The translations under genes and the position numbers were made by a program. A stretch of DNA of 63,353 bases, filler included, from Hausera hauseri (Eukaryota), in assembly GCA_046269625.1 (NCBI GenBank). It is 10 parts of 10 records of this genome, joined end to end, with 100 filler letters (N's around TTAATTAATTAA, not from the genome) between each part and the next. Parts side by side here need not be neighbours in the genome. Positions count along the whole stretch, not along the records: positions 14,504 to 22,641 come from JBJURY010753208.1; 9 more parts are not named here. One strand, given 5' to 3'. Below are positions 1 through 63,353 of this stretch, piece by piece (positions within the stretch are counted from its first letter, which is position 1; each line of letters starts with the position of its first letter). Under the pieces are notes generated by a model. The model saw nothing but the letters and a program-made list of their open reading frames with translations. It did no database searches and was not told the origin of the DNA.

Positions 1-80
1 TACTGTCTTAAACAAAGAACAAAAGAAAAAAAACTAGAAAAGAACTCAACTATATCCATTTAAAGTCATCTTTTGAATTT

Positions 81-1648
81 GAGGCACTTGAAACACTTCG
101 TGACGTTAGCCAGAATTATCCCGTTTGAGCACATTATTGTCGGAAATTCCTGTTAGTCAGGAATTTATAAATAAACTTACAGTTGATCAGGCGGTTCTCG
201 AACAAACTAATGGTTTGCAAGGTGATCAAATTGCATCGATTATGAACGTTCGTCATTCTGAAAGTGATTCAAATACTGGTAATCAATTTCTGTTGGACGT
301 TAGAAATGCTCCAGCTGTGATGTGAATAACCTTGAGAAGGATAGTCGCAATTATTCATGGCCTAAATCAGTTCATGATTTACTTACACCTACATATCCTG
401 GAGTTATGAAAAGAATAGCTAAAAACTTTTTCAGTGCCATTTTAGTTCTGGATCCATCACTTATTGAGAGCAGGGAATATGTTAAGTTTGTTGAGGCTTT
501 CGTCATACACAATGCACCAATTAGAATGATTTTTTTATGGGCAGTAGATCCCAATGAAAAGTTGGAAAACGCTCCTGGCAGAGCTTTTATCAGATCCTTA
601 GATCCCTTAGCTGCTCTTAGTTTCATTACAGATTTCTACGCATTGATTGATGATGGTGAGCCGATTACCGTGCCTTTGGTTAAAGATTATCTGAAGGAAA
701 AGTATTCAGATGTGGACTTTGATGTTACGTTTCGGGAGAAATTGGACTATGATGACAATATTAAGGCGTCGTGGAAATTACCAAAACCATTAGTTTTACT
801 AAATGGCTTGCTCATAGATTCAAAATCTCTAAATGAAATGGGATTCGAAGAAACCGTTGTGAATAACGTTCTCCTGACAACTATGGTACTGCAGAAACTT
901 GTGACCAGTGGACAGTTGACCGATGGACTCCCGGTCTTAAACTTTTTGATGTCAGCTGACAATGTTGTAACCCGACTTAATAATAAAATTTTGAAAAATA
1001 AAAGTGCTCGTTTCGTCAGCTTTGTCAAGTCGTTCGACCAAGCTTCAAATGTCACTAATGACTATTTATCCAGTTTGAGTAGCGACGAAATCTCAACGAA
1101 TATTGCTGATACCTTGCTGTATTTTGTTAAAGACGACGATTTTTCTAGCAAAAAACATGTTACTATATGGATTATTGTTGACATGGAAAATTCTGTTGAT
1201 CAGAGCATGTTTTTCGAATCTTTAAGATTGATGCAATCTTCATACAATACACGGCTGGATCTGATATTCAATCCATCTTCAGCAAATCGTCATAGCCTTT
1301 TAAATCCTGCTATGTATAATATTATAAAAATTACTCACAGAGTTGTCTAGAAAGTTGTTTATCGATTTGTTAACTGATACTTCTTCAACGGCTTTGAAAG
1401 AAAAACTGATCAATTATTTGAAAAAGAAGGAATATGTTAAGACTAAACTGGGTGATCTACTAGATGTACCTAAAAATTACTTATCTAGAGACGAACCTTT
1501 TGTAAAAAGTGTTTTAAAATGCAAGCTTGGTGAAGCAGTTGTGATAGCCAATGGAAAAATGTTTGTTCCATTTGATCAGAATGAAACTCTTGTAAAGGAT
1601 GATTCTAAACCAATTGAAAGAGGCTGTAGTAATGGAAAAAAGTGTTGA
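81..1648 (+). pseudogene. UGGT: UDP-glucose:glycoprotein glucosyltransferase fragment (thioredoxin-like domain region), intronless and frameshifted
   Basis: Successive frames give EALETLRDVSQNYP, LDVRNAPAVM/NNLEKDSRNYSWPKSVHDLLTPTYPGVMKRIAKN, FLMSADNVVTRLNNKIL, VTIWIIVDM...SSYNTRLDLIFNP and VLKCKLGEAVVIANGKMFVPF, collinear with animal UGGT. Frameshifts near 123, 322 and 1345. Confidence 0.85.
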
Positions 1649-2140
1649 AAAGGTTAAAGAAGGTCCTTGGTAGTGGGATTGTTAAAGCTAGAAAGCTGTC
1701 TGATTTAATGAATAAAATCGCATCACTGGACAAGGCCTTGGACATCTGAACAAATTTGGAAATTAGCTGTCGAATGGGAAACCAATTGAGATGTTTGGAA
1801 AGCTGGGAGATTTGTTGAACTTCACGTGCTGAGGAAAAAGTACCACAGCAACCTCACTGATCGACCGACGGACATTCAACCATCAGAGGCATCTAAACAC
1901 AGATGGGTGAGATTTCTTTCATTGATTCGCACCCACCAGTGTGATCGCTTTCTAGGCATTTGCGGACCCTTCCTGACTCAAACAATTTTTCATTTTAAAG
2001 GGTTTCTAAACTTAAAATCTTTGTATATTTCTTCATCCCAATCTTCATTTGCCACCACTATCCCGGCTGTACGCTCGAACCACTTCTTAATCCAAAAGGT
2101 AACCGCCCAAGCCCTCCGTGCATTTCAGTGTTCCCTTGGG

Positions 2141-2383
2141 ATGACCTCATCACAATTATTTTTCCTGGTCTTTAGCTACAACTAACACATTACAACTTTA
2201 CAAGCTCCACTCAACGATACAGCACCGTTCTTATATAACGCTTTGTCCTCATCATATAGCATCTCTGATTTTTATTTCACATATCAAGGGCTTATGGTAC
2301 ATCCTTCATACTCCCTCTTGTCTTTCGTATGCCACTAACGTCCAGACACCTGTCTCATGCTCCATTTTCGCTTACGGGGTGGA
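2141..2383 (+). pseudogene. Ubiquitin-like domain ending in LRGG, in frame with and N-terminal to Gag
   Basis: One frame from ATG 2141: MTSSQLFFLVFSYN*HITTLQAPLNDTAPFLYNALSSSYSISDFYFTYQGLMVHPSYSLLSFVCH*RPDTCLMLHFRLRGG (81 codons, 2 TAA stops). Confidence 0.6.
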
Positions 2384-3351
2384 TCGGACCCCGATCCTTC
2401 TTATGTGGAAAACTCCACAAAGACCAGATCTGGTCGTAGTCCTGCCGACCCCACACCAACTACATCTCCAAATCTTCCTTGCACAGATTTTTCTCTTGAT
2501 AAATCAAATTTGAGCCGCATTTGGTTACAGTTCCATTTGCAATGGCTTAAAGCCAATCTTATCACAGACTCCTTTTTGCGGGCGAACAGTTTGCTGTTAT
2601 TACTTCCAGCTAACATCTAGCAGCAAATCAACAATCTTGCTGACATACTTTTTCAACTCCATATGATATGCTTTATGAATCAGTTCTGCACATCACCGAC
2701 CCTTTCATTGGCAGTATAATTCAAAAATACTTCAATGAGCATGCCAGCGGAAATCAAAAACCGTCGGATTTCCTTAAAACTGCAATGTCGCAATTGAGTT
2801 CCTTAGGCGTCACTTCTATAAACAATGCCGATCTTCTTCGTCGATATTTTCTTTCATTTTTACCAACCTCCATCAGGGCGCTACTCACTGTAGTAGATGA
2901 CTCTACTACACTTGAAAAGCTGGCCTTATTGACAGACAAAAGCTTTGACATTTTGCAGTCTATTAGTCCACAACCAGTAGCTAAAGCAACCGCTCACACA
3001 CCTTCACACACCGACAACACTCCATTTTCACAACAATTGAAATTGATGCAGCAACAGTTTGACGAGTTAAATCAGTCGATTCTAGCCATTACTACCCAAC
3101 TAAATAATCTTAATAGGCCTCGACGAAGCGAAACCAGACCTCTAAGGGAGAGAAGCACTTTCAGGCACTCTGCTCGATCCATTTCACCTGGTGGACGCAT
3201 TACTTGTTTTTATCACACGCGATTTCAAAGGGATGCTAGAAAGTGTTTTTTGGCTTGTCGTTTCTACAGCAAACGGTACGCTGTAGACAACCTCATTTGT
3301 ATCTATCACAATAAGTTTCAGTCACGGGCTAGATCATGTGTGCCTGTTTGA
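2384..3351 (+). pseudogene. gag: Gypsy Gag (capsid-like, with C-terminal CxYHxxFxxxARxC motifs)
   Basis: LPCTDF...IWLQF...LITD...LLLLPANI, then KPSDFL, LLRRYFLSFLPTSIRALL, TLEKLALLTDK, and twin CFYHTRFQRDARKC / CIYHNKFQSRARSC motifs. Confidence 0.75.
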
Positions 3352-4199
3352 AAATATTATATCCATAAGTCTCCTCGCTTTTCATCCTCCTATTCCTTTT
3401 CTCCAAAACCTTCAAAAAAGTAAAAGCGCCACCAGATTTTACGGCACATTCTGGTGCAGGCAATATCGCTCAATCTTCTGGCCGTTTCAACACCGCCTCT
3501 GCAGTCTTTCTGTTCAGAGATGCACTGTTATGCAGTGATACTTCACATATCGACTTTCTTATAGATTCAGGAGCTGCCTTTTCACTCCTTCCGTTGTCCT
3601 TCGTTCCTACATCGACTATGATTTCCTGTCCACCGTTTTTCATTGCCAGTATTCAACTGTTGCATGTTGCAGGACCACGGAATTGACTTTCACATTCGCA
3701 AACTTGCCAAATAAGTTTGTATGGAAGTTCCACGTGGCTAAAATTAAATCTCCCATAATAGGCTCAGGTTTTCTCTGCACAAGATTATTTAATCGATTGC
3801 AAATACAGCTATCTTTTAAGCAGGAACTCAATTGCGACTCCAAACATGTGTCTCGTAGACAACTTAGCGAGCAATTCACTGCACTCATCTATGAACCTGT
3901 TAAACGCTTCGTCATCTATAAAATCTTCAGATAAAGTCGGCAATATTTCAATTATGAGCGACAATCATAAATCCATTCTAAAACAAAAATCTAAATTAGG
4001 CGTCGACAGTAGTGATGCCAGTTGCTTTTCGTCAATCACTGGAGCTGTTCTCTCTAATGACATGCCTTATTCATTTTTATTTCTAGACTCCGATCTTAGA
4101 TCATACGTCATAACGTTTTGCTTTCGCAGAGTTTAAAGGGACGTCAACGTCAAGCCTCCATCCACAACTTATCATCACATAGTAACAGAGAATCAGAGG

Positions 4200-4984
4200 C
4201 CGATCAAACAAAAGGTCAGACCCTTGTCGCCACGAAGACGTAAATCTATGGAACAGGAGTTTAATGGATTGGAAAGGTTTGGCATCATTCGGAGATAGAA
4301 TTCGCCGTGGGCTTCTCCTCTTCATGTAGTGGTAAAGAAAGATGGTACCTATAGGCTATGTGGCGACTATCGTCAATTAAACAACCTAACCATTACCGAC
4401 GCCTATCCATTACCACTCATTAAAGATATTCTTCATAGCCTCAACAACACCAATACCTATTCTACCATTCATCTGCACAAAGCCTACCATCAAATTCCTG
4501 TTGCCCCTGATGACATTCCAAAAACTGCTGTCATCACACCATTTGGTCTTTATGAATACATCTTCATGCCTTTCGGCCTTCGTAGCGCATCTCAGACCTT
4601 TCAACGCCACATCGACACCGTTCTTTCTGGTCTTGATTTTGCTCATCCATACATAGATGACATATAGTCGCTTCTAGATCCATCAAACAACATCGTGAGC
4701 ACTTTAGGATCATTTTCCACAGATTGCATCAAAACAACGTGCGAGTTAATTTCGCCAAATGCAATTTCTTCCAAAAACATGTCAACTTCTTAGGCCACAT
4801 AATTACTCCTGAAGGGTATTCGCCCCAGCCTGATTGCTTACAACAATTAAAAAATGTGACGTTGCCAACTACTACTACCGATATGAGTTTTTTTGGGACA
4901 TTGCATTTTGTACACAAATACGTGTCTCACTGTTCCGAACTGAAGGCACTTTTCGCACATCTCTCATCTGGAAAGAAAAGATAA
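4200..4984 (+). pseudogene. pol: Gypsy reverse transcriptase (disrupted)
   Basis: SPWASPLHVVVKKDGTYRLCGDYRQLN, KTAVITPFGLYEYIFMPFGLRSASQTFQR, YIDDI, KCNFFQKHVNFLGHII. Confidence 0.95.
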
Positions 4985-5059
4985 TTAATCCATTGGACTT
5001 CCGATCTAGTAAACCAATTTGATCGCCTTCGTGAAGATCTGAAAACTGTTGAAATCTTA

Positions 5060-5476
5060 GCCTTTCCAAAACCAAACGCCGAACTAATATTGACTACCGA
5101 TGCCTCTACCAAAGTAACTGGTACGATATTACACCAAATATACAATTACGTCGATGAACCATTAGAATTCTATTCCCGAAAGCTTACGCAACCTGAAAGT
5201 CGATACTCAGCATTTGATCGTGAACTCTTGGCTGTAGTTCTAGCGGTAAATCATTTCAAGCACTTTCTTCTTTTACGTCAATTTACCATCCAAACCGACC
5301 ATAAGCCTCTACTTCACATAATGACTTTGAAACAGCCCTCACCCAGGCAAGAACGACAGATATCATATGTGTCGATGTTTAGTTTTTCCATGAAATATAT
5401 TTCAGGCACCGAAAATTTAATAGCGGATTTTCTTTCGCAGTTGGTTAACTCAATTACATATTCTGCAAGCTTTTAA
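5060..5476 (+). pseudogene. pol: Gypsy RNase H
   Basis: TTDAS, FYSRKLTQPESRYSAFDRELLAV, TDHKPL, GTENLIADFLS. Confidence 0.95.
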
Positions 5477-5619
5477 ATCTGTTGAAATCATCGAAGGCAT
5501 CGCTTATGACAATTCCAACTCGACGAAAAAAAAAATCATTTTTGCTCCATCGCTAAAAAACAGCTTTCAATCACTTTCATTCTCTTTATCATCCGCGTTC
5601 AAAAGTCATATTTAGTCTA

Positions 5620-6530
5620 CTGCAACGCCACGTTGTATGGCCAACTATGCGTACAGATATACAGATCTGGGTCAAAGGATGTGTTGCATGTCAACAATAC
5701 AAGGTTTATAAACACCTCAAACCACCACTCTACCACTTTCTTTGCACTTCTCGTTTTGAAACCGTGCATTTGTATCTTATGGGTCCTCTACCTGCCGATA
5801 ATAGTTATCAATATATCCTATCCATGATGGATCGCGCTTCTCGCTGGCCGGAAGCCGTTCTGCTTCGATCAACCAACACTGACTCAGTGGCTGATGAATT
5901 TATCAAGATATGGGTCAGCCGTTTTGGTTCACAACGTCACATCATAACGGACCAGGGTCTGCAATTTGAAGCTAATGTTCTCAAATCTCTTGTAAAACAC
6001 TTGGGTATAGCCCATCTCCGTACGACGCCGTACCATCCCGAAGCAAATGGTCTTCTCGAGAGATTTCATCGTACCATGAAGATTTTCTTAAAAATCCTGG
6101 CTAACAACAATCATAACTGGGCCTCAATTCTTCCTCTAGTCCTACTCGGTTGGCGCAACAATCCATCCACCACTACAGGCTGTGCTCCAGCTGAGGCTGT
6201 CTTTGGGACACCACTTCGTGCACTATTTGAGCTCTCCAATCTCGACGAAAGTCCATCAGATAAAGTTATTCGTGCGGCACAGTCCCACTTTGCTGATGTA
6301 AACTCGAATGCCTTCTGCCGTCTTATAAACAAAGACAAATCTTATTTCCCAGAGGACATATACTCAGCCAAGTTTGTATGGCTGAAGGATTCGTCACCTT
6401 CAGGTTTTCGGTTTCAGTACGTTGGACCTTACAAATTACTCAATCTTTCTTCGCACACTGCCACTATTTTACGCAAGGACCAACCCCATAATGTACACAT
6501 TTCTAATCTTAAGCCAGCCTTCTTCGATGA
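5620..6530 (+). pseudogene. pol: Gypsy integrase (within ORF 5647-6909, which ends in a Ser/Pro-rich tail)
   Basis: WVKGCVACQ zinc site, DRASRWPEA, IITDQGLQFE, TTPYHPEANGLLERFHR, GPY motif. Confidence 0.95.
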
Positions 6531-7073
6531 TGATGACCAGCATAACGGCATTGTTTCAAATCCCAACTTTAACTTCTATACCCTCAAGCCATCATTTAAT
6601 TTCCTTGATGATTTTAATCCTTTGCAGCCATCAATATCGCGTCACGATCAGTTCTCTTCACTTCCATCATCATACAGTGCTCCTTCACCACTTGCTTCTC
6701 CGTCATTGCCTGCACATCCACTATTCATTTCATCTTCATCGCACGATTTTCTGTTATTTTCAGTATCGTCTTCTTTGCGTGATCCATTTCCGTTTTCAGC
6801 GGATCATTTTCCGTCTTCTCCACTTTCACCTCTTTATAAAGCATCTTCCAGCACCAAAAAAATCCACAGTATCTCTCTCTCTCTCAAACGACTCCACAAG
6901 TACCAGTAAGATCTAACAGATCACGTCATGCGACGTTTAGTACTTACAGCAGGAGGAAGTTCATAGATGGAGTCCAACGTCTAACACGTACCAAAATCGA
7001 ATAGGTACAAGTTCTTCTTTTTCCTACTATAATCTCCACTTATTTCTTCTCTTCACAGTCTTTATCTCGCCAC

Positions 7074-7090
7074 GGGGGGTGATGTAGTGC
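7074..7090 (+). promoter_or_regulatory. Polypurine tract and probable start of 3' LTR
   Basis: GGGGGGTGA directly followed by TGTAGTG (TG LTR start at 7083), downstream of integrase. Confidence 0.65.
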
Positions 7091-7504
7091 TTAGAGTGTG
7101 GTCGCACGGGAGGGATTAGCATGTCAATGGGAGGACCTTCCCAACCATCTAACTACACGATACAAAAATTTGTCATTTTTGACACAGGTGTGCCAACAGT
7201 ATTTGTTCGAACACCTTGCAAAAGTTACTGTTGATACGTTTAACAATGTGCGAACAATTATTTGGAATGAAATGGCAATTACCAATGCATAGAAACATGG
7301 ACGTTTCTTTTATTTGGAATGAAATGACAATTACCAATGCAAAGATCTTAAAGCTGTAGCACGTATATGGATGATCGTTAAAGGAAATGATACTATGTAC
7401 ATTTGTGTAATTCTATTTTGTCTATAACTCTCTCTGTATATACATTTATTTGTAAATATGTATTGATAAAAAAATTTTTGAATTGATTGATTTTTTACAA
7501 ATCT

Positions 7505-7604
7505 NNNNNNNNNNNNNNNNNNNNNNNNNNNNNNNNNNNNNNNNNNNNTTAATTAATTAANNNNNNNNNNNNNNNNNNNNNNNNNNNNNNNNNNNNNNNN
7601 NNNN
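7505..7604. other. Artificial contig linker
   Basis: 44 N + TTAATTAATTAA (stops in all six frames) + 44 N. Confidence 0.99.
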
Positions 7605-7871
7605 GTTCTTCGTTGCGAAATAGAACGTTTTCTATTTCTGCAAATGACGCTCGTATCTCGAAGTACCCTGCTTCATCCCAAGTTCCTGCAGTTGGGGCAT
7701 GAATGTTGACTCCATTCATGTTGCCGTGCCGATGTGCGTAACACTAAAAATGTACCTTTGTGCTTTCTGTATATAAACAGTATTAAATTCTTGAAGAAAA
7801 TCTGTACTGTGAGACAACGCACCAGTATTCTAGAAACTAATTATTGTGACCACTAAATATACTTTTCACAG

Positions 7872-8035
7872 AAAGGCGATCGAGTCTTGACAATAAACAG
7901 CATCAGTGGTACGTATGCCGAGTATACAGTTGCCAACGAGTTGTACGTATCACGCCTGGATGAAAAGCTGTCATTTGGCCAGGGAGCTAGCTTGGGTGTT
8001 CCATACTACACTGCTTATAAGTCTCTGTTTCTAAG
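7872..8035 (+). CDS. CRYZ: Quinone oxidoreductase / zeta-crystallin, internal exon (164 nt)
   Basis: ttttcacag acceptor and gtgag donor; KGDRVLTINSISGTYAEYTVANELYVSRLDEKLSFGQGASLGVPYYTAYKSLFL. Confidence 0.92.
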
Positions 8036-9010
8036 GTGAGTGTTCTAGAAGAGTCCTGGCTTAAAATAAGGAAAAAAATTATGCAAGAAACGTCTAGAGA
8101 TACTCAGGTTAGTATAAATGTGTAACTGTCTCTGAAATTTCTTGTCTGCCAGTAAGGCATTACCAAATATTACAATATCTCTGGCTGTCACTAGACAGGG
8201 AAGTTATATGGACATTATGGATTGCCAGTAATGATTGTCAGCATGGTTAACATGCTTTTTATAATGGTATTTAATCTACATCTAATCTGGTATTTCAGAC
8301 AGCAACAAGTTTTATTGCTATACAATACAGACTCCCTAATAAGGTTAGCTGGGTATCTGCTTTAACTGTACCATTTTTAATAACATCTTTAAGCACGATA
8401 AAACATATATTATCTGGCTAGTCTACTGATGTCACTGAACTGTTCAAAATTTCAGCTGTGTTCTTTATGACTTCTGAACATACAGCTATGTAAGTGAAAG
8501 AGAGACTTCTTTAGGTGTAATATGTATAGTCTTTTTTTCTGGCAATCATAGTCCCCATAGAAGATCATGTGTGTAATTCTTTCTCAGATCTGCTATCCTT
8601 CCCATTCTATTTTTGATAGAATTCTTTATTCTTTTCCTTTCATTTTCATTTCTCATTACTAACAGCTCATGCCATTTTCTGAAGGATGCAACTCTTCCCT
8701 TGAATAATACATACTTTTTCGATTTCCCCTTCTGGCTCTTTAATTAAGTGTGGTAAATAAAATCTAATTAGCTCTCCAGTTAGAAAAGTTGAATAAAAAT
8801 ATCTTCCAACCGTCTATTTAAAGGATGTAAGTAAAAATGTCTTCTGATTTTCTTACTTAAGGAGGTAAATAGTAAACTTAGCCATTCCTGCCACAGCCGT
8901 GGCAGTATGCCTTCACATTGAAGAAGAGTCTATGGCTTTTGCATGAAATTTATTTAGTAAGAACCAGATATGCATGATTCATTTTGTTTTTTTATTTTCT
9001 TTTCAAACAG

Positions 9011-9062
9011 AGCTTTTGCCAAGCCTGGGGAGACTGTATTAGTACATGGAGCTAGTGGGGCT
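9011..9062 (+). CDS. CRYZ: CRYZ internal exon (52 nt)
   Basis: aaacag acceptor and gtaagt donor; phase fits the previous exon; AFAKPGETVLVHGASGA (NADPH-binding motif). Confidence 0.92.
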
Positions 9063-9237
9063 GTAAGTTTTTTTTTTTTAGTCAGGTTTGTCTTGTCTTT
9101 GATCCACAGCCATTGTGAGTCAGCTCTCATTGACTTTGATGCCATTATGTGGTACTATGCAGTTTTAATGAGCTGCTGTGGGCTGCCACAATTTACACTA
9201 TTTATGCTTGGAGTCTCCGGTAGCAGAGTCTGTCTTA

Positions 9238-9386
9238 GCTCCTGGAGTGTGGAGCAAGACAGTAGGTGGTACTTCACTATCTCATACTAATGTGTATAAT
9301 GTCTGTATCGTGCTCCTGGAGTGTGGAGCAAGACAGTAGGTGGTACTTCACTATCTCATACTAATGTGTATAATGTCTGTATCGTG
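9238..9386. repeat. Perfect tandem duplication, 74-bp period, intronic
   Basis: gctcctggagtgtggagcaagacagtaggtggtacttcactatctcatactaatgtgtataatgtctgtatcgt starts at 9238 and again at 9312. Confidence 0.9.
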
Positions 9387-10599
9387 TTGTAGTCTGTGCG
9401 TGGGTCTAGTCCGATTCTGTGGGTTATTTAGTGTGGAGTGGCCAGTTCTTAACCTCAAGGTTTTCATATTCAGGTTATACAGGTCCACATTTTCTACTTC
9501 AGAAAGTACAAATAAAAGCTTCAGACAAATGTTCACAATAGATTTCCAGATATCATTTGAAATAAAAGTATTAGAGAAGACAGGACAAGACCCAATCATA
9601 AACAGCATGAGAAAAATAGGAATTGGATTTGACACGCACTTTACTAAAATCAAAATAGTATTTACCAAACATGCTTTATGGTTGAACCAGCATATACAGA
9701 AGAAGATAACTAGGAGACCAGGGACAGCCTGAAGAAGGATTCAGTATAATAAAAGTAGTGCACCATTTTTATTACGAAATTAAATAAATAAAAGTGCCAG
9801 ATACGGAGATCCACCGGGATATGGAGCAAACAGGAAATAAGAGTAATCATGATTCTTTGTATTAACTGTGATGTTTGGGCCTAGGTTGTACATTACCAGT
9901 ATGATTTGTAATGATAGTTTTATTTGTTCACTGTTCAAAATTAACAGCTGTTAGTTCATTATTATTTTTTATTTTTGTTGTGGCACCATTAATTCATTAT
10001 TATTTGTCTGTTTTTATTTCCCATAATAATCAGATTATTTAGAGTTGAATCTGTTGTATAAGTTTTGGTTTAATGAAAGTTATAGATAATTGATCATCAT
10101 AAAAACTAGAACCTGGATGTTTTCACATTTCTACCTTTATAAAACTGGCTGTTTGCAGTTATTATTATTTTTATTGGTGTAAGATTTGAAACTGTTATAT
10201 GGTGCATTGATTATCGATTGCATTTGTTCTGCTGAATTAGAGTTGAGGATTAATTATCATTTCCTGTTAATAAATAAAAAGAAAATAAAGCAGGATTCCT
10301 TACCTCCTCCAGTTTTTAATACAGAAAAATCATGTGTTGTTGTCCCAGCCTCCAAAAATGATAATGAGAGATTTTCTCTAAAACATTAAGGACTTCTAAT
10401 AATGATGCTAACTTACAACTTTTTATATAAAATAAAATAATTAAGAAATCATTATCAGGTGCCACGCTGTAAAGCATAGGTTGTTATGGATCTTCATCTC
10501 TCACATTCCTTGTGTCCCTGCTCATCTCTGCCATTGACCTTTCTTCTGAGCCATTCACACAAACCATCCAGACACTTCATCCTCTATCATCCGCTACTT

Positions 10600-10950
10600 C
10601 TATTTCCTGGTACTGTGGTACCTGGTACTATTTCCTGGTCACCTGTGGTGACCAGGTTCTCCAGTCCTTCTCTTCTTCAAACATGGCCAATCATGGATGC
10701 TTGTCTTTTTCTGATTTCACCGATAAACGCTATCCGTGGTATTTTCAACATTCTTCTGAGAAATATTATTCTGTTGCTTTCAAAGATTTTTTACTCAGTG
10801 TCTGAGATTTGCAGCCATACAATAGTATGGGTTCGATAAAACACTGCAGGACACTCTTTCTCAACTCTAACTGCAGTGACAGATCTGGCTTACACTATAT
10901 GCTTTTCATTTTCTAGAATGCTGTTTTTGATTTCCATGTCACATCTGCCA
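10600..10950 (-). mobile_element. Decayed LINE (RTE-like) RT C-terminal fragment in intron
   Basis: Minus strand reads PILLYGCKS..., then LRRML..PR, and IGHV.RRE, resembling the RTE thumb region. Confidence 0.5.
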
Positions 10951-11088
10951 TCAGATATTATGATTAAGAAATAAAATAGCTTATATATAAACCATTATAT
11001 TCTTTCTTGTCATTTATATTCACTAAAGTATATTTTTTTATTTTAAAGCTTTACTGAGCAATTAATAACAAAATTGTGTTTTTTTTAG

Positions 11089-11238
11089 GTAGGCATTGCT
11101 GCACTTCAGATTGGCAGAGCAAATGGCCTTCGTGTGATTGGGACTGCTGGCACTAAGGAAGGAATTGAGCTGATTAAGAAAAATGGTGCAGAGCTTGCAT
11201 TTAATCATCGGGAAGAAGGATACATACAAAAATTGCAG
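11089..11238 (+). CDS. CRYZ: CRYZ internal exon (150 nt)
   Basis: tttttag acceptor and gtatat donor; VGIAALQIGRANGLRVIGTAGTKEGIELIKKNGAELAFNHREEGYIQKLQ. Confidence 0.92.
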
Positions 11239-11352
11239 GTATATTGACAGATGTTACAAGTTTTACAAATAGATTATGTTCATTGCATTGTGAGATTTTT
11301 ATTTTAGGATAAGGATATAATTTGTAAATCAGTATCATAGCACAGAAATCAT

Positions 11353-11583
11353 GGTGGCATAGTGATTAGTGCATTTATCTGCCAAGCCAGGGGCACATGT
11401 TCAATTTCCAGTAGTGGCAAATTGTTTTTCAGGGCGATTGACTGGGTGCTGGGTTCTCTGGGTAATGGGGAAAGTAAAGTAGCAAGAAAGGTGATGGCAT
11501 CCCCACTCATAAAAGCCAGAGTCAAGAAGGTACCAACACGTCATTCCTTTACAGCATTACTGCTACGGGACCTTTTTTTTTTT
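11353..11583 (+). mobile_element. Probable tRNA-derived SINE
   Basis: A-box-like GGTGGCATAGTGATT and B-box-like ATGTTCAATTTCC about 45 bp downstream, ending in a T-run. Confidence 0.45.
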
Positions 11584-12239
11584 AATTAAATGTAGCATGG
11601 GCTTAACCCATAAGTATTGTTTTGCCTGGCCAGAAGTTGATCAGAAACTCCTGACTAGTGTCATTTTCAGCAAATGTGTCTTTCTTCAGTCTTCCCAGAG
11701 CTTCATTAGATGCATCATTTGGATGGAATTCAAAGTAGACATACATGTGGGACACACTGGAAACACATTTTTTATAATTTCAGGACCAGTATGACACATA
11801 ATGCCATGCAGGGTAACTTAGAAATGGAAATTGTGCTTGCTGAGGCAAAACTTACTCATCATTGATGGAGTCATCAGTTCCTGAAACTGCAGTGCTTCCA
11901 GCGTCCCGCTTGAAAGAAGTCAGGAGCTGCACAGAAATCCACATGATCTCTGCACTTTGACCTCTGCAAGTCCTAGGATTAATAAAAGCCCTGCACTTGC
12001 CTTTGCATCAAATGACATGTGCAAGACTGCAGCGATGTCTAAGTGAGACCAAATATTTTAGCTTCTTAGTTAGTCATCAGATCATCATCATTGCTTGTTG
12101 GACAAGTCCAGCTTCATCCTCAGTATATCTGCCAGCATGCAGCAATCAGTAGTTCCAGTACTACATTCATTAATGATTCATATTCTGTTCCTTGTGATTC
12201 ATATCTAGTAACACCACATTTCACTCGAAGTTCGTATAT

Positions 12240-13050
12240 TCTGGATACGGAGGTTGATTCATAAATTCCATTGCGGGATTTACTTCATTTCAAAAGTAAT
12301 AATAACTGGAACATTCTCAAACATTTCAGAGCAGAATTAGTTAAAACATCTGCATACATAGTATTTGAAAATTGAAAAATTGCAGAGTCACAGGTAGTCT
12401 TTCATACAGACTCATTGTTAGTAATGCATTTTCTCAAGAACCAGAAGAATCAAGACACAAATGACTTAACAGAAGTCTTACTATAGATCAGTACAGAGTT
12501 CAGTAAAATTGCTCTCCACTGGATATACACAGACTGCGGTTATTGGGCATTAAGGAGGCTGACATATTAGCAAAAGAGGGAATGTGTAACAATCAGGTAA
12601 CAGAATTTACTTATGAAGAAATGAAAACCATAGCAGGAAAAAAAAACATGGGCAAAACAACAGTCAACAGGAATGGCACAGTCAATGAACTGAACAGGAA
12701 AGATCAAATAATTATATGCAGATTGAGAACCTGGACACTGTAGACTGAAACTGAGAACTGGACACTGTAGACTGAAACTGACAGCTGGACACTGTAGACT
12801 GAAACACCACCTGTTCCACAAAAATGATAATTGGGCGCACAAATATTTGTCTATGTGGAGCTGATCAAAACACAGCACAGCATGTTCTCCAAAAATGTCA
12901 GCTACACGAATCAACGAGACAGAAATATGGTTATCCCCAAACACATCACAAGAGAAGTTATATTGTGAAAGGGAAAGACTTAGACAGACTGCCACATTTG
13001 TGAGAGAAATTCATCTCAATGTCCAAGCAAACAACAAGAAGGAAAAGAAG
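12240..13050 (+). mobile_element. Non-LTR retrotransposon 3' fragment (RNase H and C-terminal Cys/His motif)
   Basis: FHTDS..., LHWI...GIKEADILAKEG, LNRKDQIIICRLRT, CLCGADQNTAQHVLQKC. Includes a ~27-bp repeat x3 at about 12725-12805. Confidence 0.7.
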
Positions 13051-14403
13051 TCTAGACTTAATTTGAATCTTCTGTTCAGCCTATTACCCTTATCTGTCTA
13101 TTGTTGTGCCACTGGCTACAGTAGCCTTCTTGTCGCTCTGTCAGCTCACTAAATTCTTCTGACCTCATATACCACAGTATAAATATCAAAGTGTAGTCCT
13201 GACATCTTCACAGACAGTAGCTGTCATCTACATATACAGCCAGTCTTGACCTTCCAAAGCAACGTCATTGAGGCACTGAGAATACAGATGTGTATGGTGT
13301 TGTCACTGCAAGGATAAAACACTCACAGTTCCAAAATAAAACAAAAATGCCATGATATTACGAAGGCAGAAGGATGTTATGGTGTAAAGAAAAACTACCT
13401 ATCCCATTACTAATCTTACAAGAAATGCCTTATCCATTTATTTTATCCATGCCCTTGTTGAAAGTATTACATGGATATAATGCCTTGATCTTGCGGAACT
13501 GAAAGTGGATGAGAAAGCAGACAAGTGAGCAATGCGTATTGACAGTGAACAAGGCAGACATGATGCAGGATTTATCAGAGAGAGCATACAGGAATGTGGG
13601 AGATGATTGTATATATTAAAAGTGGTGATTGTTTCATGGTATGTCATATTGTAAGTGGTGATTGTTTCATGGTATGTCATACTGTGTTAGTGAGTTGTTG
13701 TTGTTTGATCTCCTCATCGCCAAGCTTCAGCTCTTCTTGATGAGCCCTGATAAGAAGGACGCAGGAGTAGTTGTGTTGAGTATTATTGCTGTCCCAGTGG
13801 AGTCTAGTAGGGTGGGCCAGGGTCCTCCAGGCTTTAGTGCAATGTTTTGCCTCCTAGAAGTGATCCACCTCTCATGTCGATCTTCCTAACGTTGGCCATA
13901 ATTTCTTCTGTTTCCATGACGCACTACGAGGAAGTTTTGGGAGGTCCTGGCCAGTATGTTGGCCCTGACCATGACTAGATCGTGAAGCGATCTCAGTCTC
14001 AGCGACCCTTAGACATTGCCAAAGTGATAGAGTTAGAAAATGATTTTGGATAATGCATATGCCGAGGAAGACACAGGACTTGCTGCCCCGTACGATCTAA
14101 AGCGACATAATACTATATACAATAGTGAGATGATCGGTATATACCCTGTATAATAGTTTATGACCGGTACAAACCATATACAATAATGACATGGGATGGA
14201 GGCGCTGTGTGGGCGGCGACCCATAGCCAAACCTGATATACAGTGCCAGGGTTGACGAACCAGATTCGGCCAAGATCCTCTACCAGGCGTCCCCGTTGTC
14301 GTCCTGGATAACGGTAGAGAAAACTGCTAGCTAACTGGTGGAGGCTTGAGGTGGTCTCTAGTTGAAAGGTTTATCACTTGTAGGAGGCCAAGCATTGCAC
14401 TAA

Positions 14404-14503
14404 NNNNNNNNNNNNNNNNNNNNNNNNNNNNNNNNNNNNNNNNNNNNTTAATTAATTAANNNNNNNNNNNNNNNNNNNNNNNNNNNNNNNNNNNNNNNNN
14501 NNN
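14404..14503. other. Artificial contig linker
   Basis: N44-TTAATTAATTAA-N44. Confidence 0.99.
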
Positions 14504-14719
14504 ATTGAGGAAGTTTTTCCCTCGCGTTGGCGTAAATTATAACGCTTGTTTGACCGTATTTCTGTCTTGACAACTCTGTACTGACACAACTTCTTCCTTT
14601 CCATTTTTGATAATGTACACTGTGATTGGAGTGACTTTGGTAACTTCGTGTGGTCCTCTGACTATGCGAGTTCATTTTAATGAGGTGCCTTTCTTGGCTA
14701 CTGGGTAATGTACATAGAC

Positions 14720-15680
14720 CAAATTTCATTGTTCTATATCATGCGGTTTTGCCTTCTTATCGTATTGTTTTCTAAATTGCTCCTGATAATCTTTTGATAA
14801 TTTTTTGGAGATTTTCCAACACCTTCTCAATCGGTTTGTAACACGTCTGCGAAATTTTTTTCTAAATCTTCGAGGTTAACCGTATATGGCGTCATTCCTA
14901 AGTCCGCGAGTAACACGGCTTCCCGTCCAGACATCATACAGAATGGGGTGAATCCTGTCGCTAAGTGTGGCGCAGTATTAATTGCGAATTGGGTTCCTTC
15001 TAAAACTTCGTCCCAATCCTTTTGGTCCTTTGCTACTACTGTTAGTAATAGGCGTATGACAGTGGCATTCATTCGCTTGACCATTCTGTTGCACTGAGGA
15101 TGATACGCGGTAGTTGTTAGTCGTTCAATTTTGAATATCTTAATGATTTTCTCGAATAGTTCTCTGGTGAAATTTCTTTCTCGATCTGTGAGTATCTGAT
15201 CTTGGGGCCCATATCGGCAAGTAATCCTTCTTACTACGGCTTCTACTAAAATTTCTGCCTTTTGATCAATTAATGATATCAACTCGACGAAATGAGTTAG
15301 TCAATCAATACACGTTAAAATATATTTATTGTTCTTGTGAGTCGTAGGAAGAGGTCCTAAGATATCCATCGATATGGCTTGCATAGGCCTGTCGGTACAT
15401 GAATTGGTTTTAGTTCGTCCATATAATTTTTCGTCTTCTTTTGTTTAGTTGCACATACTTTGCAAGCATTTACCCAATTTTTCACATCAATATAGATACT
15501 AGGCCAGAAATATTTATTTATTATTCTTTCTAATGTTTTCTTCTAGAACATGTGTCCTGCCAAATATGAATCGTGTTCTGACATTAGTACTTCAGTTCGT
15601 AAACCTTTTGGAATAACTACAAGTTTCTTTCCTTTCCGTTCGTAATATAAAATATCTTCATTGCTCTTGTCATTTAAGAC
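14720..15680 (-). pseudogene. pol: Gypsy integrase (HHCC and DDE core)
   Basis: LAGH...YFWPSIYIDVKNWVNACKVC; ILTDRERNF; TTAYHPQCNRMVKRMN; FAINTAPH. Confidence 0.93.
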
Positions 15681-16325
15681 TCAATATTTATGTCCGTGTC
15701 TGTGTAAATGTTTCTTTAACTGTCGTCCTTTTGGTATGACATCTTTCTTAGCAAATTCTATAATCTGCTGGATGATCTTATCCTTTCTTTGTTTTGTTGA
15801 AATTTTAATGGCCTTATCTATCGTTAAAGCGCGTTGGCGGTCTATTATTTCCTCAAGTTGACTCTTCCTTATTACAGTGATTGCGCTTGTTTTCGTCTTT
15901 AATCTCGATATTGCATCTGCGTCTACATGTTTGTTTCCCGGCTTATATTGGAATTCAATATTATATCTCGATATCTCTTCGATCCATCTATTGAGTCTAC
16001 ATGTCGGATTATTTACTCGGCCCTTCAAGGTCGTAACGGCCTTGTGATCAGTGACGATTATGATTTTCTGCCAGTATACATAAACGTTGGAGTGGCGAAG
16101 AGCCTCTTTTACAGCTGGAGTTTCCAATTCGGTAACAGAATAGTTTTTCTCGGCCTTCTTCAAGGAACGTCCTCCATAAGCAATCGGGTGCTCTAATTCT
16201 TCATCTTCCTTTTTCTGTGCTAGTTCATAACCAATGCCTTCTTTACGGGCGTCTGTCTTGATTATAAAAGGTAAGTTAAAATCTGGATACCGTAAAACCG
16301 GTTCGCTTGTTAATATCTTTTTCAT
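15681..16325 (-). pseudogene. pol: Gypsy RNase H
   Basis: PVLRYPDFNLPFIIKTDA, AEKNYSVTELE, VTDHKA, HVDADAISR. Confidence 0.95.
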
Positions 16326-16345
16326 CTTATCAAAAGCTTTCTGTT

Positions 16346-17146
16346 CTACGTCCGTCTATTTCCATTTAATTCATTTTTTAAGTAGACGATATAAAGTGCG
16401 TTTATCTTCGAATTATCCGGCACATAGGTTGCGTAGTAACCGTATAACCATAGCCAGTGCCTTAATTCTTTTTGGTTTTGTGGTTCCATGCAATCTGATA
16501 TTTTATTTAATAACGATTTATCTGGTCTCGATGCTCCTTCTCCAACTATATGGCCAAGGTAGGACACAGCATTTTGAGCCCACTTGCATTACTTTGGATT
16601 TAATTTCAATCCAGCTTGTTCCAATCTCATCAGTGTGTGTTTGATATCCTTTAAGTGTTCCTCTTCGTTTTTTGACGCTGTCATTACGTCGTCCAAGTAC
16701 GCAAAAGCGTGATCCAGTAACATTAACATTTTATTCATCATCCTCGTAAATATGGCTGGTCCAGTAGTAATGCCAAACGGAATGACATTAAATTTATAAA
16801 CGCCATCGTGTGTTTTAAATGCTGTTTTATAGCGATCTTCGTCCTCAATCTCCACTTGCCAATATCCGGATTGTAAGTTCAGAGTGGTAAATCATTTTGC
16901 TCCTGAGAGTCGGTCTAAAGCTTTTTTTACTGACGGTAATGGGAAAGAATCTTTCATCATAAGATTATTTAGGGCTCTGTAATCGATACAAAATCGATGT
17001 TTTGTAGTACCTTTCTTTTTAACCATGAGGATTGGTGAATACCAAGATCTATAGCTGGGCCTAATTATATCGGCCTTAAGCATTCGTTCAACTTCCTTTG
17101 TTATCTCGGACCTTAGAGAATGTGGCGGAGGGTACCATTTTGGCAT
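16346..17146 (-). pseudogene. pol: Gypsy reverse transcriptase
   Basis: RFCIDYRALN, KTAFKTHDGVYKFNVIPFG, AYLDDV, SYLGHIV. Confidence 0.96.
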
Positions 17147-17539
17147 CTTCTGATCTTCAAGATCTATTTCCTCATTTGAACTCGGCTTTTTCTTGAATGG
17201 AATGGTTAGTTTTAACGCTTTCGCTCTACCGATATCTTTTTAGTCCTTAGCGATGATAGATTTATAACGGCACAACCATTCATAAAATCGACAATATGAT
17301 TCGGGGAAAAACTTAGTTTCGACATGCGGTGGAAATTCGGCGTACTTGTACGGTTTCTCTTTGATAGTTATCGACGATACTCTATACGTGTCTCCTAAAG
17401 TCGTATAAGCATGAAGTTTAACGGAAGTCTGCGCATTATCAGCTATTCTGATCGGCACTTGACCGGAGTGTACTCTTGTTAATACATTGCTGAGTAATAC
17501 ATTGTGGTCTAACGTATCTCTTGGTTCAAAATATACTGG

Positions 17540-18118
17540 TTAATTGTCATCTTGCTGTATCTGGGCATAAATTATTATTTCTGTTTTATGTGGAATATTT
17601 TCGTCAACTGGTATCCACACTTCTCCAAATTTTCTATCTTTGGCGTTTTTCACGCCTTTATTTGGTCTGATTTCGATTAACTTCCCTGTTTGTAAGTCAA
17701 TTTCTATATTTGGTAGTCTTTTCAGTAAATCACATCCTAAAACTACGTCGTCGGTTAATTGCTCTATAACTGCAAACTCGTGATGGAAAAACTGTCCAAC
17801 TATTTGAACTTCTGGGTTCCATTTAAACATTGGTTTTGGCATTTGACAAAAAGCTCCTGTACTTCCTGGATCTTTCGTAAACGGTGGGTACAATTGTCCT
17901 CTCAGGGTTTGAGGTATTAAATCATTTTTGATGTAAGACATCTCGGATCCTGTATCGATTAAGACGTAAACTTCCCAATCTTCGATAGTGATTTTGGCGG
18001 AAGGTCTTCCTTCTATCACTGTCCCGAAACAGGTCGATGTATCCTTTAAGCTTTTCAGCGCCGATATTTTATGTCCATTGATTCGGATTTCGGGTGACGA
18101 TACTATATTTTCCGACAA
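17540..18118 (-). pseudogene. pol: Retropepsin aspartic protease and linker
   Basis: VLIDTGSEMSYI catalytic motif; DDVVLGCDLL. Confidence 0.9.
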
Positions 18119-18699
18119 TTAACTTAGTTTTTCGTTTGGATATAATTCGTTGTTTTCTACGTGGAATTCTTCCGTTTCATGTGTACTAATTAACGGTTCT
18201 CTATTGTTAGTATATAATTTTAGTATTCTGGAAGGCTTTTAGTCGTTGGTTGTCCCAAACTGTTGATCTAGTTTCGATATTCTTAGGTTCTCTCGGTGAG
18301 TACAGCATTTTGAGGTCATCTGTGGATTGTCGGTAGCACATTTTCCGTAGAATTCCGTAACGTTTTGTTCCCTCATAAGGATCTTCTACATTAATTGTTC
18401 TTTTATATATTTCCGTCTGGTATGAGCTCATTGATCGTTTGTCACAATCCTCACAGAATGGAGCGGTAGGAGGTAACATGGGTAATAACACTTTAATGAT
18501 AGAGTATGTCTTGTATCGTCTTGTTCTTGAAAGTGCTTCTCCTCCATTAGGCTCGTAATCATCTGAATTATTTCTTCGCGTAATGGGTTTTGTAAATTTT
18601 TGCTTCCGTAGGTATATAGGCCTTCCTTTTCGTTTACGATTATGATAGCCGACATGGCGTTCTACGTCCGATTTCCACCTATTGTCTTCGTATGCTTTC

Positions 18700-20520
18700 A
18701 AGAATTTTCCAAAAGGCGTTATGATCGCAGTTAAGATTTTGCAAGAGACTCCGGTCAACGTAAATATTTCATACCCATTTATCACGGCTTAAATAACTGC
18801 GTTGATCATTTGTATCAGAAAATATATAGCTAAGAATCCGGATGCGGCTTGTCCAAATATCAAAAATCTTCCCCAAATTTCTGTGGTTACTGGCTGATAA
18901 TGATTTACGCCAAGTAAAGATTCCCATTTCGCCTAATATCGTGTATCATCTACTATAGAAGCCATAGCTCGATTTAACTCGTGTGTTCGTTGTCGTGGAA
19001 AGGCAAGGAATTGTCTAAAAGCCTCCATTTCCTTCGGCTTGTATATATCTTTTGATGAGGTGTCTTGAAATTTATCGTCTGTAATTCCTTTCGCAAGATT
19101 TGTTCCTGTCAATTTATTTAGAGCGGCAATAATACCTCTATTTGGCAAGCTGACCCAATCTGTTTCATTACGTCTAAACATAGGTTTTCCTAAGCTTGCC
19201 TTACAATTTTTAAGGATGGTCGGTTGGGTAGCGTTATTCAATAACCCTCTCGTCAGCGATGTAGCTAATCTCGGATTATTTTGGTAAATAACAGGAAGTT
19301 CCTGAATGCAACGTTTTCCTTCCACGTTGATGGGCACATCTCTCTTTTCACATTCATAAGTTAGCAATACTTCGCCTGTTACCCGACCGAAAATTCCTTC
19401 TCTCATAGGAATTATTGGTGAAGCCAACTCTGGTTTGGCGTATATGAGAGCCAATTATGTTCTCATAATTTTGGTATCTAATTTGCAGTCATTCATTATC
19501 ATTTTGTAATATAATTCCGTTATTCCGACTTGTCCTTTGTAGTAAAAGTAATCATTTCTATTCTTCAGGTAATCTTCGATGCGGACATCCTGTGTTTCTA
19601 GCTTATAAGTTTTCGCACTTATCGCCATCTCTGCGACGAAAAACGCCACATAGTTCGTAGCAAACATCACTACATCATAGCGGAAAATCATCTCTTTTTT
19701 AATAATTGTTAATCCATGCTGATCCGAGATTAATATAGTAGGTGTATAGTGTTCTGATACATCCTCACGTGTCTTCGAATTGGTTTCTGATTTGTCCACA
19801 TATCTCTTTCCTGTAGTCTCATTGAACTTTAGTTCTTTAATTTTAATAAAATTACAATTTCTTCCAGAGGAGGTTCCCATATTATAACGGAGTTCCTAAA
19901 AGCACAGGTTCCGTCTTGTAAATGACATTTTTGATTTTCTGTATATAGTTTGGTGACACTATGGAACATTACTTTCTGTGATCACATTTCCGATTCGTTA
20001 AAATCCACAACCACCACGTTTGATTCTAATCCTTTTCCGGTATCATATTCTGCTCCATTACAGTGTCCGCTATGCATATCTAATCTTCCGGCTACCACTT
20101 TGTATGTCCTGATTGTTTTTCCCGGTTGCATCTACAATTGCATACTGTCCCATTGTATTCTTCCCGTTTCTTTGGCTTGCTTGTAGCGTTGGCGTTCTAA
20201 ATTCATCGAAATTAGTGGAGTTGTTGGCTTGATTATAGAGGAATGTCCGTGTACTAATCCACAGTGAAAAATGTTTCGTGATCGTCTCAGCATGCATTCC
20301 ATCCCATCCAACGATATCTGTTTTTGTTGTTGGTATAAGAAGTAGTTTTTCTCCTTTGTCTCCAACTTGTGTTTTCTGGCATCTTCGCATGCTTCCAAAT
20401 CCATTAGGGAATATCTCTATCCTAATTTAAACTTATCGCAGTCGTAGATGGTTACAGCGCCTATGTGCTTTATTAGCATCATCAAGGTGAGTAAGCTAAT
20501 TAGCCAATTCGGTTCTATTT
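18700..20520 (-). pseudogene. env: Chuvirus-like (class III, gB-type) envelope glycoprotein with internal signal peptide and C-terminal TM segments
   Basis: NWLISLLTLMMLIKHIGA|VTIYDC..YSLMDLEAC..ECMLRRSRNIFHCGLVHGH; ELYYKMIMNDCKLD..GEVLLTYECEKRDV..CIQELPVIY; IYKPKEMEAFRQFLAFP; WGRFLIFGQAASGFLAIYFLIQ..INGYEIFTLTGVSCKILTAI. The motif series matches recalled chuviral G. Confidence 0.85.
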
Positions 20521-22641
20521 TCCGGCATCCAACGTCCGCCGCTGTCAAATTACGTAACATATCGTCGAATTTATTATTGTTTCGTTTGTCTTCTTCCTTG
20601 TCAAATAGTCTTGACCAATTTACTTCGCAGGGCAATCTTTTTGCTGCTTTTTGTGCTAAGCTTATAGCTCTATTGATTTCATTCTCTCGATTAGGATTTA
20701 TTTTGATGACTAAGTATAGTAGTATTTTCTTAATTCATCATTGGTGTTCTCTATCATATTCTTTTCGATTACCGATTTGTCGGTTAAGTTGCTTTTTGAT
20801 AGTTTAAAACGTGAACTTCTCATCATTTTGGCCGCATCAAAAATTATCTTTTCTTTATCGTCTAATACATCACCTCGAAGGCTTGAATAATTTACAATTC
20901 GTATCAGATTCTTCATTAGCTCGTTTATTTCTTCATTATCTGTGCTAAAGTTGGAATTGACATTTGTCTCAATTCTCTAATCAATTCTTCGTTGTAGTCT
21001 ACTTCTTCTCGCGTTTTCTTGCGCCTACCGATTTGACGTTTCGGCCTTGGCCCTTTGGTGGTCATTTCGCTCAATGGTACTAAATTTATATCATATTGTT
21101 CCTTATCTTCATCCGTTTGTAAATACTCGAAATACATTGCAGCATCTCGGACTCCCATAATTTGTCCTACGCATTGTTCCTCTTTAGCCTTACGTGTGGC
21201 TTCTTTTTTTGTCTGTTTGTTAGCTATTATTGCTGCTATCCGGTTTGTTTCGTCGGCGATAATCCCGACATCTATTAGCTGTTCTAGGTCGTCAAGTATT
21301 CTACCTCTAAAGTAAAATCTGTAATTTAGATCATTTGTTCCACCATTGTTTAACAACCATTCTTTTACATTTTTACATAGAAATATGTAGTCAACTCACA
21401 TTCTTTTTTATCCATCTACTCGGATGATATTATTACTTTCATCGCTACCTCAGGTTTAGTCCTTAAAATTTTGACGTATTTCGTTATCAACAGTTTCGGC
21501 ACCGTGCTATAAATTGTGTTCTCATTAGACAATTTAGTTAAAGTTGGAATAAGTCGTCTTAATTTATTTTCAGTAATATTTACATAAATTAGTTCGATTA
21601 AATCTTTTTCAGTTAGCGCTGAATCCAGGAGCATCTCCACATTGAACCTCCTGTTCTACGGGCACGTTTCTATTTCATTTAATTGCACTGGGGTAATAGG
21701 TTTCTCAGCACGTATCGCATCGAAGTATGCATCCCATTCGGGTTCGTTTTCAGCATCTGGAAGTCCGTAATCCACTAAGACAGTATTTATTCTTTGCACA
21801 TTTTCTCGAATTTGTTTCAGTCTGGGCTGTATTTCTTTCATCTGCGTAGTACGGAAACCTACTCCGTTTCCACAGGCATACTGAATCATTTTTAGTAATT
21901 CGTCTAATTTATTAGGGTCGATCAGTCCCTTCTGATGATAATCTGTCAATTCAAGAATCACATCCTTTTGCCATCTTTGTACAAATTCTCGCTTATTTTT
22001 GATTTCTGATTCTGTAAAAGCATATTTATTTCTGTAGACTTCGAACTCCTTTGTTAGTTCATCTAGACTCGTTGCTCTTTGTTTTGTTTTGATGCACGTT
22101 TCTTCAACTTGCTGTAATTTTGGCATCAGTTGTCTCATCCTCTCGTCATTAATTTCCGCCATTTCTACCAATAGGTAGGCTAACCCATACATGTCATTTA
22201 TAATTTTTGAGTCGTGATCTATCGCGCCTGACAATTTCTTTACAAAATTAGATTCCTGAAAACTAATATGCTGATCATTTCTTATTTTTATCAATTCGGT
22301 ATGAAAGTTCTGATTTGATACAGCCATCTATTCTTGGTGTTTATGTAAAAATTTTATCGTGTCCGTTAAGGTGGCTCGGTGTTCCGGACAAATGTCCAGG
22401 TTTTCGATATCTTGGACAGAGATCTCATCGATCGGTTTATCTGTCAAATATTGAACTTCTTCTAATCGGACATTTTTCAATCGCGGATAAAAATTGCAAG
22501 TCATATTTCGCTTTTCGGTAAATTTTGTCTCTTTGATCATTTCATAGATCTCTTCCAGTATCGTCGCTTCTTGTTTCTTTTTCATAAAATTAAGTCGTCA
22601 TAATGCCTCAAATCGCGTGCGGATGTCTATCGCTGCTAGTA
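20520..22641 (-). pseudogene. Accessory polyprotein region of unknown function (SAM-like, helical and ubiquitin-like segments)
   Basis: Homologous to 47790-48905 (+) and 56918-57963 (-); EISVQDIENLDICPEHRATLTDTIKFL; YRFYFRGRILDDLEQLIDVGI. Confidence 0.7.
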
Positions 22642-22741
22642 NNNNNNNNNNNNNNNNNNNNNNNNNNNNNNNNNNNNNNNNNNNNTTAATTAATTAANNN
22701 NNNNNNNNNNNNNNNNNNNNNNNNNNNNNNNNNNNNNNNNN
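22642..22741. other. Artificial contig linker
   Basis: N44-TTAATTAATTAA-N44. Confidence 0.99.
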
Positions 22742-24796
22742 CTTATGGCGCACTATTCTACTTGATTTCCCGATAAGTTACTGTTTGTCAAAGTAAGTTT
22801 TAACAATCGATTCACCTGTTTATTGCACAGCATAATGATTCCATATTTCATTTCGATAAAAGACGCTGAATAAACAATCCCGACATGCATTAACAAAAAC
22901 GTGATCAGATGTACAGTCTGAACTTAATCTTAAAACTGTATTTCCATACCGATAAATAAATGCTTTCAAAATGTCTGTTTCTTCACTTGAAAAGTAACGT
23001 CTGCTCATGAAAAATTATTTGACAGACTTTGTGATTTAACCGGATGCCGTTTGTCATAATTTTAATTATGATAATAGGGGACATTTGATGGCTGAGATTT
23101 GTTAATAACATATAACAATGCATAACTGCGTCTCATTTCTAAAAGTACAATATCAGGTATTGTAGATAACAGTTGAGTAATGTATGTTAAATGTGTTGGT
23201 GGCTTATGAGTAAATTTGAATTACATTTCATCGAATAATAATAATTAAAGTAAATAAATGAATTATCAGTCGTACGAATTCTAAATGAAAAATAAACAAG
23301 CAATAAAAACAGATGTTTATATTGGCACATTGAAAATATTAACTCACTAGTTCAGTTATAAGCCGCCAGGGGTTTCTTCCACACACAAACACACAGGAAG
23401 GATAAACAGGCAGCCCAGATGACAGGGAACAAAAACAACCACCAGCTAAAAAAGGAGATCATATGGTCGTTTCAGTTATTTTAAAAGGAAATAGTTTTTT
23501 CTAGGACATGCATGCATACAGTACAGTTGTGGTTCACTTAGACTGTGAGAGAGCAGGAAGGATAAATGGGGCAACACAAAAAAGGATTTATCAACTCATG
23601 TACACAGAAGTATCTCAAGAGGTGTGAAGAAAGTGAGATCCGCAGAGAGGAAGGAAGGGGGTGCATGGGAAGAAAGAGTCCCACTGTAGTGGGGAAACGT
23701 TCCCATAGCTGCTGTCGTGGTTCTTCCCACCACAACTCTTATTATGATCTGGAGGGGAGTTCTGGCCACGACCCGTGTGGTCGCTGCTACAGTCTGACCC
23801 AGTCCAGATGGCCTCTTCTCCATCCCACTCTGGCTCTGTCAACAACTGCTGGGAACGTGCCCGACGTCCAGCACAGCTAATGGGCTGTCGAGGACACAAT
23901 GTTTCTCAAACCATCAGAAAAAGAATGACCCGAATATCACTGACAGAGGAAAAGACAAATAAATCAGTTTTGGAAGAAGTTGATATGATAACAATAATAC
24001 TTTCCAATGTAATAATACATCATGTACTTATGAATAATCACATGTAAAGTATCGATCAATAAAATACTTGCTCGATACCTTAATACATGCATATTGTACA
24101 TTAAGTATTCAAACCGACTTAACCTGGTCATGAGTTCTTTCAGCATTGTATTTTTAATTGCAACTAGAATCCTTCGAATGTGTATCAATGATTATGGTAT
24201 TTTATTATGTTTAAGTTTAATGTAAATACATTTATGATAATTTTACATGAGTTACTCATCGTTACGCATCAATATAGAATACAAATAATAATTTTCAAAG
24301 TCCTGCGGCAAAGTATAGTAAAAAAATTATTTGACTACTTCTATTTATTGCATCTTTGTAGGAGCAACATTTGATCGCTAATCAGAATCATTAGCCCAAA
24401 CATTTTTGAAAGATAGCCTACCGAACTGACTATCCGTGATAATTCGGCTGAAACAGACAAACTAGGGTGGTTTGATTATATTTGTGATCACCTTCTCTAA
24501 TTATGATTAAATACAGAAATTTTCCTTACTTGAATTAGTAAATACTGAACAAATTTCAATTGAATTTGATGTTCTGTGCTCACATCTACTGTTGTAGACT
24601 GGGCATCAAAATCAGGAAAATGTTACATAGAATTGATACAACTTAACATTTTGCAGGAATATATCGATATAACCTCTTGTTATATTAATAAGTGGATTGT
24701 TAATTTGTTTAAATAATTGAGTTTTCGAAAAATTTAGTTTCCAAATTCAGCCTTTCTTTTTCTTACAATACAAATTGACGTCACGAGCAGTTCAGA

Positions 24797-26560
24797 ATGA
24801 CAGTTCAAAATTCAATGTTGGAGCAAATAAATTTTAGCAATCCACACATGATCGAGGACTGGTTTGACAGATTCAATTTATTCAAGACGAATAAAAAATA
24901 AAATGCCACTGCATTTCTCTTCACAATGGCTGAAAAAGAAGCATTCAGCCTGGTAAAAAATTGGCGATATCCGAAGAAACCACAGGAACTGAACACAAAT
25001 GAAATTAAAAAGCTGCTTAATAAGCATGTCAAACCAAAGAACTTTGAAATTACCAAGCGAGCAATTCTGCAAAATCAATCGTCACGGTAAGCAATCAATT
25101 TAAGAATTTTTGCTACAGATTCAAAAACAAGTCAGTTTTTGCAACTTGAGAGACAAATTCAACATTCAGTTGAGGGATAAAATTGTGGTAGGAATCAATC
25201 ACTCACAGATCCCGGGTAAATTGTTACTAGATAGGAGTTTGGCATATCAGAGGGCAAAGGAAATGTGAAATTTCGATGAATGTCGAGACAGCCTTATCAA
25301 AATCCGATATAAATTCGACTGGAATTAATGAAAATGATGTACTGTACAACAAAAATACCAAATTCAATCTTCCACAGAAAGATTGCGTTTCTTGTGGTAA
25401 AAATCATTTACGGAAAGATTGTCCGTACAGAAATGCAGTATTTCAATTGCAGCAATAGTGACCATATCAAAGCCGTATGTCTTAGCAAAAAAAAAACAAC
25501 ATGCAAAACGAGCGATAGAGAAAGGGATATTAAAAAAGTCGCAGAACCAAATTCAAATAGTCTCTGAACCAAACTTGGAAATATTGAAAATTAGAACGAT
25601 TTCCAACAGAAAAAATCATTTAACAGAAATATCAGTTGGATAATGGGAAGACAATGTCATTGATACAGGACACATGTAGCATTCATTCATTAATTGGTTT
25701 CAATGCCGTTAGCTCGTCATTTGTTGGTTTCAACACAGACTTTTATTAACACATTCTTTGGATTATATCAAGATATCCATTTCTTACTCTTGGTTTGAAA
25801 GCCAGTCCAGGTATTTTTCAAGAAGTGATCAATAATATTCTTATGGAATTACCCGAAGTAGCATCTTATCAAGACGATTTATTGATATGTTCACACAATA
25901 ATACGGATCATGAGAAATATCTAGAAAAGGTCCTTCAGAAATTAATGCAGCACAACGTGAAAATATATCTGGAAAAATCTATCTTCATGCTAGATGAAAT
26001 ACCATTTCTGGGTTGGGTTAAAAGATGGATATTTTCCGAATACGAGAGCCTATTTTAGAAGCTCCAAATCCAGTCAATAATGCGTAATTACATTCACTCT
26101 TGGACAGTTTGCAATATTATTTTCGTTTCGTTCCTAATTTTGCAAATATGACGAAAAATCTATTTAGCTTGTTTAGCCAAGAGGAATTTTTATGGTCCAA
26201 AGAGCATACCACATATTTAGAAAGCGCTAAAAAGGCTACTTCTGAGTCAAAATTGTTATTTCCATTCTCATCCAAAGCCCAAAGTACCGAATTAATCACA
26301 AATGAAAGCAAATATGCAATAGGTGGAATTCTTGAACAGTTTGGCCAGCCTACTATTTGTATAATCACTCAAATTGAGCGCTGCTGACAAAGGTTATTCT
26401 CAACTTCGGAAAGAGATATAGCAATTTATCGGTGTGTAAAAAGACTACTAATTTTTTCCGATCATAAGCTTTTTGAATACATTGCGAGTCATAATCAAAC
26501 TATAGCTAAAGGTACGTCGCATATGCTGTAAAGCTTCGCAGTTTTTTATCAAGCTTTAAT
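24797..26560 (+). mobile_element. Heavily decayed, internally deleted Ty3/gypsy element (gag with CCHC, partial RT and RNase H)
   Basis: CVSCGKNHLRKDCPYRNA..CSNSDHIKAVC double knuckle; KASPGIFQEVINNILMELPEVASYQDDLLI; YFRFVPNFA; LITNESKYAIGGIL. Confidence 0.8.
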
Positions 26561-27512
26561 TGCAAGAGTCGTTACAGGGAAAGAAAATATATCCTACATA
26601 CTGACTATTTATCAAGATTTTCAAATGTGGAAGATTACCAATCAATGCCAATTGTGTAATTATGGAATCCGAAAAATCGATGAGTCTTACTACCCATGGA
26701 CTATAAATGGATTTTCTGACAGTACGAAAAAGTTTGAGATGAATTATCAGTGTCACCAGATGGATTCTTTTTATACAAGTGTTATATATATGGGTGGCCC
26801 TTAACTCACGCCCCTTATATATAACAGAATTACTCTTGAATTTGGATTATCTTACGCAAATTCGGACTAACGTTATCGTTAGACGAATGTGCCTAGTATG
26901 TTAATTTTACGTGTATGCCGTGTAATGCGTGAAAAATCCTGTGCGTAGTTTTATTAATTTCTCGTAAACTATATAATTTAAGTCGATTTTATACTTACTG
27001 TCGTCGAACCAGCTTTAAGAGCCGGTGGAAACTATATGGGAATTTTAAAAAGGAAAAATTTCACTTACAATGTATATTTTCAATATAGCTTTGACGATAT
27101 TCTTCAACGTCAATGGAATTATAAGTCTCGTATGTGGTACTGAAACTAGTATCTAAGTATTGCTGTCGCTTTCCTTTAAATCGAACCTAAGTCGATAATT
27201 TTTCTGAAGAATTATTTGCTTTCTAACGACGCTAAAGTCGCAAAATAAAATACTAAAATCGTCGGTTTTGAACACGTTTATATATTGTGCAGTCTATGTG
27301 CATACGCGATTTCTAATAATTACAAATACAAATTTTTACATTTATGTTGCTTATCGATTGGCATTTTCAATGTACACTATTTTCTAATTTTCAGCTAGCA
27401 TTACCATATTGCATAAATGCCAAGAAAATTTGCTATAATTGATAGAAAATGTCAGAATCTACATTACAACCACAAAATGTCAGAATCTAAGTGGTGTCTA
27501 ACTACATCATAA

Positions 27513-28630
27513 CTACAACAGTTGTTTGTCGTCAAACGGATACAGTGCCTTCTTTTTTAAACTGATGGTCATCAACTGATGATTTTTGGTCCCAATTCTT
27601 TCCTGTTGAACCATTGTGCCACAACCATTTTCATATGCCTGTACATAGCTATCATCTTGCAAATTTGTCTGCTTGAGATTGATGCTCTTACATTTCATGA
27701 TTGGTTTACTTTGAGTTTTCGGCGAATACGATTTTGGCCATAAGAAAATCCTCTCTTGATACTGATCACAACCCTTACTTTCGTCTTTAAATTTCCCTAT
27801 TACATCTGAGAATCGAGATGAGTACAGTGGATCACTCAAATCATAGTTCGAAGTGTCCAGCTGCTGATTTGCAATCATTTCCGCTAAAAGTTGGGATCGT
27901 AAGTCAACACCATAGTACCAGAGAAAAAAGCTGTCCGTGCCATCGCCAGTGATATTTATCTCACAGTTAAACTGTTGCATATAAGTTTCCAACTCGATGT
28001 ATTTCAATTCATACATCCGCAACTTAGAAAGATCGAGAACAGCCTGACCGATGTATGAGGTCCTATCTAATGTAACCATATCTTTATCAAGGAGAACGGC
28101 AACCAGATCATCAATTATAATAATACTCTCCTAAAACTGCACCTTGCTAGTATATGTAATAAGCTTCTTAGCATTATTACAGTCTCAAGTTGGACATTTT
28201 GAGAAGATTCTTAACTGTCTTACCGTATATGCTATTGTTTTTCAGCTTAAAGAAATCTTTCTGGAAAGGATTATTTGTCGTTGCCCTTTTAAATCGATAT
28301 AATCCTTAAACGCAACCCTGGTCATATTCAACAACTCGATGAACTCTTTCAACAACGGCACCTAACTGAACGAAAAACTGCAAAAGCCGATAGTGAATGA
28401 CATAGTTGGTTTCCTTAACTCTTGGCCCAGGAGGACATTGATTAATCGGAGCTAAAGACAGTTTGTCAGACGGAATACTTATATCAACCTCATACACTAT
28501 GCTTCTTTTTCCCCTAACAGTGTCAAGATAAGGCAATTGCTCAATAAGACTGTTTAAAGTATCATCATTGTAAATCCAAATCATTTCAAATGGCAGAGGT
28601 TGTGATAAAGCCCAACCGTACAAATTATTT
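27513..28630 (-). pseudogene. pPolB: Polinton/Maverick protein-primed family B DNA polymerase, C-terminal half
   Basis: NNLYGWALSQPLP, YVIHYRLLQF, KDFFKLKNNSIYGKTVKN, YIGQAVLDLSKLRMY, GDGTDSF, IGKFKDE, KKALYPFDDK. Confidence 0.9.
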
Positions 28631-28808
28631 AGAGCAGAAAAGTCATATTACTGTTATTAATTTAGTCGCAGTTAGACTTGAAGTCAATCGAGTTTGTTGG
28701 AGAAATCGATATTGCGCAGGATAACGCATACAGTACCTGCACGCATTAAATTTGAGCACAAACCTTCAAGTGTAAACTATTGTTATAGTCGGGAAAAGTT
28801 AGGGCCCA

Positions 28809-28908
28809 NNNNNNNNNNNNNNNNNNNNNNNNNNNNNNNNNNNNNNNNNNNNTTAATTAATTAANNNNNNNNNNNNNNNNNNNNNNNNNNNNNNNNNNNN
28901 NNNNNNNN
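28809..28908. other. Artificial contig linker
   Basis: N44-TTAATTAATTAA-N44. Confidence 0.99.
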
Positions 28909-29096
28909 GAATTCCTGTTTTTGTGGGTTTCATGAGCTGGAAGCCCAAATTATGTAAAACTAAACAAATAAATACTTGAAATTGTTTAAATTGTGGGCCC
29001 TGAATCTATCATCTATTAAAGATCAACTTTTTGAATGGAATTATGGAAGTTAAACCACTTTCCCATGATATTCTAATTTTTTGGAAAGGGTCTGTA
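28909..29096. mobile_element. Probable Tc1/mariner right-end fragment
   Basis: Ends ...catgatattctaattttttggaaagggtctg|TA, resembling teleost Tc1 termini (recognised from memory). Confidence 0.45.
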
Positions 29097-29881
29097 TATA
29101 GCTTTAAAGTTCTACTTCTGTGAGCCTTGTGTGTTACTTTAGTGAATATAATACATGCGTCAGACATCTCAGAATTATTTTATTTAGATTTAATATGAGT
29201 AAACTAATATCAGTTCAATTAAATCCTTATTTCAAGAGACAAAGCAAACATAACTTTTATAAAATAAAATAGTTATTGACATCATGGATAGTAATGCAGA
29301 ATGAGTTCAGGTGTTCAAAAGTTTTTAAAAATTTTAGTTTAATTTGAGAGAATTTAATTCAGTTGGTAAAACATCAGAAAAAGAAAATCTCTCATTTCTT
29401 TCTGAAACCAAGTTCATTTACATCTGAGCAGAATTACTTTCCAATAAACTTAAAGTAGAAAAAAAATAATTTTACACAGAAATCCTAGAATCCACTTTTG
29501 TAAATTCTATTACATCTGACATTACAAAAACACTGACATGAACTGTTGAATGTGAAACTTATGAGTGACCTAAAAATTAAATTAGGCGTACATTAGGTGT
29601 TCTTGGACCAGGTAAAAAGCTTCAGTGTGTGTATTAAAGACTTTTAGTCCTGTTATGGAGCAAACATTTAGATCAGGTGTTTTTACTCTGAACTAACATC
29701 CTGAGCATGAAAAAACACCACCAGTCTTAATAAATCAGCCAGAAATTAATGAGATGGCAACACCAGTCTGCAACTCTAAAGATGGAAAGAAAATAATCTA
29801 ATCTAAAGCAGCTTTCAGGGCTGAGTATCTAATATTTGGTCACAGAGGACCCAGCTGGTAAAACCCTCTGGAGCTGCTGCA

Positions 29882-30080
29882 TATACACCGTCTGGCCAAC
29901 AAAAAAACAATCACCACCTGGATCTACCTAAACAAATAGGTAAGAGCCTCCCATTGGATACTTACAGCATAGGTGATTATGTTTCAGCTGACATGTTACC
30001 AGTATTTAACCCTAACCGATGCAGTGAGTAGCTTCTCATTTATTAACCAACCATGTCGAAAACCGCGCGTTTTTTTCAGG
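29882..30080. mobile_element. Probable Tc1/mariner left-end fragment
   Basis: TA|CACCGTCTGGCCAACAAAAAAA... resembles a Tc1 terminus; no transposase follows. Confidence 0.4.
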
Positions 30081-32223
30081 CTCAGTGTTTTCCCCCCGAT
30101 TTGTGGCTGTAAGGCTCTTGCTAGTTATTTGGAAAGCAGGGAGGATTACCAAAATTACTGTATTACCTCTAAATATTATTTTTCTGCCCCTAAAACTAAC
30201 ATTAAACATGCACTTTAACATAAAACACTTTGTAGAACGGTGCTTTATGAAGTTCAGTCCATTTATTCTATCAGTTGACCGGCAGTTCTGCCTCATCCAA
30301 TATGGCGGCCGCTCCGACGTACCGCTGCAGCGGGTCAGCCCACTCAACGAGGTGTCCACTAAAACTGCCTCACCAGTTCTCTGTGATCACCCTGGCAGAT
30401 GACAATAGCCAATCAGTGATGGAGAAAGGTCAGAGGAGCTTTGCTATGAAATAATGATGAATGATTGTTTGAAATGTGTTTAATAGGTTAACTCAAAAAC
30501 CGCCGATCTGACTCCAAATCTGCCCAAATTATCTCCTCCCGGCCAAAGCTATTTTTACCCGCAAAATAGAGAATGAAAACCGCCCAATCTGGCAACACTG
30601 TTTGAGCAGCTACTGGCGTAACATGACACAAAAATCGACTTTTCTTTCTTTGCCCGGTGTCTTTCGGTAATTATTGAGCAGTAACGAACCGATTACTTAA
30701 CTGATTACTGATTTTTTTCACAGACTATGCATTTTATTAAAGCATTTTTTTTTCCATTTTCACTGATATTTATATGGTGCATAAAAAGGAAGCAAAGCAT
30801 TTGGTTAATCAAGAACAAGATTGAAATAACCATACGTAATGGGAAAATTAATAAAATAATGTATAGATCCGTAGAGAAATAAAAATAGATAATACTCAAC
30901 TTGTACAGAAAAAAAACTTGTCTGGTTTCACTTTCTCTTTCTGTGAGTACAAAGGTCCTTTTTTCCTAAGTCAAAACAGAAAGTATTCACACCTCAAAGG
31001 TCAATTATTGTAGGAATAATTATTAGTTATGTACTGTACAGATGTATCTTCTTGAGATACCAGCCCACAATTTGGAACTTTTGAAAGTGGCTTTAATACA
31101 CAGTATAATGACTCCTTGCACACTGTCAAAGCTGCTACAACAAAAGCTGAAGATACCATGGTCAAGTTATGACTCCAATCCAAATTAAAATTTCTGGTAG
31201 TACTTTGAAAAAAGAACCTGAGAGTGAAGATGTCCCACATTTATTCTGGCTGAAATAATTGTACCAGCAAAGATGCTGTTGGAATATTAACCCAAATGTC
31301 TCATCCACATATGGGTTAGCAAAAATTTGTTTTTCATTCTTGTACTTGTCTCACTTGCAAAACAAGTTAAAATCATATAAACTATCACAGAATAACTTCA
31401 TAACCTTTGCTGTAAATCCTTACACCTTATACCCTCTTGAGATATGGTATTTATCTGTTTGTACTTTATGCTTCATTCTATGAAGTGTTCAGGCTTGCTG
31501 CGTTTTTAAAGTCTCCATCTGTCATCCTCACCTCTACACATTTTGATTAATAATGAGTACATCATACAAAATCAGAATTAAGAACATTATGTTATGATTA
31601 AAACATTCCTAACAATCACTTATATTTTTGTTGCTGTGAGTAATAATTAGACCTCATCAGCTTCATTTTGTGTAAAGTGAGTCACTGTGTGCTAAAGGTG
31701 AAGAGAAGCTGCAAAACAGGAGCTTCTTTAGTCACTATGAGACACCATATTAAATCACAAATCTGTCAGATCAATGTAATTTTATTGTTTCATTAACTGG
31801 CGATGTAAATCTGCAACAGATGATATTTAAACCATAGCTGGGGTTTCAGCATACCTGCTGACTGCTCAGCCTCTCCCAGCTTAGTTATTATCAAAGTACG
31901 ATCATAGTTAATAGTATAAAAATAACATATTATTTTATGGTTATATTTTATTACATGAAATACAGTTTTTAGTTTTAGCGTCTTGAAAAGAATCATTTAT
32001 AGAATGAATAGGAAGTTTCGTGTTTGCGGGATTTCCCCGCATTCCTTTCCTTGCAGACTGTCTGGAGACGCATGAACGTCATGACCAATGAGAAGCTCTA
32101 GAATTTATTTTGAGGGGATTTCCCTTTCTACTTTGAAAATCGTAGTAGTTTTGAAAGCAGTCTGAAAGTAATGTGTGCTAATTCCCGTAGCTATTCCAGT
32201 TTGTACTTTATCGTACAAATTCA

Positions 32224-33906
32224 ATGATGAATCGAGCTTTATCAAAAGAAGAAATTTATGATATGTTACTGTCTTCTTCCGATGATGAAGAAATTGTTTC
32301 GGAATTAGAAGATCACATTTCTGAAGCTTCGGAATTATCTTCGGCTGACGATGAAACTGAAAATGAATTTACAGACTGCACATATTTATCAAAGGATAAG
32401 TTGATTCAGTACAGAAGTGACCCTGTTACGCAAACAGGTAAACGGACATCAAAAGATATTTTAAACCTTACACCAGGACCTACTAGATACGCTACTTCAA
32501 GAATTCATGACGAACTATCTGCTTTTCGAATGTTTATTACAGAAGACATTGAGAAAATTGTTATCATGAACTCAAACATCGAAGGAGCACGTGTTTTTGG
32601 GGATAAGTGGAAAGTAATTGACAGTGTTGAATTTAGTGCCTATATAGGTTTGCTGTTACTTGCTGGTGTATTCAAATCCTGCAATGAATGTACAGAAAGT
32701 TTGTGGGATGCAGAGAAAGGCAGACCTATTTTCAGGGCAACTATGAGTTTGCAAAGATTCTTTCATATATCAAGAGTTTTGAGATTTGATGATCGAGAAA
32801 AGCGTTCCTGTAGGAGACAAAAGGATAAGTTTGCAGCCATTCGCGACTTATGGGATATGTGGGTGGAGATATTGCCAAAACTTTTTAACCCCAGTGCATA
32901 TGTGACAGTTGATGAACAGTTGGTTTCATTCAGAGGAAACTGTCCATTCCGGCAATACATGCCTAAGAAACCCACAAAATATGGAATAAAATTTTGGATT
33001 CTGTGTGACTATGAAACCAGTTATGTGTGGAACATTCAACCTTATCTTGGAAAGCCAATAAACCAGCCACGTGAAAAAGATCAGGGACTTAGGGTTGTTC
33101 TTGATTTGTCTTATGGTCTGAAAGGACATAATATAACGTGTGACAACTTTTTTTCTTCATATAAACTTGGTCAGATGCTACTCAAAAGAAATTTAACTAT
33201 GGTTGGAACTATGCGAAGAAACAAACCTTCTATTCCCCCTATATTGTTACAAACTAAAAACAAGGAAGTTTATGCATCAATATTTGCTTTCACGAATGAC
33301 ACTATGCTTGTCTCATACATACCAAAAAGAAATAAATGTATTATTGTTCAAAGCACATTACACTCTGAAAAAAAAGTTGATACATCAGAATCTAAAAAAC
33401 CTCAAGCTATCCTTGATTATAATTCTACGAAAGGTGCTGTAGACACCTTAGATAAAATGATTTCATGCTACACCTGTAGAAGGAAAACTAAAAGGTGGCC
33501 AGTCGTTGTATTTTGAAATGGTCTTGATATTTCAGCGGTGAATGCGTACATACTGTTCTTGGCAGCAAATCCTGATTGGAAAGTAAAATCAAAGCGAAGA
33601 CGACAACTTTTTATTGAATCTTTAGGCATGGGATTAGTACAAGACCATATTTGTAGAAGAGACATTCTCCCACGACAAGAAGCTGCAGCTGAATTAGTGA
33701 AAAATGTGCAGTGTCAATCGGAAGACGATGCAAATTCTATTCCCGAAACAGCGGGCTCAGCAAGCACAAGACGAAAAAGAGGTCGCTGTTATCTTTGTAA
33801 ATCAGACAATAAATTTCAAAATGTATGCATAAAGTGTGGTAAATTTGTATGTAAGACACACTTCAATCAAGTGTGTACAAAATGCACCACTGCAAGTGCT
33901 CAGTGA
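32224..33906 (+). pseudogene. piggyBac (PGBD4-like) DDD transposase with one in-frame TGA at 33514-33516
   Basis: VTVDEQLVSFRGNCPFRQYMPKKPTKYGIK, ITCDNFFSS, YNSTKGAVDTLD, RWPVVVF*NGLDISAVNAYIL, C-terminal Cys-rich RGRCYLC..CIKCGKFVCKTH..CTKC. Confidence 0.95.
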
Positions 33907-34247
33907 TGAACAGTAAGCAGATAACTATCAGAATATATATGTCATAAATGTATAAAAATTATAACTTTTACTCTATTTTAATTTTTTCTATATCTTTTTA
34001 AATATTGAAAACAATAGTTAAAAGAATTATATTATGTAATTTTACCTTCTTTTGCGTGTGTAAAATATTGAAACTTCTGATATTTTCATATATTTTTGTC
34101 ATTTTTTGGTTTCAATAATTAAAAACTTACATAAAATTTCATATTTAATGTCTAAAAATTGCTTAAAAGACAGAGAAACTTGTTACAATAACTTAGTTCA
34201 AAAACCAAAAAATAAAAATAATGCTTGTTATTAAAATTAGAAACATT

Positions 34248-34309
34248 GGGTCCATTTGGACCCGAACACAGTATGTGTATGTTCGACATGAACACAGCAC
34301 GAGGGTTAA
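34248..34309 (+). repeat. piggyBac right end with subterminal palindrome and TTAA target site
   Basis: GGGTCCA-TT-TGGACCC palindrome at 34248-34263; terminal ...CACGAGGG|TTAA at 34305|34306-34309. Confidence 0.75.
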
Positions 34310-34483
34310 GAACAAATACAGAAGTACCAGAGATTGACAGGTCTTCGGGTAGAAGCTGAGCTTGCAGCTGTGTTTGCCAACCCTGTGGACAGGACGGCAA
34401 AGCTGGATGTCAAGGGGAACTGACGCTGAATTGGGCAACAGCAAAAACGCAGAGACTGACACCGTGAAAAAAAGGCGGAAAAG

Positions 34484-34583
34484 NNNNNNNNNNNNNNNNN
34501 NNNNNNNNNNNNNNNNNNNNNNNNNNNTTAATTAATTAANNNNNNNNNNNNNNNNNNNNNNNNNNNNNNNNNNNNNNNNNNNN
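34484..34583. other. Artificial contig linker
   Basis: N44-TTAATTAATTAA-N44. Confidence 0.99.
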
Positions 34584-35680
34584 TACCTCCAGTCGCAGGT
34601 TTCCCTGCTGAGATAGTTGAGTCTGTTCAATGTCATGATCCGGAGCCAGGACAAAGGTGAAAAATGGGTAGGTGGACTTAAACAAATCCATCGATGTGCC
34701 ATTGTTGACATTTTTGTTCAATAAACCCATGTTGCTCACGATATATTGCATATATGTGCAAACGTAATCGCCGGTCTCTAAATCCTGCTTGTATTTCTTA
34801 ACAAAATCCGCATTCTTAACCAAACTGATGTAATTCATATTGCTATGGGTAAACGTTTCCGAATCGGTGGTATAACTGCCCGTTTGTTGAGCAGTCGTTT
34901 GAAATGCAACGAGCACAATTTCGGCAATCGCATGTCGCCAAACAATGCGTCTTTGTAAAACGTTGTCGAACCTTTGAGTATGGTGTAAAACAGGAGTTAT
35001 GTGCGTTGTATCGGGTAACAGGCATTTTGTGTTTCCAAGCCCAATTGATGTCCCATGAGCACATATGGTTCTACCTTTACACGATGTACGTATAATCATG
35101 CCTCGGTAATTTTCAGTGGGGGTTTGAGATTTTCAACGGCGGTTTTCAAGCAGAAGTTATTGTCGCTGCGCTTGAGCCGAATGATGGCTTTAACACCGGG
35201 TAGTAAGTATTTCGGTTGATCGAAAAAGTCAAAACATAGCGGTCAACATGTGGTATGCGCTTTTGATTCTGCCACCCATGCCTGACCGTTTGCTGCAGTG
35301 ACGTCATATCCGATAGTTTTCGTAAAATGAGTCGTTTTCATGTCTGCACTATAATTCAGAGCCGTTTCAATGAGTGCTTTGATATTGTATAGACTGGTGT
35401 TGCCTTCAGTTTTGACGCTGTTTAGAGTCAGTGAAGCCTCCTGGAACATTGTGAGGAAAAGGTAATTGGCCGGTGTGACAGTGTCTGTTGCAGCGAAAAC
35501 CGTTGATGTATCCTTTCTAACAATGGGTAGCGTGTCGTTCAAATCGAGATATTCATTGTCCGATGGCATAATGTTAAATTGAATGTCAGTGGTATCTTCT
35601 GTTGAAACCGAATCAACGGAGTAGATTTCTTCAAATGCTGCAGTCAATAACAACATGTGGTGCGGCTTTGTCAAATACAC
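34584..35680 (-). pseudogene. Double jelly-roll major capsid protein (hexon-like), 3' cut by contig end
   Basis: IQFNIMPSDNEYLDLNDT, LIETALNYS, PLCFDFFDQPKYLLPGV..RL.RS, FFTFVLAPD..GNLRLEV. Confidence 0.85.
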
Positions 35681-35716
35681 ATAATTCAGATTTTACAGAT
35701 GCCATTTGTCTGTCAA

Positions 35717-36075
35717 TCAATCGAAAATCATACGACGACGACGTTTGTTTATAGTTGAAAAGCTAACTGATTTACCACGTTTTCTCAAGCCACTAACAGC
35801 GAATTGTTTTTCGACTGATTCAACGACTCCCGGTGCAGCGCTTTTTATTTCTGTCAAGGCGTGTTCCATCAATGATGGTAAAATCGATTTGTTTTCATAT
35901 AGCACGGCCTGTGCTGTTTTTCTACCACGGCTCAAATACGCTTCAACACCGGAAACGCTAAACGTGCTAATGCATGCTACCGTCTAGAGCCATACTGTTT
36001 ACCAATGAAATATGGCAGCTCACCGCCCTGCTGAGGTTTATTATAAATGGAAACTGTGGATTGCTCAGTAATCAT
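35717..36075 (-). pseudogene. Polinton core/structural protein (QQGG motif, basic C-terminus)
   Basis: IYNKPQQGGELPYFIGKQYG..LARLAFPVLKR, ending KRRRRMIFD, immediately upstream of MCP. Confidence 0.6.
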
Positions 36076-36299
36076 ATGAAATTTCTGGACCATTCATCTA
36101 ATATATAATGATTGTTGCAATGATCTCAAACAGCAACAAGAAACAGGAAGAATTTAAAAGTCTCTAAAATTATTGAATTTATAAAAGTTCATAAACTGCG
36201 CACACACTACCATGCTTTTTCAAACAACAAAGGAAATGTCCATATAATTTTGTTTCTTCCTATTGGGTGAATGTGGACACCACAGAAACGATTTAAGAA

Positions 36300-37376
36300 T
36301 CAGTTATGTTGGTTTCGACGCAAATGAAGAGTTAGACTGATTATGGTATCGTACGGAAATTCAATAAGGTAACCGGCGTCACATCGGATATTCACTTCAA
36401 CATTGTTTATAGATGTAGATGCCACAGGTAGATACATTGGATTATTGAGCTTGACAGTGACATTGTCGCCAGCAGTACACTTACTGCTTTCCGGAGAAAT
36501 TGTACGGAGTAGCGGTACACGTACTCCACTGACCTAAAACGGTTCGGTGACGTTCACGTAAATGTACATTTGACTTAGTCAAGTTTTCAGATTGTGTTTA
36601 AGTGTAGCAACATGTGCCGTCGTCTTCGTATTCGATGCTACAAACCGCTGTTTTTCCAAACACAATACCATAGTCAAAGCTTTGCCCAATGAAATGTCGA
36701 CAATATCCTTAGCCAATTCAAATTTAATGTTCTCATTTGCATTAGACTCGAAAAGTTTAAATGTCTCATTGTATTTTTGATTCGAAGAAAAGTGTTGACA
36801 GAGATGTGCTACAGATTCGCAATAGACATTGTCTCTAATCGATACATATAACGTTGACACCCTTTGAGCTGTATAGGTAAATTTCATCGTTGTCTGGTAA
36901 TTTACAGGACTTAATCTGGCAGCCATTGCATATTCACTTTTAATATTTTTACCTTTGTACTCCATATTTTTGAATCCAAATTTCTGTGCCATATCAGAGG
37001 TCTCAAAGGTGACAGTAAATTCAAAATCTGCCATAAAATATAAGTTTTTATCTAAAATAATAACACCGATCTTGCCGCATAAACCGAAATTTGTACTGGT
37101 CGTGCAAATGGCCGATTCTCCAACTATTATTTTATTGTCAGTAAGTGTCAGAGGACAATAATGTGCTTTGATTTCAGTAAGAGTCTTGTTGTGCGTTATT
37201 TTCATACTACCTTTCAATGTCACCGGTGCGTAGGGAAAGTTAAATTCCGTCAGTGCAACATCCCATTTTCCAGATAAATCCAAAGGATTGTTCCAATCTA
37301 CAACGTATTTACTGGCTGAATTGTTCAGATGAGTCGTCGTACAACTGTTGCGCGGCAACACCATGTAAATGCTCAT
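36300..37376 (-). pseudogene. Minor capsid protein (penton), long form
   Basis: IYMVLPRNS..NNSASKY..PLDLSGKWDVALTEFNFP; after a disruption, MYIYVNVTEP..VPLLRTI..NPMYLPV..LTLHLRR. Confidence 0.85.
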
Positions 37377-37420
37377 GATCTCGATGATGATGATGATGAT
37401 GGTGATGACGCAGTTTGTTT

Positions 37421-37790
37421 ATTATCGACGACGGAAATGTAGTATCAAACGTGTCTAAGCTCCAAACAGAAATTTAATGGGTTTCCAAAATTCGTCTACT
37501 ATATACACGGAAATACTGTGCACAAAATTGTGAGACAACGATAAATACATGGCCGGATGATATTTACATGAGCAGTTTCGCCCTGTGTTTTGTACGTGTC
37601 TCAATCCAGTCCATGTAAAAACCAATAATTGTTTGCGGTCACCGCCAAAATATACGGGTTCGGTTAGATCCGTCACCGACTCTGTTTGACAGTTCGTGCC
37701 AGTTTGTCGACGCCAGTATATCTGACGGGATGACGCGTATCTAACCACACGTCACCTATTGTTGTTGTCGATGGTGTTGGTTTTGCTTGC
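37421..37790 (-). pseudogene. Second, short penton-like ORF
   Basis: VTDLTEPVYFGGDRKQLL..YHPAMYLSLSHNFVHSISVYIVDEFWKPIKF..LILHFRR. Confidence 0.65.
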
Positions 37791-37902
37791 ATTACAACAA
37801 TATCAACGAAACGTAAATGAAAAATTTGTTAAACTGGGACATAAAGATGAAATCCATGCACTTATATCTCAAATCACCATATACTTACCATCATTGTTTA
37901 TA

Positions 37903-38230
37903 CTATGCTGCTGCAGTACCGATGAGACCACTCAGTAATGACGTGACAAGCGTTAGAATTGCACTAAGGAATCCTTCGTCTTGCTGGTGCATGACCGCTC
38001 GTTTCAGTCGTTTACTACGAGCGTTGTCAAGGCCAATGAGCCGCTTTCGGTACTTTAGTAAATTCCGCTTCCAACTACCAATGTCAACGTGACCAACAAC
38101 TATATTGTATAAAAATTTACATTAAATAGTCTACTACAAACTGTGGGAATGTTCGCAGCATGTTTCGCTTAAGTCTCGTATGTGCCTTGAGTAAAGCAAT
38201 AAAGTGCGGCTGACTACGTTTGAATCGCAT
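37903..38230 (-). pseudogene. Small Polinton structural protein with amphipathic C-terminal helix
   Basis: CKFLYNIVVGHVDI..LLKYRKRL..KRAVMHQQDEGFLSAILTLVTSLLSGLIGTAAA*. Confidence 0.55.
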
Positions 38231-38447
38231 CTTTTTGGACGTATTGATGCTGATGAGACGTTATAATCATTGCCACTGTGACGGTAGTTTGTGTCTAGGT
38301 GCTGCTGCTATTGTTTGAAGCACAGAATTGATTAATCACTTGACTGTGGTGGCGCTTCGTTTTGATACACGTTTCTTGCCGCAGGACACCCGCTTGGTAG
38401 GTTTACGTTTAACAGTTGCTTTTCGGAAATTCTTCATTTTATCACAA

Positions 38448-38939
38448 TCATATCGTCGACTTTCGAATTTGTTTATAGACACATACACCATTCTGATTGA
38501 AAATGTCTGTTCGTGCACGCATGTCATCAAGACACTGTTGTGTAAAGTCAATAAACAGATATCCATGCGGCTTGTTCGTAGTATCATGATATGCATCTAT
38601 CATGTAGGCTATATTGTGAGGAAATGCTTGTTGTGCAACATAATGAATGATAGTTTGATTACGAGGATTTTTGAACAACACGAAATAGTGTACGTTTAGA
38701 TTTCTTGTTTGATGCTGTCCGCCCTGATGGAATATGTTTTGCGTAATGAAAATAGCCGTCACACCACGGTGTCGTGCAATCTTTGCGAATAGGTTGTTGA
38801 AGTTGGTTTGTTTCGTTGCCTCTTCAGATAAATATTCTATGAAAATAACGTCACAGTTGTGTAATCGTTCAGACCAGTTCTCATCAAACCCATCAATTAC
38901 CGTTATGGATTTAAATTTGCAAAATTCCCGATAGGTCAA
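38448..38939 (-). pseudogene. FtsK/A32-like DNA packaging ATPase (Walker A part missing)
   Basis: LFAKIARHRGVTAIFITQNIF..RNLNVHYFVLFKNPRN..KPHGYLFIDF..RARTDIF. Confidence 0.9.
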
Positions 38940-39028
38940 ACTGGACTCACCACCTGATACCAGTATATATGATTGTACCGCGGTGAATAGAACATGTCAC
39001 GGTAGTTTTGCAATAGTTTACACACAAA

Positions 39029-39260
39029 TTGTGTTTTGCCATCTCCACTGGGGCCTACAATATGGAAATGGCAAAAACGGCAATGACTCAGTTAGAGTAT
39101 CAAACAATCAATCTGTACAAATTAGCAATGGCTGCTGAATGTACGTATGAACCCGAACTGTTTCCTGCACTGAGACTGACATTGTTTCGCCCACTTTGTG
39201 TCGATGAGTTTAGCAGTGAAAAATTGTTGTACTCGGACAGTGGACTGTAAACCGATTATT
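39029..39260 (+). pseudogene. TATA-binding-protein-like fragment
   Basis: INLYKLA..CTYEPELFPALRL..PLCVDEFSSEK resembles the TBP repeat motif YEPEQFPGL..FxSGK. Confidence 0.7.
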
Positions 39261-40131
39261 AATCAAATTAAAAACTACATGTTTTAATGAATTAAAATAA
39301 TGTACATTGCACAACAAACTATAAATACCATTCCCATGGTTATTCAAATATTACTGCCATGGAAGGCGACGACAAAAGGATTCTACTCAATGATGCCAAT
39401 GATGAAAGTTCAGATTGGTCGTGGTTGTTTGGCTACAAAAAAGAACAAATGTAATGTCAAATGGCTGGAAAGGAAAACAGAAACTGCCCAACAATTAGAA
39501 AAACCGGGCGATTGTCTGAAGGTCGATTGTCTGGACACGAAAAAGAAACTTGCTCAGAAATCAGCAAAACCGACGTTAAAAAGGCAAAATTCAATGAATG
39601 GAATACGTAAAGGAAAATCAAAACTGTCGTGCCAAATAAAGACATTTTACCGAAACGAATTTTTAGCAAGTACGAAATGCGTTTTCTGCAAACGCCTGTA
39701 CTAATTTCATTGAATGATTCCATGTCTCTATCACACCCAAGTACAGCTATCGTTTAAAACGGCTTTCGGGTGAAAATGTGGATAAAATTTGTGATGATCT
39801 GCATCAATTAAACGTGGATTTAAAGTTAAACGAAACGACCGCGCAACAGCAATGTGTCGATTTCCCGGCGCAGAAAACGAAATAGTTTGATTTTATCGGT
39901 CGCGAAATGCCTCATGTACCCGATGATGATGGTGGTTTAAAGTGTCGACTGAATATTTAATTGTAAGGATACAAGGAAAAAGTCAGTATCAAAAGCCCGA
40001 TTTGGCATATAGCTGAAGCATATTTTAATTATCAATAAATTTTGTTTTACTGTTCTTCTTCTTCTTTCATCAACCGAATTAAGGAGTATAAATGTACGTG
40101 TAAATTTAATATTGGCATAAGAATAATAATA

Positions 40132-40419
40132 ATGAATGATGTAGTGATTATTTTAACAGACGAAAATGCCTTTGTATCGAGACGTGTTACAGCAAACATT
40201 GCAGGCTACGATGTGTTTTCCAATGTCAATACGACAATTTCGGACAGCACAATCAAATACATAACGACTGGGATTCGGTTAGCGATTCCACCCGGTTACT
40301 ACGGCCAACTTTTATCGAAAAGCGGACTGGCAAACCTCGGACTAACAGTTGTGGGCGGTGTCATTGATTCAGACTTTCGTGGTGAAATTAAGGTTGTGGT
40401 GTCTACATTCACCCAATAG
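40132..40419 (+). pseudogene. dut: Trimeric dUTPase (C-terminally truncated)
   Basis: AGYDV, TGIRLAIPPGYYGQLLSKSGLA, GVIDSDFRGEIKV (motifs I-III). Confidence 0.9.
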
Positions 40420-40488
40420 GAAGAAACAAAATTATATGGACATTTCGTTTGTTGTTTAAATAAGCATAGTAGTGTATGCGCAGTTTAT

Positions 40489-40588
40489 NNNNNNNNNNNN
40501 NNNNNNNNNNNNNNNNNNNNNNNNNNNNNNNNTTAATTAATTAANNNNNNNNNNNNNNNNNNNNNNNNNNNNNNNNNNNNNNNNNNNN
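40489..40588. other. Artificial contig linker
   Basis: N44-TTAATTAATTAA-N44. Confidence 0.99.
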
Positions 40589-40665
40589 TGAATAAAAATA
40601 TAAATCTGAATGACTTGGCACAAAAAGTACCATGTTCATATGAGCCGAAATTATTTCCAGCATTA
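40589..40665. repeat. 77-bp terminal direct repeat, left copy
   Basis: Identical to 44805-44881. Confidence 0.97.
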
Positions 40666-40797
40666 CGCCTAAAAGAATTTGGTCCGCTATGTGTGAATGT
40701 TTTTCATACTGGAAAAGTTATTATACTTGGAATAAAGTCATTAGACTATGAGCATATATTCTATTCAATTTCATTATACGTTTTCCTTTCAATATGA
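40589..40797 (+). CDS. TBP-like protein, C-terminal part (joins 44660-44881 across the contig ends)
   Basis: INLNDLAQKVPCSYEPKLFPALRLKEFGPLCVNVFHTGKVIILG. Confidence 0.8.
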
Positions 40798-40899
40798 CTC
40801 ACCGCGTTTTCATTAATTGATTTTGAATGAAAAAGTATAAATACTGATGTTTCCTGCGAACATTTCATTTCTTAAAATGTCTTATGCTCAATTTCCCAG

Positions 40900-42890
40900 T
40901 TATCAAGACAGTTTGTTTAACAATTGTAATTGCGACAAGTCCTTCACCAAGGATAATCATAAAATTAGGGATCATTGCCATTTTACAGGTGCATATCGAG
41001 GTGCAGCATGCAACAACTGCAATCTGCGGTGCAAAACATGCACATATGTGCCTGTAGTGTTCTATAATCTCAGTGTTTATGAATCCTACTTCATTGTCGA
41101 GAACTGGAAAACATTGAAGAAAACAATGATGTGAACCCAAACAGTGAGGAATAATACATCACTTTTACGAAGCAAGTTGTGAAAATCAGGCTGCGCTTTG
41201 TAGACAGTTTCCGTTTCATGTCGTCTTCACTTGACAGTTTGGTGAAGAACCTCACTGAAGAAAAACTCAATGAGACGAAGCGGTTCTTCCACTCTTCATT
41301 TGACCTAGTGAAAAGGAAAGGAGTGTTTCCCTATGATTATATAACATCATGAGATATACTGGATAAGATATAATTGCCGTCCAAGAAGGAATTTTACAAT
41401 ATCCTCTCAGATAGCGATATCAGTGATGAGGACTATCAGCATGCCCAGAATGTGTGACATTTATTACAATGCCGCACATTAGGAGAACATAGCAACATAT
41501 ACCTCAAGACGGACGTGCTGCTGCTGACAGATGTCTTTGAGAGTTTTAGGGATGTTACGATGAATAGCCATGCATTGGATCCGGCTCATTTTTGTACAGC
41601 TCTAGGGATTACGACATGATCGCCATGATAGTGAAAGGCATTAGAGGCGGAATATGCCAGGCCACTCACCGGTATAGCGAGGCCAACAACAAATATATTG
41701 CCCAGTACGACACAGCAAAGTAATACTCAGATATATCATATCTTGATGCCAAAAACTTGCATGGATGGGCAATGAGCACCCCATTGCCATATAATGATTT
41801 CAAGTGGGTTGAGCAGTCTGAAAACATCCCTATACTAAACCTGGATCCTACTGGAGATACTGGATACATACTGGAGATGTATATGGAATATCCGGCTTCT
41901 ATCCACGCAAGGCATCAACAGCTGCCTTTCTTCCCTGAGAGCAGACCTCCACTCCATGGAAAGCATAGAAAGCTGCTCTGCCATCTTCAGCAAGCGGTCA
42001 AGAATTCACTCCGCATTGGATCCATTGGGCCCTGCAGTTCAGGCAGTCCAACTGGCTGCAGCCCTTCATAAATCCCAATACGAAGCTGGGGATAAATGCC
42101 AAGAATGACTTTGAGAAGCACCAGTTCAAGCTTTACAACAACAGCGTTTTTGGTAGGACCATGGAGAATATCTGCAATAAGTTTAACATCGAACCGATCT
42201 CTGAGTGGAAGAGCGCAAAGAAGCTCATTGCCAAGCCTAACTTCCACAGCAGTACCATATATGAGGAGACTTGGTCAGCATCCATATTCTGAAAACATCA
42301 TTGTAATTCAACAATCTCATATATGTGTGTATGGCAATATTAGATCTGTCAAAGATTTTGATGTACAAATTCTACTATGACATTATGGTCCTCACATTCA
42401 AGTCCATACAGCCGATGTATATGAATACTGATAGTTTCATCTATCAGATCCATACACAGGACATTTATGAGGACTTTGCTAAGTTGGCTCAGCATATGGA
42501 TACTTCTGACTATCCGAAGGAGCATCCCAACTATTCAGTTACCAACAAAAAGTCATTGTGAAATTCAAAGACGAGGTGAATGGGGCAATCATCTCGAGAT
42601 TTGTGGCTATTAGGTCCAAAATTTATGCGATTGATATATGTGATCAAGTAAAGCAACGGGCTAAAGGAGTTCAAAGAGCGACCTTGGCCAAGAAGATTGG
42701 CTTCGATGACTATGTGAGAGTTCTCCAGGTGCAGACTCATCATGTAAGAGTTTCAAAGGATCCAGTCTAAGGCTTATAACATTGAGAGAGTAACATTACA
42801 GAAGAAAGGCCTAGATTGGATGGGTGTAAAGAGACAGATCCTGGGTGCTGGAATAAGCACACTACCTCACGGGCATGTTGCATTAATGTA
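40900..42890 (+). pseudogene. pPolB: Polinton pPolB with endonuclease VII-like insert; many stops and frameshifts
   Basis: RDHCHFTGAYRGAACNNCNL, FVDSFRFMSSSLDSLVKNL, KGVFPYDY, YLKTDVLLLTDVFESFR, GIRGGI, YLDAKNLHGWAMS, KLYNNSVFGRTMEN, YMNTDS, KFKDE. Confidence 0.93.
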
Positions 42891-43404
42891 AATATCTTTG
42901 TTACGAGATGTTGTATTTTTTGTATTAATAAATCTTATAAAAATATCATGATGCCTTTTTGATAAAGTAATGTGGGATATAGGATAAGGTCAAGAAAATA
43001 AATAAACAAATTTGAAATTCAAATAAAAAATCAGTGCAGAGTGTCTTTTACTTGTATTAATCTCTCATTATTTCTAAATGGCAGAAACATGTCCAGTTTG
43101 TTTGAGAAGATGGTAGAAAGACGATGTATATGGCTACTTGCAACACACATACGTTTTTTGTGCGCCGTCTTCAAAAATGGTTATGTCGTAAAATTTCATG
43201 CCCAATATACAGGATATTGCGATTATGTCCTTAGTAGATGGAAGTGAGCACACTGGATCATACCCCGTCCCCGCGGAGAAAAAATTGATGTGGTTCGCGG
43301 ATGAGTCATGGGGTGCAGATGGGAGATTGGCGATACACAGTCACAAAGTGGATACACACAAGCAAGTGTACTGCATGGTTTTTAGATACGTGTAAAAATT
43401 TAAA

Positions 43405-43452
43405 TTTCGCGCCAAAGATTTTTTGTTTAAATTTTGATGGTCGGGTATAAAG
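43405..43452 (+). promoter_or_regulatory. Putative Pol II promoter: E2F-type site and TATA box
   Basis: TTTCGCGC at 43405-43412 and TATAAAG at 43446-43452, 35 nt before ATG 43481; conserved in the homolog at 58205-58251 (-). Confidence 0.5.
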
Positions 43453-43480
43453 ATAAGCCTTAAAATCAGATCAATCTAAA

Positions 43481-43723
43481 ATGCCCAAAGCAATTGACTC
43501 AAAAACATTGTCCAATTTCAAAATGCAAATGACTGCTGCTTCAGTACTGATACAGTTGAAAGAAGAAGAAATTCACAGTGCATTGAATAAAGTGCAAAAC
43601 TTGTGGGCTACAAATGACGATCTTCAGTATGTTTCTCCAGAGATATTGTTGGAAGTGATACGAAACAGATTGATTAATGTCATTCTAATGATCAGTAAAA
43701 TAATCGGAATGGCGGAAGAATAG
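43481..43723 (+). CDS. Small hypothetical protein of the pPolB element
   Basis: 80-aa ORF behind a TATA box; N-terminal half conserved in contig J (58064-58175, minus). Confidence 0.55.
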   Translation: MPKAIDSKTLSNFKMQMTAASVLIQLKEEEIHSALNKVQNLWATNDDLQYVSPEILLEVIRNRLINVILMISKIIGMAEE

Positions 43724-43909
43724 CAAAACAATCAGTAGGAACTGAACAATGCAATTAATGATTTTACTAAATATGGACAATGATAGTTGTAATATAATAA
43801 GTCTTGTAATCAGTGACTTATCGTTTTTATTGTTATAGAACACAAAACACAAAAGTTTTATTATATAACAGTTTGCTAATATATACACTAAACATGCAAG
43901 TCTTTTAGA

Positions 43910-44167
43910 TTATCTTCGTTCCATCTCTTTCGTACCAACATTCATTAAGATATCATAAATAATCATACATCGAGTGAATAATTCAAGATGTTCTCGGACA
44001 GTTGTTGGTAATTTAGCTTTAGGCATAATTCTTGATTTGTGAAAAAAAACACTTTCAATTGTATCAGTTAATTGTTTAAGAAGATTGGTAATATTGAAAT
44101 CTTTTTCATAAGTGCAAATTTCAGTAGCATAGGCATTAGACTGGTAAATCATTAATAGTTGATCCAT
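43910..44167 (-). CDS. Hypothetical protein
   Basis: 85-aa ORF preceded by acidic upstream segments; no recognised motif. Confidence 0.3.
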   Translation of the reverse strand: MDQLLMIYQSNAYATEICTYEKDFNITNLLKQLTDTIESVFFHKSRIMPKAKLPTTVREHLELFTRCMIIYDILMNVGTKEMERR

Positions 44168-44659
44168 ATAATCATTAAACGTTCTTTTGCTCTCATCTGA
44201 ACTTTCATCATTTGTACACTCTTCACAATCCTATTAAAATAATTAAGTAGAGTATACTGAACATCAAATTATACGCTTATGAGAGGAGTTTGACATTCAT
44301 CTTCTTCATTTATATCGTCTGTTTCATCCGCAACAGTCTCATCCATAATTTCGTCATCAATTATTGTACCATCATTTTGTTCATTTGGGTCGACAATTAC
44401 GACTTTACCATTGTCGTCAACATCTAATCGAAGACAACACGGTTTGTACTACATTGTAAAAAATGATTTCTTTCCAACTGCGAAGTGTATTTATACTAAA
44501 TTTCATCGGCATGCTGCATTCTGATTCGTTGAAAATAAATACAAATAGAAGTGCGAGTGTGAGTTTTTAAAAATATTAGTTAATATTAATTATGCGGCGC
44601 ATGCGGATGAAAAAAATGTCCGATATCTTCAATTTAATGAATAGAAACCAAGGCAGAAT

Positions 44660-44881
44660 ATGATTAATTATGCCGATTACAAAATCATTATATTTCCAAG
44701 CGGTAGTTGTCTTATTATTGGTTATAAGAAACCTATTGTGGAAACAGATTTACCGCTAAATATTAAAATAGAAAGGCTTCAGTCAGTTATCATATGTATG
44801 AATATGAATAAAAATATAAATCTGAATGACTTGGCACAAAAAGTACCATGTTCATATGAGCCGAAATTATTTCCAGCATTA
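44660..44881 (+). CDS. TBP-like protein, N-terminal part
   Basis: KIIIFPSGSCLIIGYK (first TBP repeat), then LQSVII..INLNDLA..YEPKLFPAL (second repeat). Confidence 0.8.
44805..44881. repeat. 77-bp terminal direct repeat, right copy
   Basis: Identical to 40589-40665. Confidence 0.97.
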
Positions 44882-44981
44882 NNNNNNNNNNNNNNNNNNN
44901 NNNNNNNNNNNNNNNNNNNNNNNNNTTAATTAATTAANNNNNNNNNNNNNNNNNNNNNNNNNNNNNNNNNNNNNNNNNNNN
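44882..44981. other. Artificial contig linker
   Basis: N44-TTAATTAATTAA-N44. Confidence 0.99.
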
Positions 44982-45033
44982 ACTTGAGAAACATAAAATA
45001 AATAAAGTAGATTTAACAAATAACGTAATTAAC

Positions 45034-46080
45034 ATGGCAGCAGATAACGCATCAATAGCGCAGAAATTGGACATCTTCACTTTCGATTCTCTAAACTAGC
45101 CGGCATACGACGGTGACCCGGACGGGCTTAAGAAATTCTTAAGAACTTATAAATTGCACGCAGAAAATGCTAGTCTTACTCCTGAAGTGATGATTTAGCG
45201 ATTGTTGTTGTATTTAAAAAATTTAGCCTCTGATGCCTACAGTGAACTCACTAATGACGATAAGAAATCTTGGTCCTCCCTGGTAGGAGCGTTAAATCGC
45301 AAATTAATGACGACAGTAGAGCAGCAACAAAAGCTTATGGCATTTCAGAACACAGTACAGCAAAAGGGTGAATCGGTAACTCAGTTCACATTTACGTTGA
45401 AGAAGCTTGCTAATAGTTATATTAGTACATTGAGGATAGCCAATGTAGCTAAAGCTAAGACAGATGCGGAATGTGACGCAGCGGAGAAGACCTCACCATC
45501 AGATTTAGATGTTATGATGACGACGCAACTAATAAATGGTATTTGGTCACGAGACTTGGTTAAACAATTGATTTTGGCTAGATCTGAGAATTTTAAAGGA
45601 ACGTTACAATTAGCTCAAGACTAAGAAATTGCGCTAGATAGATACTCCAGACATAACGATAGAAACGACAGGAATAATGATCGCGATGACCGGAATGATA
45701 GAAATCGCAATGAAAATCGTGGAAGAGATGACAGGCGATTTACGGGTAACAAAAATTATGGGAATAGAAGTAATAATGGCGGTTACAGAAGTGGCCGAGG
45801 TAGTAATTATACTAATACGAACAGATCAGATTCTACTGGAATAGGAATAGAGGAAATTATAAAGTCTCAAACTACTCGAATCAAAACGACGATAACCGAA
45901 ATAACGATAATCGACCAAATGCCGATAATGCGCAAAGTTTGTCAAACCAGTATAATAAAAGTATAAATAGATCTAAGTCACCAGTAAACGAAGACGGTCG
46001 GCAAAGAGTCGGCAGAAATGGGAATTTGGTTTGTTTTAACTGCGGTAAAGAAGGACATATTTCAAGGTCATGTCCAAATC
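45034..46080 (+). pseudogene. gag: Gag (capsid, Asn/Arg/Asp-rich linker, CCHC nucleocapsid)
   Basis: PAYDGDP..LKKFL, LLYLKNLASDAY, QQKGESVTQF..LKKLA (MHR-like), CFNCGKEGHISRSC. Confidence 0.9.
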
Positions 46081-46355
46081 CGCGTAGCGTTTCATTTACT
46101 GAACCAAATAAGACTAGTATGATTAGAATCAATGAAAATTTAGAAGCAAAGTATGGTATTCGTGGAGATACAGGCACTATAATTGATATACAGGACTTGA
46201 GAAAATTCTTAGATGCTCAGCCGGATACCACTAACTTACCAATTTTTATGGCTAGAAGAGAATACGGAGATAATTTGAGATTACTAGAAGTGTATCATGG
46301 TTTAGTAGAACCAGAAACTGAATATTAACACGCACTAGCACCCAAACGAATTGAT

Positions 46356-48269
46356 ATGACACGGAAAAAGAGTGTTCCGACAAGTAATAAAACATCTGAT
46401 AAACCAGGCACTTCGACGGCAGTCGACTTAGATGCAGAGCCTGAGTTTACAGTTGAAAAAGTAGCTAAGCTTACTGAGGACGATGCAGCAGAAAAAGAAT
46501 TTATGGAGCCATTAATATTCAAAATTACGAAAAATAGAGGCCGTAGCCCTTCATTTAAGACGAAACGTAAAAGTCATTCATGTTCACAAGTAACCAGAGA
46601 GAAAATTGAAGGAACGGAAAAACGGAACGTCGTTGTAGGAGGCGACATGAACCATAGTTTGAGCACACCAGAGATTGGTCCTTTTACGCCTACCGGGATA
46701 GCGAATTCTGTAGAGTCAATTAATGAAATTAACGAGATCTGCCCACTTCCCATTAGTAAGGAAGAAACAGCGAATGTTAACGATTTTGATCTAAAGAAGT
46801 GGAAAGTCCGACGTTCATGGAAAAACGCCGATGAGCTAAAGAAAATGCGAATTAAATGTCTAGAGCCCGAAATATTACAACGAAATTTGGAAAGGCTGAA
46901 GCAGATTAGCGAACAAGTAGACATATCCCGGAAAGAACAACAATTCGCTGAGAAGTTATATAAAAGTTTGAAACTGCGTAGCAAAGGAAAATTTGCGGAA
47001 GCAATCGACTTAGAACAACTCGAAGAGGTATCAACCGAAACGGTGTTAAAATGGAAGCAGGAATTAGAATCATGGATTAAAATCGGAGTAGAAATTTTCA
47101 AAGGATGGAATAAAAATGAAGATAGAGTCGACGTAAAAGTCATTAAGGCTCAGATGCTATTGTCTACTCTAGGGGCAAACCCAAAATTGAAGAGAGTAGT
47201 CCGTAATTTAGAACGTATGATGGACGAAATTCGGTACGCAACGATTAATCGGCTTAGTGAAAAATCGGTTAACCATCGCAGTAATATTGATTTAGAAATA
47301 TTGGGTATAGACCCGTTAGATATTCCTCCCTTGACGGAGATGATAAAAATCGCATTTGCTACGCCCAAGCTATATACAAACCTAGAAAAGCGACTTAAGA
47401 TAGAAAACGAAAAACGAGCACAGATTTATAGCTTGAGGAACCAAATTATGTCCCCAAATCACGAGGAGACTCAATATGTAGTAAAGGCTTGTATCGTAGA
47501 ATTGGACGAGTACAAGGACGAGTTCAGTTATGTCGGCCGGATTATGAATTTCCTAAGAGGACCAGACGATGAGTTAGAAGATGCATATAAGATGCTAGAT
47601 AAGGCTATAATGGCAAAACCGATAATCGCAAATCAACTGTCGGAGTGGTCCGAATTAATAACGCGATTAACCAAATTAGTAGAAGATCGGAAGAAGGAAT
47701 TTCTGCAAAGCGAGCCAATGGTAAAGAAGCAACTAGAGGAAAGTGCACATGATTTAGGCACAATGCGAATAGAAATAGACATCCATACTCAATTCGAAGC
47801 GCTACGACGACTAAAATTTATGGAAAAGGAACGAGGAGCGTTAACGATGGAGGAAATCTACAATCTGATCGAAGACACGAACTTTACGGAAAAACGAAAT
47901 ACGATTTACGATGTAATCTTAAGATTAAGGGTTGTTCGACTCGAAGGAGTCCAATACTTAACAGGAAAACCGATAGACGAAATTTCTGAACAAGACATTG
48001 AAATCTTGGACATTTGTCCAGGACATCGAGATATTTTAACGGACGCAATAAAATTCTTGCACAAACCACAAGAATGGATGGCCGGATCAGACCAGAATTT
48101 CCATACCAAGTTGACAAAAATAAGAGACTATGCACATTTTAGTTTTCAGGAATACAAGTTCGTAAAAAAATTGTCTGATGCAATGGACCCTGAATCAAAG
48201 GTTATAAATGAGATGTATGAGTTAGCCTATCTTTGGTGGAAATGGCAGAAATCAGTGATGAGCGGATGA
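46356..48269 (+). CDS. Accessory region ORF (637 aa open), helical, with two SAM-like segments
   Basis: Long uninterrupted ORF in frame with the zinc-knuckle ORF (one intervening stop); SNIDLEILGIDPLDIPPLTEMI and ISEQDIEILDICPGHRDILTDAIKFL. Confidence 0.7.
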   Translation: MTRKKSVPTSNKTSDKPGTSTAVDLDAEPEFTVEKVAKLTEDDAAEKEFMEPLIFKITKNRGRSPSFKTKRKSHSCSQVTREKIEGTEKRNVVVGGDMNHSLSTPEIGPFTPTGIANSVESINEINEICPLPISKEETANVNDFDLKKWKVRRSWKNADELKKMRIKCLEPEILQRNLERLKQISEQVDISRKEQQFAEKLYKSLKLRSKGKFAEAIDLEQLEEVSTETVLKWKQELESWIKIGVEIFKGWNKNEDRVDVKVIKAQMLLSTLGANPKLKRVVRNLERMMDEIRYATINRLSEKSVNHRSNIDLEILGIDPLDIPPLTEMIKIAFATPKLYTNLEKRLKIENEKRAQIYSLRNQIMSPNHEETQYVVKACIVELDEYKDEFSYVGRIMNFLRGPDDELEDAYKMLDKAIMAKPIIANQLSEWSELITRLTKLVEDRKKEFLQSEPMVKKQLEESAHDLGTMRIEIDIHTQFEALRRLKFMEKERGALTMEEIYNLIEDTNFTEKRNTIYDVILRLRVVRLEGVQYLTGKPIDEISEQDIEILDICPGHRDILTDAIKFLHKPQEWMAGSDQNFHTKLTKIRDYAHFSFQEYKFVKKLSDAMDPESKVINEMYELAYLWWKWQKSVMSG

Positions 48270-49682
48270 AACAATTGATGCCCAAGATACAGAAAGTAGA
48301 AGAAACATGTATCAAAACAAAACAAAGAGCGACAAGGTTAGATGAAATAACAAAAGAGCTTGAAGTCTATCGAAACAAATATTCTTTTGCCCAATCAGAG
48401 ATGGCAAAAAGATGTAATCATCGAACTAACAGATTTTCACCAAAGGGACTCATCGACTCTAACGAATTCGGTGAATTACTAAAAATGATTCAAAATGCCT
48501 GTGGAAATTGAGTGGGTATTCGGACTACGCAAATGAAAGAAATACAACCCAGGTTCTAAGAAATTCGGGAAAATGTGCAAAGAACGAGTGTAGCCTTTGT
48601 AAGCGCTGGACTCCCAGATGTCGGTAATGAGCCAGAATGGGATGCATACTTCGACGCAATGCTGACCGAAAAGCCCATGACTCTAATACAATTGAATGAG
48701 ATAGAAACGTGCCCGCTGAACAGAAGATTCGCTGGGGAGGTGCTACTGGATTCAGCGCTAACTGAAAAGGATTTGATTGAATTAATTAACGTAAATATTA
48801 CTGAGGATAAATTAAGACAACTTATTCCAACTTTAACTAAATTGTCCAATGAGAACACGATTTATATCACGGTGCCAAAGCTTTTTATTAGAAAATATGC
48901 TAAAATTGTTTCTAATGTTGTCACGAATAAAAAAGTTTAGCTGCGAGATGTGGCTGTTAAATAACCGACCCTACTCTCCTCCTAACCTCTTGTTGTATGG
49001 AGCTGACCTTGATTATCCGTTCAGCCATCTTTGTATCTAGTTCTTCTTCTTGTCTGATCACCATGCCACCGAGTGTGCAGCTCTCTGGATGGGCTCTGAA
49101 AAGGGGCTGTCGTTATAGTCGTAAAAAGGACTGCGGAGGGTGTGGCTCTGCTTTTCTGTCATCCTGGTAGTGTCTAGGAGATGGACCCAAGGTCCTACAG
49201 GTGGTAGTAGCAAGTGATCCACTGCACAATTGGGGACAATATAGAGGTTCCACCCATCAGCTGTTAGGTTTCCCTTTCACTACCCAGGAGACACGACAAG
49301 GATGTGGGCGAAAGTCTTGGCAGACTACAAGTCATCAATCCTGGCACTGTGTAACAAGGCCAGCTACGAATCGCCTAGAGCCTCCTGAAACCAGTATTAA
49401 ACTAGTTCATTGAATATTGTGTCACCAAGCAGTATTCACATGAGGATTCACGCATATACATATTTTTGAGAGAAACAAACATGGATGTGCTACTGAGACA
49501 ATAGAACTGAAAGAAGTTTCTAACGAATTTTTGACTCGATATATACAGGAAATTAATGCCTACCTCCACCAAATCATCACTGGTGATGAGTGATAGGTAT
49601 ACCATTACAACTCAAACAACATTTGTCTTTGGGGTGCTTATGTAAGGACTTACCTACCCTAAAAAAAAATTAAAATTAAATA

Positions 49683-49782
49683 NNNNNNNNNNNNNNNNNN
49701 NNNNNNNNNNNNNNNNNNNNNNNNNNTTAATTAATTAANNNNNNNNNNNNNNNNNNNNNNNNNNNNNNNNNNNNNNNNNNNN
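49683..49782. other. Artificial contig linker
   Basis: N44-TTAATTAATTAA-N44. Confidence 0.99.
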
Positions 49783-49893
49783 GATTCTTACCAGTCTAAA
49801 AAATAAATAGTAAGGATTAATCCTATGTCAAAGTGTGGCTTTGAACCAAAACTAATTCCTTGTTTGATGATAGAATAATCCAATCTGTAATTG

Positions 49894-51215
49894 TCATGTT
49901 ATTTTATCATAGATATACTCTTTGGGTTTCAGTACCCTTAATTCCCATTCATTGATTTTAGAACGCTTCTTCTGATAATTTTTGGTGACTAACCGAAAAG
50001 TCGCGAAACATATTATAAGCACAAGTGTTGGCAGGCTTACGATCATTAAAATAAGCAAAGTAGTCAGCCTTTTAGATTTTGTAGTAACTACATCTGTAGT
50101 TGTGTTATATCTCATGTCTTTGTTTAAATGTTGTACTACTTGTATTTCCTCCAGGGTTTGTATTATGAAAGTTTGACTCTGTGGGTCTTCTGCATGTATT
50201 TGTATTATTTACTCTGTCTTTGGTATTAATGAGTTGCATTCGGTGTGGTATATGTTTTTCAGTAGGGTTGTTTTTATGTGTCTATAAATCGTACGGCAAT
50301 TTATTTCGACGTCATAGCTGAGCTTTTCTTCCACCAAAAATCTTACGCAATTTTCTTTTGTTCATTTTCTTTGTCGTATTAAGTCTAACAGTGGTGCTTA
50401 CCGGAACAGTCAGTCTTGTCGTCGTCGTTTCGACCGCAATTTTCCATATTCTATTGTCTGAATAATATTTTCCTAAATAAGTGCTCGACTTATTTATTTG
50501 AATTCCGTAGAGGTCAAAATGAATCATATATTTATAGTCTTCTGACATTTAAAACAGATCCTAAGATTTGCGTTTCTGACGCTACGATAATTTGGAATTG
50601 GACTTAACTCCTTTATTTTGGTAAATTGGATTGAGATCTCTTGGTTGCTTGGTAATCGCCCTTTTGTATTTATTTGGATACATTTGTTTTTCTTATCTTC
50701 TGAAATACCAACTATATTTTCATTCAACACCCACTTTTTGGATCGGTTGATTTTACTATGTCACTAAGTTCTGTTCAATTGACTCGTTCTCTGGCAGGTA
50801 TTGCTAATTTTACTTGCAGTTTTATCGCTCCTTGTGTGCGTTCGTGGTTTTTGTAATACATTCGTATCTTGAAGGTCTAGGTGTTCCCATAATTTATGAC
50901 ACAATATCGTTCTGGCGTCCCATAAGGAAGATCACAATGGCTCATAATTTATTTATTCGCGTTCCGTAGAACTACTTGGTATTTTACTGATTTTCTAATG
51001 GTTCCGTCCGTCTTAGATAGTACACAATCTCATTTTGGATCTATACTTTGGACTTTGAAACGATATAAAGTGCATAAGTCATTCCTTTTATTTCTTATCA
51101 ATTCATCCTTCATTCATTTTTTTAGCCGTTGAATCAGTCCTCCTTGAGCCTTGGCTTTCGAAATATATGATACTATCAGTGATAGTGCTAAGACTATTTG
51201 TGCATAGGACATAGG
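49894..51215 (-). pseudogene. Second putative type I membrane protein downstream of integrase
   Basis: Signal-like MSYAQIVLALSLIVSYISKAKAQ; Cys-containing ectodomain pieces; Thr-rich stretch; TM LTTLLILMIVSLPTLVLIICFATF followed by basic residues. Confidence 0.6.
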
Positions 51216-51299
51216 CCTAGTAACTATAGATGAGTTTTTGGCTTTTCTACATTTTGTCTTCTGGTTTACTTCCGTATCCTTTATACGCAGTTGGCGTCG

Positions 51300-52502
51300 T
51301 TTATTCGGTTTTATTTCCGTTTCCACTACTCGCTGCACTGATACGACTTCTTCCTTTCCGTTTTTATTGACATACGCGGCAGTGGGTGTGATTCTCATAA
51401 CTTCATAAGGTGAGATTTAACAATATGCCTTTCTTAGCTACGGGATAGTGCACATAAACCCAATCTCCGTTTCTTAAATCGTGCGGTTTCGCCTTCTTGT
51501 CGCATTGCTTCTTAAATCCTTCTTGGTACTCTAAGGATAGTGTTTTCGCTACTTTCCAACATATTTGTATTTTGACTTGTAGAACTTCTATAAAATTTGG
51601 TTCTAGTTCTTCAATGTTTGCTTCATATGGAATCGCCCCTAAGTCCCTATGTAATGATGCATCTCGTCCGTACATCATGAAGAACGATGTAAAACCCATC
51701 GCGGGGTGCGGTGTTGTATTGATGGCAAATTATATGCCTTCTAGAAATTCATCCCAATCCTACTGGTCCTTTGCGACTATAGTTGACAGAATTCGTATCA
51801 CAGTAGCATTAATACTCGCAACCACTCCATTACATTGGGGATGGTAAGCTGCCATAGTTAACCTCTAGATTTCGAATATTTTCGTAATTTTATCGAATAG
51901 TTCGCTGGTGAAGTTCCTCCCTCGATCAGTTAGTATCTCACCGGGTGGTCCGTATCTACAGATAATTTTCCTTACCACGGCTTCGGCTAATGTTTCTGCT
52001 TTCTGATAATATAACGCTATTAACTGTACGAAGTGAGTTAAACGATCGACGCATGTTAGTATATATTTGTTATTTCTGTGCGTTGTGGGTAGTGATCCTA
52101 CGATGTCCATTGACATGGCTTGCATCGGCCTGTTCGGTACAGCTATAAGTTTCAGCTCTGCTACGTAATTCCGCATTTCCTTTGCTTAATTGCGCATACT
52201 TCGCAAATGCTTACCCAAATTTTCACATCAATATATATACTAGGCCAATAATATTTGTTCAACGCCCTATCTAACGTCTTCTTCCAGGACATGTGTTCTG
52301 CCAAATACGAATCGTGTTCGGCCATTAAAACTTCAGTTCGTAGAATTTTGGGTATAACTAATAATTTTTTTCTTTTTCGTTCGTAATACAGCACTTTTTC
52401 ATTGTTCTTTTTCTCGGAGACACAATATTTATGTCCACATCGTTGCAAATGTTTCCTTAACTGGTGCACTTTTGGCATTACGTCTGCTTCAGCGTAGTCC
52501 AA
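51300..52502 (-). pseudogene. pol: Gypsy integrase
   Basis: EHDSYLAEH..YYWPSIYIDVKIWVSICEVC; MDIVGSLP; ILTDRGRNF; AYHPQCNGVV. Confidence 0.95.
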
Positions 52503-52505
52503 GAC

Positions 52506-53900
52506 TTATTGAATAACTCGATCCTTCTTTTGTTCTCTCGAAATTCTAGTTGCTCCGTCGGACGCTAAGGTTTGTTGTCGATCTACTAACTTTTCGAGCT
52601 GATTTTTTTTCATTCTCACAATAGCACTTGTTTTTGTTTTTAATCGTGACAACGCATCCGCATCAACGTGCTTCACATCAGGTTCATATTGGAATTCAAT
52701 ATTATATCTCGAGATCTCTTCAGTCCATCTATTCAACCTATGCGTAGTGTTGCTTGCTCCTCTCTTTAAAGTTGTAACTGCCTTGTGATCGGTAATTATT
52801 ATTATCTTCTATCCATATATGTAAACGTTAAAATGCCTTAAGGCTTTTTTTGCTGCTAACGTTACTAGTTCTGTCACTGAATAGTTTTTCTCTTCTTTCT
52901 TCAAGAAGCGTCCTGCATAAGCGATTTGGTGTTCTAGTTCTTCATCTTCGCATTTCTGTGTCAATTCATATCTGATACCTTCTTTACTTGCGTCTGTTTT
53001 AATAAAAAACAGTAAGTTAAAGTCAGGATATCTCAGTACCGGTTTGCTAGTTAGTATCTTCTTCATTTCGACGAACGCCTTTTGGTCAACGTCGTTCCAT
53101 CTCCATTTCGTTCCCCTTTTTAATAATCGGTATAATTGCGCATTGATGTTTGAGTTATCCGGTACGTAGGTAGCATAATATTCACATAGATCTAACCAAT
53201 GTCTCAGTTGCTTTTGGTTCTGAGGTCCCATGCAGTCTGAAATTTTATTCAGTAATGATTTGTCTGGCTTGGATCTTCCTTCGCCAACTATATGGCCCAG
53301 GTATAATACAGCGTTTTGAGCCCATATACATTTCTTTAGGTTCAGTTTCAACCCAGCTTGTTCTAATCTTATAAAAGTGTCTTCAATATCCTACAGATGC
53401 ACCTTTTCATCTTTCGATGCAATCATTAAGTCATCTAAGTATGCAAATGCATGTTCAAGTCCCATTATCATTTTATTCATCATCCTGGAAAATGTGGCTG
53501 GACCGGTGGTTATTCCAAATGGCATAACGTTGAATTTGTATACGCCATCATGAGTTTTAAACGCGGTTTTATAACGATCTTCATCCTCAATCTCTACTTG
53601 CCAATATCCGGATTGTAAGTCAAAAGTGATAAACCATTTCGCTCCTGATAGCTTATCTAGAGCCTCTTTCACGGATGGTTAGGGAAAAGAATATTTCATC
53701 ATGAGAGTATTTAATGCTCTATAATCGATACAAAATAGATGTTTTGTGGTATCCTCCTTTTTAACCATAAGAATAGGGGAATACCAGGATCTAAAACTTG
53801 GTCGTATTATATCGGCCTTTAGCATACGTTCTGCCTCCTTGGCTATTTCTGGTCTTAGGAAATGCGGCTGCGGATACCATTTTGGTATTTTCTGTCCTTC
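52506..53900 (-). pseudogene. pol: Gypsy RT and RNase H
   Basis: FCIDYRALN, FDLQSGYWQV, MPFG, YLDDL, YLGHIV, KTDAS, KNYSVTEL, HVDADALSR. Confidence 0.96.
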
Positions 53901-54311
53901 GAGATCGATCTCGTCGTTAAAACCAGACTTTTTCTTAAGTGGTATAGTTAATTTTAACGTCTCTTCTCGGCCTATTTCCTCTTCGTCCTTTGCAATGATT
54001 GATTTATATCGACATAATAATTCGTAAAACTGGCAATAAGCTTCTGGTGAAAACTTCGTATCGACGTGGTGGAAATTCAGCGTATTTATACGGTTTCTCT
54101 TCAACCGTTATTTCTGATACTTTATAAGTATGTTCTAGAGTAGTGTTAGCATATAACGTCACTGGAGTCTGAGCATTGTTCACTATTCTTACAGGTATTC
54201 GACCGGATGCTACCCGGGTTAATATGTTGCTCAATATTATATTCGGGTTTAACGTTTCTCTTGGTTCAAAGTATACTGGTATATCGTCGTCTTGACAGAT
54301 TTGTGCAAATA

Positions 54312-54800
54312 TTAACAATTCCGTTTTAGACGGAATGTTTTCGTCGACCGGAATGCATACTTCTCCGGATTCTCTTTATTAATTTTAGTTCCCTTTATTG
54401 GTCCGAGTTCGATTAACTTTGAAGTATTCAAGTCTATCGCGACGTTTGGTAGTCGTCTTAATACATCACATCCTAATACTACGTCGTCTGTTAAGTGCTC
54501 CATTATAGAAAATTCATGTTGGAATGTCTGTCCCATTATTTTGAGGTTAGGGTTCCATTTGAATTTTGGTTTTGATTCTTGTCCGAAAGCTCCTATACTT
54601 CCGGGATCGGTTGCAAGTGGTGGTCGTAATTGACTTCGCAACGTTTTCGGTATCGATCCGTTCGTTATAAATTATCTCTCTGATCCGTTATCTACTAGTG
54701 CGTAAACTTCCCAATCTTCAATACTAATTTTGGCAAAAGGTCTACCTTTTATCTTAGGTTGTTTAGTGACGGATATCTTGTAACCATTTATACTAATTTC
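54312..54800 (-). pseudogene. pol: Retropepsin protease (degenerate)
   Basis: ALVDNGSE (DTG variant), DDVVLGCDVL. Confidence 0.85.
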
Positions 54801-55224
54801 TGGTGCTTTATTTTCAGCTACCTGTCTTAATTTTTCAATGGGATACAATCTATTGTTTACACTGTTTTCATGGTCTCGATCCGGTGTATTGATTAACGGT
54901 TCTTGGTTGTTTTGGCTATGGCAGGATTTCATTCGTAGATTATCCTAAATTAATGATTTAGTTTCTGTTCCGTGAAATCCTTGCAGAGTATATCTTGTGA
55001 TCATCAGCCGGGTGGCGGCATAATTCGGATTTTTCTCTGCTTCGATATTTTTTCCGTAACACGCCCGTACTGTTTTGTCCCTTCATAGGGATCTTCATAA
55101 TTGAAAGGCTTTCGATAGATTTCCAAACTATAGGAGTTAATAGATCTCTTATCGCTGTCTTCGTATTGTGGTGCCGAAGGGGGCAACATTGGTAAAGGTG
55201 GCCTAAGCGTTTTACGATTGCTTA

Positions 55225-56900
55225 GAAATCCTGATGCAGCTTATCCGAATATTAAAAATCTTCCCCAAATTTTATATAATATTTCTGTAGTAATTCTTTG
55301 ATAATGGTTAGCGCCAAGTAAGGATTCCCATTTCGCTTGGTAGCGAGTGTCATCCATCACCGTCGACATTGCTTTATTTAGCTCATGCGTGCGCTGTCGA
55401 GGGAAAGCTAAAAACTGTCTGAAAGCTTCGATCTCTTTTGGTCTGTAAATCCCTTTAATTGCCATATCAGCGAACTTGTCGGTTATACCTTTTAGTAAGT
55501 TTGTTCCGGTTAATTTGCCAGGTGTAGCTATGATTCCTCCATTGGGCAGACTTACCCAATCTGTCTCACTTCTCTTAAACATAGGTTCGCCTAAACCTGC
55601 TTTGCATTCTTTCAAAATGGTTGGTTGTGTCGCGTTTTCTAGCAAAACTCTAGTAAGTGGCATAGCCAATCGGGGTACGTTTTGATATATGACCGGCAAT
55701 TCTTGAATACAGCGTTTTCTTCTACGTTTAGAGATACATCTCGTTTTTCGCATTCGTAGGTCAACAGGACTTCTCCCGTAACTCTTCCGAAAATACCTTC
55801 TTTCATCGGAATTACAGGTGACGCTAGTTCTGGATTCGCGTAGATTAAGGCCAGTTTGGTTTTCATGATTTCCATATCCAATTTACAATCGTTTGCGATC
55901 ATCTTGTGATATAATTCTGCTAATCCAATTTGTCCTTTATAGTAGAAGTCATCTCTGTTCTTTAAATGATCATCTATTCTTACGTCCTGTGTTTTCAAGG
56001 TGAAGGTAGTTATTGCGGCTTCTGCCACAAATAATGCTTCGTAATTAGTGGCATACATTACTACGTTACATCGAGAGAGTATTTGCTTCTTAATGAATTT
56101 CAATCCGTGGTCCTCGGATATCAATATCGTGGGTGTAGATTGTTCAGCGACGTCCTTCCTTGGCCTGGCATTATTATCGATTGTCTCTACATACCTTTTC
56201 CTGTGGTTTCATTGAAATTTATTTTCTTTATTTTAATAAAGTTACAATCGTTCATAGGTGGTGGAGTCCAAATGACTATTGAGTTCCTGAAAGTACAGGC
56301 ACCATCTTGGATATGGCACTTCTGGTTTCGGTGTATGCTTTCGAAATACTATGGAACATCATCTTTTGGTTCCTTATTTCTGTTTCGTAGAAATCAAGCA
56401 CTACTATTCCTGCTTCTCTTCCTTTTCCTGTATCGTACTCACCTCCTTTACAGTATCTGGTATGCATATCCAGTTTTTTGATTGTTACCTTATATACTCG
56501 AATTATTTTTCCTGGCTCAGCCTCTGGATCCATTCCATCCCATCTCAATCTTCCGGTTTCTTTAGCTTGTTTGCACTGTTGTCGGTCTAAATTTTTAGGG
56601 ATTAATGGGGTTGTTGGTTTTACTACCGACGAATGTCCGTGCATGTTTGCGCAGTGGGAAGTACTTTGCGAATGTCGCAACATTCATTCTGTTCCGTCTA
56701 TTGTGATTAGTTCGCGTTGCTGATACAAAAATTACCTTTTCTCAATAGTCACTAACTTGTGAGGTGCAGCATCTTCGCGTAATTCCAAATCCATCAAGGA
56801 ATATCTTTGTCCAATCTTAAACTTATCGCAATCATATACGTTGATTGCATCGAGCTGTCTTATTAACATCATAAGTGTTATTAGTTTAATCATCCAATTT
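55225..56900 (-). pseudogene. env: Chuvirus-like glycoprotein, TM region deleted
   Basis: NWMIKLITLMMLIRQLDA|INVYDC; HCANMHGH; GEVLLTYECEKRDV; CIQELPVIY; GIYRPKEIEAFRQFLAFP; WGRFLIFG. Confidence 0.85.
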
Positions 56901-57963
56901 GATTCACTGTCTCGCACCTAGTTAGTTGGCATTAAATTTCTTACCACATCTTCGATCCTAGTGGTCGGCCTGTTTCCATCTTTATCATCAAATAGCTTGG
57001 ACCAATTTATCTCTTTAGGTATCTTCCTAGCGGCTTTTCTGATCAATCCGATGATTCTATTGAATTCATTTTCCTTTAAGGGATTCATTTTGATTGCCAA
57101 GTATAATATTACTTTTCTTAATTCTTCCTTAGTATTTTTTACCATAATTTTCTCGATTAAAACTTGATCGGATAAGTTGCTTTTATTTATTTTCAACCGA
57201 AAGGTTCTCATAATCTTCGCTGCATCATATATCGCTTTCTCTTTTTCGTCTAACATCTCGTCTCTCGGTCCTGAATGGTTTACTATTTTGATAATGTATC
57301 TCAGCAACTCGTTTAACTCTTCGCTGTCGGAGTTAATTGCGGGCATGGATAGTTGCCTTAGTTCTCGTATCAGGGCCGCACTTTGGTCAACATCATCTCT
57401 TATTTTTCTCGGCCTTCCAGCTGGTCGCTTCTGCTTCGGCGCAGTTGGTATTTGCTTCGATCATCGGTACTAGATTCATATCGTATTGTTCCTAATCTTC
57501 CTCACTCTGGAGGTAGTCAAAATACATGACAGGGTCTCTGACTCCCATAATGCGTCCTAAGCAATGTTCATCTCTTGCTTTTGTCGTAGCCTCATCTTTT
57601 GTCTGTTCGTCGATAATTATGGCCACTATTTGGTTTGTTTCTTCTGGAATAATTCCAACATTTATTAGTAGCTCGGGTTCGTCCAGTATCCTACCTCGGA
57701 AATATAATCGGTAATTTACTTCATTTTTTCCACAGTTTCGTACTATCCATTGTTTTCTGCTCTAAAAGATGTCATCGTTGTACATTCAATTTCTTTTTCT
57801 TCCATCCCTTCAGCTGATATTTTTACCTTAACCGTCGTTTCGGGTTTTGCCTTTAAGAATTCGGCGTATTTCTTTATCAATAGTCTGGGTACTGAGCTAT
57901 AAACGGTATTTTCGCTCGATAGTTTGGTCAATGTAGGGATCAATTGTCTCAGTTTGCTCTTCG

Positions 57964-58063
57964 NNNNNNNNNNNNNNNNNNNNNNNNNNNNNNNNNNNNN
58001 NNNNNNNTTAATTAATTAANNNNNNNNNNNNNNNNNNNNNNNNNNNNNNNNNNNNNNNNNNNN
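57964..58063. other. Artificial contig linker
   Basis: N44-TTAATTAATTAA-N44. Confidence 0.99.
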
Positions 58064-58335
58064 CTTCATTCAATGCACTGTGAATTTCTTCTTCTTTCAA
58101 CTGTATCAATACTGAAGCAGCAGTCATTCGCATTTTGAAATTAGACAATGTTTTCGAGTCAATTTCCTGAGACATTTTGCATTGATCTGATTTTCAAGGC
58201 CTATATTTATACCGATAACCAAAATTTAAACAAAAGAATTCTGGCGGGAAATTCAAATTTTTACACGTACCTAAAAACCGTGCAGTTCGCATGCTTGTGT
58301 GTATCCACTTTGTGACTGTGTGTCTCCTATCTCCG
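58064..58335 (-). repeat. Diverged homolog of about 43320-43590 (promoter and start of small ORF)
   Basis: Reverse complement aligns by eye: cacagtcacaaagtggatacacacaagca ... gatacagttgaaagaagaagaaattcacagtgcattgaa. Confidence 0.9.
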
Positions 58336-58741
58336 CCCTATTAATTGTGTATGTATGTATCGTTTTTTCTATTTCATGACTGATGTGAGAACCAAATCTT
58401 TTCTATTTGCCTGGGGGAGGGTCTGATCGAATGTACTCACATCCTCCTACTGCGATAATAACCGTGGTTTCTTTCTAACCGGACTAGCTGAACTCCTTTT
58501 GCCCGCCTTTTCGGTCCACAGTTCGTCAGAGGACTGTTGCACTTTGGGTGCAGAAATATCCATCCCGATACTGAACCCTGCCTTCGCTTTCATCCTTGTT
58601 TGAAATGGCGTTCCCGTACAGTGGACGATTTCTGCTAATAATTGAACGTGTCCAGCAATCCATCTGACTTCAGTTGCTGTAGCAGCTATTCCCAATTGAT
58701 GTTTTTCAGCCGCAGGAAGAAACCATCTGTGTCACCGGCAA

Positions 58742-60900
58742 CTACATCAATCTTGCATCCGTCAAAATTTGTCGGTAACGTGCCAAGGCGCGATACTGTA
58801 GCTCGTACATGCTCAACTTGTTTAGGTCCAATACTACCTGGCCTATATAGCTTGGCCGGTCCACTACGACTTTTTTATTTAATAGTATGGCAACCAATCC
58901 ATTGGCAACGTGCACTGACCTCCGAAATTGTGCCTTGCTGGTGTATGTAACCATCCGATTTTCGCTGTTGCACAGACGCATATTGGGCCAATTTTTCGAA
59001 TTTCCCACTGATTTCCCGTATATATAATTTTTCAGCTTGTAATAGTCCTTTTCGAACTTTGTGCAAGCCTCGGCTCCTTTCTGTGAATTCCCATCAATGC
59101 ACGCCTTGAATATCACTACTTGATTGAATCAGATTATGCAATGTAATTGTACGATGCGTACACAGAGCTGCACGTAAAATTGCAGCACACGCCAATGAAC
59201 TACGCAATTCAGGTTGGGTTCATTAGCACCTTCTTTGTCTTTGAGCCTTGAGGACACTGGCTGATTGGTGCGACTGGTAATTCATTCAGAAAGTCATGCA
59301 GCTCATCTGGTACGACGAAATCTGCGTCCATGAAGTAGCCGAGTGAGCTGTTTTCTGCCGTATCCGCTTTGGGCAGAATTCCCATTATGTCGTCCAGATT
59401 TTGCCTGTCGATTATTCATTCAAATTAACCACACGAAAAATGTTGCGAAAGCGCCGGGACGTAGAGGTTATTAATATCAGTATACAACATTGACGTTGTA
59501 TCATCAGTGGTTACGTGATGTTTGTTGACAAACGTCATGTCGCCGCGAATACCAACATCAAACAATCAGTATATTTCCAGGTCTTGTAAACAGCTCAATG
59601 TCCCTATATAGTAACATACGTGCTGGCGCCCAACTCATTCCCAGTATAGAGTAAAAGTCCAGTGGCTCCAACCTACGTTCAACATACCGACGGTGATTAG
59701 AACATGTTTTGATAGAATATGTTGTGCTATGGTAGGATTTCCTCTGTCGGCATAAACCCCATATGCCAGACTGTCTGTTTACGCCCAGTCACTGAATTTG
59801 AGCTCCTTTTTATTGGTATGACGTACATTGTTGTTCCTTCGCAAAGTCGTCTGCATAACGTCACATGTTTGTCTAATGCTGTTTCTGACCGCACACCATT
59901 TACATCGTATTTGTTTCTGGATGAACTGGTAATGGGCAATGTTCAATAATCTGCCCAAAATTTTCACGACACGTAATAATACTTTTCCCTTCTGTCTAAC
60001 AAATATAAATATATTGGGCGTGCATTTGGGTTCCGACGTGGATAAATTATGTCCGCAGATGGGTTCTTGTAAATTTCCACCGGTATTTCTATTATTGTAT
60101 TATACCGGAACACATTTATTGACAGTGTCGGATTAATCCGTTCAAATTTCGGAATTGTTTTCAATTTCATTTGAATCCAATCTTCATCAAATTGCAATTC
60201 TGCGAAATACTGTCGATACTGATTTAGACGATTTGCAATTCGCTGTACTTCAATACTGCCAGAATACTGTAAAGGAAACTGTACTCTTCATTATTTCGTA
60301 CATTCACTATCGCCAAGACTACTTCAGAACTGCAGGATTCGGTATGAATAACCAGCCAGACAAGTAAATTATGCCACTCGACATTGTAATGATAAAGCCG
60401 AGAGTGACGATTTTTATAATTTGCCATCCACTGACCCTTTCGACGTAGTTGGCGATTTTCTCACGTACCTTTTTGCCTACTTCTGCGATAAAGTCTTCTG
60501 AATACGGTACGACTGTGTGACAGCTACCATAGTTTTCTATCACCGTGAAAATTTTCAAATTCTGAAAGTGCGCAATATTGCACTTTACAGCTTTGCTGTT
60601 GATTTTGGAATTTCTTCACTTCAGATTCCAACCGAAAGCGCACACCGGACGGTACATATCTTAACTGTATTGTTGTTTTTGATAACATGTCCACTTTCAC
60701 GTCCACGTGCAATCTGTTCAGATTGTACTTGACAGCAATATTGTATTCCTGCTGCTCCTTTCTTGCTGCTGCTGCTGCTCTTGTTCTTTTTCTTGCTGAT
60801 CGGAAATGATTCGGATGTATTCGTCAAGACTTTTTGAGTCCTGACGTTTCCTACTTGTTGTTTGGGTGTTGCTGTTTTTTGTTTCCTCCATTAGTATTTG
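58742..60900 (-). pseudogene. pPolB: Polinton pPolB relic 2 (internally deleted)
   Basis: VSGWQI, IPKFERINPTLSINVF, GIRGDMTFVNKH, YTDINNLY, KDYYKLKN.IYGKSVGN, RPSYIGQVVLDLNKLSMY. Confidence 0.8.
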
Positions 60901-61031
60901 TTTTTCGACGGCTGAAACTAATTTAATTGGTCCTTGTGCTCATTGTAAAATTGTTCATAGTTGATTTGTTTATCAACTATTGAACAACCTGGACAAATAT
61001 AGGCCTATTTACAGTGCAACGTTGTGACGCT

Positions 61032-61259
61032 CTAGTATTGCTCCATTCTACTATGACAATCATCAATGCCATGCACCTTACCACAAGTGCAAAACTGCGG
61101 GTATGTGGTGCAATGCACAATCATCATTCTGTTGGACCGCGCAAAAGGGATACGATAATGCTTGTGCAGCGTGTAAAAATTTGAGTATGGATACTTTGTT
61201 GGAATATTACGCCCAGGCTCCAAATACATGTCCTTTGCCACGGTGTAATATTTCTCCAT
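61032..61259 (-). CDS. Small Cys/His-containing hypothetical ORF between the two pPolB relics
   Basis: 75-aa ORF with CTCGKVH; no family recognised. Confidence 0.3.
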   Translation of the reverse strand: MEKYYTVAKDMYLEPGRNIPTKYPYSNFYTLHKHYRIPFARSNRMMIVHCTTYPQFCTCGKVHGIDDCHSRMEQY

Positions 61260-61444
61260 TTGCTAGTAACATTGAATCGCATCATGTATGCGAGATACGC
61301 AGTACATTGGATATTGCATAATTTCTAAATGCAAAACAAATAAACATTTTAAATAAATTAACATTTGAAATAAATTAAAGTTATAAATAAAACAAATTAA
61401 AATACGTAAACTCCTAAAATAAATTAAACATAACCCTAATTTGA

Positions 61445-63353
61445 ATGATCTGTAAATGACTTGGCAGATTCCCCCAGGAATGCATTTCTCTTTCATGAGA
61501 ATCATATGGCAATTATTCAAGATCTGGAGCCGAACATCTGTATATCGCAGCATTGCTGCCCAACTCATTCCTGAAACGTTGAAGAAATAAGCTGCATCCA
61601 ATTTACGGCTCTGCAGTGTCACTTTCCTGAAGTTCTCAAAAACATCTGTTAAAAGCAAGACATCCGTTTTGAGAAATGTTACTATATTCTTTAATTATTT
61701 TCCATTGGAATTTGTGCAAGACCTTTTGTTCATGCTCATAATCAGCATCACTAATGTGTCTTACAGCTAACTATAAAAGTTCTTTTTGTATGGTATTGAT
61801 GTTTCATCTAGTGATCGTCATGATGTTATATAATCATAGGGAAACTCCTTTCCTTTCGACTAAGTCAAATTTAGGAGGAAGGAACTTATTTCTTTCCTTT
61901 AGTTCATCTGATGGAAGATTATTGAAGAGGCTATCAAGTGATGAATTCATGATACAAAACTATCTATGATTCGGAGTCTAATGTTCCCCACATTTTTGGT
62001 AAATGTAACACATTTCTCTTCACTATTTGGGGTCACACCAATTTTCCCCTCTGTTTCCAAGTTATCAGACTATGAGATGGAACAAATGTGACTGTGCCGT
62101 AACGTAAATTGCACGAATTTCACGATGCACCTCTATACTTGCCAGTTACATGGCAATGATCACTCACCTTGTGGTTGACCATTGTAAATGGTTTTTCACA
62201 CATGTAACATGCTGTTGCCTTTCTTCATTTCAATTATTCTTTTGCTGATATCACTACACTTTTACCCCTCGTGTTTTCAATCCTGTGTCAAATCTTCAAA
62301 GCGCTACATACAATAAATTGGCTCCTTGTCCATTCCATTTGCATATATGCAAAATGATGACAACTTATGATGTTGGTATGCTGTAGTATTACTTTATTGC
62401 AAATTTGGGCTAAACTCTGAACTTGACTAAGGATAGCCTTAAAGTTGCAATATAGAACCATTGGAACTTTATGCATTTTCTCATACTGTTTGAATTCAAT
62501 ATAATCTTCTTTGGGGAATTCGGTTATGATACAATGATTGATGTTGTAATACACTTTGTGTGCTTCCAACTTATCCACAGCTGATTCGACTGTGAAATAG
62601 AAAAAGCATCGTTTGCAGATCTCAATTCTTTTGCTATGTTTAGTTATTTTGGATCCTACTAAACGTTCAACGTTTTTGATCCAGATGAAATGTCTCCTTT
62701 CACCATCATCTAGCAGAAGCATATCCATATAGTCCTCTAATTCAGTTTTTCACACATGTAAAGGACAGAATTTACCTGTTTCGTCTACTCCAAAGATATT
62801 GAAGGACATCTTGTTCACTTCTTCAAATCTGTCGATTTCATGTATTGTTGATGGAAACCCAATACAATTGAATTCGTAATTATGTTTGATGTTTTCATAT
62901 AACGAAACAGGGGAAGCATGCATTTGATCTTTTACATATTTTGAGAGAATCGTATACTTGAAGCACGTCATCACTTTTCGCATTGATGCATGCTTTTTTC
63001 TGCTGAATCCATTCTGGAAGCATTATATAAAAGTTCCCTCTTATCGGGAGTAGTTGCGAACATATATTATCAATTGCTTGATGGTTGCAAGAGTCCAACC
63101 ACTCTTGTTATTCTGGCTCGCCTCAGTGTTACGTGTGCGTTTTGCATGTTCCTTATGCAGAAACTCTGAAATATTGCTGAAAGTCCTTCCGTATTAGTTA
63201 ATGTGGCGTCTAATTTTAGATTAACTTTTATAGCTTTGAGCTCCATCAAGTTACCTTCTAGAATACCAACAGAAAGTCATGTGGTGTTATTTGGCCTGCT
63301 CCAACTATGACATACTGCCTCACTTTTGTTTTGAATGCACGATTCTCTGGATT
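61445..63353 (-). pseudogene. pPolB: Polinton pPolB relic 1 (N-terminal and exonuclease half, 3' truncated)
   Basis: LPEWIQQKKACIN, CFKYTILS, HFIWIKNVERL, DHCHVTGKYRGA, LLTDVFENFR, IPGGICQ. Confidence 0.88.

Follow-up and report, generated by a model that had tools for sequence, protein, structure and literature searches.

In the genome of Hausera hauseri (GCA_046269625.1) a gypsy-type retrotransposon carries, directly ahead of its Gag, a reading frame that looks like a ubiquitin-like domain ending in Gly-Gly. The question raised by this locus is whether the domain is real and belongs to the element, and what it does for Gag. The element lies near the beginning of the window, that is, of the whole stretch of 63,353 nucleotides that was analysed.

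Reading frame of the leader

The earlier note described an 81-codon domain that starts at position 2141, is read through two TAA stops, ends in LRGG and runs in frame into Gag. Translation with X at the stops confirms this. The leader occupies positions 2141-2383 of the plus strand and comprises 81 codons, of which the last encode LHFRLRGG, so that the end is RLRGG with the Gly-Gly codons at 2378-2383. The frame is interrupted by TAA at 2183-2185 and 2336-2338. Cleavage would fall directly after Gly-Gly, where the next residues are Ser-Asp, and the frame continues through an unconserved, Pro/Ser/Thr-rich linker of 32 residues (2384-2479, pairwise z at most 1.6) into the N-terminal region of Gag as far as TAG at 2618-2620. 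The window DNA is unbroken between the leader and Gag, and RLxGG occurs a single time in the 126,702 six-frame residues of the window.

One public sequencing run contains the element; the run may come from the source organism and is therefore not independent. It has 10,891 contigs on 1-7500 and 383 on 2090-2420. The first leader stop codon has another letter in 449.5 of 525.7 depth (21 contigs) and the second in 1424 of 1757.6 (43 contigs). Because another letter stands at both stop codons in most of the depth of the run, both stops are decay private to the window copy. Among the 383 contigs no indel is listed in the leader at 10% or above, and at the same threshold no difference is listed at 2373-2383, the last Arg-Gly-Gly codons. 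Contig depth in the run is at its maximum at 2366-2389.

Organization of the element

Judged by its sequence, the element is a dead CsRn1-like Ty3/gypsy copy, the term "CsRn1-like" resting on the finger motif and the gag/pol overlap. All features given here are on the plus strand. Gag (2480-3423) has a DUF7041-related N-terminal domain and is broken by a stop at 2618, by a frameshift near 2645-2655, from about which it resumes in another frame (ORF 2644-3351), and by a stop at 3349. It contains two tandem CX2HX9CX3C (CHCC) fingers at 3205-3351, of which one is intact and the second ends at the premature stop; the relatives have two. The start of the pol frame (3369-3686) overlaps the end of gag in the -1 frame, with an A-rich run at 3414-3420, and a -1 frameshift would presumably join the two frames there. 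This region has no Pfam protease match; it includes LIDSGA near 3552, which we take to be a protease-like motif. Reverse transcriptase and RNase H follow in pieces at 4299-5476 (Pfam RVT_1, RT_RNaseH and RT_RNaseH_2), and an integrase ORF at 5557-6909 (Pfam Integrase_H2C2 and rve). The domain order is PR-RT-RH-IN, with RT, RH and IN identified through Pfam and the protease through its motif only. A G-rich run resembling a polypurine tract, with TG at 7083, and a putative 3' LTR of approximate end take up 7074-7300.

The copy appears to be 5'-truncated. A 5' LTR sought in 1-2200 was not found (score 29-30 against a shuffle maximum of 37). A search for tRNA genes found none. Apart from the leader, five gag and pol ORFs were scanned with Pfam, and no deubiquitinase domain was detected in them.

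Relationship to ubiquitin

The window leader alone matches no Pfam family at E up to 1, and its comparison with the PDB returns no ubiquitin and four unrelated matches (E 0.012-0.28), so that the assignment needed the family. The leader is identical to ubiquitin at 20 of 76 positions, has Thr at 44 and Leu at 48, and is not a canonical ubiquitin. A profile of 28 leaders, with the window and a near-ubiquitin relative (P0034) left out, matches ubiquitin residues 2-76 in the PDB (E about 5e-11) and also ISG15 (E 1e-13), and the hhalign probability for the leader family against ubiquitin is 97.7%. On a profile from which its closest relatives were removed the window leader scores 34.0 bits, which is reached by none of 500 tail-keeping shuffles (maximum 19.9); without the tail it scores 22.3 bits, again with 0 of 500 shuffles. 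When all six frames of the window are scanned with the leader profile, the leader scores 21.9 bits and the next match -0.2. With E limited to 0.01, the Pfam ubiquitin family is found in 9 of 31 relatives, 2 of them above the cut-off.

The predicted fold agrees with the profile. An AlphaFold2 model of the leader of one relative, P0005, based on the 28-row alignment and with the window leader itself left unfolded, has a pLDDT of 82.7 and a formed last strand. Foldseek finds ISG15, SUMO and ubiquitin for this model at probability 1.0; matches at E up to 0.001 number 12, and all of those shown are ISG15 or SUMO, with TM 0.64-0.73. The best VIA match is SUMO1 (Z 9.3, rmsd 3.2, 74 aligned), and the top ranks are SUMO, PB1 and other beta-grasp domains, at a Z of 8-9 that is barely above the usual background. 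A model from three sequences (pLDDT 63.7, last strand unformed) gave nothing in Foldseek at E up to 0.001 and a best Z of 3.8 in VIA, with no ubiquitin-like row. The ESM Atlas scores for the leader of P0002 are all under 0.9, with ubiquitin clusters at ranks 4 and 8, and serve as a lead only. The ubiquitin-like domain proposed in the earlier note is thus upheld by the family profile and by a relative's fold, and the leader is, on profile and model, a diverged ubiquitin-like beta-grasp domain.

The origin of the domain was examined with 64 distinct SDE2 N-terminal domains (120 loci) and 95 distinct viral ubiquitins (121 loci). Early signals pointed to SDE2: PDB entry 8ro1_X at E 0.02, Pfam Sde2_N_Ubi_yeast at E 5.6e-4, which is below the cut-off, and an hhalign probability of 94%. 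The profile of the four closest leaders also favours SDE2 (maximum 17.5 bits against 6.4 for ubiquitin). An SDE2 origin is not upheld by the deeper 28-leader profile, which favours ubiquitin (median 44 bits against 9 for SDE2), the hhalign probabilities being equal. In P0034, residues 177-252 amount to a near-canonical ubiquitin (Pfam 81.5 bits); it is joined to Gag, lacks an initiator Met, and has 57 of its 76 residues identical to a viral ubiquitin. P0034 lies inside a clade of support 100, whose other five leaders are identical to ubiquitin at 17-23 of 76 positions; for the 10 leaders measured, P0034 excepted, the figure is about 17-25 of 76. The simplest reading of these sequences would be that the leader descends from ubiquitin and has drifted, and that ubiquitin was captured anew at a later time in P0034, a protein that rests on one contig and could be a chimeric model.

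A lineage of double-finger Gags

A search with the Gag ORF among proteins of 413-2000 residues gave three matches with identities of 64, 47 and 50%. All three have the leader ahead of Gag, with the ends RLRGG, RLLGG and RLCGG. When 1.84 billion representatives were searched by HMM, 2929 matches resulted, of which the best 150 are listed; the query profile contained the leader, and the ranking therefore favours it. Two CHCC fingers are present in 40 proteins among these best 150 of 2929. Wherever such a double-finger Gag has at least 50 upstream residues, GG stands 5-50 residues before Gag (29 of 29). The other 11 are unscorable; eight of them start inside Gag, and P0025, P0028 and P0038 have a Met start 19-24 residues before Gag and may lack the leader. 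Single-finger Gags number 102 in the best 150 of 2929; 20 have at least 50 upstream residues, and GG is found in 5 of these, or in 4 of 19 when the truncated P0004 is set aside. P0004 is also the only one of the 102 with a leader match. The leader is present in 3 of the 4 finger-less proteins with long N-termini among the best 150, and of the 117 listed proteins that do not belong to the leader set none scores above 4.4 bits with the leader profile. The rows behind these leader counts are related and not phylogenetically independent. That relatives would keep leader and Gag in one protein, as the earlier note required, is borne out by all three Gag-ORF matches and by the double-finger Gags among the best 150 of 2929.

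A quick Gag tree was made from 69 rows, comprising 34 leader-bearing proteins, 5 short calls and 30 single-finger Gags drawn at random. One branch (SH-aLRT 95) holds 40 rows, namely all 34 leader-bearing proteins, the 5 short calls and 1 single-finger Gag. In the six pairs formed by the window and its three relatives, the leaders have pairwise z of 3.8-17.1 against shuffles and the flanks at most 1.6. Between close families the Gag core is 60-80% identical, whereas the leaders are 23-42% identical. The available sequences indicate that the GG leader marks a lineage of double-CHCC-finger Gags. A scan of metagenome loci with the Gag alignment yielded 594 pattern matches and 0 confirmed cases, and a word-based search with the leader profile returned only its 3 seeds.

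Conservation of the tail and the surface

The set of 35 leaders consists of 29 unselected ones, the window, P0002 and 4 added by hand; P0005, a near copy, was excluded. All 35 end in GG. Position -5 is R in 23 and K in 5 and deviates (Q, S, T, P or I) in 7, and position -4 is L in 29 and I in 4. The residue after GG is S in 14, A in 4, T in 4, M, G and N in 3 each, and D, Q, K and V in 1 each. Pro directly after GG occurs in 0 of 35, against 40 Pro among 385 linker residues (p about 0.02), and the second residue after GG is Asp in 17 of 35. The SDE2 signature, GGKGG with the SDE2 C-terminal domain behind it, is absent: Lys follows GG in one leader of 35, and Gag comes next. Mean column identity in the 28-row leader alignment is 24%, with GG as its sole invariant part.

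Leader positions were mapped to ubiquitin numbering through P0034. The buried positions 26, 30, 43, 50, 67 and 69 stay hydrophobic. At the position of Ile44, 26 of 34 leaders have T, S or C, and at that of Val70, 22 of 34 have N, H or S; E1 and the majority of ubiquitin readers use these two residues. Ten of 34 leaders keep Lys48, 27 of 34 have R or K at Arg72, and 6 of 35 are without any Lys. A kept core and tail with a lost Ile44 patch points, as far as residue patterns can tell, to a cleavable tag and not to a signal that ubiquitin receptors recognise.

Start of the precursor

The earlier note took ATG 2141 as the start, and across the lineage this part of its description lacks support. The leader frame stays open for 117 codons upstream (1790-2140, plus strand), which contain no ATG, while the other two frames have 9 and 5 stops there; 7 of 5000 shuffles of this upstream stretch stay open, in a single post hoc test. 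A Met lies 70-90 residues before the GG end in only 5 of 35 leaders. The lineage-wide start is probably elsewhere than at ATG 2141, and 1790-2140 may encode an N-terminal extension of the precursor. The extension is unconserved: its last 42 residues give pairwise z of at most 1.5, and the sequence is unlike that of the relatives.

The relatives are gene predictions without DNA context, several of them fused upstream to unrelated host-like sequence, and their starts are therefore unreliable. Comparison of P0010 with its cluster-mate P0158 shows that P0010 was called from a Met inside the leader domain, and short gene calls can thus be artefacts. In P0025, P0028 and P0038 the Met lies about where the residue after GG lies in their sisters (P0028 beside P0132). 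Their beginnings are either gene-caller starts or the result of leader loss through a gained AUG.

Further upstream, at 304-1648 of the plus strand, long reading frames with Thioredoxin_14 and Thioredoxin_15 domains, split by a frameshift, abut the gypsy element; they are presumably of UGGT type. Contigs of run X1, of depth 70-86, match part of this stretch with 24- and 27-base insertions, and the stretch looks multi-copy. Across 1-1750 the contigs add up to a depth of 20-86, and within the element to between 400 and more than 14,000, contig depth being distinct from copy number in this comparison. Upstream capture of host cDNA as a routine trait (UGGT here, and pieces of methyltransferase, Rrp44, CNOT1 and histone genes in gene models) was considered and is unsupported for the window copy.

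Probable processing of the leader

A host deubiquitinase, as the earlier note proposed, probably cuts after GG and would thereby give Gag and Gag-Pol a defined N-terminus. In the pathway that we infer, which covers the cleavage, the enzyme, the frameshift and the purpose alike, translation would begin with the leader or upstream of it, and the position would differ between families. The folded leader would present R-L-x-G-G to a host USP-type enzyme, as in SDE2, FUBI and the ubiquitin-ribosomal fusions. Gag, and Gag-Pol by way of -1 frameshifting, would then begin after GG, mostly with Ser-Asp, whatever lay upstream, and the freed leader would be disposed of, possibly via a di-Gly C-degron. 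Human SDE2 is cut by USP5; L70, R73 and both Gly are needed, and the residues past the site are irrelevant (PMC13572447). These cleavage determinants fall at positions that are kept in the leaders. Pro after ubiquitin stops cleavage (PMC9703124), and KLHDC2 degrades the di-Gly domains of SDE2 and FAU once these are freed (PMC8013793). A broader proposal, which is tentative and on balance doubtful, is that the lineage handed Gag maturation to the host ubiquitin system: the start would be variable and often non-AUG, a particular deubiquitinase would license capsid assembly in certain cells, and fresh host ubiquitin would be re-captured after drift, as in P0034.

Other fates of the leader have to be weighed against its removal by a host deubiquitinase. 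The leader might be cut and the freed ubiquitin-like protein be what matters, as a decoy or a conjugated modifier acting against the host ubiquitin system. The cut would expose a C-terminal GG, the residue at Arg72 is mostly R or K (27 of 34), the P0034 domain shares 57 of 76 residues with viral ubiquitin, and ubiquitin-pathway domains are carried by other transposons (PMC2836005, PMC6431247). A decoy is nevertheless an unlikely role, and weaker because the Ile44/Val70 surface has been lost; further, Lys48 remains in only 10 of 34, 6 of 35 leaders have no Lys, the leaders of close families diverge to 23-42% identity while the Gag core keeps 60-80%, and the equivalent domains of SDE2 and FAU are destroyed through KLHDC2 once freed (PMC8013793). 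Retention of the domain on Gag as a folding aid or interaction domain, with GG as a relic, would have parallels, since many ubiquitin-like domains are never cut (PMC13572447) and the available text on Burro reports no cut of its internal SUMO-like domain (PMC6431247). Such retention is quite improbable when GG is the sole invariant part of an alignment of 24% mean column identity, the linker behind GG is unconserved and Pro is absent after GG.

As to the enzyme, the cut after GG could be made by the element's own aspartic protease, for which there is a protease-like motif, or by a non-USP host protease of the SENP or UCH type; the P0005 model fits SUMO and ISG15 as well as ubiquitin, and the fold therefore leaves the enzyme class unfixed. 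We regard both as very unlikely, given an R-L-x-G-G tail that is like those of ubiquitin and SDE2 and unlike that of SUMO, which is QTGG; retroviral-type proteases are not known to need a folded beta-grasp or GG. The fusion itself might be an artefact, either a chance motif or gene models that join a host ubiquitin gene to the element, and it is true that by itself the window leader matches no ubiquitin in Pfam or the PDB and that several predicted relatives are chimeric upstream of the leader. This explanation is largely refuted and has hardly any probability left: the DNA from leader to Gag is continuous, the 383 contigs of one run are without a listed indel, and the same layout is found in 35 diverged sequences that lie together on a single branch of Gag. 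Of the readings weighed here, removal by a host deubiquitinase is the preferred one.

Other elements of the window

A transposase ORF at 32191-33516 of the plus strand (DDE_Tnp_1_7, E 4e-69) is presumably of the piggyBac type. The gap of Ns at 7505-7604 has the TTAATTAATTAA linker at its centre. Two related broken LTR elements lie on the minus strand at 14500-22600 and 51300-57950. They are 68-72% alike in blocks and have the gypsy order PR-RT-RH-IN, with protease and RT matches in the first only. Both contain a Monjiviricetes-type fusion glycoprotein, PF24664 (E 5e-9 at 18933-19451 and 1e-12 at 55241-55879), which in both precedes pol instead of following it. For Burro, the placing of an env between gag and pol is termed a first case (PMC6431247). 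At 45816-48900 and 21467-22630 there are a zf-CCHC ORF and an ORF of 646 codons that has no Pfam match. The segment 47775-48907 resembles, at 76% and in inverted orientation, the 5' end of the element with the glycoprotein.

Relation to known systems

A full-text literature search, with most subscription journals, Repbase Reports and supplements outside its scope, found no Gag with a Gly-Gly ubiquitin-like leader, and the lineage is apparently undescribed. It is a known processing device in a new setting. LTR retrotransposons are considered to fix an additional protein domain only rarely (PMC9289625). If the cut is real, the lineage needs a host deubiquitinase before Gag matures, which is a point of host control; no description of such a point was found for an LTR element in the literature searched. 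The leader also explains the mis-annotation of such Gags, with internal Met starts and chimeric gene models, and the roughly 35 highly diverged natural tags, in which nothing but core and tail is kept, make up a test set for deubiquitinase requirements.

The CsRn1 clade (CsRn1, PwRn1 and AgCR) shares with the window element the CX2HX9CX3C Gag finger, the order PR-RT-RH-IN and a gag/pol overlap compatible with -1 frameshifting, whereas the window lineage has two tandem fingers and the ubiquitin-like GG leader (PMC2582038). SDE2, FUBI-eS30 and the ubiquitin-ribosomal fusions have, like the leader lineage, a ubiquitin-like domain at the N-terminus that ends in GG (PMC13572447, PMC8013793), and the hydrophobic, Arg and Leu positions of SDE2 that USP5 requires are also found in the leader (PMC13572447). 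It is likely, by analogy, that the leader works in the same way as in these fusions. It differs from SDE2 in that the cargo is a retrotransposon Gag and that the residue after GG is mostly Ser, where SDE2 has the Lys of GGKGG. In cytopathic pestiviruses a captured ubiquitin marks the viral polyprotein for processing by cellular hydrolases; their inserts are recent recombinants with real ubiquitin, whereas the Gag leader is diverged and fixed across a deep lineage (PMC5381556). The giant planarian gypsy element Burro/GYPSM1 likewise has a Ubi2/SUMO-like domain in its polyprotein, but there the domain is internal, after Gag and between MATH and BCL-2, and the text available describes no GG cleavage (PMC6431247). 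Ginger1, Mutator and Helitron elements have taken up parts of the ubiquitin pathway too; they encode a protease, Ulp1 or OTU, whereas the leader lineage encodes a substrate tag (PMC2836005).

Follow-up and report, generated by a model that had tools for sequence, protein, structure and literature searches.

The window, the whole stretch of 63,353 nucleotides analysed from the Hausera hauseri assembly GCA_046269625.1, comprises ten contigs with N spacers between them, of which contigs C, H, and I represent three separate copies of a Ty3/gypsy element (Table 1). Contig C (positions 14504-22641, read on the minus strand) presents, in order, an accessory region, a signal-like segment, a glycoprotein, two hydrophobic helices, a linker, protease, reverse transcriptase (RT), RNase H, and integrase. 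Contig I is about 70% identical to C overall (72% over 3,469 nt and 68% over 2,772 nt), and contig H, where alone the Gag end is represented, overlaps C by 1,168 nt at 75.9% identity in blastn; the alignment proposed for the three by the first-pass annotation thus holds. Likewise borne out is its placement of the glycoprotein upstream of protease-RT-RNase H-integrase in two diverged copies, as the env-pol order is seen directly in both C and I. The position of gag comes from the H/C overlap together with natural relatives. For H as the Gag/CCHC front end, the expected overlap of about 1.1 kb with C is present; because H and I overlap by just 36 codons, Gag is tied to the glycoprotein only through contig C and the relatives. 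The order Gag-accessory-Env-Pol-membrane protein, with about 12 kb of coding sequence, is supported by the domains, this overlap, and the relatives. The contigs end within about 50-110 nt of the coding region, and a repeat search found no long repeats in contigs H and I.

Table 1. Positions of features of the three element copies within the window
Feature	Position	Strand	Evidence or remark
Gag (contig H), broken by stops	45035..45621	+	Pfam Retrotrans_gag E 0.002, below cut-off
Single CCHC zinc knuckle (H)	46029..46079	+	Pfam zf-CCHC E 1e-7
Accessory region (H)	46329..48907	+	646-codon open frame; last 1.17 kb overlap contig C, blastn 75.9%
Accessory region (C)	20504..22641	-	pN/pS 0.32 (C/I), 0.22 (C/H)
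Internal signal-like hydrophobic segment	20453..20503	-	Hydropathy 1.96; relatives also have a hydrophobic stretch here
Class III fusion glycoprotein ectodomain (chuvirus G/herpes gB type), broken	18876..20452	-	Pfam PF24664
Glycoprotein membrane anchor, two hydrophobic helices	18717..18875	-	Hydropathy 2.15 and 1.71; conserved in relatives
Env-protease coding linker	18011..18716	-	PTAP 18470-18459, LYPNEKL 18145-18125; pN/pS 0.37 over 93 codons
Aspartic protease	17714..18010	-	Pfam gag-asp_proteas E 4e-4, RVP E 1e-3, both below cut-off; aligned by relatives
Conserved protease-RT spacer, at the place of Burro's dUTPase-like domain	17351..17641	-	11 relatives, E<0.01
Reverse transcriptase, Ty3/gypsy type	16403..17134	-	Pfam RVT_1 E 2e-22; tree
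RNase H	15963..16355	-	Pfam RT_RNaseH E 4e-28
Integrase	14567..15632	-	Pfam rve E 6e-5 and relatives; contig C stops just past integrase
Second diverged copy (contig I)	49897..57963	-	Accessory end to C-terminal tail; PSAP 55180-55169, YPIEKL 54845-54828
Second membrane protein after integrase (I), broken	49897..51212	-	Signal-like 51212-51162, Thr-rich stalk, transmembrane 50058-50008

The pol region of C follows the Ty3/gypsy order of protease, RT, RNase H, and integrase, as identified by Pfam, the RT tree, and blastp, and it is not of BEL/Pao type, as the families to which Pfam assigns the protease, RT, and RNase H are those of gypsy elements. In a tree without BEL/Pao rows, the nearest RTs are those of gag-env-pol gypsy relatives, with RT identity to the relatives found of at most 47.5%; the RNase H search returned generic gypsy Pol only, at identities no higher than 46%. 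The conserved spacer between protease and RT has no Pfam match, and its comparison with a dUTPase-bearing protein gave E 0.027 in a four-sequence search. Past the integrase, the second membrane protein of contig I, also without a Pfam match, reaches a hydropathy of 1.78 in its signal-like segment and 2.97 in its transmembrane segment; two hydrophobic segments past the integrase are found in 13 of 15 integrase-bearing relatives.

At the opposite end of the element, 10 of the 17 natural relatives match the Gag of H at their N-termini. A frame change is needed between Gag and the knuckle, at a place where H is the single copy, with none to compare. The accessory region of H has neither a Pfam nor an Atlas match. 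That of C is, judging from its pN/pS, under selection as protein, with a weakly ubiquitin-like stretch at about 21460-21230 (Pfam ubiquitin, E 0.14) and a helical stretch at about 20900-20570 whose resemblance to the Bcl-2-like domain of relatives is by eye only. Profile comparison (hhalign) of these pre-signal domains with five relatives gave E 0.1, the single-sequence fold of the helical domain had a pLDDT of 47.7, and the ESM Atlas offered no usable match for this domain or for the accessory region.

The proposal that the glycoprotein is a class III fusogen of the chuvirus/gB-like type is sustained by Pfam, PDB profile, and Foldseek comparisons. Pfam Monjiviricetes_fusion matched two of the six scanned pieces of the glycoprotein region in C, both above the curated cut-off (3e-7 and 4e-9), and three of the four pieces in I, two of them above cut-off. 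Every PDB match to the glycoprotein profile is a gB (36/36), and a structural model (pLDDT 78.6) matched gB and chuvirus G in Foldseek. A word-index search with the broken glycoprotein as query returned nothing among 1,845 candidates. The gB-type ectodomain of C lies between signal and membrane segments; in contig I the anchor region is mostly deleted, with about 340 nt lost. The first-pass annotation had the signal segment in frame with the upstream accessory ORF in C, and this is seen over that region's final 77 codons. In contig I, a stop flanked by two small indels stands immediately upstream of a Met-started signal segment, and contig C is open at that place, where it has no Met.

In a HMMER search with the glycoprotein, 7 of the best 10 matches exceed 1,200 aa, and the glycoprotein is followed by a protease in 10 of the 18 matches scanned, two others (P0077 and P0171) being arranged the other way round, with pol domains first. 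Of 16 long matches, 12 combine the glycoprotein with protease, RT, and integrase, a count that favors polyproteins because the search was restricted to proteins of 1,570-4,997 aa. In 7 of the 17 natural relatives, the Gag of H, the glycoprotein, and Pol are matched in order within one uninterrupted chain. Trees of RT and of the glycoprotein both group the window copies with the same relatives (SH-aLRT 88 and 84); these are quick trees of moderate support in which the window rows sit on long branches. The family is a divergent branch of the gag-env-pol elements.

The layout itself is already published, both for planarian Burro/GYPSM1 and for errantiviruses with a gB-type env found in flatworms, nematodes, and bryozoans. 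The novelty implied for an env between gag and pol therefore falls away: the env of planarian Burro/GYPSM1 was described in 2019 as part of one 4,873-aa ORF, in frame with the gag before it and the pol behind it (PMC6431247), and a catalogue of GAG-ENV-POL elements covers members from Nematoda, Bryozoa, and Platyhelminthes whose env is of gB type (PMC13524379). Because the layout is known, the main contribution here is one more family, divergent, decayed, and high in copy number. Burro ORFs measure 4,873-5,140 aa, in elements of more than 30 kb in total. They begin with retrotrans_gag and, after it, CCHC knuckles numbering two or three, and they have cargo domains of the BIR, ankyrin, and MATH types, ubiquitin/SUMO-like and then Bcl-2-like domains before an env resembling mononegavirus fusion proteins, and a dUTPase-like domain between protease and RT (PMC6431247). 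Compared by description only, the family in the window shares the env between gag and pol (in about 4,100 aa as reconstructed here versus 4,873-5,140), a weak retrotrans_gag with CCHC at the start in H, the glycoprotein akin to mononegavirus fusion proteins, the conserved protease-RT spacer, and possibly ubiquitin-like and then Bcl-2-like domains directly before env. H has one knuckle, in contrast to two or three in Burro, and the family is named Burro-like, not Burro, because Pfam found no BIR, ankyrin, or MATH domains in the scanned pieces of C and H.

The gB-type errantiviruses have the same Ty3/gypsy pol, an ectodomain between signal and membrane segments, and the same order, and the glycoprotein motifs follow, by eye only, the Schmidtea "C1a" rows in supplement 2 of PMC13524379. 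The entries of that catalogue are intact, often multi-copy elements, whereas the copies in the window are broken: uninterrupted ORFs, by which the catalogue recognizes an intact copy and not kinship, give way here to 17 and 15 stops and to frame changes. Nematode non-canonical endogenous retroviruses, known here through the citing paper, share an env before pol in a metavirus (Sacco et al. 2022, cited in PMC13524379). Mosquito elements with a chuvirus glycoprotein show capture of the same glycoprotein family by an LTR element, but their backbone is BEL/Pao, whereas the pol of C and I is gypsy-type with the glycoprotein ahead of it (PMC7642597).

None of the copies is one ORF, with 17 counted stops and about eight frame changes in C and 15 stops in I. 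None of these 32 stops is shared between C and I over 2,111 aligned codon pairs, nor are any of the three and two stops of C and H over 377 codon pairs. At four C stop codons, among 40 places listed, 94-99.7% of the contig depth in run X1 is another letter. All eight regions compared have pN/pS of 0.12-0.37, values biased downward because frames were picked for best agreement, and with pS near saturation; the linkers look selected as protein. The glycoprotein tail, stated earlier to run into the protease without a non-coding gap, reaches it in C only across a frame change near 18225. The giant polyprotein of roughly 4000 aa is probable, at about 4,100 codons, given the unshared stops, the linkers, and the uninterrupted relatives, but no copy is an open frame, and it is inferred, not seen, because every copy has stops and frame changes. 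Contigs C, H, and I are probably three copies, now decayed, of a Ty3/gypsy element that follows the published gag-env-pol design (Burro-like, gB-type errantivirus); its ancestors, when active, likely produced a single membrane-threaded polyprotein about 4,100 residues long.

The same gene order could also belong to an active element with at least two ORFs, either because the accessory region held a programmed frameshift or stop or because env had an initiation of its own. Such an arrangement, which we consider rather unlikely, would suit the frame change that C and I both have at one site (about 21385 and 57775) and that may have been inherited or programmed, as well as the stop ahead of the Met-started signal segment in I, the frame change from Gag to knuckle in H, and the separate ORFs that can encode Burro-like accessory domains according to PMC6431247. 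The shared site, however, is in a poorly aligning part of the ubiquitin-like segment, with 16 mismatches in 30 nt, as expected from two nearby independent indels; C is open and Met-less at the place matching the pre-signal stop of I; and relatives are stop-free from Gag to integrase. That the glycoprotein is instead a separate viral insertion nested in a gag-pol element is extremely improbable. Although chuvirus-derived glycoprotein insertions do occur in animal genomes (PMC7642597, PMC10084718), the glycoprotein here sits at the same place in two copies that differ by about 30%, its coding flanks are under selection, its coverage by contigs from two runs is as even as that of pol, and the relatives have the same arrangement. 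Nor does any repeat of at least 16 nt bracket it, a search that shorter target duplications would escape. Nesting is in substance refuted, in keeping with the original view that the glycoprotein belongs to the element.

For the single membrane-threaded polyprotein, a path of synthesis and assembly can be proposed. Gag and the accessory domains would be made in the cytosol, after which the internal signal segment would direct the glycoprotein into the ER lumen, where host signal peptidase may cut it free. Because the anchor helices would bring the chain back to the cytosol, the linker, protease, RT, RNase H, and integrase are proposed to lie on the inner face of the membrane, and a second signal and anchor would give a second surface protein. 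A single translation would place equal numbers of Gag, Env, and Pol on one membrane. HIV-1 p6 recruits ESCRT for budding, and by analogy P(T/S)AP and LYPxnL in the linker could do the same, with the element protease freeing the enzymes after budding.

The linker motifs on which this scheme draws, resembling retroviral budding signals in sequence, are P(T/S)AP and LYPx3L, present in both C and I, and YPx(1|3)L, present in the linkers of 12 of 20 relatives versus 1.0 expected. P(T/S)AP is found in 1 of the 20 relatives, and PPxY in 3, not above shuffles. We tentatively suggest, at a little under even likelihood, that, where gag, env, and pol share a single ORF, the signals for budding have left Gag and shifted to the cytosolic Env-protease linker, which would be the counterpart of HIV-1 p6 and would swap P(T/S)AP, YPxnL, and PPxY across relatives; the membrane-tethered Env-Pol precursor would then drive ESCRT budding of enveloped particles, and the family described here would be a deep separate branch. 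The main text of PMC13524379 contains none of the terms "polyprotein," "in-frame," "late domain," or "budding," and the two papers searched for such terms hold no explanation of assembly and cell exit for an element whose Gag, Env, and Pol form a single membrane-threaded chain. With the layout known, it is in this mechanism of assembly and exit that any importance may lie, and the late-domain-like motifs offer a small, direct handle on whether such invertebrate elements would bud as enveloped particles.

The conserved Tyr-Pro motif of the linker may instead be a cleavage site for the element protease, a reading to which we give appreciable weight, well short of even. Aromatic-Pro bonds are cut by retroviral proteases, a hydrophobic-Tyr-Pro motif is commoner among the relatives' linkers (16/20) than YPx(1|3)L, and in 17 of 20 relatives Tyr-Pro lies close before the catalytic Asp, 32-63 residues upstream. 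Against cleavage and for a budding signal, the downstream Leu is retained at late-domain spacing, and the same linker has P(T/S)AP in both window copies and one relative, as well as PPxY in the three relatives noted above.

Three diverged copies of the element lie in the window. The first-pass annotation had placed a glycoprotein upstream of protease, reverse transcriptase (RT), RNase H, and integrase, an order that Pfam confirms in two of them. Along contig C a Monjiviricetes_fusion domain (two pieces above cut-off) is followed by an aspartic protease scoring below cut-off, RT, RNase H, and integrase, and in contig I, a second copy (72% identical to C over 3,469 nt and 68% over 2,772 nt), a glycoprotein of the same kind occupies the same place. 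Contig H, which aligns with the start of C at 75.9% identity over 1,168 nt, is a third copy and provides a weak Retrotrans_gag match and one CCHC knuckle. H and I have only 36 codons in common. Addition of the non-overlapping spans of the three copies gives ~12.2 kb, or ~4,100 codons, in agreement with the coding length estimated earlier. The I copy extends past integrase through a second signal-like segment and a Thr-rich stretch to a transmembrane segment. A basic motif ahead of the helical pre-signal domain, also present in several relatives, may be AT-hook-like or a nuclear signal.

Features of the window (ten contigs with N spacers between them)
Feature	Contig	Position	Strand
Element under study	C	14504-22641	minus
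Glycoprotein piece leading the profile and modeled	C	18792-19895	
R-P-x-G-R-P-R-K-like basic motif		21061-21030; 57440-57410	
Frame change in both copies	C; I	~21385; ~57775	
Unrelated remainder after homology to C ends abruptly (~48907); starts near TGTTGT, possibly an inserted LTR piece	H	48908-49682	
Intron-free host-gene piece directly upstream of unrelated gypsy gag-pol element	A	304-1645; 2644-6906	
piggyBac-like transposase	E	32191-33903	
Polinton/Maverick-like fragments and dUTPase	F	34584-40416	
Same	D	27516-28647	
Same	G	41724-42289	
Same	J	58745-62749	

By profile and structural comparison the glycoprotein belongs to the class III fusogens. With the C piece (X at stops) as its lead sequence, a 70-sequence profile matched 36 PDB sequences, all of them herpesvirus gB and weak (best E 0.0013). 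The AlphaFold2 model of that piece (mean pLDDT 78.6) contains a 40-residue central helix, and in Foldseek searches gB was top-ranked among PDB entries (best E 4.5e-4, TM 0.31-0.35), whereas chuvirus-like glycoproteins headed the BFVD list (best E 2e-12). The failure to match class III fusogens that was named beforehand as grounds for refuting the annotation was thus not seen: both methods matched gB, and Foldseek also matched chuvirus-like proteins.

Natural relatives settle the layout. A HMMER search with the glycoprotein piece against 1.84 billion representatives gave 215 matches, 7 of the 10 best being longer than 1,200 aa. Among 18 matches scanned for domains, hand-chosen as top or long ones, the glycoprotein precedes the protease in one chain in 10, 5 of these with RT; pol domains lie ahead of the glycoprotein in two weaker matches. 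A second search, seeded with one relative and restricted to proteins of 1,570-4,997 aa, returned 16 proteins; every one has the glycoprotein and the protease, and RT and integrase are also present in 12. The N-termini of 10 of 17 relatives match the Gag of H, and in seven (P0212, P0214, P0216, P0217, P0219, P0220, and P0221) a single uninterrupted protein aligns successively with H's Gag, the glycoprotein, and Pol. Two hydrophobic segments follow the integrase in 13/15 integrase-bearing relatives, as in I. In many relatives (P0060, P0065, P0207, and others) the envelope is followed by two to four protease-like domains in tandem; the window family has one. NCBI lists the closest glycoprotein relative, P0057, a 2,627-aa env-pol retroelement polyprotein, under a Flavobacteriaceae MAG as a hypothetical protein; its gene is probably animal DNA that was binned with bacterial contigs.

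A quick tree of RT (69 rows) unites C and I, on a long stem, with the full set of 16 env-pol RTs (SH-aLRT 88), the best RT identity to relatives being 47.5%. The glycoprotein tree, likewise a quick one (63 rows, with stand-alone glycoproteins limited to 35), places C on a long branch within the group of all 25 glycoprotein-then-protease proteins (support 84). RT and Env thus point, with moderate support, to one and the same family.

The gene order itself, which the annotation had considered possibly new, is already in print, single polyprotein included. PMC6431247 describes planarian Burro/GYPSM1, in which env sits in frame, between gag and pol, within a single ORF. The available text of PMC13524379 describes GAG-ENV-POL elements of Nematoda, Bryozoa, and Platyhelminthes whose env is of the gB type, attributes the nematode elements to Sacco et al. 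2022, and counts 9 flatworm elements in its supplement, whose Schmidtea rows the glycoprotein follows by eye. The family is called Burro-like, after the giant planarian elements, because the BIR, ankyrin, and MATH cargo domains of Burro were not found in the pieces of C and H scanned and any ubiquitin-like, Bcl-2-like, and dUTPase-like domains are tentative. The observation is real and well supported, the family being a divergent branch of a published kind, and its weight lies in linker motifs and branch depth rather than gene order.

One giant polyprotein, as first annotated, is likely. No copy retains an open frame; in favor of the claim stand the seven uninterrupted relatives and the lack of any common stop among those counted. 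Over 2,111 aligned C/I codon pairs, 17 stops fall in C and 15 in I, and over 377 C/H pairs there are 3 and 2, none common to both copies in either comparison; the counts leave out blocks <36 nt and the region missing from I, and thus I's stop ahead of the signal and one in C's anchor region. In successive stretches of the alignment, mismatches concentrate at a single codon position, and uncorrected pN/pS, biased low by choosing frames for best agreement, is 0.12 in RT, 0.21 in the glycoprotein, 0.32 in the accessory region, and 0.37 in the Env-protease linker (93 aligned codons). Most frame changes occur in one copy only. The single site with a change in both may reflect a shift common to the two copies; it falls in a badly aligned stretch, and two nearby independent indels are the simplest reading.

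The Env-protease linker of both C and I contains P(T/S)AP and LYPx3L, the latter with the x3 spacing of a YPXL-type late domain. YPx(1|3)L, a pattern picked after the sequences were seen, occurs in the linkers of 12 of 20 relatives, several of them near-duplicates, vs 0.98 on average in shuffled sequences (maximum 5 in 1,000 shuffles), and is absent from 11,501 residues of the relatives' N-terminal parts. Four of the 24 relatives, with mis-parsed boundaries, were left out of the count. Neither PPxY (3/20 linkers) nor PSAP (1/20) alone exceeds chance. Retroviral late domains PTAP, PPXY, and YPXL bind TSG101, NEDD4-family ligases, and ALIX, as described in the available part of PMC8952333. The linker motifs are accordingly offered as candidate late domains and a lead on budding, with cleavage by the element protease at the conserved Tyr-Pro as a real rival explanation. 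The available text of PMC6431247 and PMC13524379 makes no mention of late domains or budding, and no paper on late domains in such elements was among those listed by literature searches.

Hydropathy and general membrane-insertion rules suggest how such a polyprotein might work. Gag and the accessory domains would stay cytosolic, and an internal signal would take the glycoprotein into the ER, where signal peptidase would cut. The anchor would return the chain to the cytosol, tethering Pol between the Env anchor and the second signal, behind which a second surface protein would follow. Such a chain would yield Gag, Env, and Pol in a 1:1:1 ratio at one membrane, the enzymes being freed by the element protease during maturation.

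Contigs from two sequencing runs indicate how large the family is. In X1, possibly the window's own source and hence no independent sample, 31,193 contigs matched C, most 80-95% alike; X2 gave 1,994. Together they cover 30/30 bins of C, so the family is large and mostly old, and the glycoprotein is part of it. The 40 places listed include four stop codons of C, where 94-99.7% of X1 contig depth carries another letter.

Other mobile elements share the window. The host-gene piece of contig A has two thioredoxin-like domains (Pfam Thioredoxin_14 and _15) and is presumably UGGT-like. The transposase of contig E (Pfam DDE_Tnp_1_7, E 4e-69) has a Cys-rich tail and is nearly intact, broken by a single stop. 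The Polinton/Maverick-like capsid, ATPase, and protein-primed polymerase fragments were recognized by eye, with no Pfam match at 0.001, and the accompanying dUTPase has a Pfam E of 1e-16.

Follow-up and report, generated by a model that had tools for sequence, protein, structure and literature searches.

The window analysed here, a stretch of 63,353 nucleotides, consists of ten contigs of Hausera hauseri with N spacers between them. The third and ninth contigs carry two decayed retroelements, copies C and I, which share 68-72% DNA identity. In both copies a Monjiviricetes fusion glycoprotein (PF24664) is followed in Pfam searches by an aspartic protease, RNase H and integrase, and reverse transcriptase (RT) sits between protease and RNase H, as located by tblastn with the related protein P0002 and, in copy C, by its YLDD motif. 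The Pol order of copy C, protease-RT-RNase H-integrase (Pfam gag-asp_proteas, RT_RNaseH, rve), is that of Ty3/gypsy (Metaviridae-like) elements. The composite gene order, pieced together from copies C and I and contig H, is Gag-X-Env-linker-protease-RT-RNase H-integrase (Table 1). An Env between gag and pol is a feature of GAG-ENV-POL errantiviruses with an HSV/gB-type Env and is present here. Stops and frame breaks are numerous in both copies, and neither holds an intact, multicopy open reading frame. Copies C and I are relics of GAG-ENV-POL elements and not intact members. A repeat scan of the window found no LTR pair, the contigs stopping inside the elements, and the 3' end of copy I has no purine run of at least 11.

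Table 1. Retroelement features of the window, in window coordinates.
Feature	Position	Strand	Remarks
Copy C	14504-22641	minus	decayed retroelement, from JBJURY010753208.1
Protease, RT, RNase H, integrase, copy C	14504-18020	minus	decayed; domains other than RT by Pfam, RT by its YLDD motif and by tblastn with P0002
Protease DTG motif, copy C	17945-17962	minus	
Env tail / pre-protease linker, copy C	18020-18690	minus	frame break between 18231 and 18208; stop at 18119-18121
LYPNEKL, ALIX-type LYPx3L, copy C	18125-18145	minus	about 60 codons before protease DTG
PTAP (in LPPTAP), TSG101-type, copy C	18459-18470	minus	inside conserved 44-residue block 18354-18485
Predicted membrane anchor, copy C	18792-18866	minus	behind it a weaker segment, probably at the membrane surface (18690-18773), and basic residues (18597-18644)
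Env, copy C	18867-20509	minus	predicted chuvirus-like gB-type class III ectodomain, PF24664; stops and frame breaks
Internal signal-like segment of Env, copy C	20456-20509	minus	
ORF X, copy C	20510-22641	minus	between Gag and Env; no Pfam hit; matches contig H at 76% in DNA over 1168 nt
Contig H, 5' part of a third relative	45034-48907	plus	Gag, then ORF X
ORF X, contig H	46130-48907	plus	
Copy I	49783-57963	minus	decayed retroelement
Second membrane-protein region, copy I	49990-51212	minus	after integrase; broken; signal-like segment 51147-51212; hydrophobic segment starting at 50055
Protease, RT, RNase H, integrase, copy I	51213-54770	minus	decayed
Degenerate protease motif, copy I	54681-54698	minus	
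LYPIEKL, copy I	54828-54848	minus	about 50 codons before degenerate protease motif
Linker frame breaks, copy I	between 55064 and 55023; between 54979 and 54944	minus	
PSAP (in LPPSAP), copy I	55169-55180	minus	equivalent block 55064-55195
Signal-like segment, Env ectodomain and anchor remnant, copy I	55196-56899	minus	
ORF X, copy I	56900-57963	minus	

Two further regions belong to the element. ORF X, about 1,300 residues long as judged by the overlap of contig H with the two copies, continues the frame of the Gag zinc knuckle up to the Env signal; it gave no Pfam hit, and tblastn with nine relatives did not match it. In copy I and in the intact relatives P0002 (2257-2627), P0005 (2486-2855) and P0016 (2780-3243), the frame runs on past the integrase into a second predicted type I membrane protein. 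Its layout is a signal-like segment, about 250-400 residues and a hydrophobic span. The region has no Pfam hit in the three relatives, and tblastn found no match to the copy I region. It could be an accessory or attachment protein.

The window holds further elements and fragments. Fragments resembling Maverick/Polinton or adintovirus genes were recognised by eye from translations at 27513-28647, 34584-40416, 41091-43592 and 58064-63353; they include DNA polymerase B-like, ATPase-like, capsid-like and dUTPase-like pieces, and those scanned had no Pfam hit. A 94-nt inverted repeat (36191-36284 and 40395-40488) lies in contig F, and contig G carries the same 77 nt at both ends (40589-40665 and 44805-44881), which may reflect an assembly overlap or a circular contig. 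An uninterrupted 348-codon stretch on the plus strand (304-1350) encodes thioredoxin-like domains, which we take to be of the UGGT type, and is followed by an ordinary envelope-less gypsy element (2644-6909, plus). A further degenerate RT/RNase H fragment (25783-26510, plus) lies in contig D, and a piggyBac-type transposase (PF13843) with one in-frame stop lies at 32191-33903 (plus).

The glycoprotein was modelled from the C-terminal part of Env, with a mean pLDDT of 68.8 and a pTM of 0.43. The best match of the model in the PDB is herpes gB (E=4e-4, with a low TM-score of about 0.2), and the best matches in BFVD are chu-like glycoproteins (E=2e-15). When solved structures were searched by sequence, the only matches were weak ones to gB (best E=0.01). 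By profile match and predicted model, Env is a chuvirus-like, gB-type class III glycoprotein of the PF24664 family. Past residue 400 of the model, in the tail, pLDDT falls below 50, and the modelled part of the linker is likely disordered.

It is this linker, between the membrane anchor and the protease, that carries the motifs of interest. The initial annotation placed PTAP and LYPNEKL in copy C and PSAP and LYPIEKL in copy I, and each was found at its assigned place on the minus strand, the two pairs standing at equivalent, aligned positions. All four match the P[T/S]AP or (L)YPXnL consensus of ESCRT late domains. Over the whole window, all six frames together contain four P[T/S]AP and three LYPxxxL motifs. 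A PTAP in ORF X of copy I (57448) and an FYPRL in copy C (22492) have no counterpart in other copies and are chance motifs. Overlooked by the initial annotation, the two motifs of a pair fall in different reading frames within each copy, with an offset that differs between the copies. Since both the offsets and the break positions differ, a shared programmed frameshift between the motifs was rejected. The frame breaks lie at non-matching places, and each copy is open where the other is broken, a pattern more readily explained by one long frame falling into decay than by a programmed frameshift. The C/I lineage would have had a single continuous frame. Word-based searches, run with the Env fragment against long proteins and with the tail alone, found no third close copy of the PTAP block, and a search with a 38-sequence profile recovered only one of its own members.

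The two copies had been read as keeping their motifs while the flanks diverged. The comparison does not bear this out for PTAP/PSAP. The 44 residues from LPMLPP onwards, including EDPYEGTKxYG, are identical at 30 of 44 positions (68%); elsewhere the copies agree at 33/50 positions of the protease core (66%), at 91/108 of RT and at 107/135 where the Env ectodomain ends. As the block is as identical as the protease core, PTAP/PSAP is not distinct from its downstream flank. The upstream flank of copy I is deleted rather than diverged: a net loss of about 318 nt (at 55196-55226, minus), a multiple of three directly before the PSAP block, removed most of the membrane anchor and left a remnant with a stop. 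The claim holds better for the LYP motif, where the surrounding stretch is more variable (13/27 identical). By a hand estimate, the chance of retention is about 0.3 for the three PTAP positions in a 68% block and about 0.05 for the four of LYPxxxL, whose block is 48% identical. At synonymous sites C and I approach saturation (pS 0.62-0.97 in six of seven blocks), so that both are old lineages whose protein identity reflects past selection; the two motifs are nevertheless kept. Within the block, EDPYEGTKxYG (18354-18386 and 55064-55096, both minus) is better conserved between the copies than the PTAP surroundings. It is absent from the 114 relative tails among the matches listed and may be a lineage-specific motif. 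By themselves copies C and I prove little, and the relatives carry the argument.

Relatives were collected with phmmer, using the C-terminal part of the copy C Env as query. The search returned 325 proteins at E<=0.001, and the best 150 were analysed, among which the closest relative is 31% identical. A located anchor block and a post-anchor tail of at least 25 residues allowed 114 of the 150 to be retained, 14 with a protease motif behind the tail and 100 without; the 36 left out comprise nine in which the anchor was not matched, 19 that matched it weakly or in part and eight with tails shorter than 25 residues. Stand-alone tails were limited to 150 residues, and the set does not separate viruses from retroelements. 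The top matches are polyproteins in which Env is followed in frame by a protease, the arrangement of the 14 usable relatives among the matches listed. P0002, P0005, P0016 and P0019 continue through RT and integrase, and a zinc knuckle lies upstream of Env in P0002, P0009, P0010, P0011 and P0019. Two or three tandem aspartic-protease domains follow Env in P0003, P0004, P0005, P0006, P0010 and P0011. In a midpoint-rooted FastTree topology of 104 sequences (103 of the 114 relatives plus the window copy), read by its branching order, the window Env clusters with the Env-protease polyproteins.

The tails of these relatives are mutually unalignable (1 of 6441 pairs at E<1e-3 among the 114 listed), and they are strongly enriched in late-domain motifs when compared with residue shuffles and with ectodomain stretches of the same length. 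[LIMVF]YP occurs in 57 of the 114 listed tails, against 4.5 in shuffles and 4 in ectodomain stretches; the longer [LIMVF]YPx1-3[LI] occurs in 40, against 1.2 in shuffles. P[T/S]AP is present in 15 (0.8 in shuffles, 0 in ectodomain stretches), and the counts of its 11 anagrams in the same listed tails range from 0 to 4. The enrichment depends on spacing. In the 114 listed tails phiYPx[LIV] reaches 39 against 0.8 expected and phiYPxxx[LI] 8 against 0.5, and the intermediate phiYPxx[LI] (2 against 0.5) is not significant. YPxL and YPxxxL are the two ALIX modes; EIAV p9 has the spacing of one residue and HIV p6 that of three. Leu is the most frequent residue both before the pair and at Y+3 in the 75 YP pairs of the listed tails, and the LYPx3L of the window is a minority form, found without a hydrophobic residue at Y+3 in only five of the 114. 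When the listed set is thinned to less than 33% ectodomain identity, phiYP persists in 14.5 of 27.7 tails (1.2 expected) and PTAP in 4.3 (0.2 expected). In 19 of the 22 listed tails that have both, [T/S]AP lies upstream of phiYP, often by 3-10 residues. Among the 14 listed polyproteins, phiYP is found in 10 linkers and is concentrated there, with 10 occurrences in 1,477 linker residues against 13 in 20,832 residues outside; YP is absent altogether from the linkers of P0007 and P0041. PPxY was rejected as a family feature, being present in 7 of the 114 listed tails against 10 ectodomain stretches, and phiFP, phiWP, phiHP and phiLP are not enriched in that set.

On the tree the phiYP label is clustered (25 changes against 35 when shuffled), so that the tail counts are not independent gains, and P[T/S]AP is scattered (12 changes against 14). 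The ALIX-type motif appears to be a family trait, and the TSG101-type motif appears to come and go. Enrichment of both types in related tails is stronger evidence than the two-copy flank argument of the initial annotation. Conservation above background holds for the YP type across relatives and for P[T/S]AP across all listed tails; for PTAP it fails in the comparison of the two copies with the adjoining flank, and in the Env-protease linkers.

This enrichment bears on the view that the motifs are chance matches in the proline-rich linkers of two related, decayed copies. In favour of this view, the copies number only two, PTAP is matched in conservation by its flank, and unconserved motifs occur elsewhere in the elements. 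When the residues of the copy C linker were shuffled 100,000 times, PTAP arose in 0.19% of shuffles, the loose [LIMVF]YPx1-3[LI] in 5.7% and both in 0.008%, and across the family the enrichment is 12- to 19-fold over shuffles. We regard coincidence as the least probable of the explanations weighed here. The motifs on the Env tail are a real and probably functional feature.

What function they serve is a separate question. A tyrosine-based endocytosis or sorting signal (YxxΦ, AP-2 type) is common in viral glycoprotein tails, and YPx[LIMFV], found in 53 of the 114 listed tails, fits YxxΦ. In the same listed tails proline-free YxxΦ (Y[^P]x-phi) is at chance level (31 against 31.6), as are dileucine motifs (7 against 7.0), and generic sorting by either signal was rejected. 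The motifs of the window, moreover, carry Glu at Y+3 and do not fit YxxΦ, which makes an AP-2 signal highly improbable.

The Tyr-Pro pair might instead mark where the protease is cleaved off the Env tail, PTAP being incidental to a proline-rich block of other function. Retroviral proteases classically cut at aromatic-Pro pairs. In 12 of the 14 listed polyproteins a YP precedes the catalytic Asp by 29-91 residues. P[T/S]AP occurs in only one of the 14 linkers, contrary to the expectation that it is conserved between Env and protease, and in the window it is no more conserved than the adjoining EDPYEGTKxYG. A cleavage site does not explain why phiYP is equally common where no protease follows (47 of 100 listed tails, and 35 of 65 full-length stand-alone glycoproteins), why Phe-Pro and Leu-Pro, likewise cut by such proteases, are not enriched, or why the YP-protease distance varies threefold. 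We judge cleavage improbable as the sole role. It may coexist with an ESCRT role, cleavage destroying the ALIX site on maturation.

An ESCRT role requires that the linker face the cytosol. On a Hessa-type scale, the first hydrophobic window after the ectodomain has a median of 1.4 kcal/mol and the second 5.3 kcal/mol, the second being at or below 2 in only 3 of the 114 listed relatives. Lys and Arg near the anchor are sparse in relatives (0-2 in the next 15 residues), and the positive-inside signal is weak. A single predicted membrane span, together with protease, RT and integrase in frame behind it in the relatives, makes a cytosolic linker the simple reading. The linker topology assumed in the initial annotation agrees with this: by the hydrophobicity scale the linker follows one predicted span and is in frame with Pol in intact relatives. 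Copy I, for its part, is without most of its membrane anchor.

The proposal that late domains are located off Gag is also supported. Gag was seen in contig H alone, which is tied to copy C by the DNA identity of ORF X; it has a zf-CCHC match (E=1e-7, about 46029-46080) and a Retrotrans_gag match (E=0.007) below the cut-off of that profile. Neither P[T/S]AP, YPxL nor PPxY occurs in any plus frame of Gag and ORF X in contig H. In the N-terminal parts of ten relatives, several of which look truncated, P[T/S]AP and PPxY are each found in 0 of 10 and phiYPx1-3phi in 1 of 10. The capsid-like region near the N terminus of Gag would leave little room for a matrix domain.

Taken together, the motif enrichment in the tails, the cytosolic reading of the linker and the motif-free Gag make ESCRT recruitment by the Env tail likely. 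Gene order, fold class, motif enrichment and motif spacing are computed results; we infer a continuous frame in the C/I lineage, topology, ALIX/TSG101 binding and budding. Our preferred reading, to which we give a probability of roughly 0.55, is release of enveloped particles by an Env tail that recruits ALIX and, in the window element, TSG101 as well, in place of Gag late domains and matrix. The element would be an envelope-bearing Ty3/gypsy retrotransposon whose product is one Gag-X-Env-Pol polyprotein. An internal signal would direct the gB-type ectodomain to the lumen, and a single span would return the chain, so that linker, protease, RT and integrase are on the cytosolic side. The probably disordered linker would then serve as the Env cytoplasmic tail, bearing an old ALIX-type LYPxnL that is shared across the family of glycoproteins, to which this lineage would add a TSG101-type P[T/S]AP. 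These motifs may draw ESCRT to a membrane patch that gathers Env and capsid, where ESCRT would sever the neck of an enveloped particle that leaves from the cell surface or enters a multivesicular body. With a Gag seemingly devoid of a matrix domain and late domains, the Env tail would substitute for both.

The main competing explanation keeps the adaptors and drops the particle. The motifs would bind ALIX or HD-PTP, and TSG101, but deliver Env to multivesicular bodies, either for turnover or for release of the exosome type, with no scission of a capsid-containing particle. The enrichment and spacing data fit this equally well, and half of the listed relatives do without the motif, phiYP being missing from 57 of the 114 tails. 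YPX3L mediates ALIX-dependent lysosomal sorting in some host membrane proteins such as PAR1. Against it, PTAP beside YPxL is the layout of viral late domains in the HIV p6 and MLV examples of the available part of PMC8402826, and no other obvious ESCRT handle is present in the contig H Gag or in the ten N-terminal parts examined, several of which look truncated. We consider sorting without scission unlikely, though it is the most serious competitor to particle release by the Env tail.

Particle release by the Env tail can be extended. The whole chuvirus-like class III family, across gypsy and BEL/Pao elements and negative-strand RNA viruses of invertebrates, might bud through late domains of the glycoprotein tail. 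Gag-Env-Pol would be a self-contained polyprotein that anchors capsid and enzymes at the membrane and recruits ESCRT, and on maturation its own protease may remove the ALIX site at Tyr-Pro. We put this joint extension forward tentatively, as possible but falling short of an even chance. To our knowledge, chuviruses have no recognised matrix protein. Should glycoproteins of genuine chu-like viruses be among the stand-alone ones, this motif could account for the budding of those viruses too. The Env-tail late domain also offers a precise, peptide-level hypothesis for the exit of envelope-bearing invertebrate retrotransposons, and it is an independent line of evidence for selection of these fusogens to serve extracellular particles. 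Late motifs on the Env tail of two decayed elements and of many distant relatives suggest an unreported budding route.

Late domains and GAG-ENV-POL elements are each known, and we did not find their pairing across this glycoprotein family in print; in a search of the openly available literature, no published report of late domains in chu-like or errantivirus glycoprotein tails was found. GAG-ENV-POL Ty3/gypsy errantiviruses with HSV/gB-type Env have been described from Nematoda, Bryozoa and Platyhelminthes (Chary and Hayashi, PMC13524379), and the Gag-Env-Pol order with a gB-type Env is already published there. As far as the available text shows, they resemble the window element in this order, in a chuvirus-related gB-type Env and in protease-RT-RNase H-integrase. 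The window element differs in its long ORF X between Gag and Env and its second membrane-protein region after the integrase, neither of which is found in the available description; the window copies are, in addition, decayed and show no LTR pair. The terms 'late domain', 'ESCRT' and 'budding' do not occur in the main text of that paper, whose available part describes the transmission mechanism of most such envelope-bearing elements as elusive.

Several reports, each taken from the part of its text that was available, touch on late domains without providing a precedent for Env tails: late domains were proposed on ORF I and III and not on G (PMC6394706), Oropouche glycoproteins were described as having none (PMC9888203), and Cer1 offers no such case (PMC10309623). 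P(T/S)AP pairs with TSG101 and YPXnL with ALIX, and retroviral Gag late domains include PTAP and YPXnL in HIV-1 p6, YPDL in EIAV p9 and PSAP/LYPAL in MLV (PMC8402826, available part). The window element shares with these the motif classes, PTAP before YPXnL, both ALIX spacings and a probably disordered region just upstream of the protease. It differs from them in that its motifs, candidates for late domains, follow the Env membrane anchor rather than lying in Gag. Hartmanivirus GP2 and hantavirus Gn resemble the window element in that ESCRT access through the glycoprotein tail was proposed for viruses lacking a matrix protein. In the available part of that report (PMC6261641) the motif is of the ALG-2 type (P-Y/F-P-H-Y-P), the proposal is speculation and the glycoprotein is unrelated, whereas the present enrichment is of canonical ALIX/TSG101 motifs and extends over a class III family. 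In an engineered spike, an ESCRT- and ALIX-binding region in the tail can drive the formation of enveloped particles; that system is, in the available text, artificial, uses another motif and has no capsid or Pol (PMC10121106). A further related system is the family of chuvirus-like/Monjiviricetes fusion glycoproteins (PF24664), to which the window Env belongs and whose stand-alone members bear the same tail motifs. The stand-alone glycoproteins end past the tail, whereas the tail of the window element runs on into the protease.
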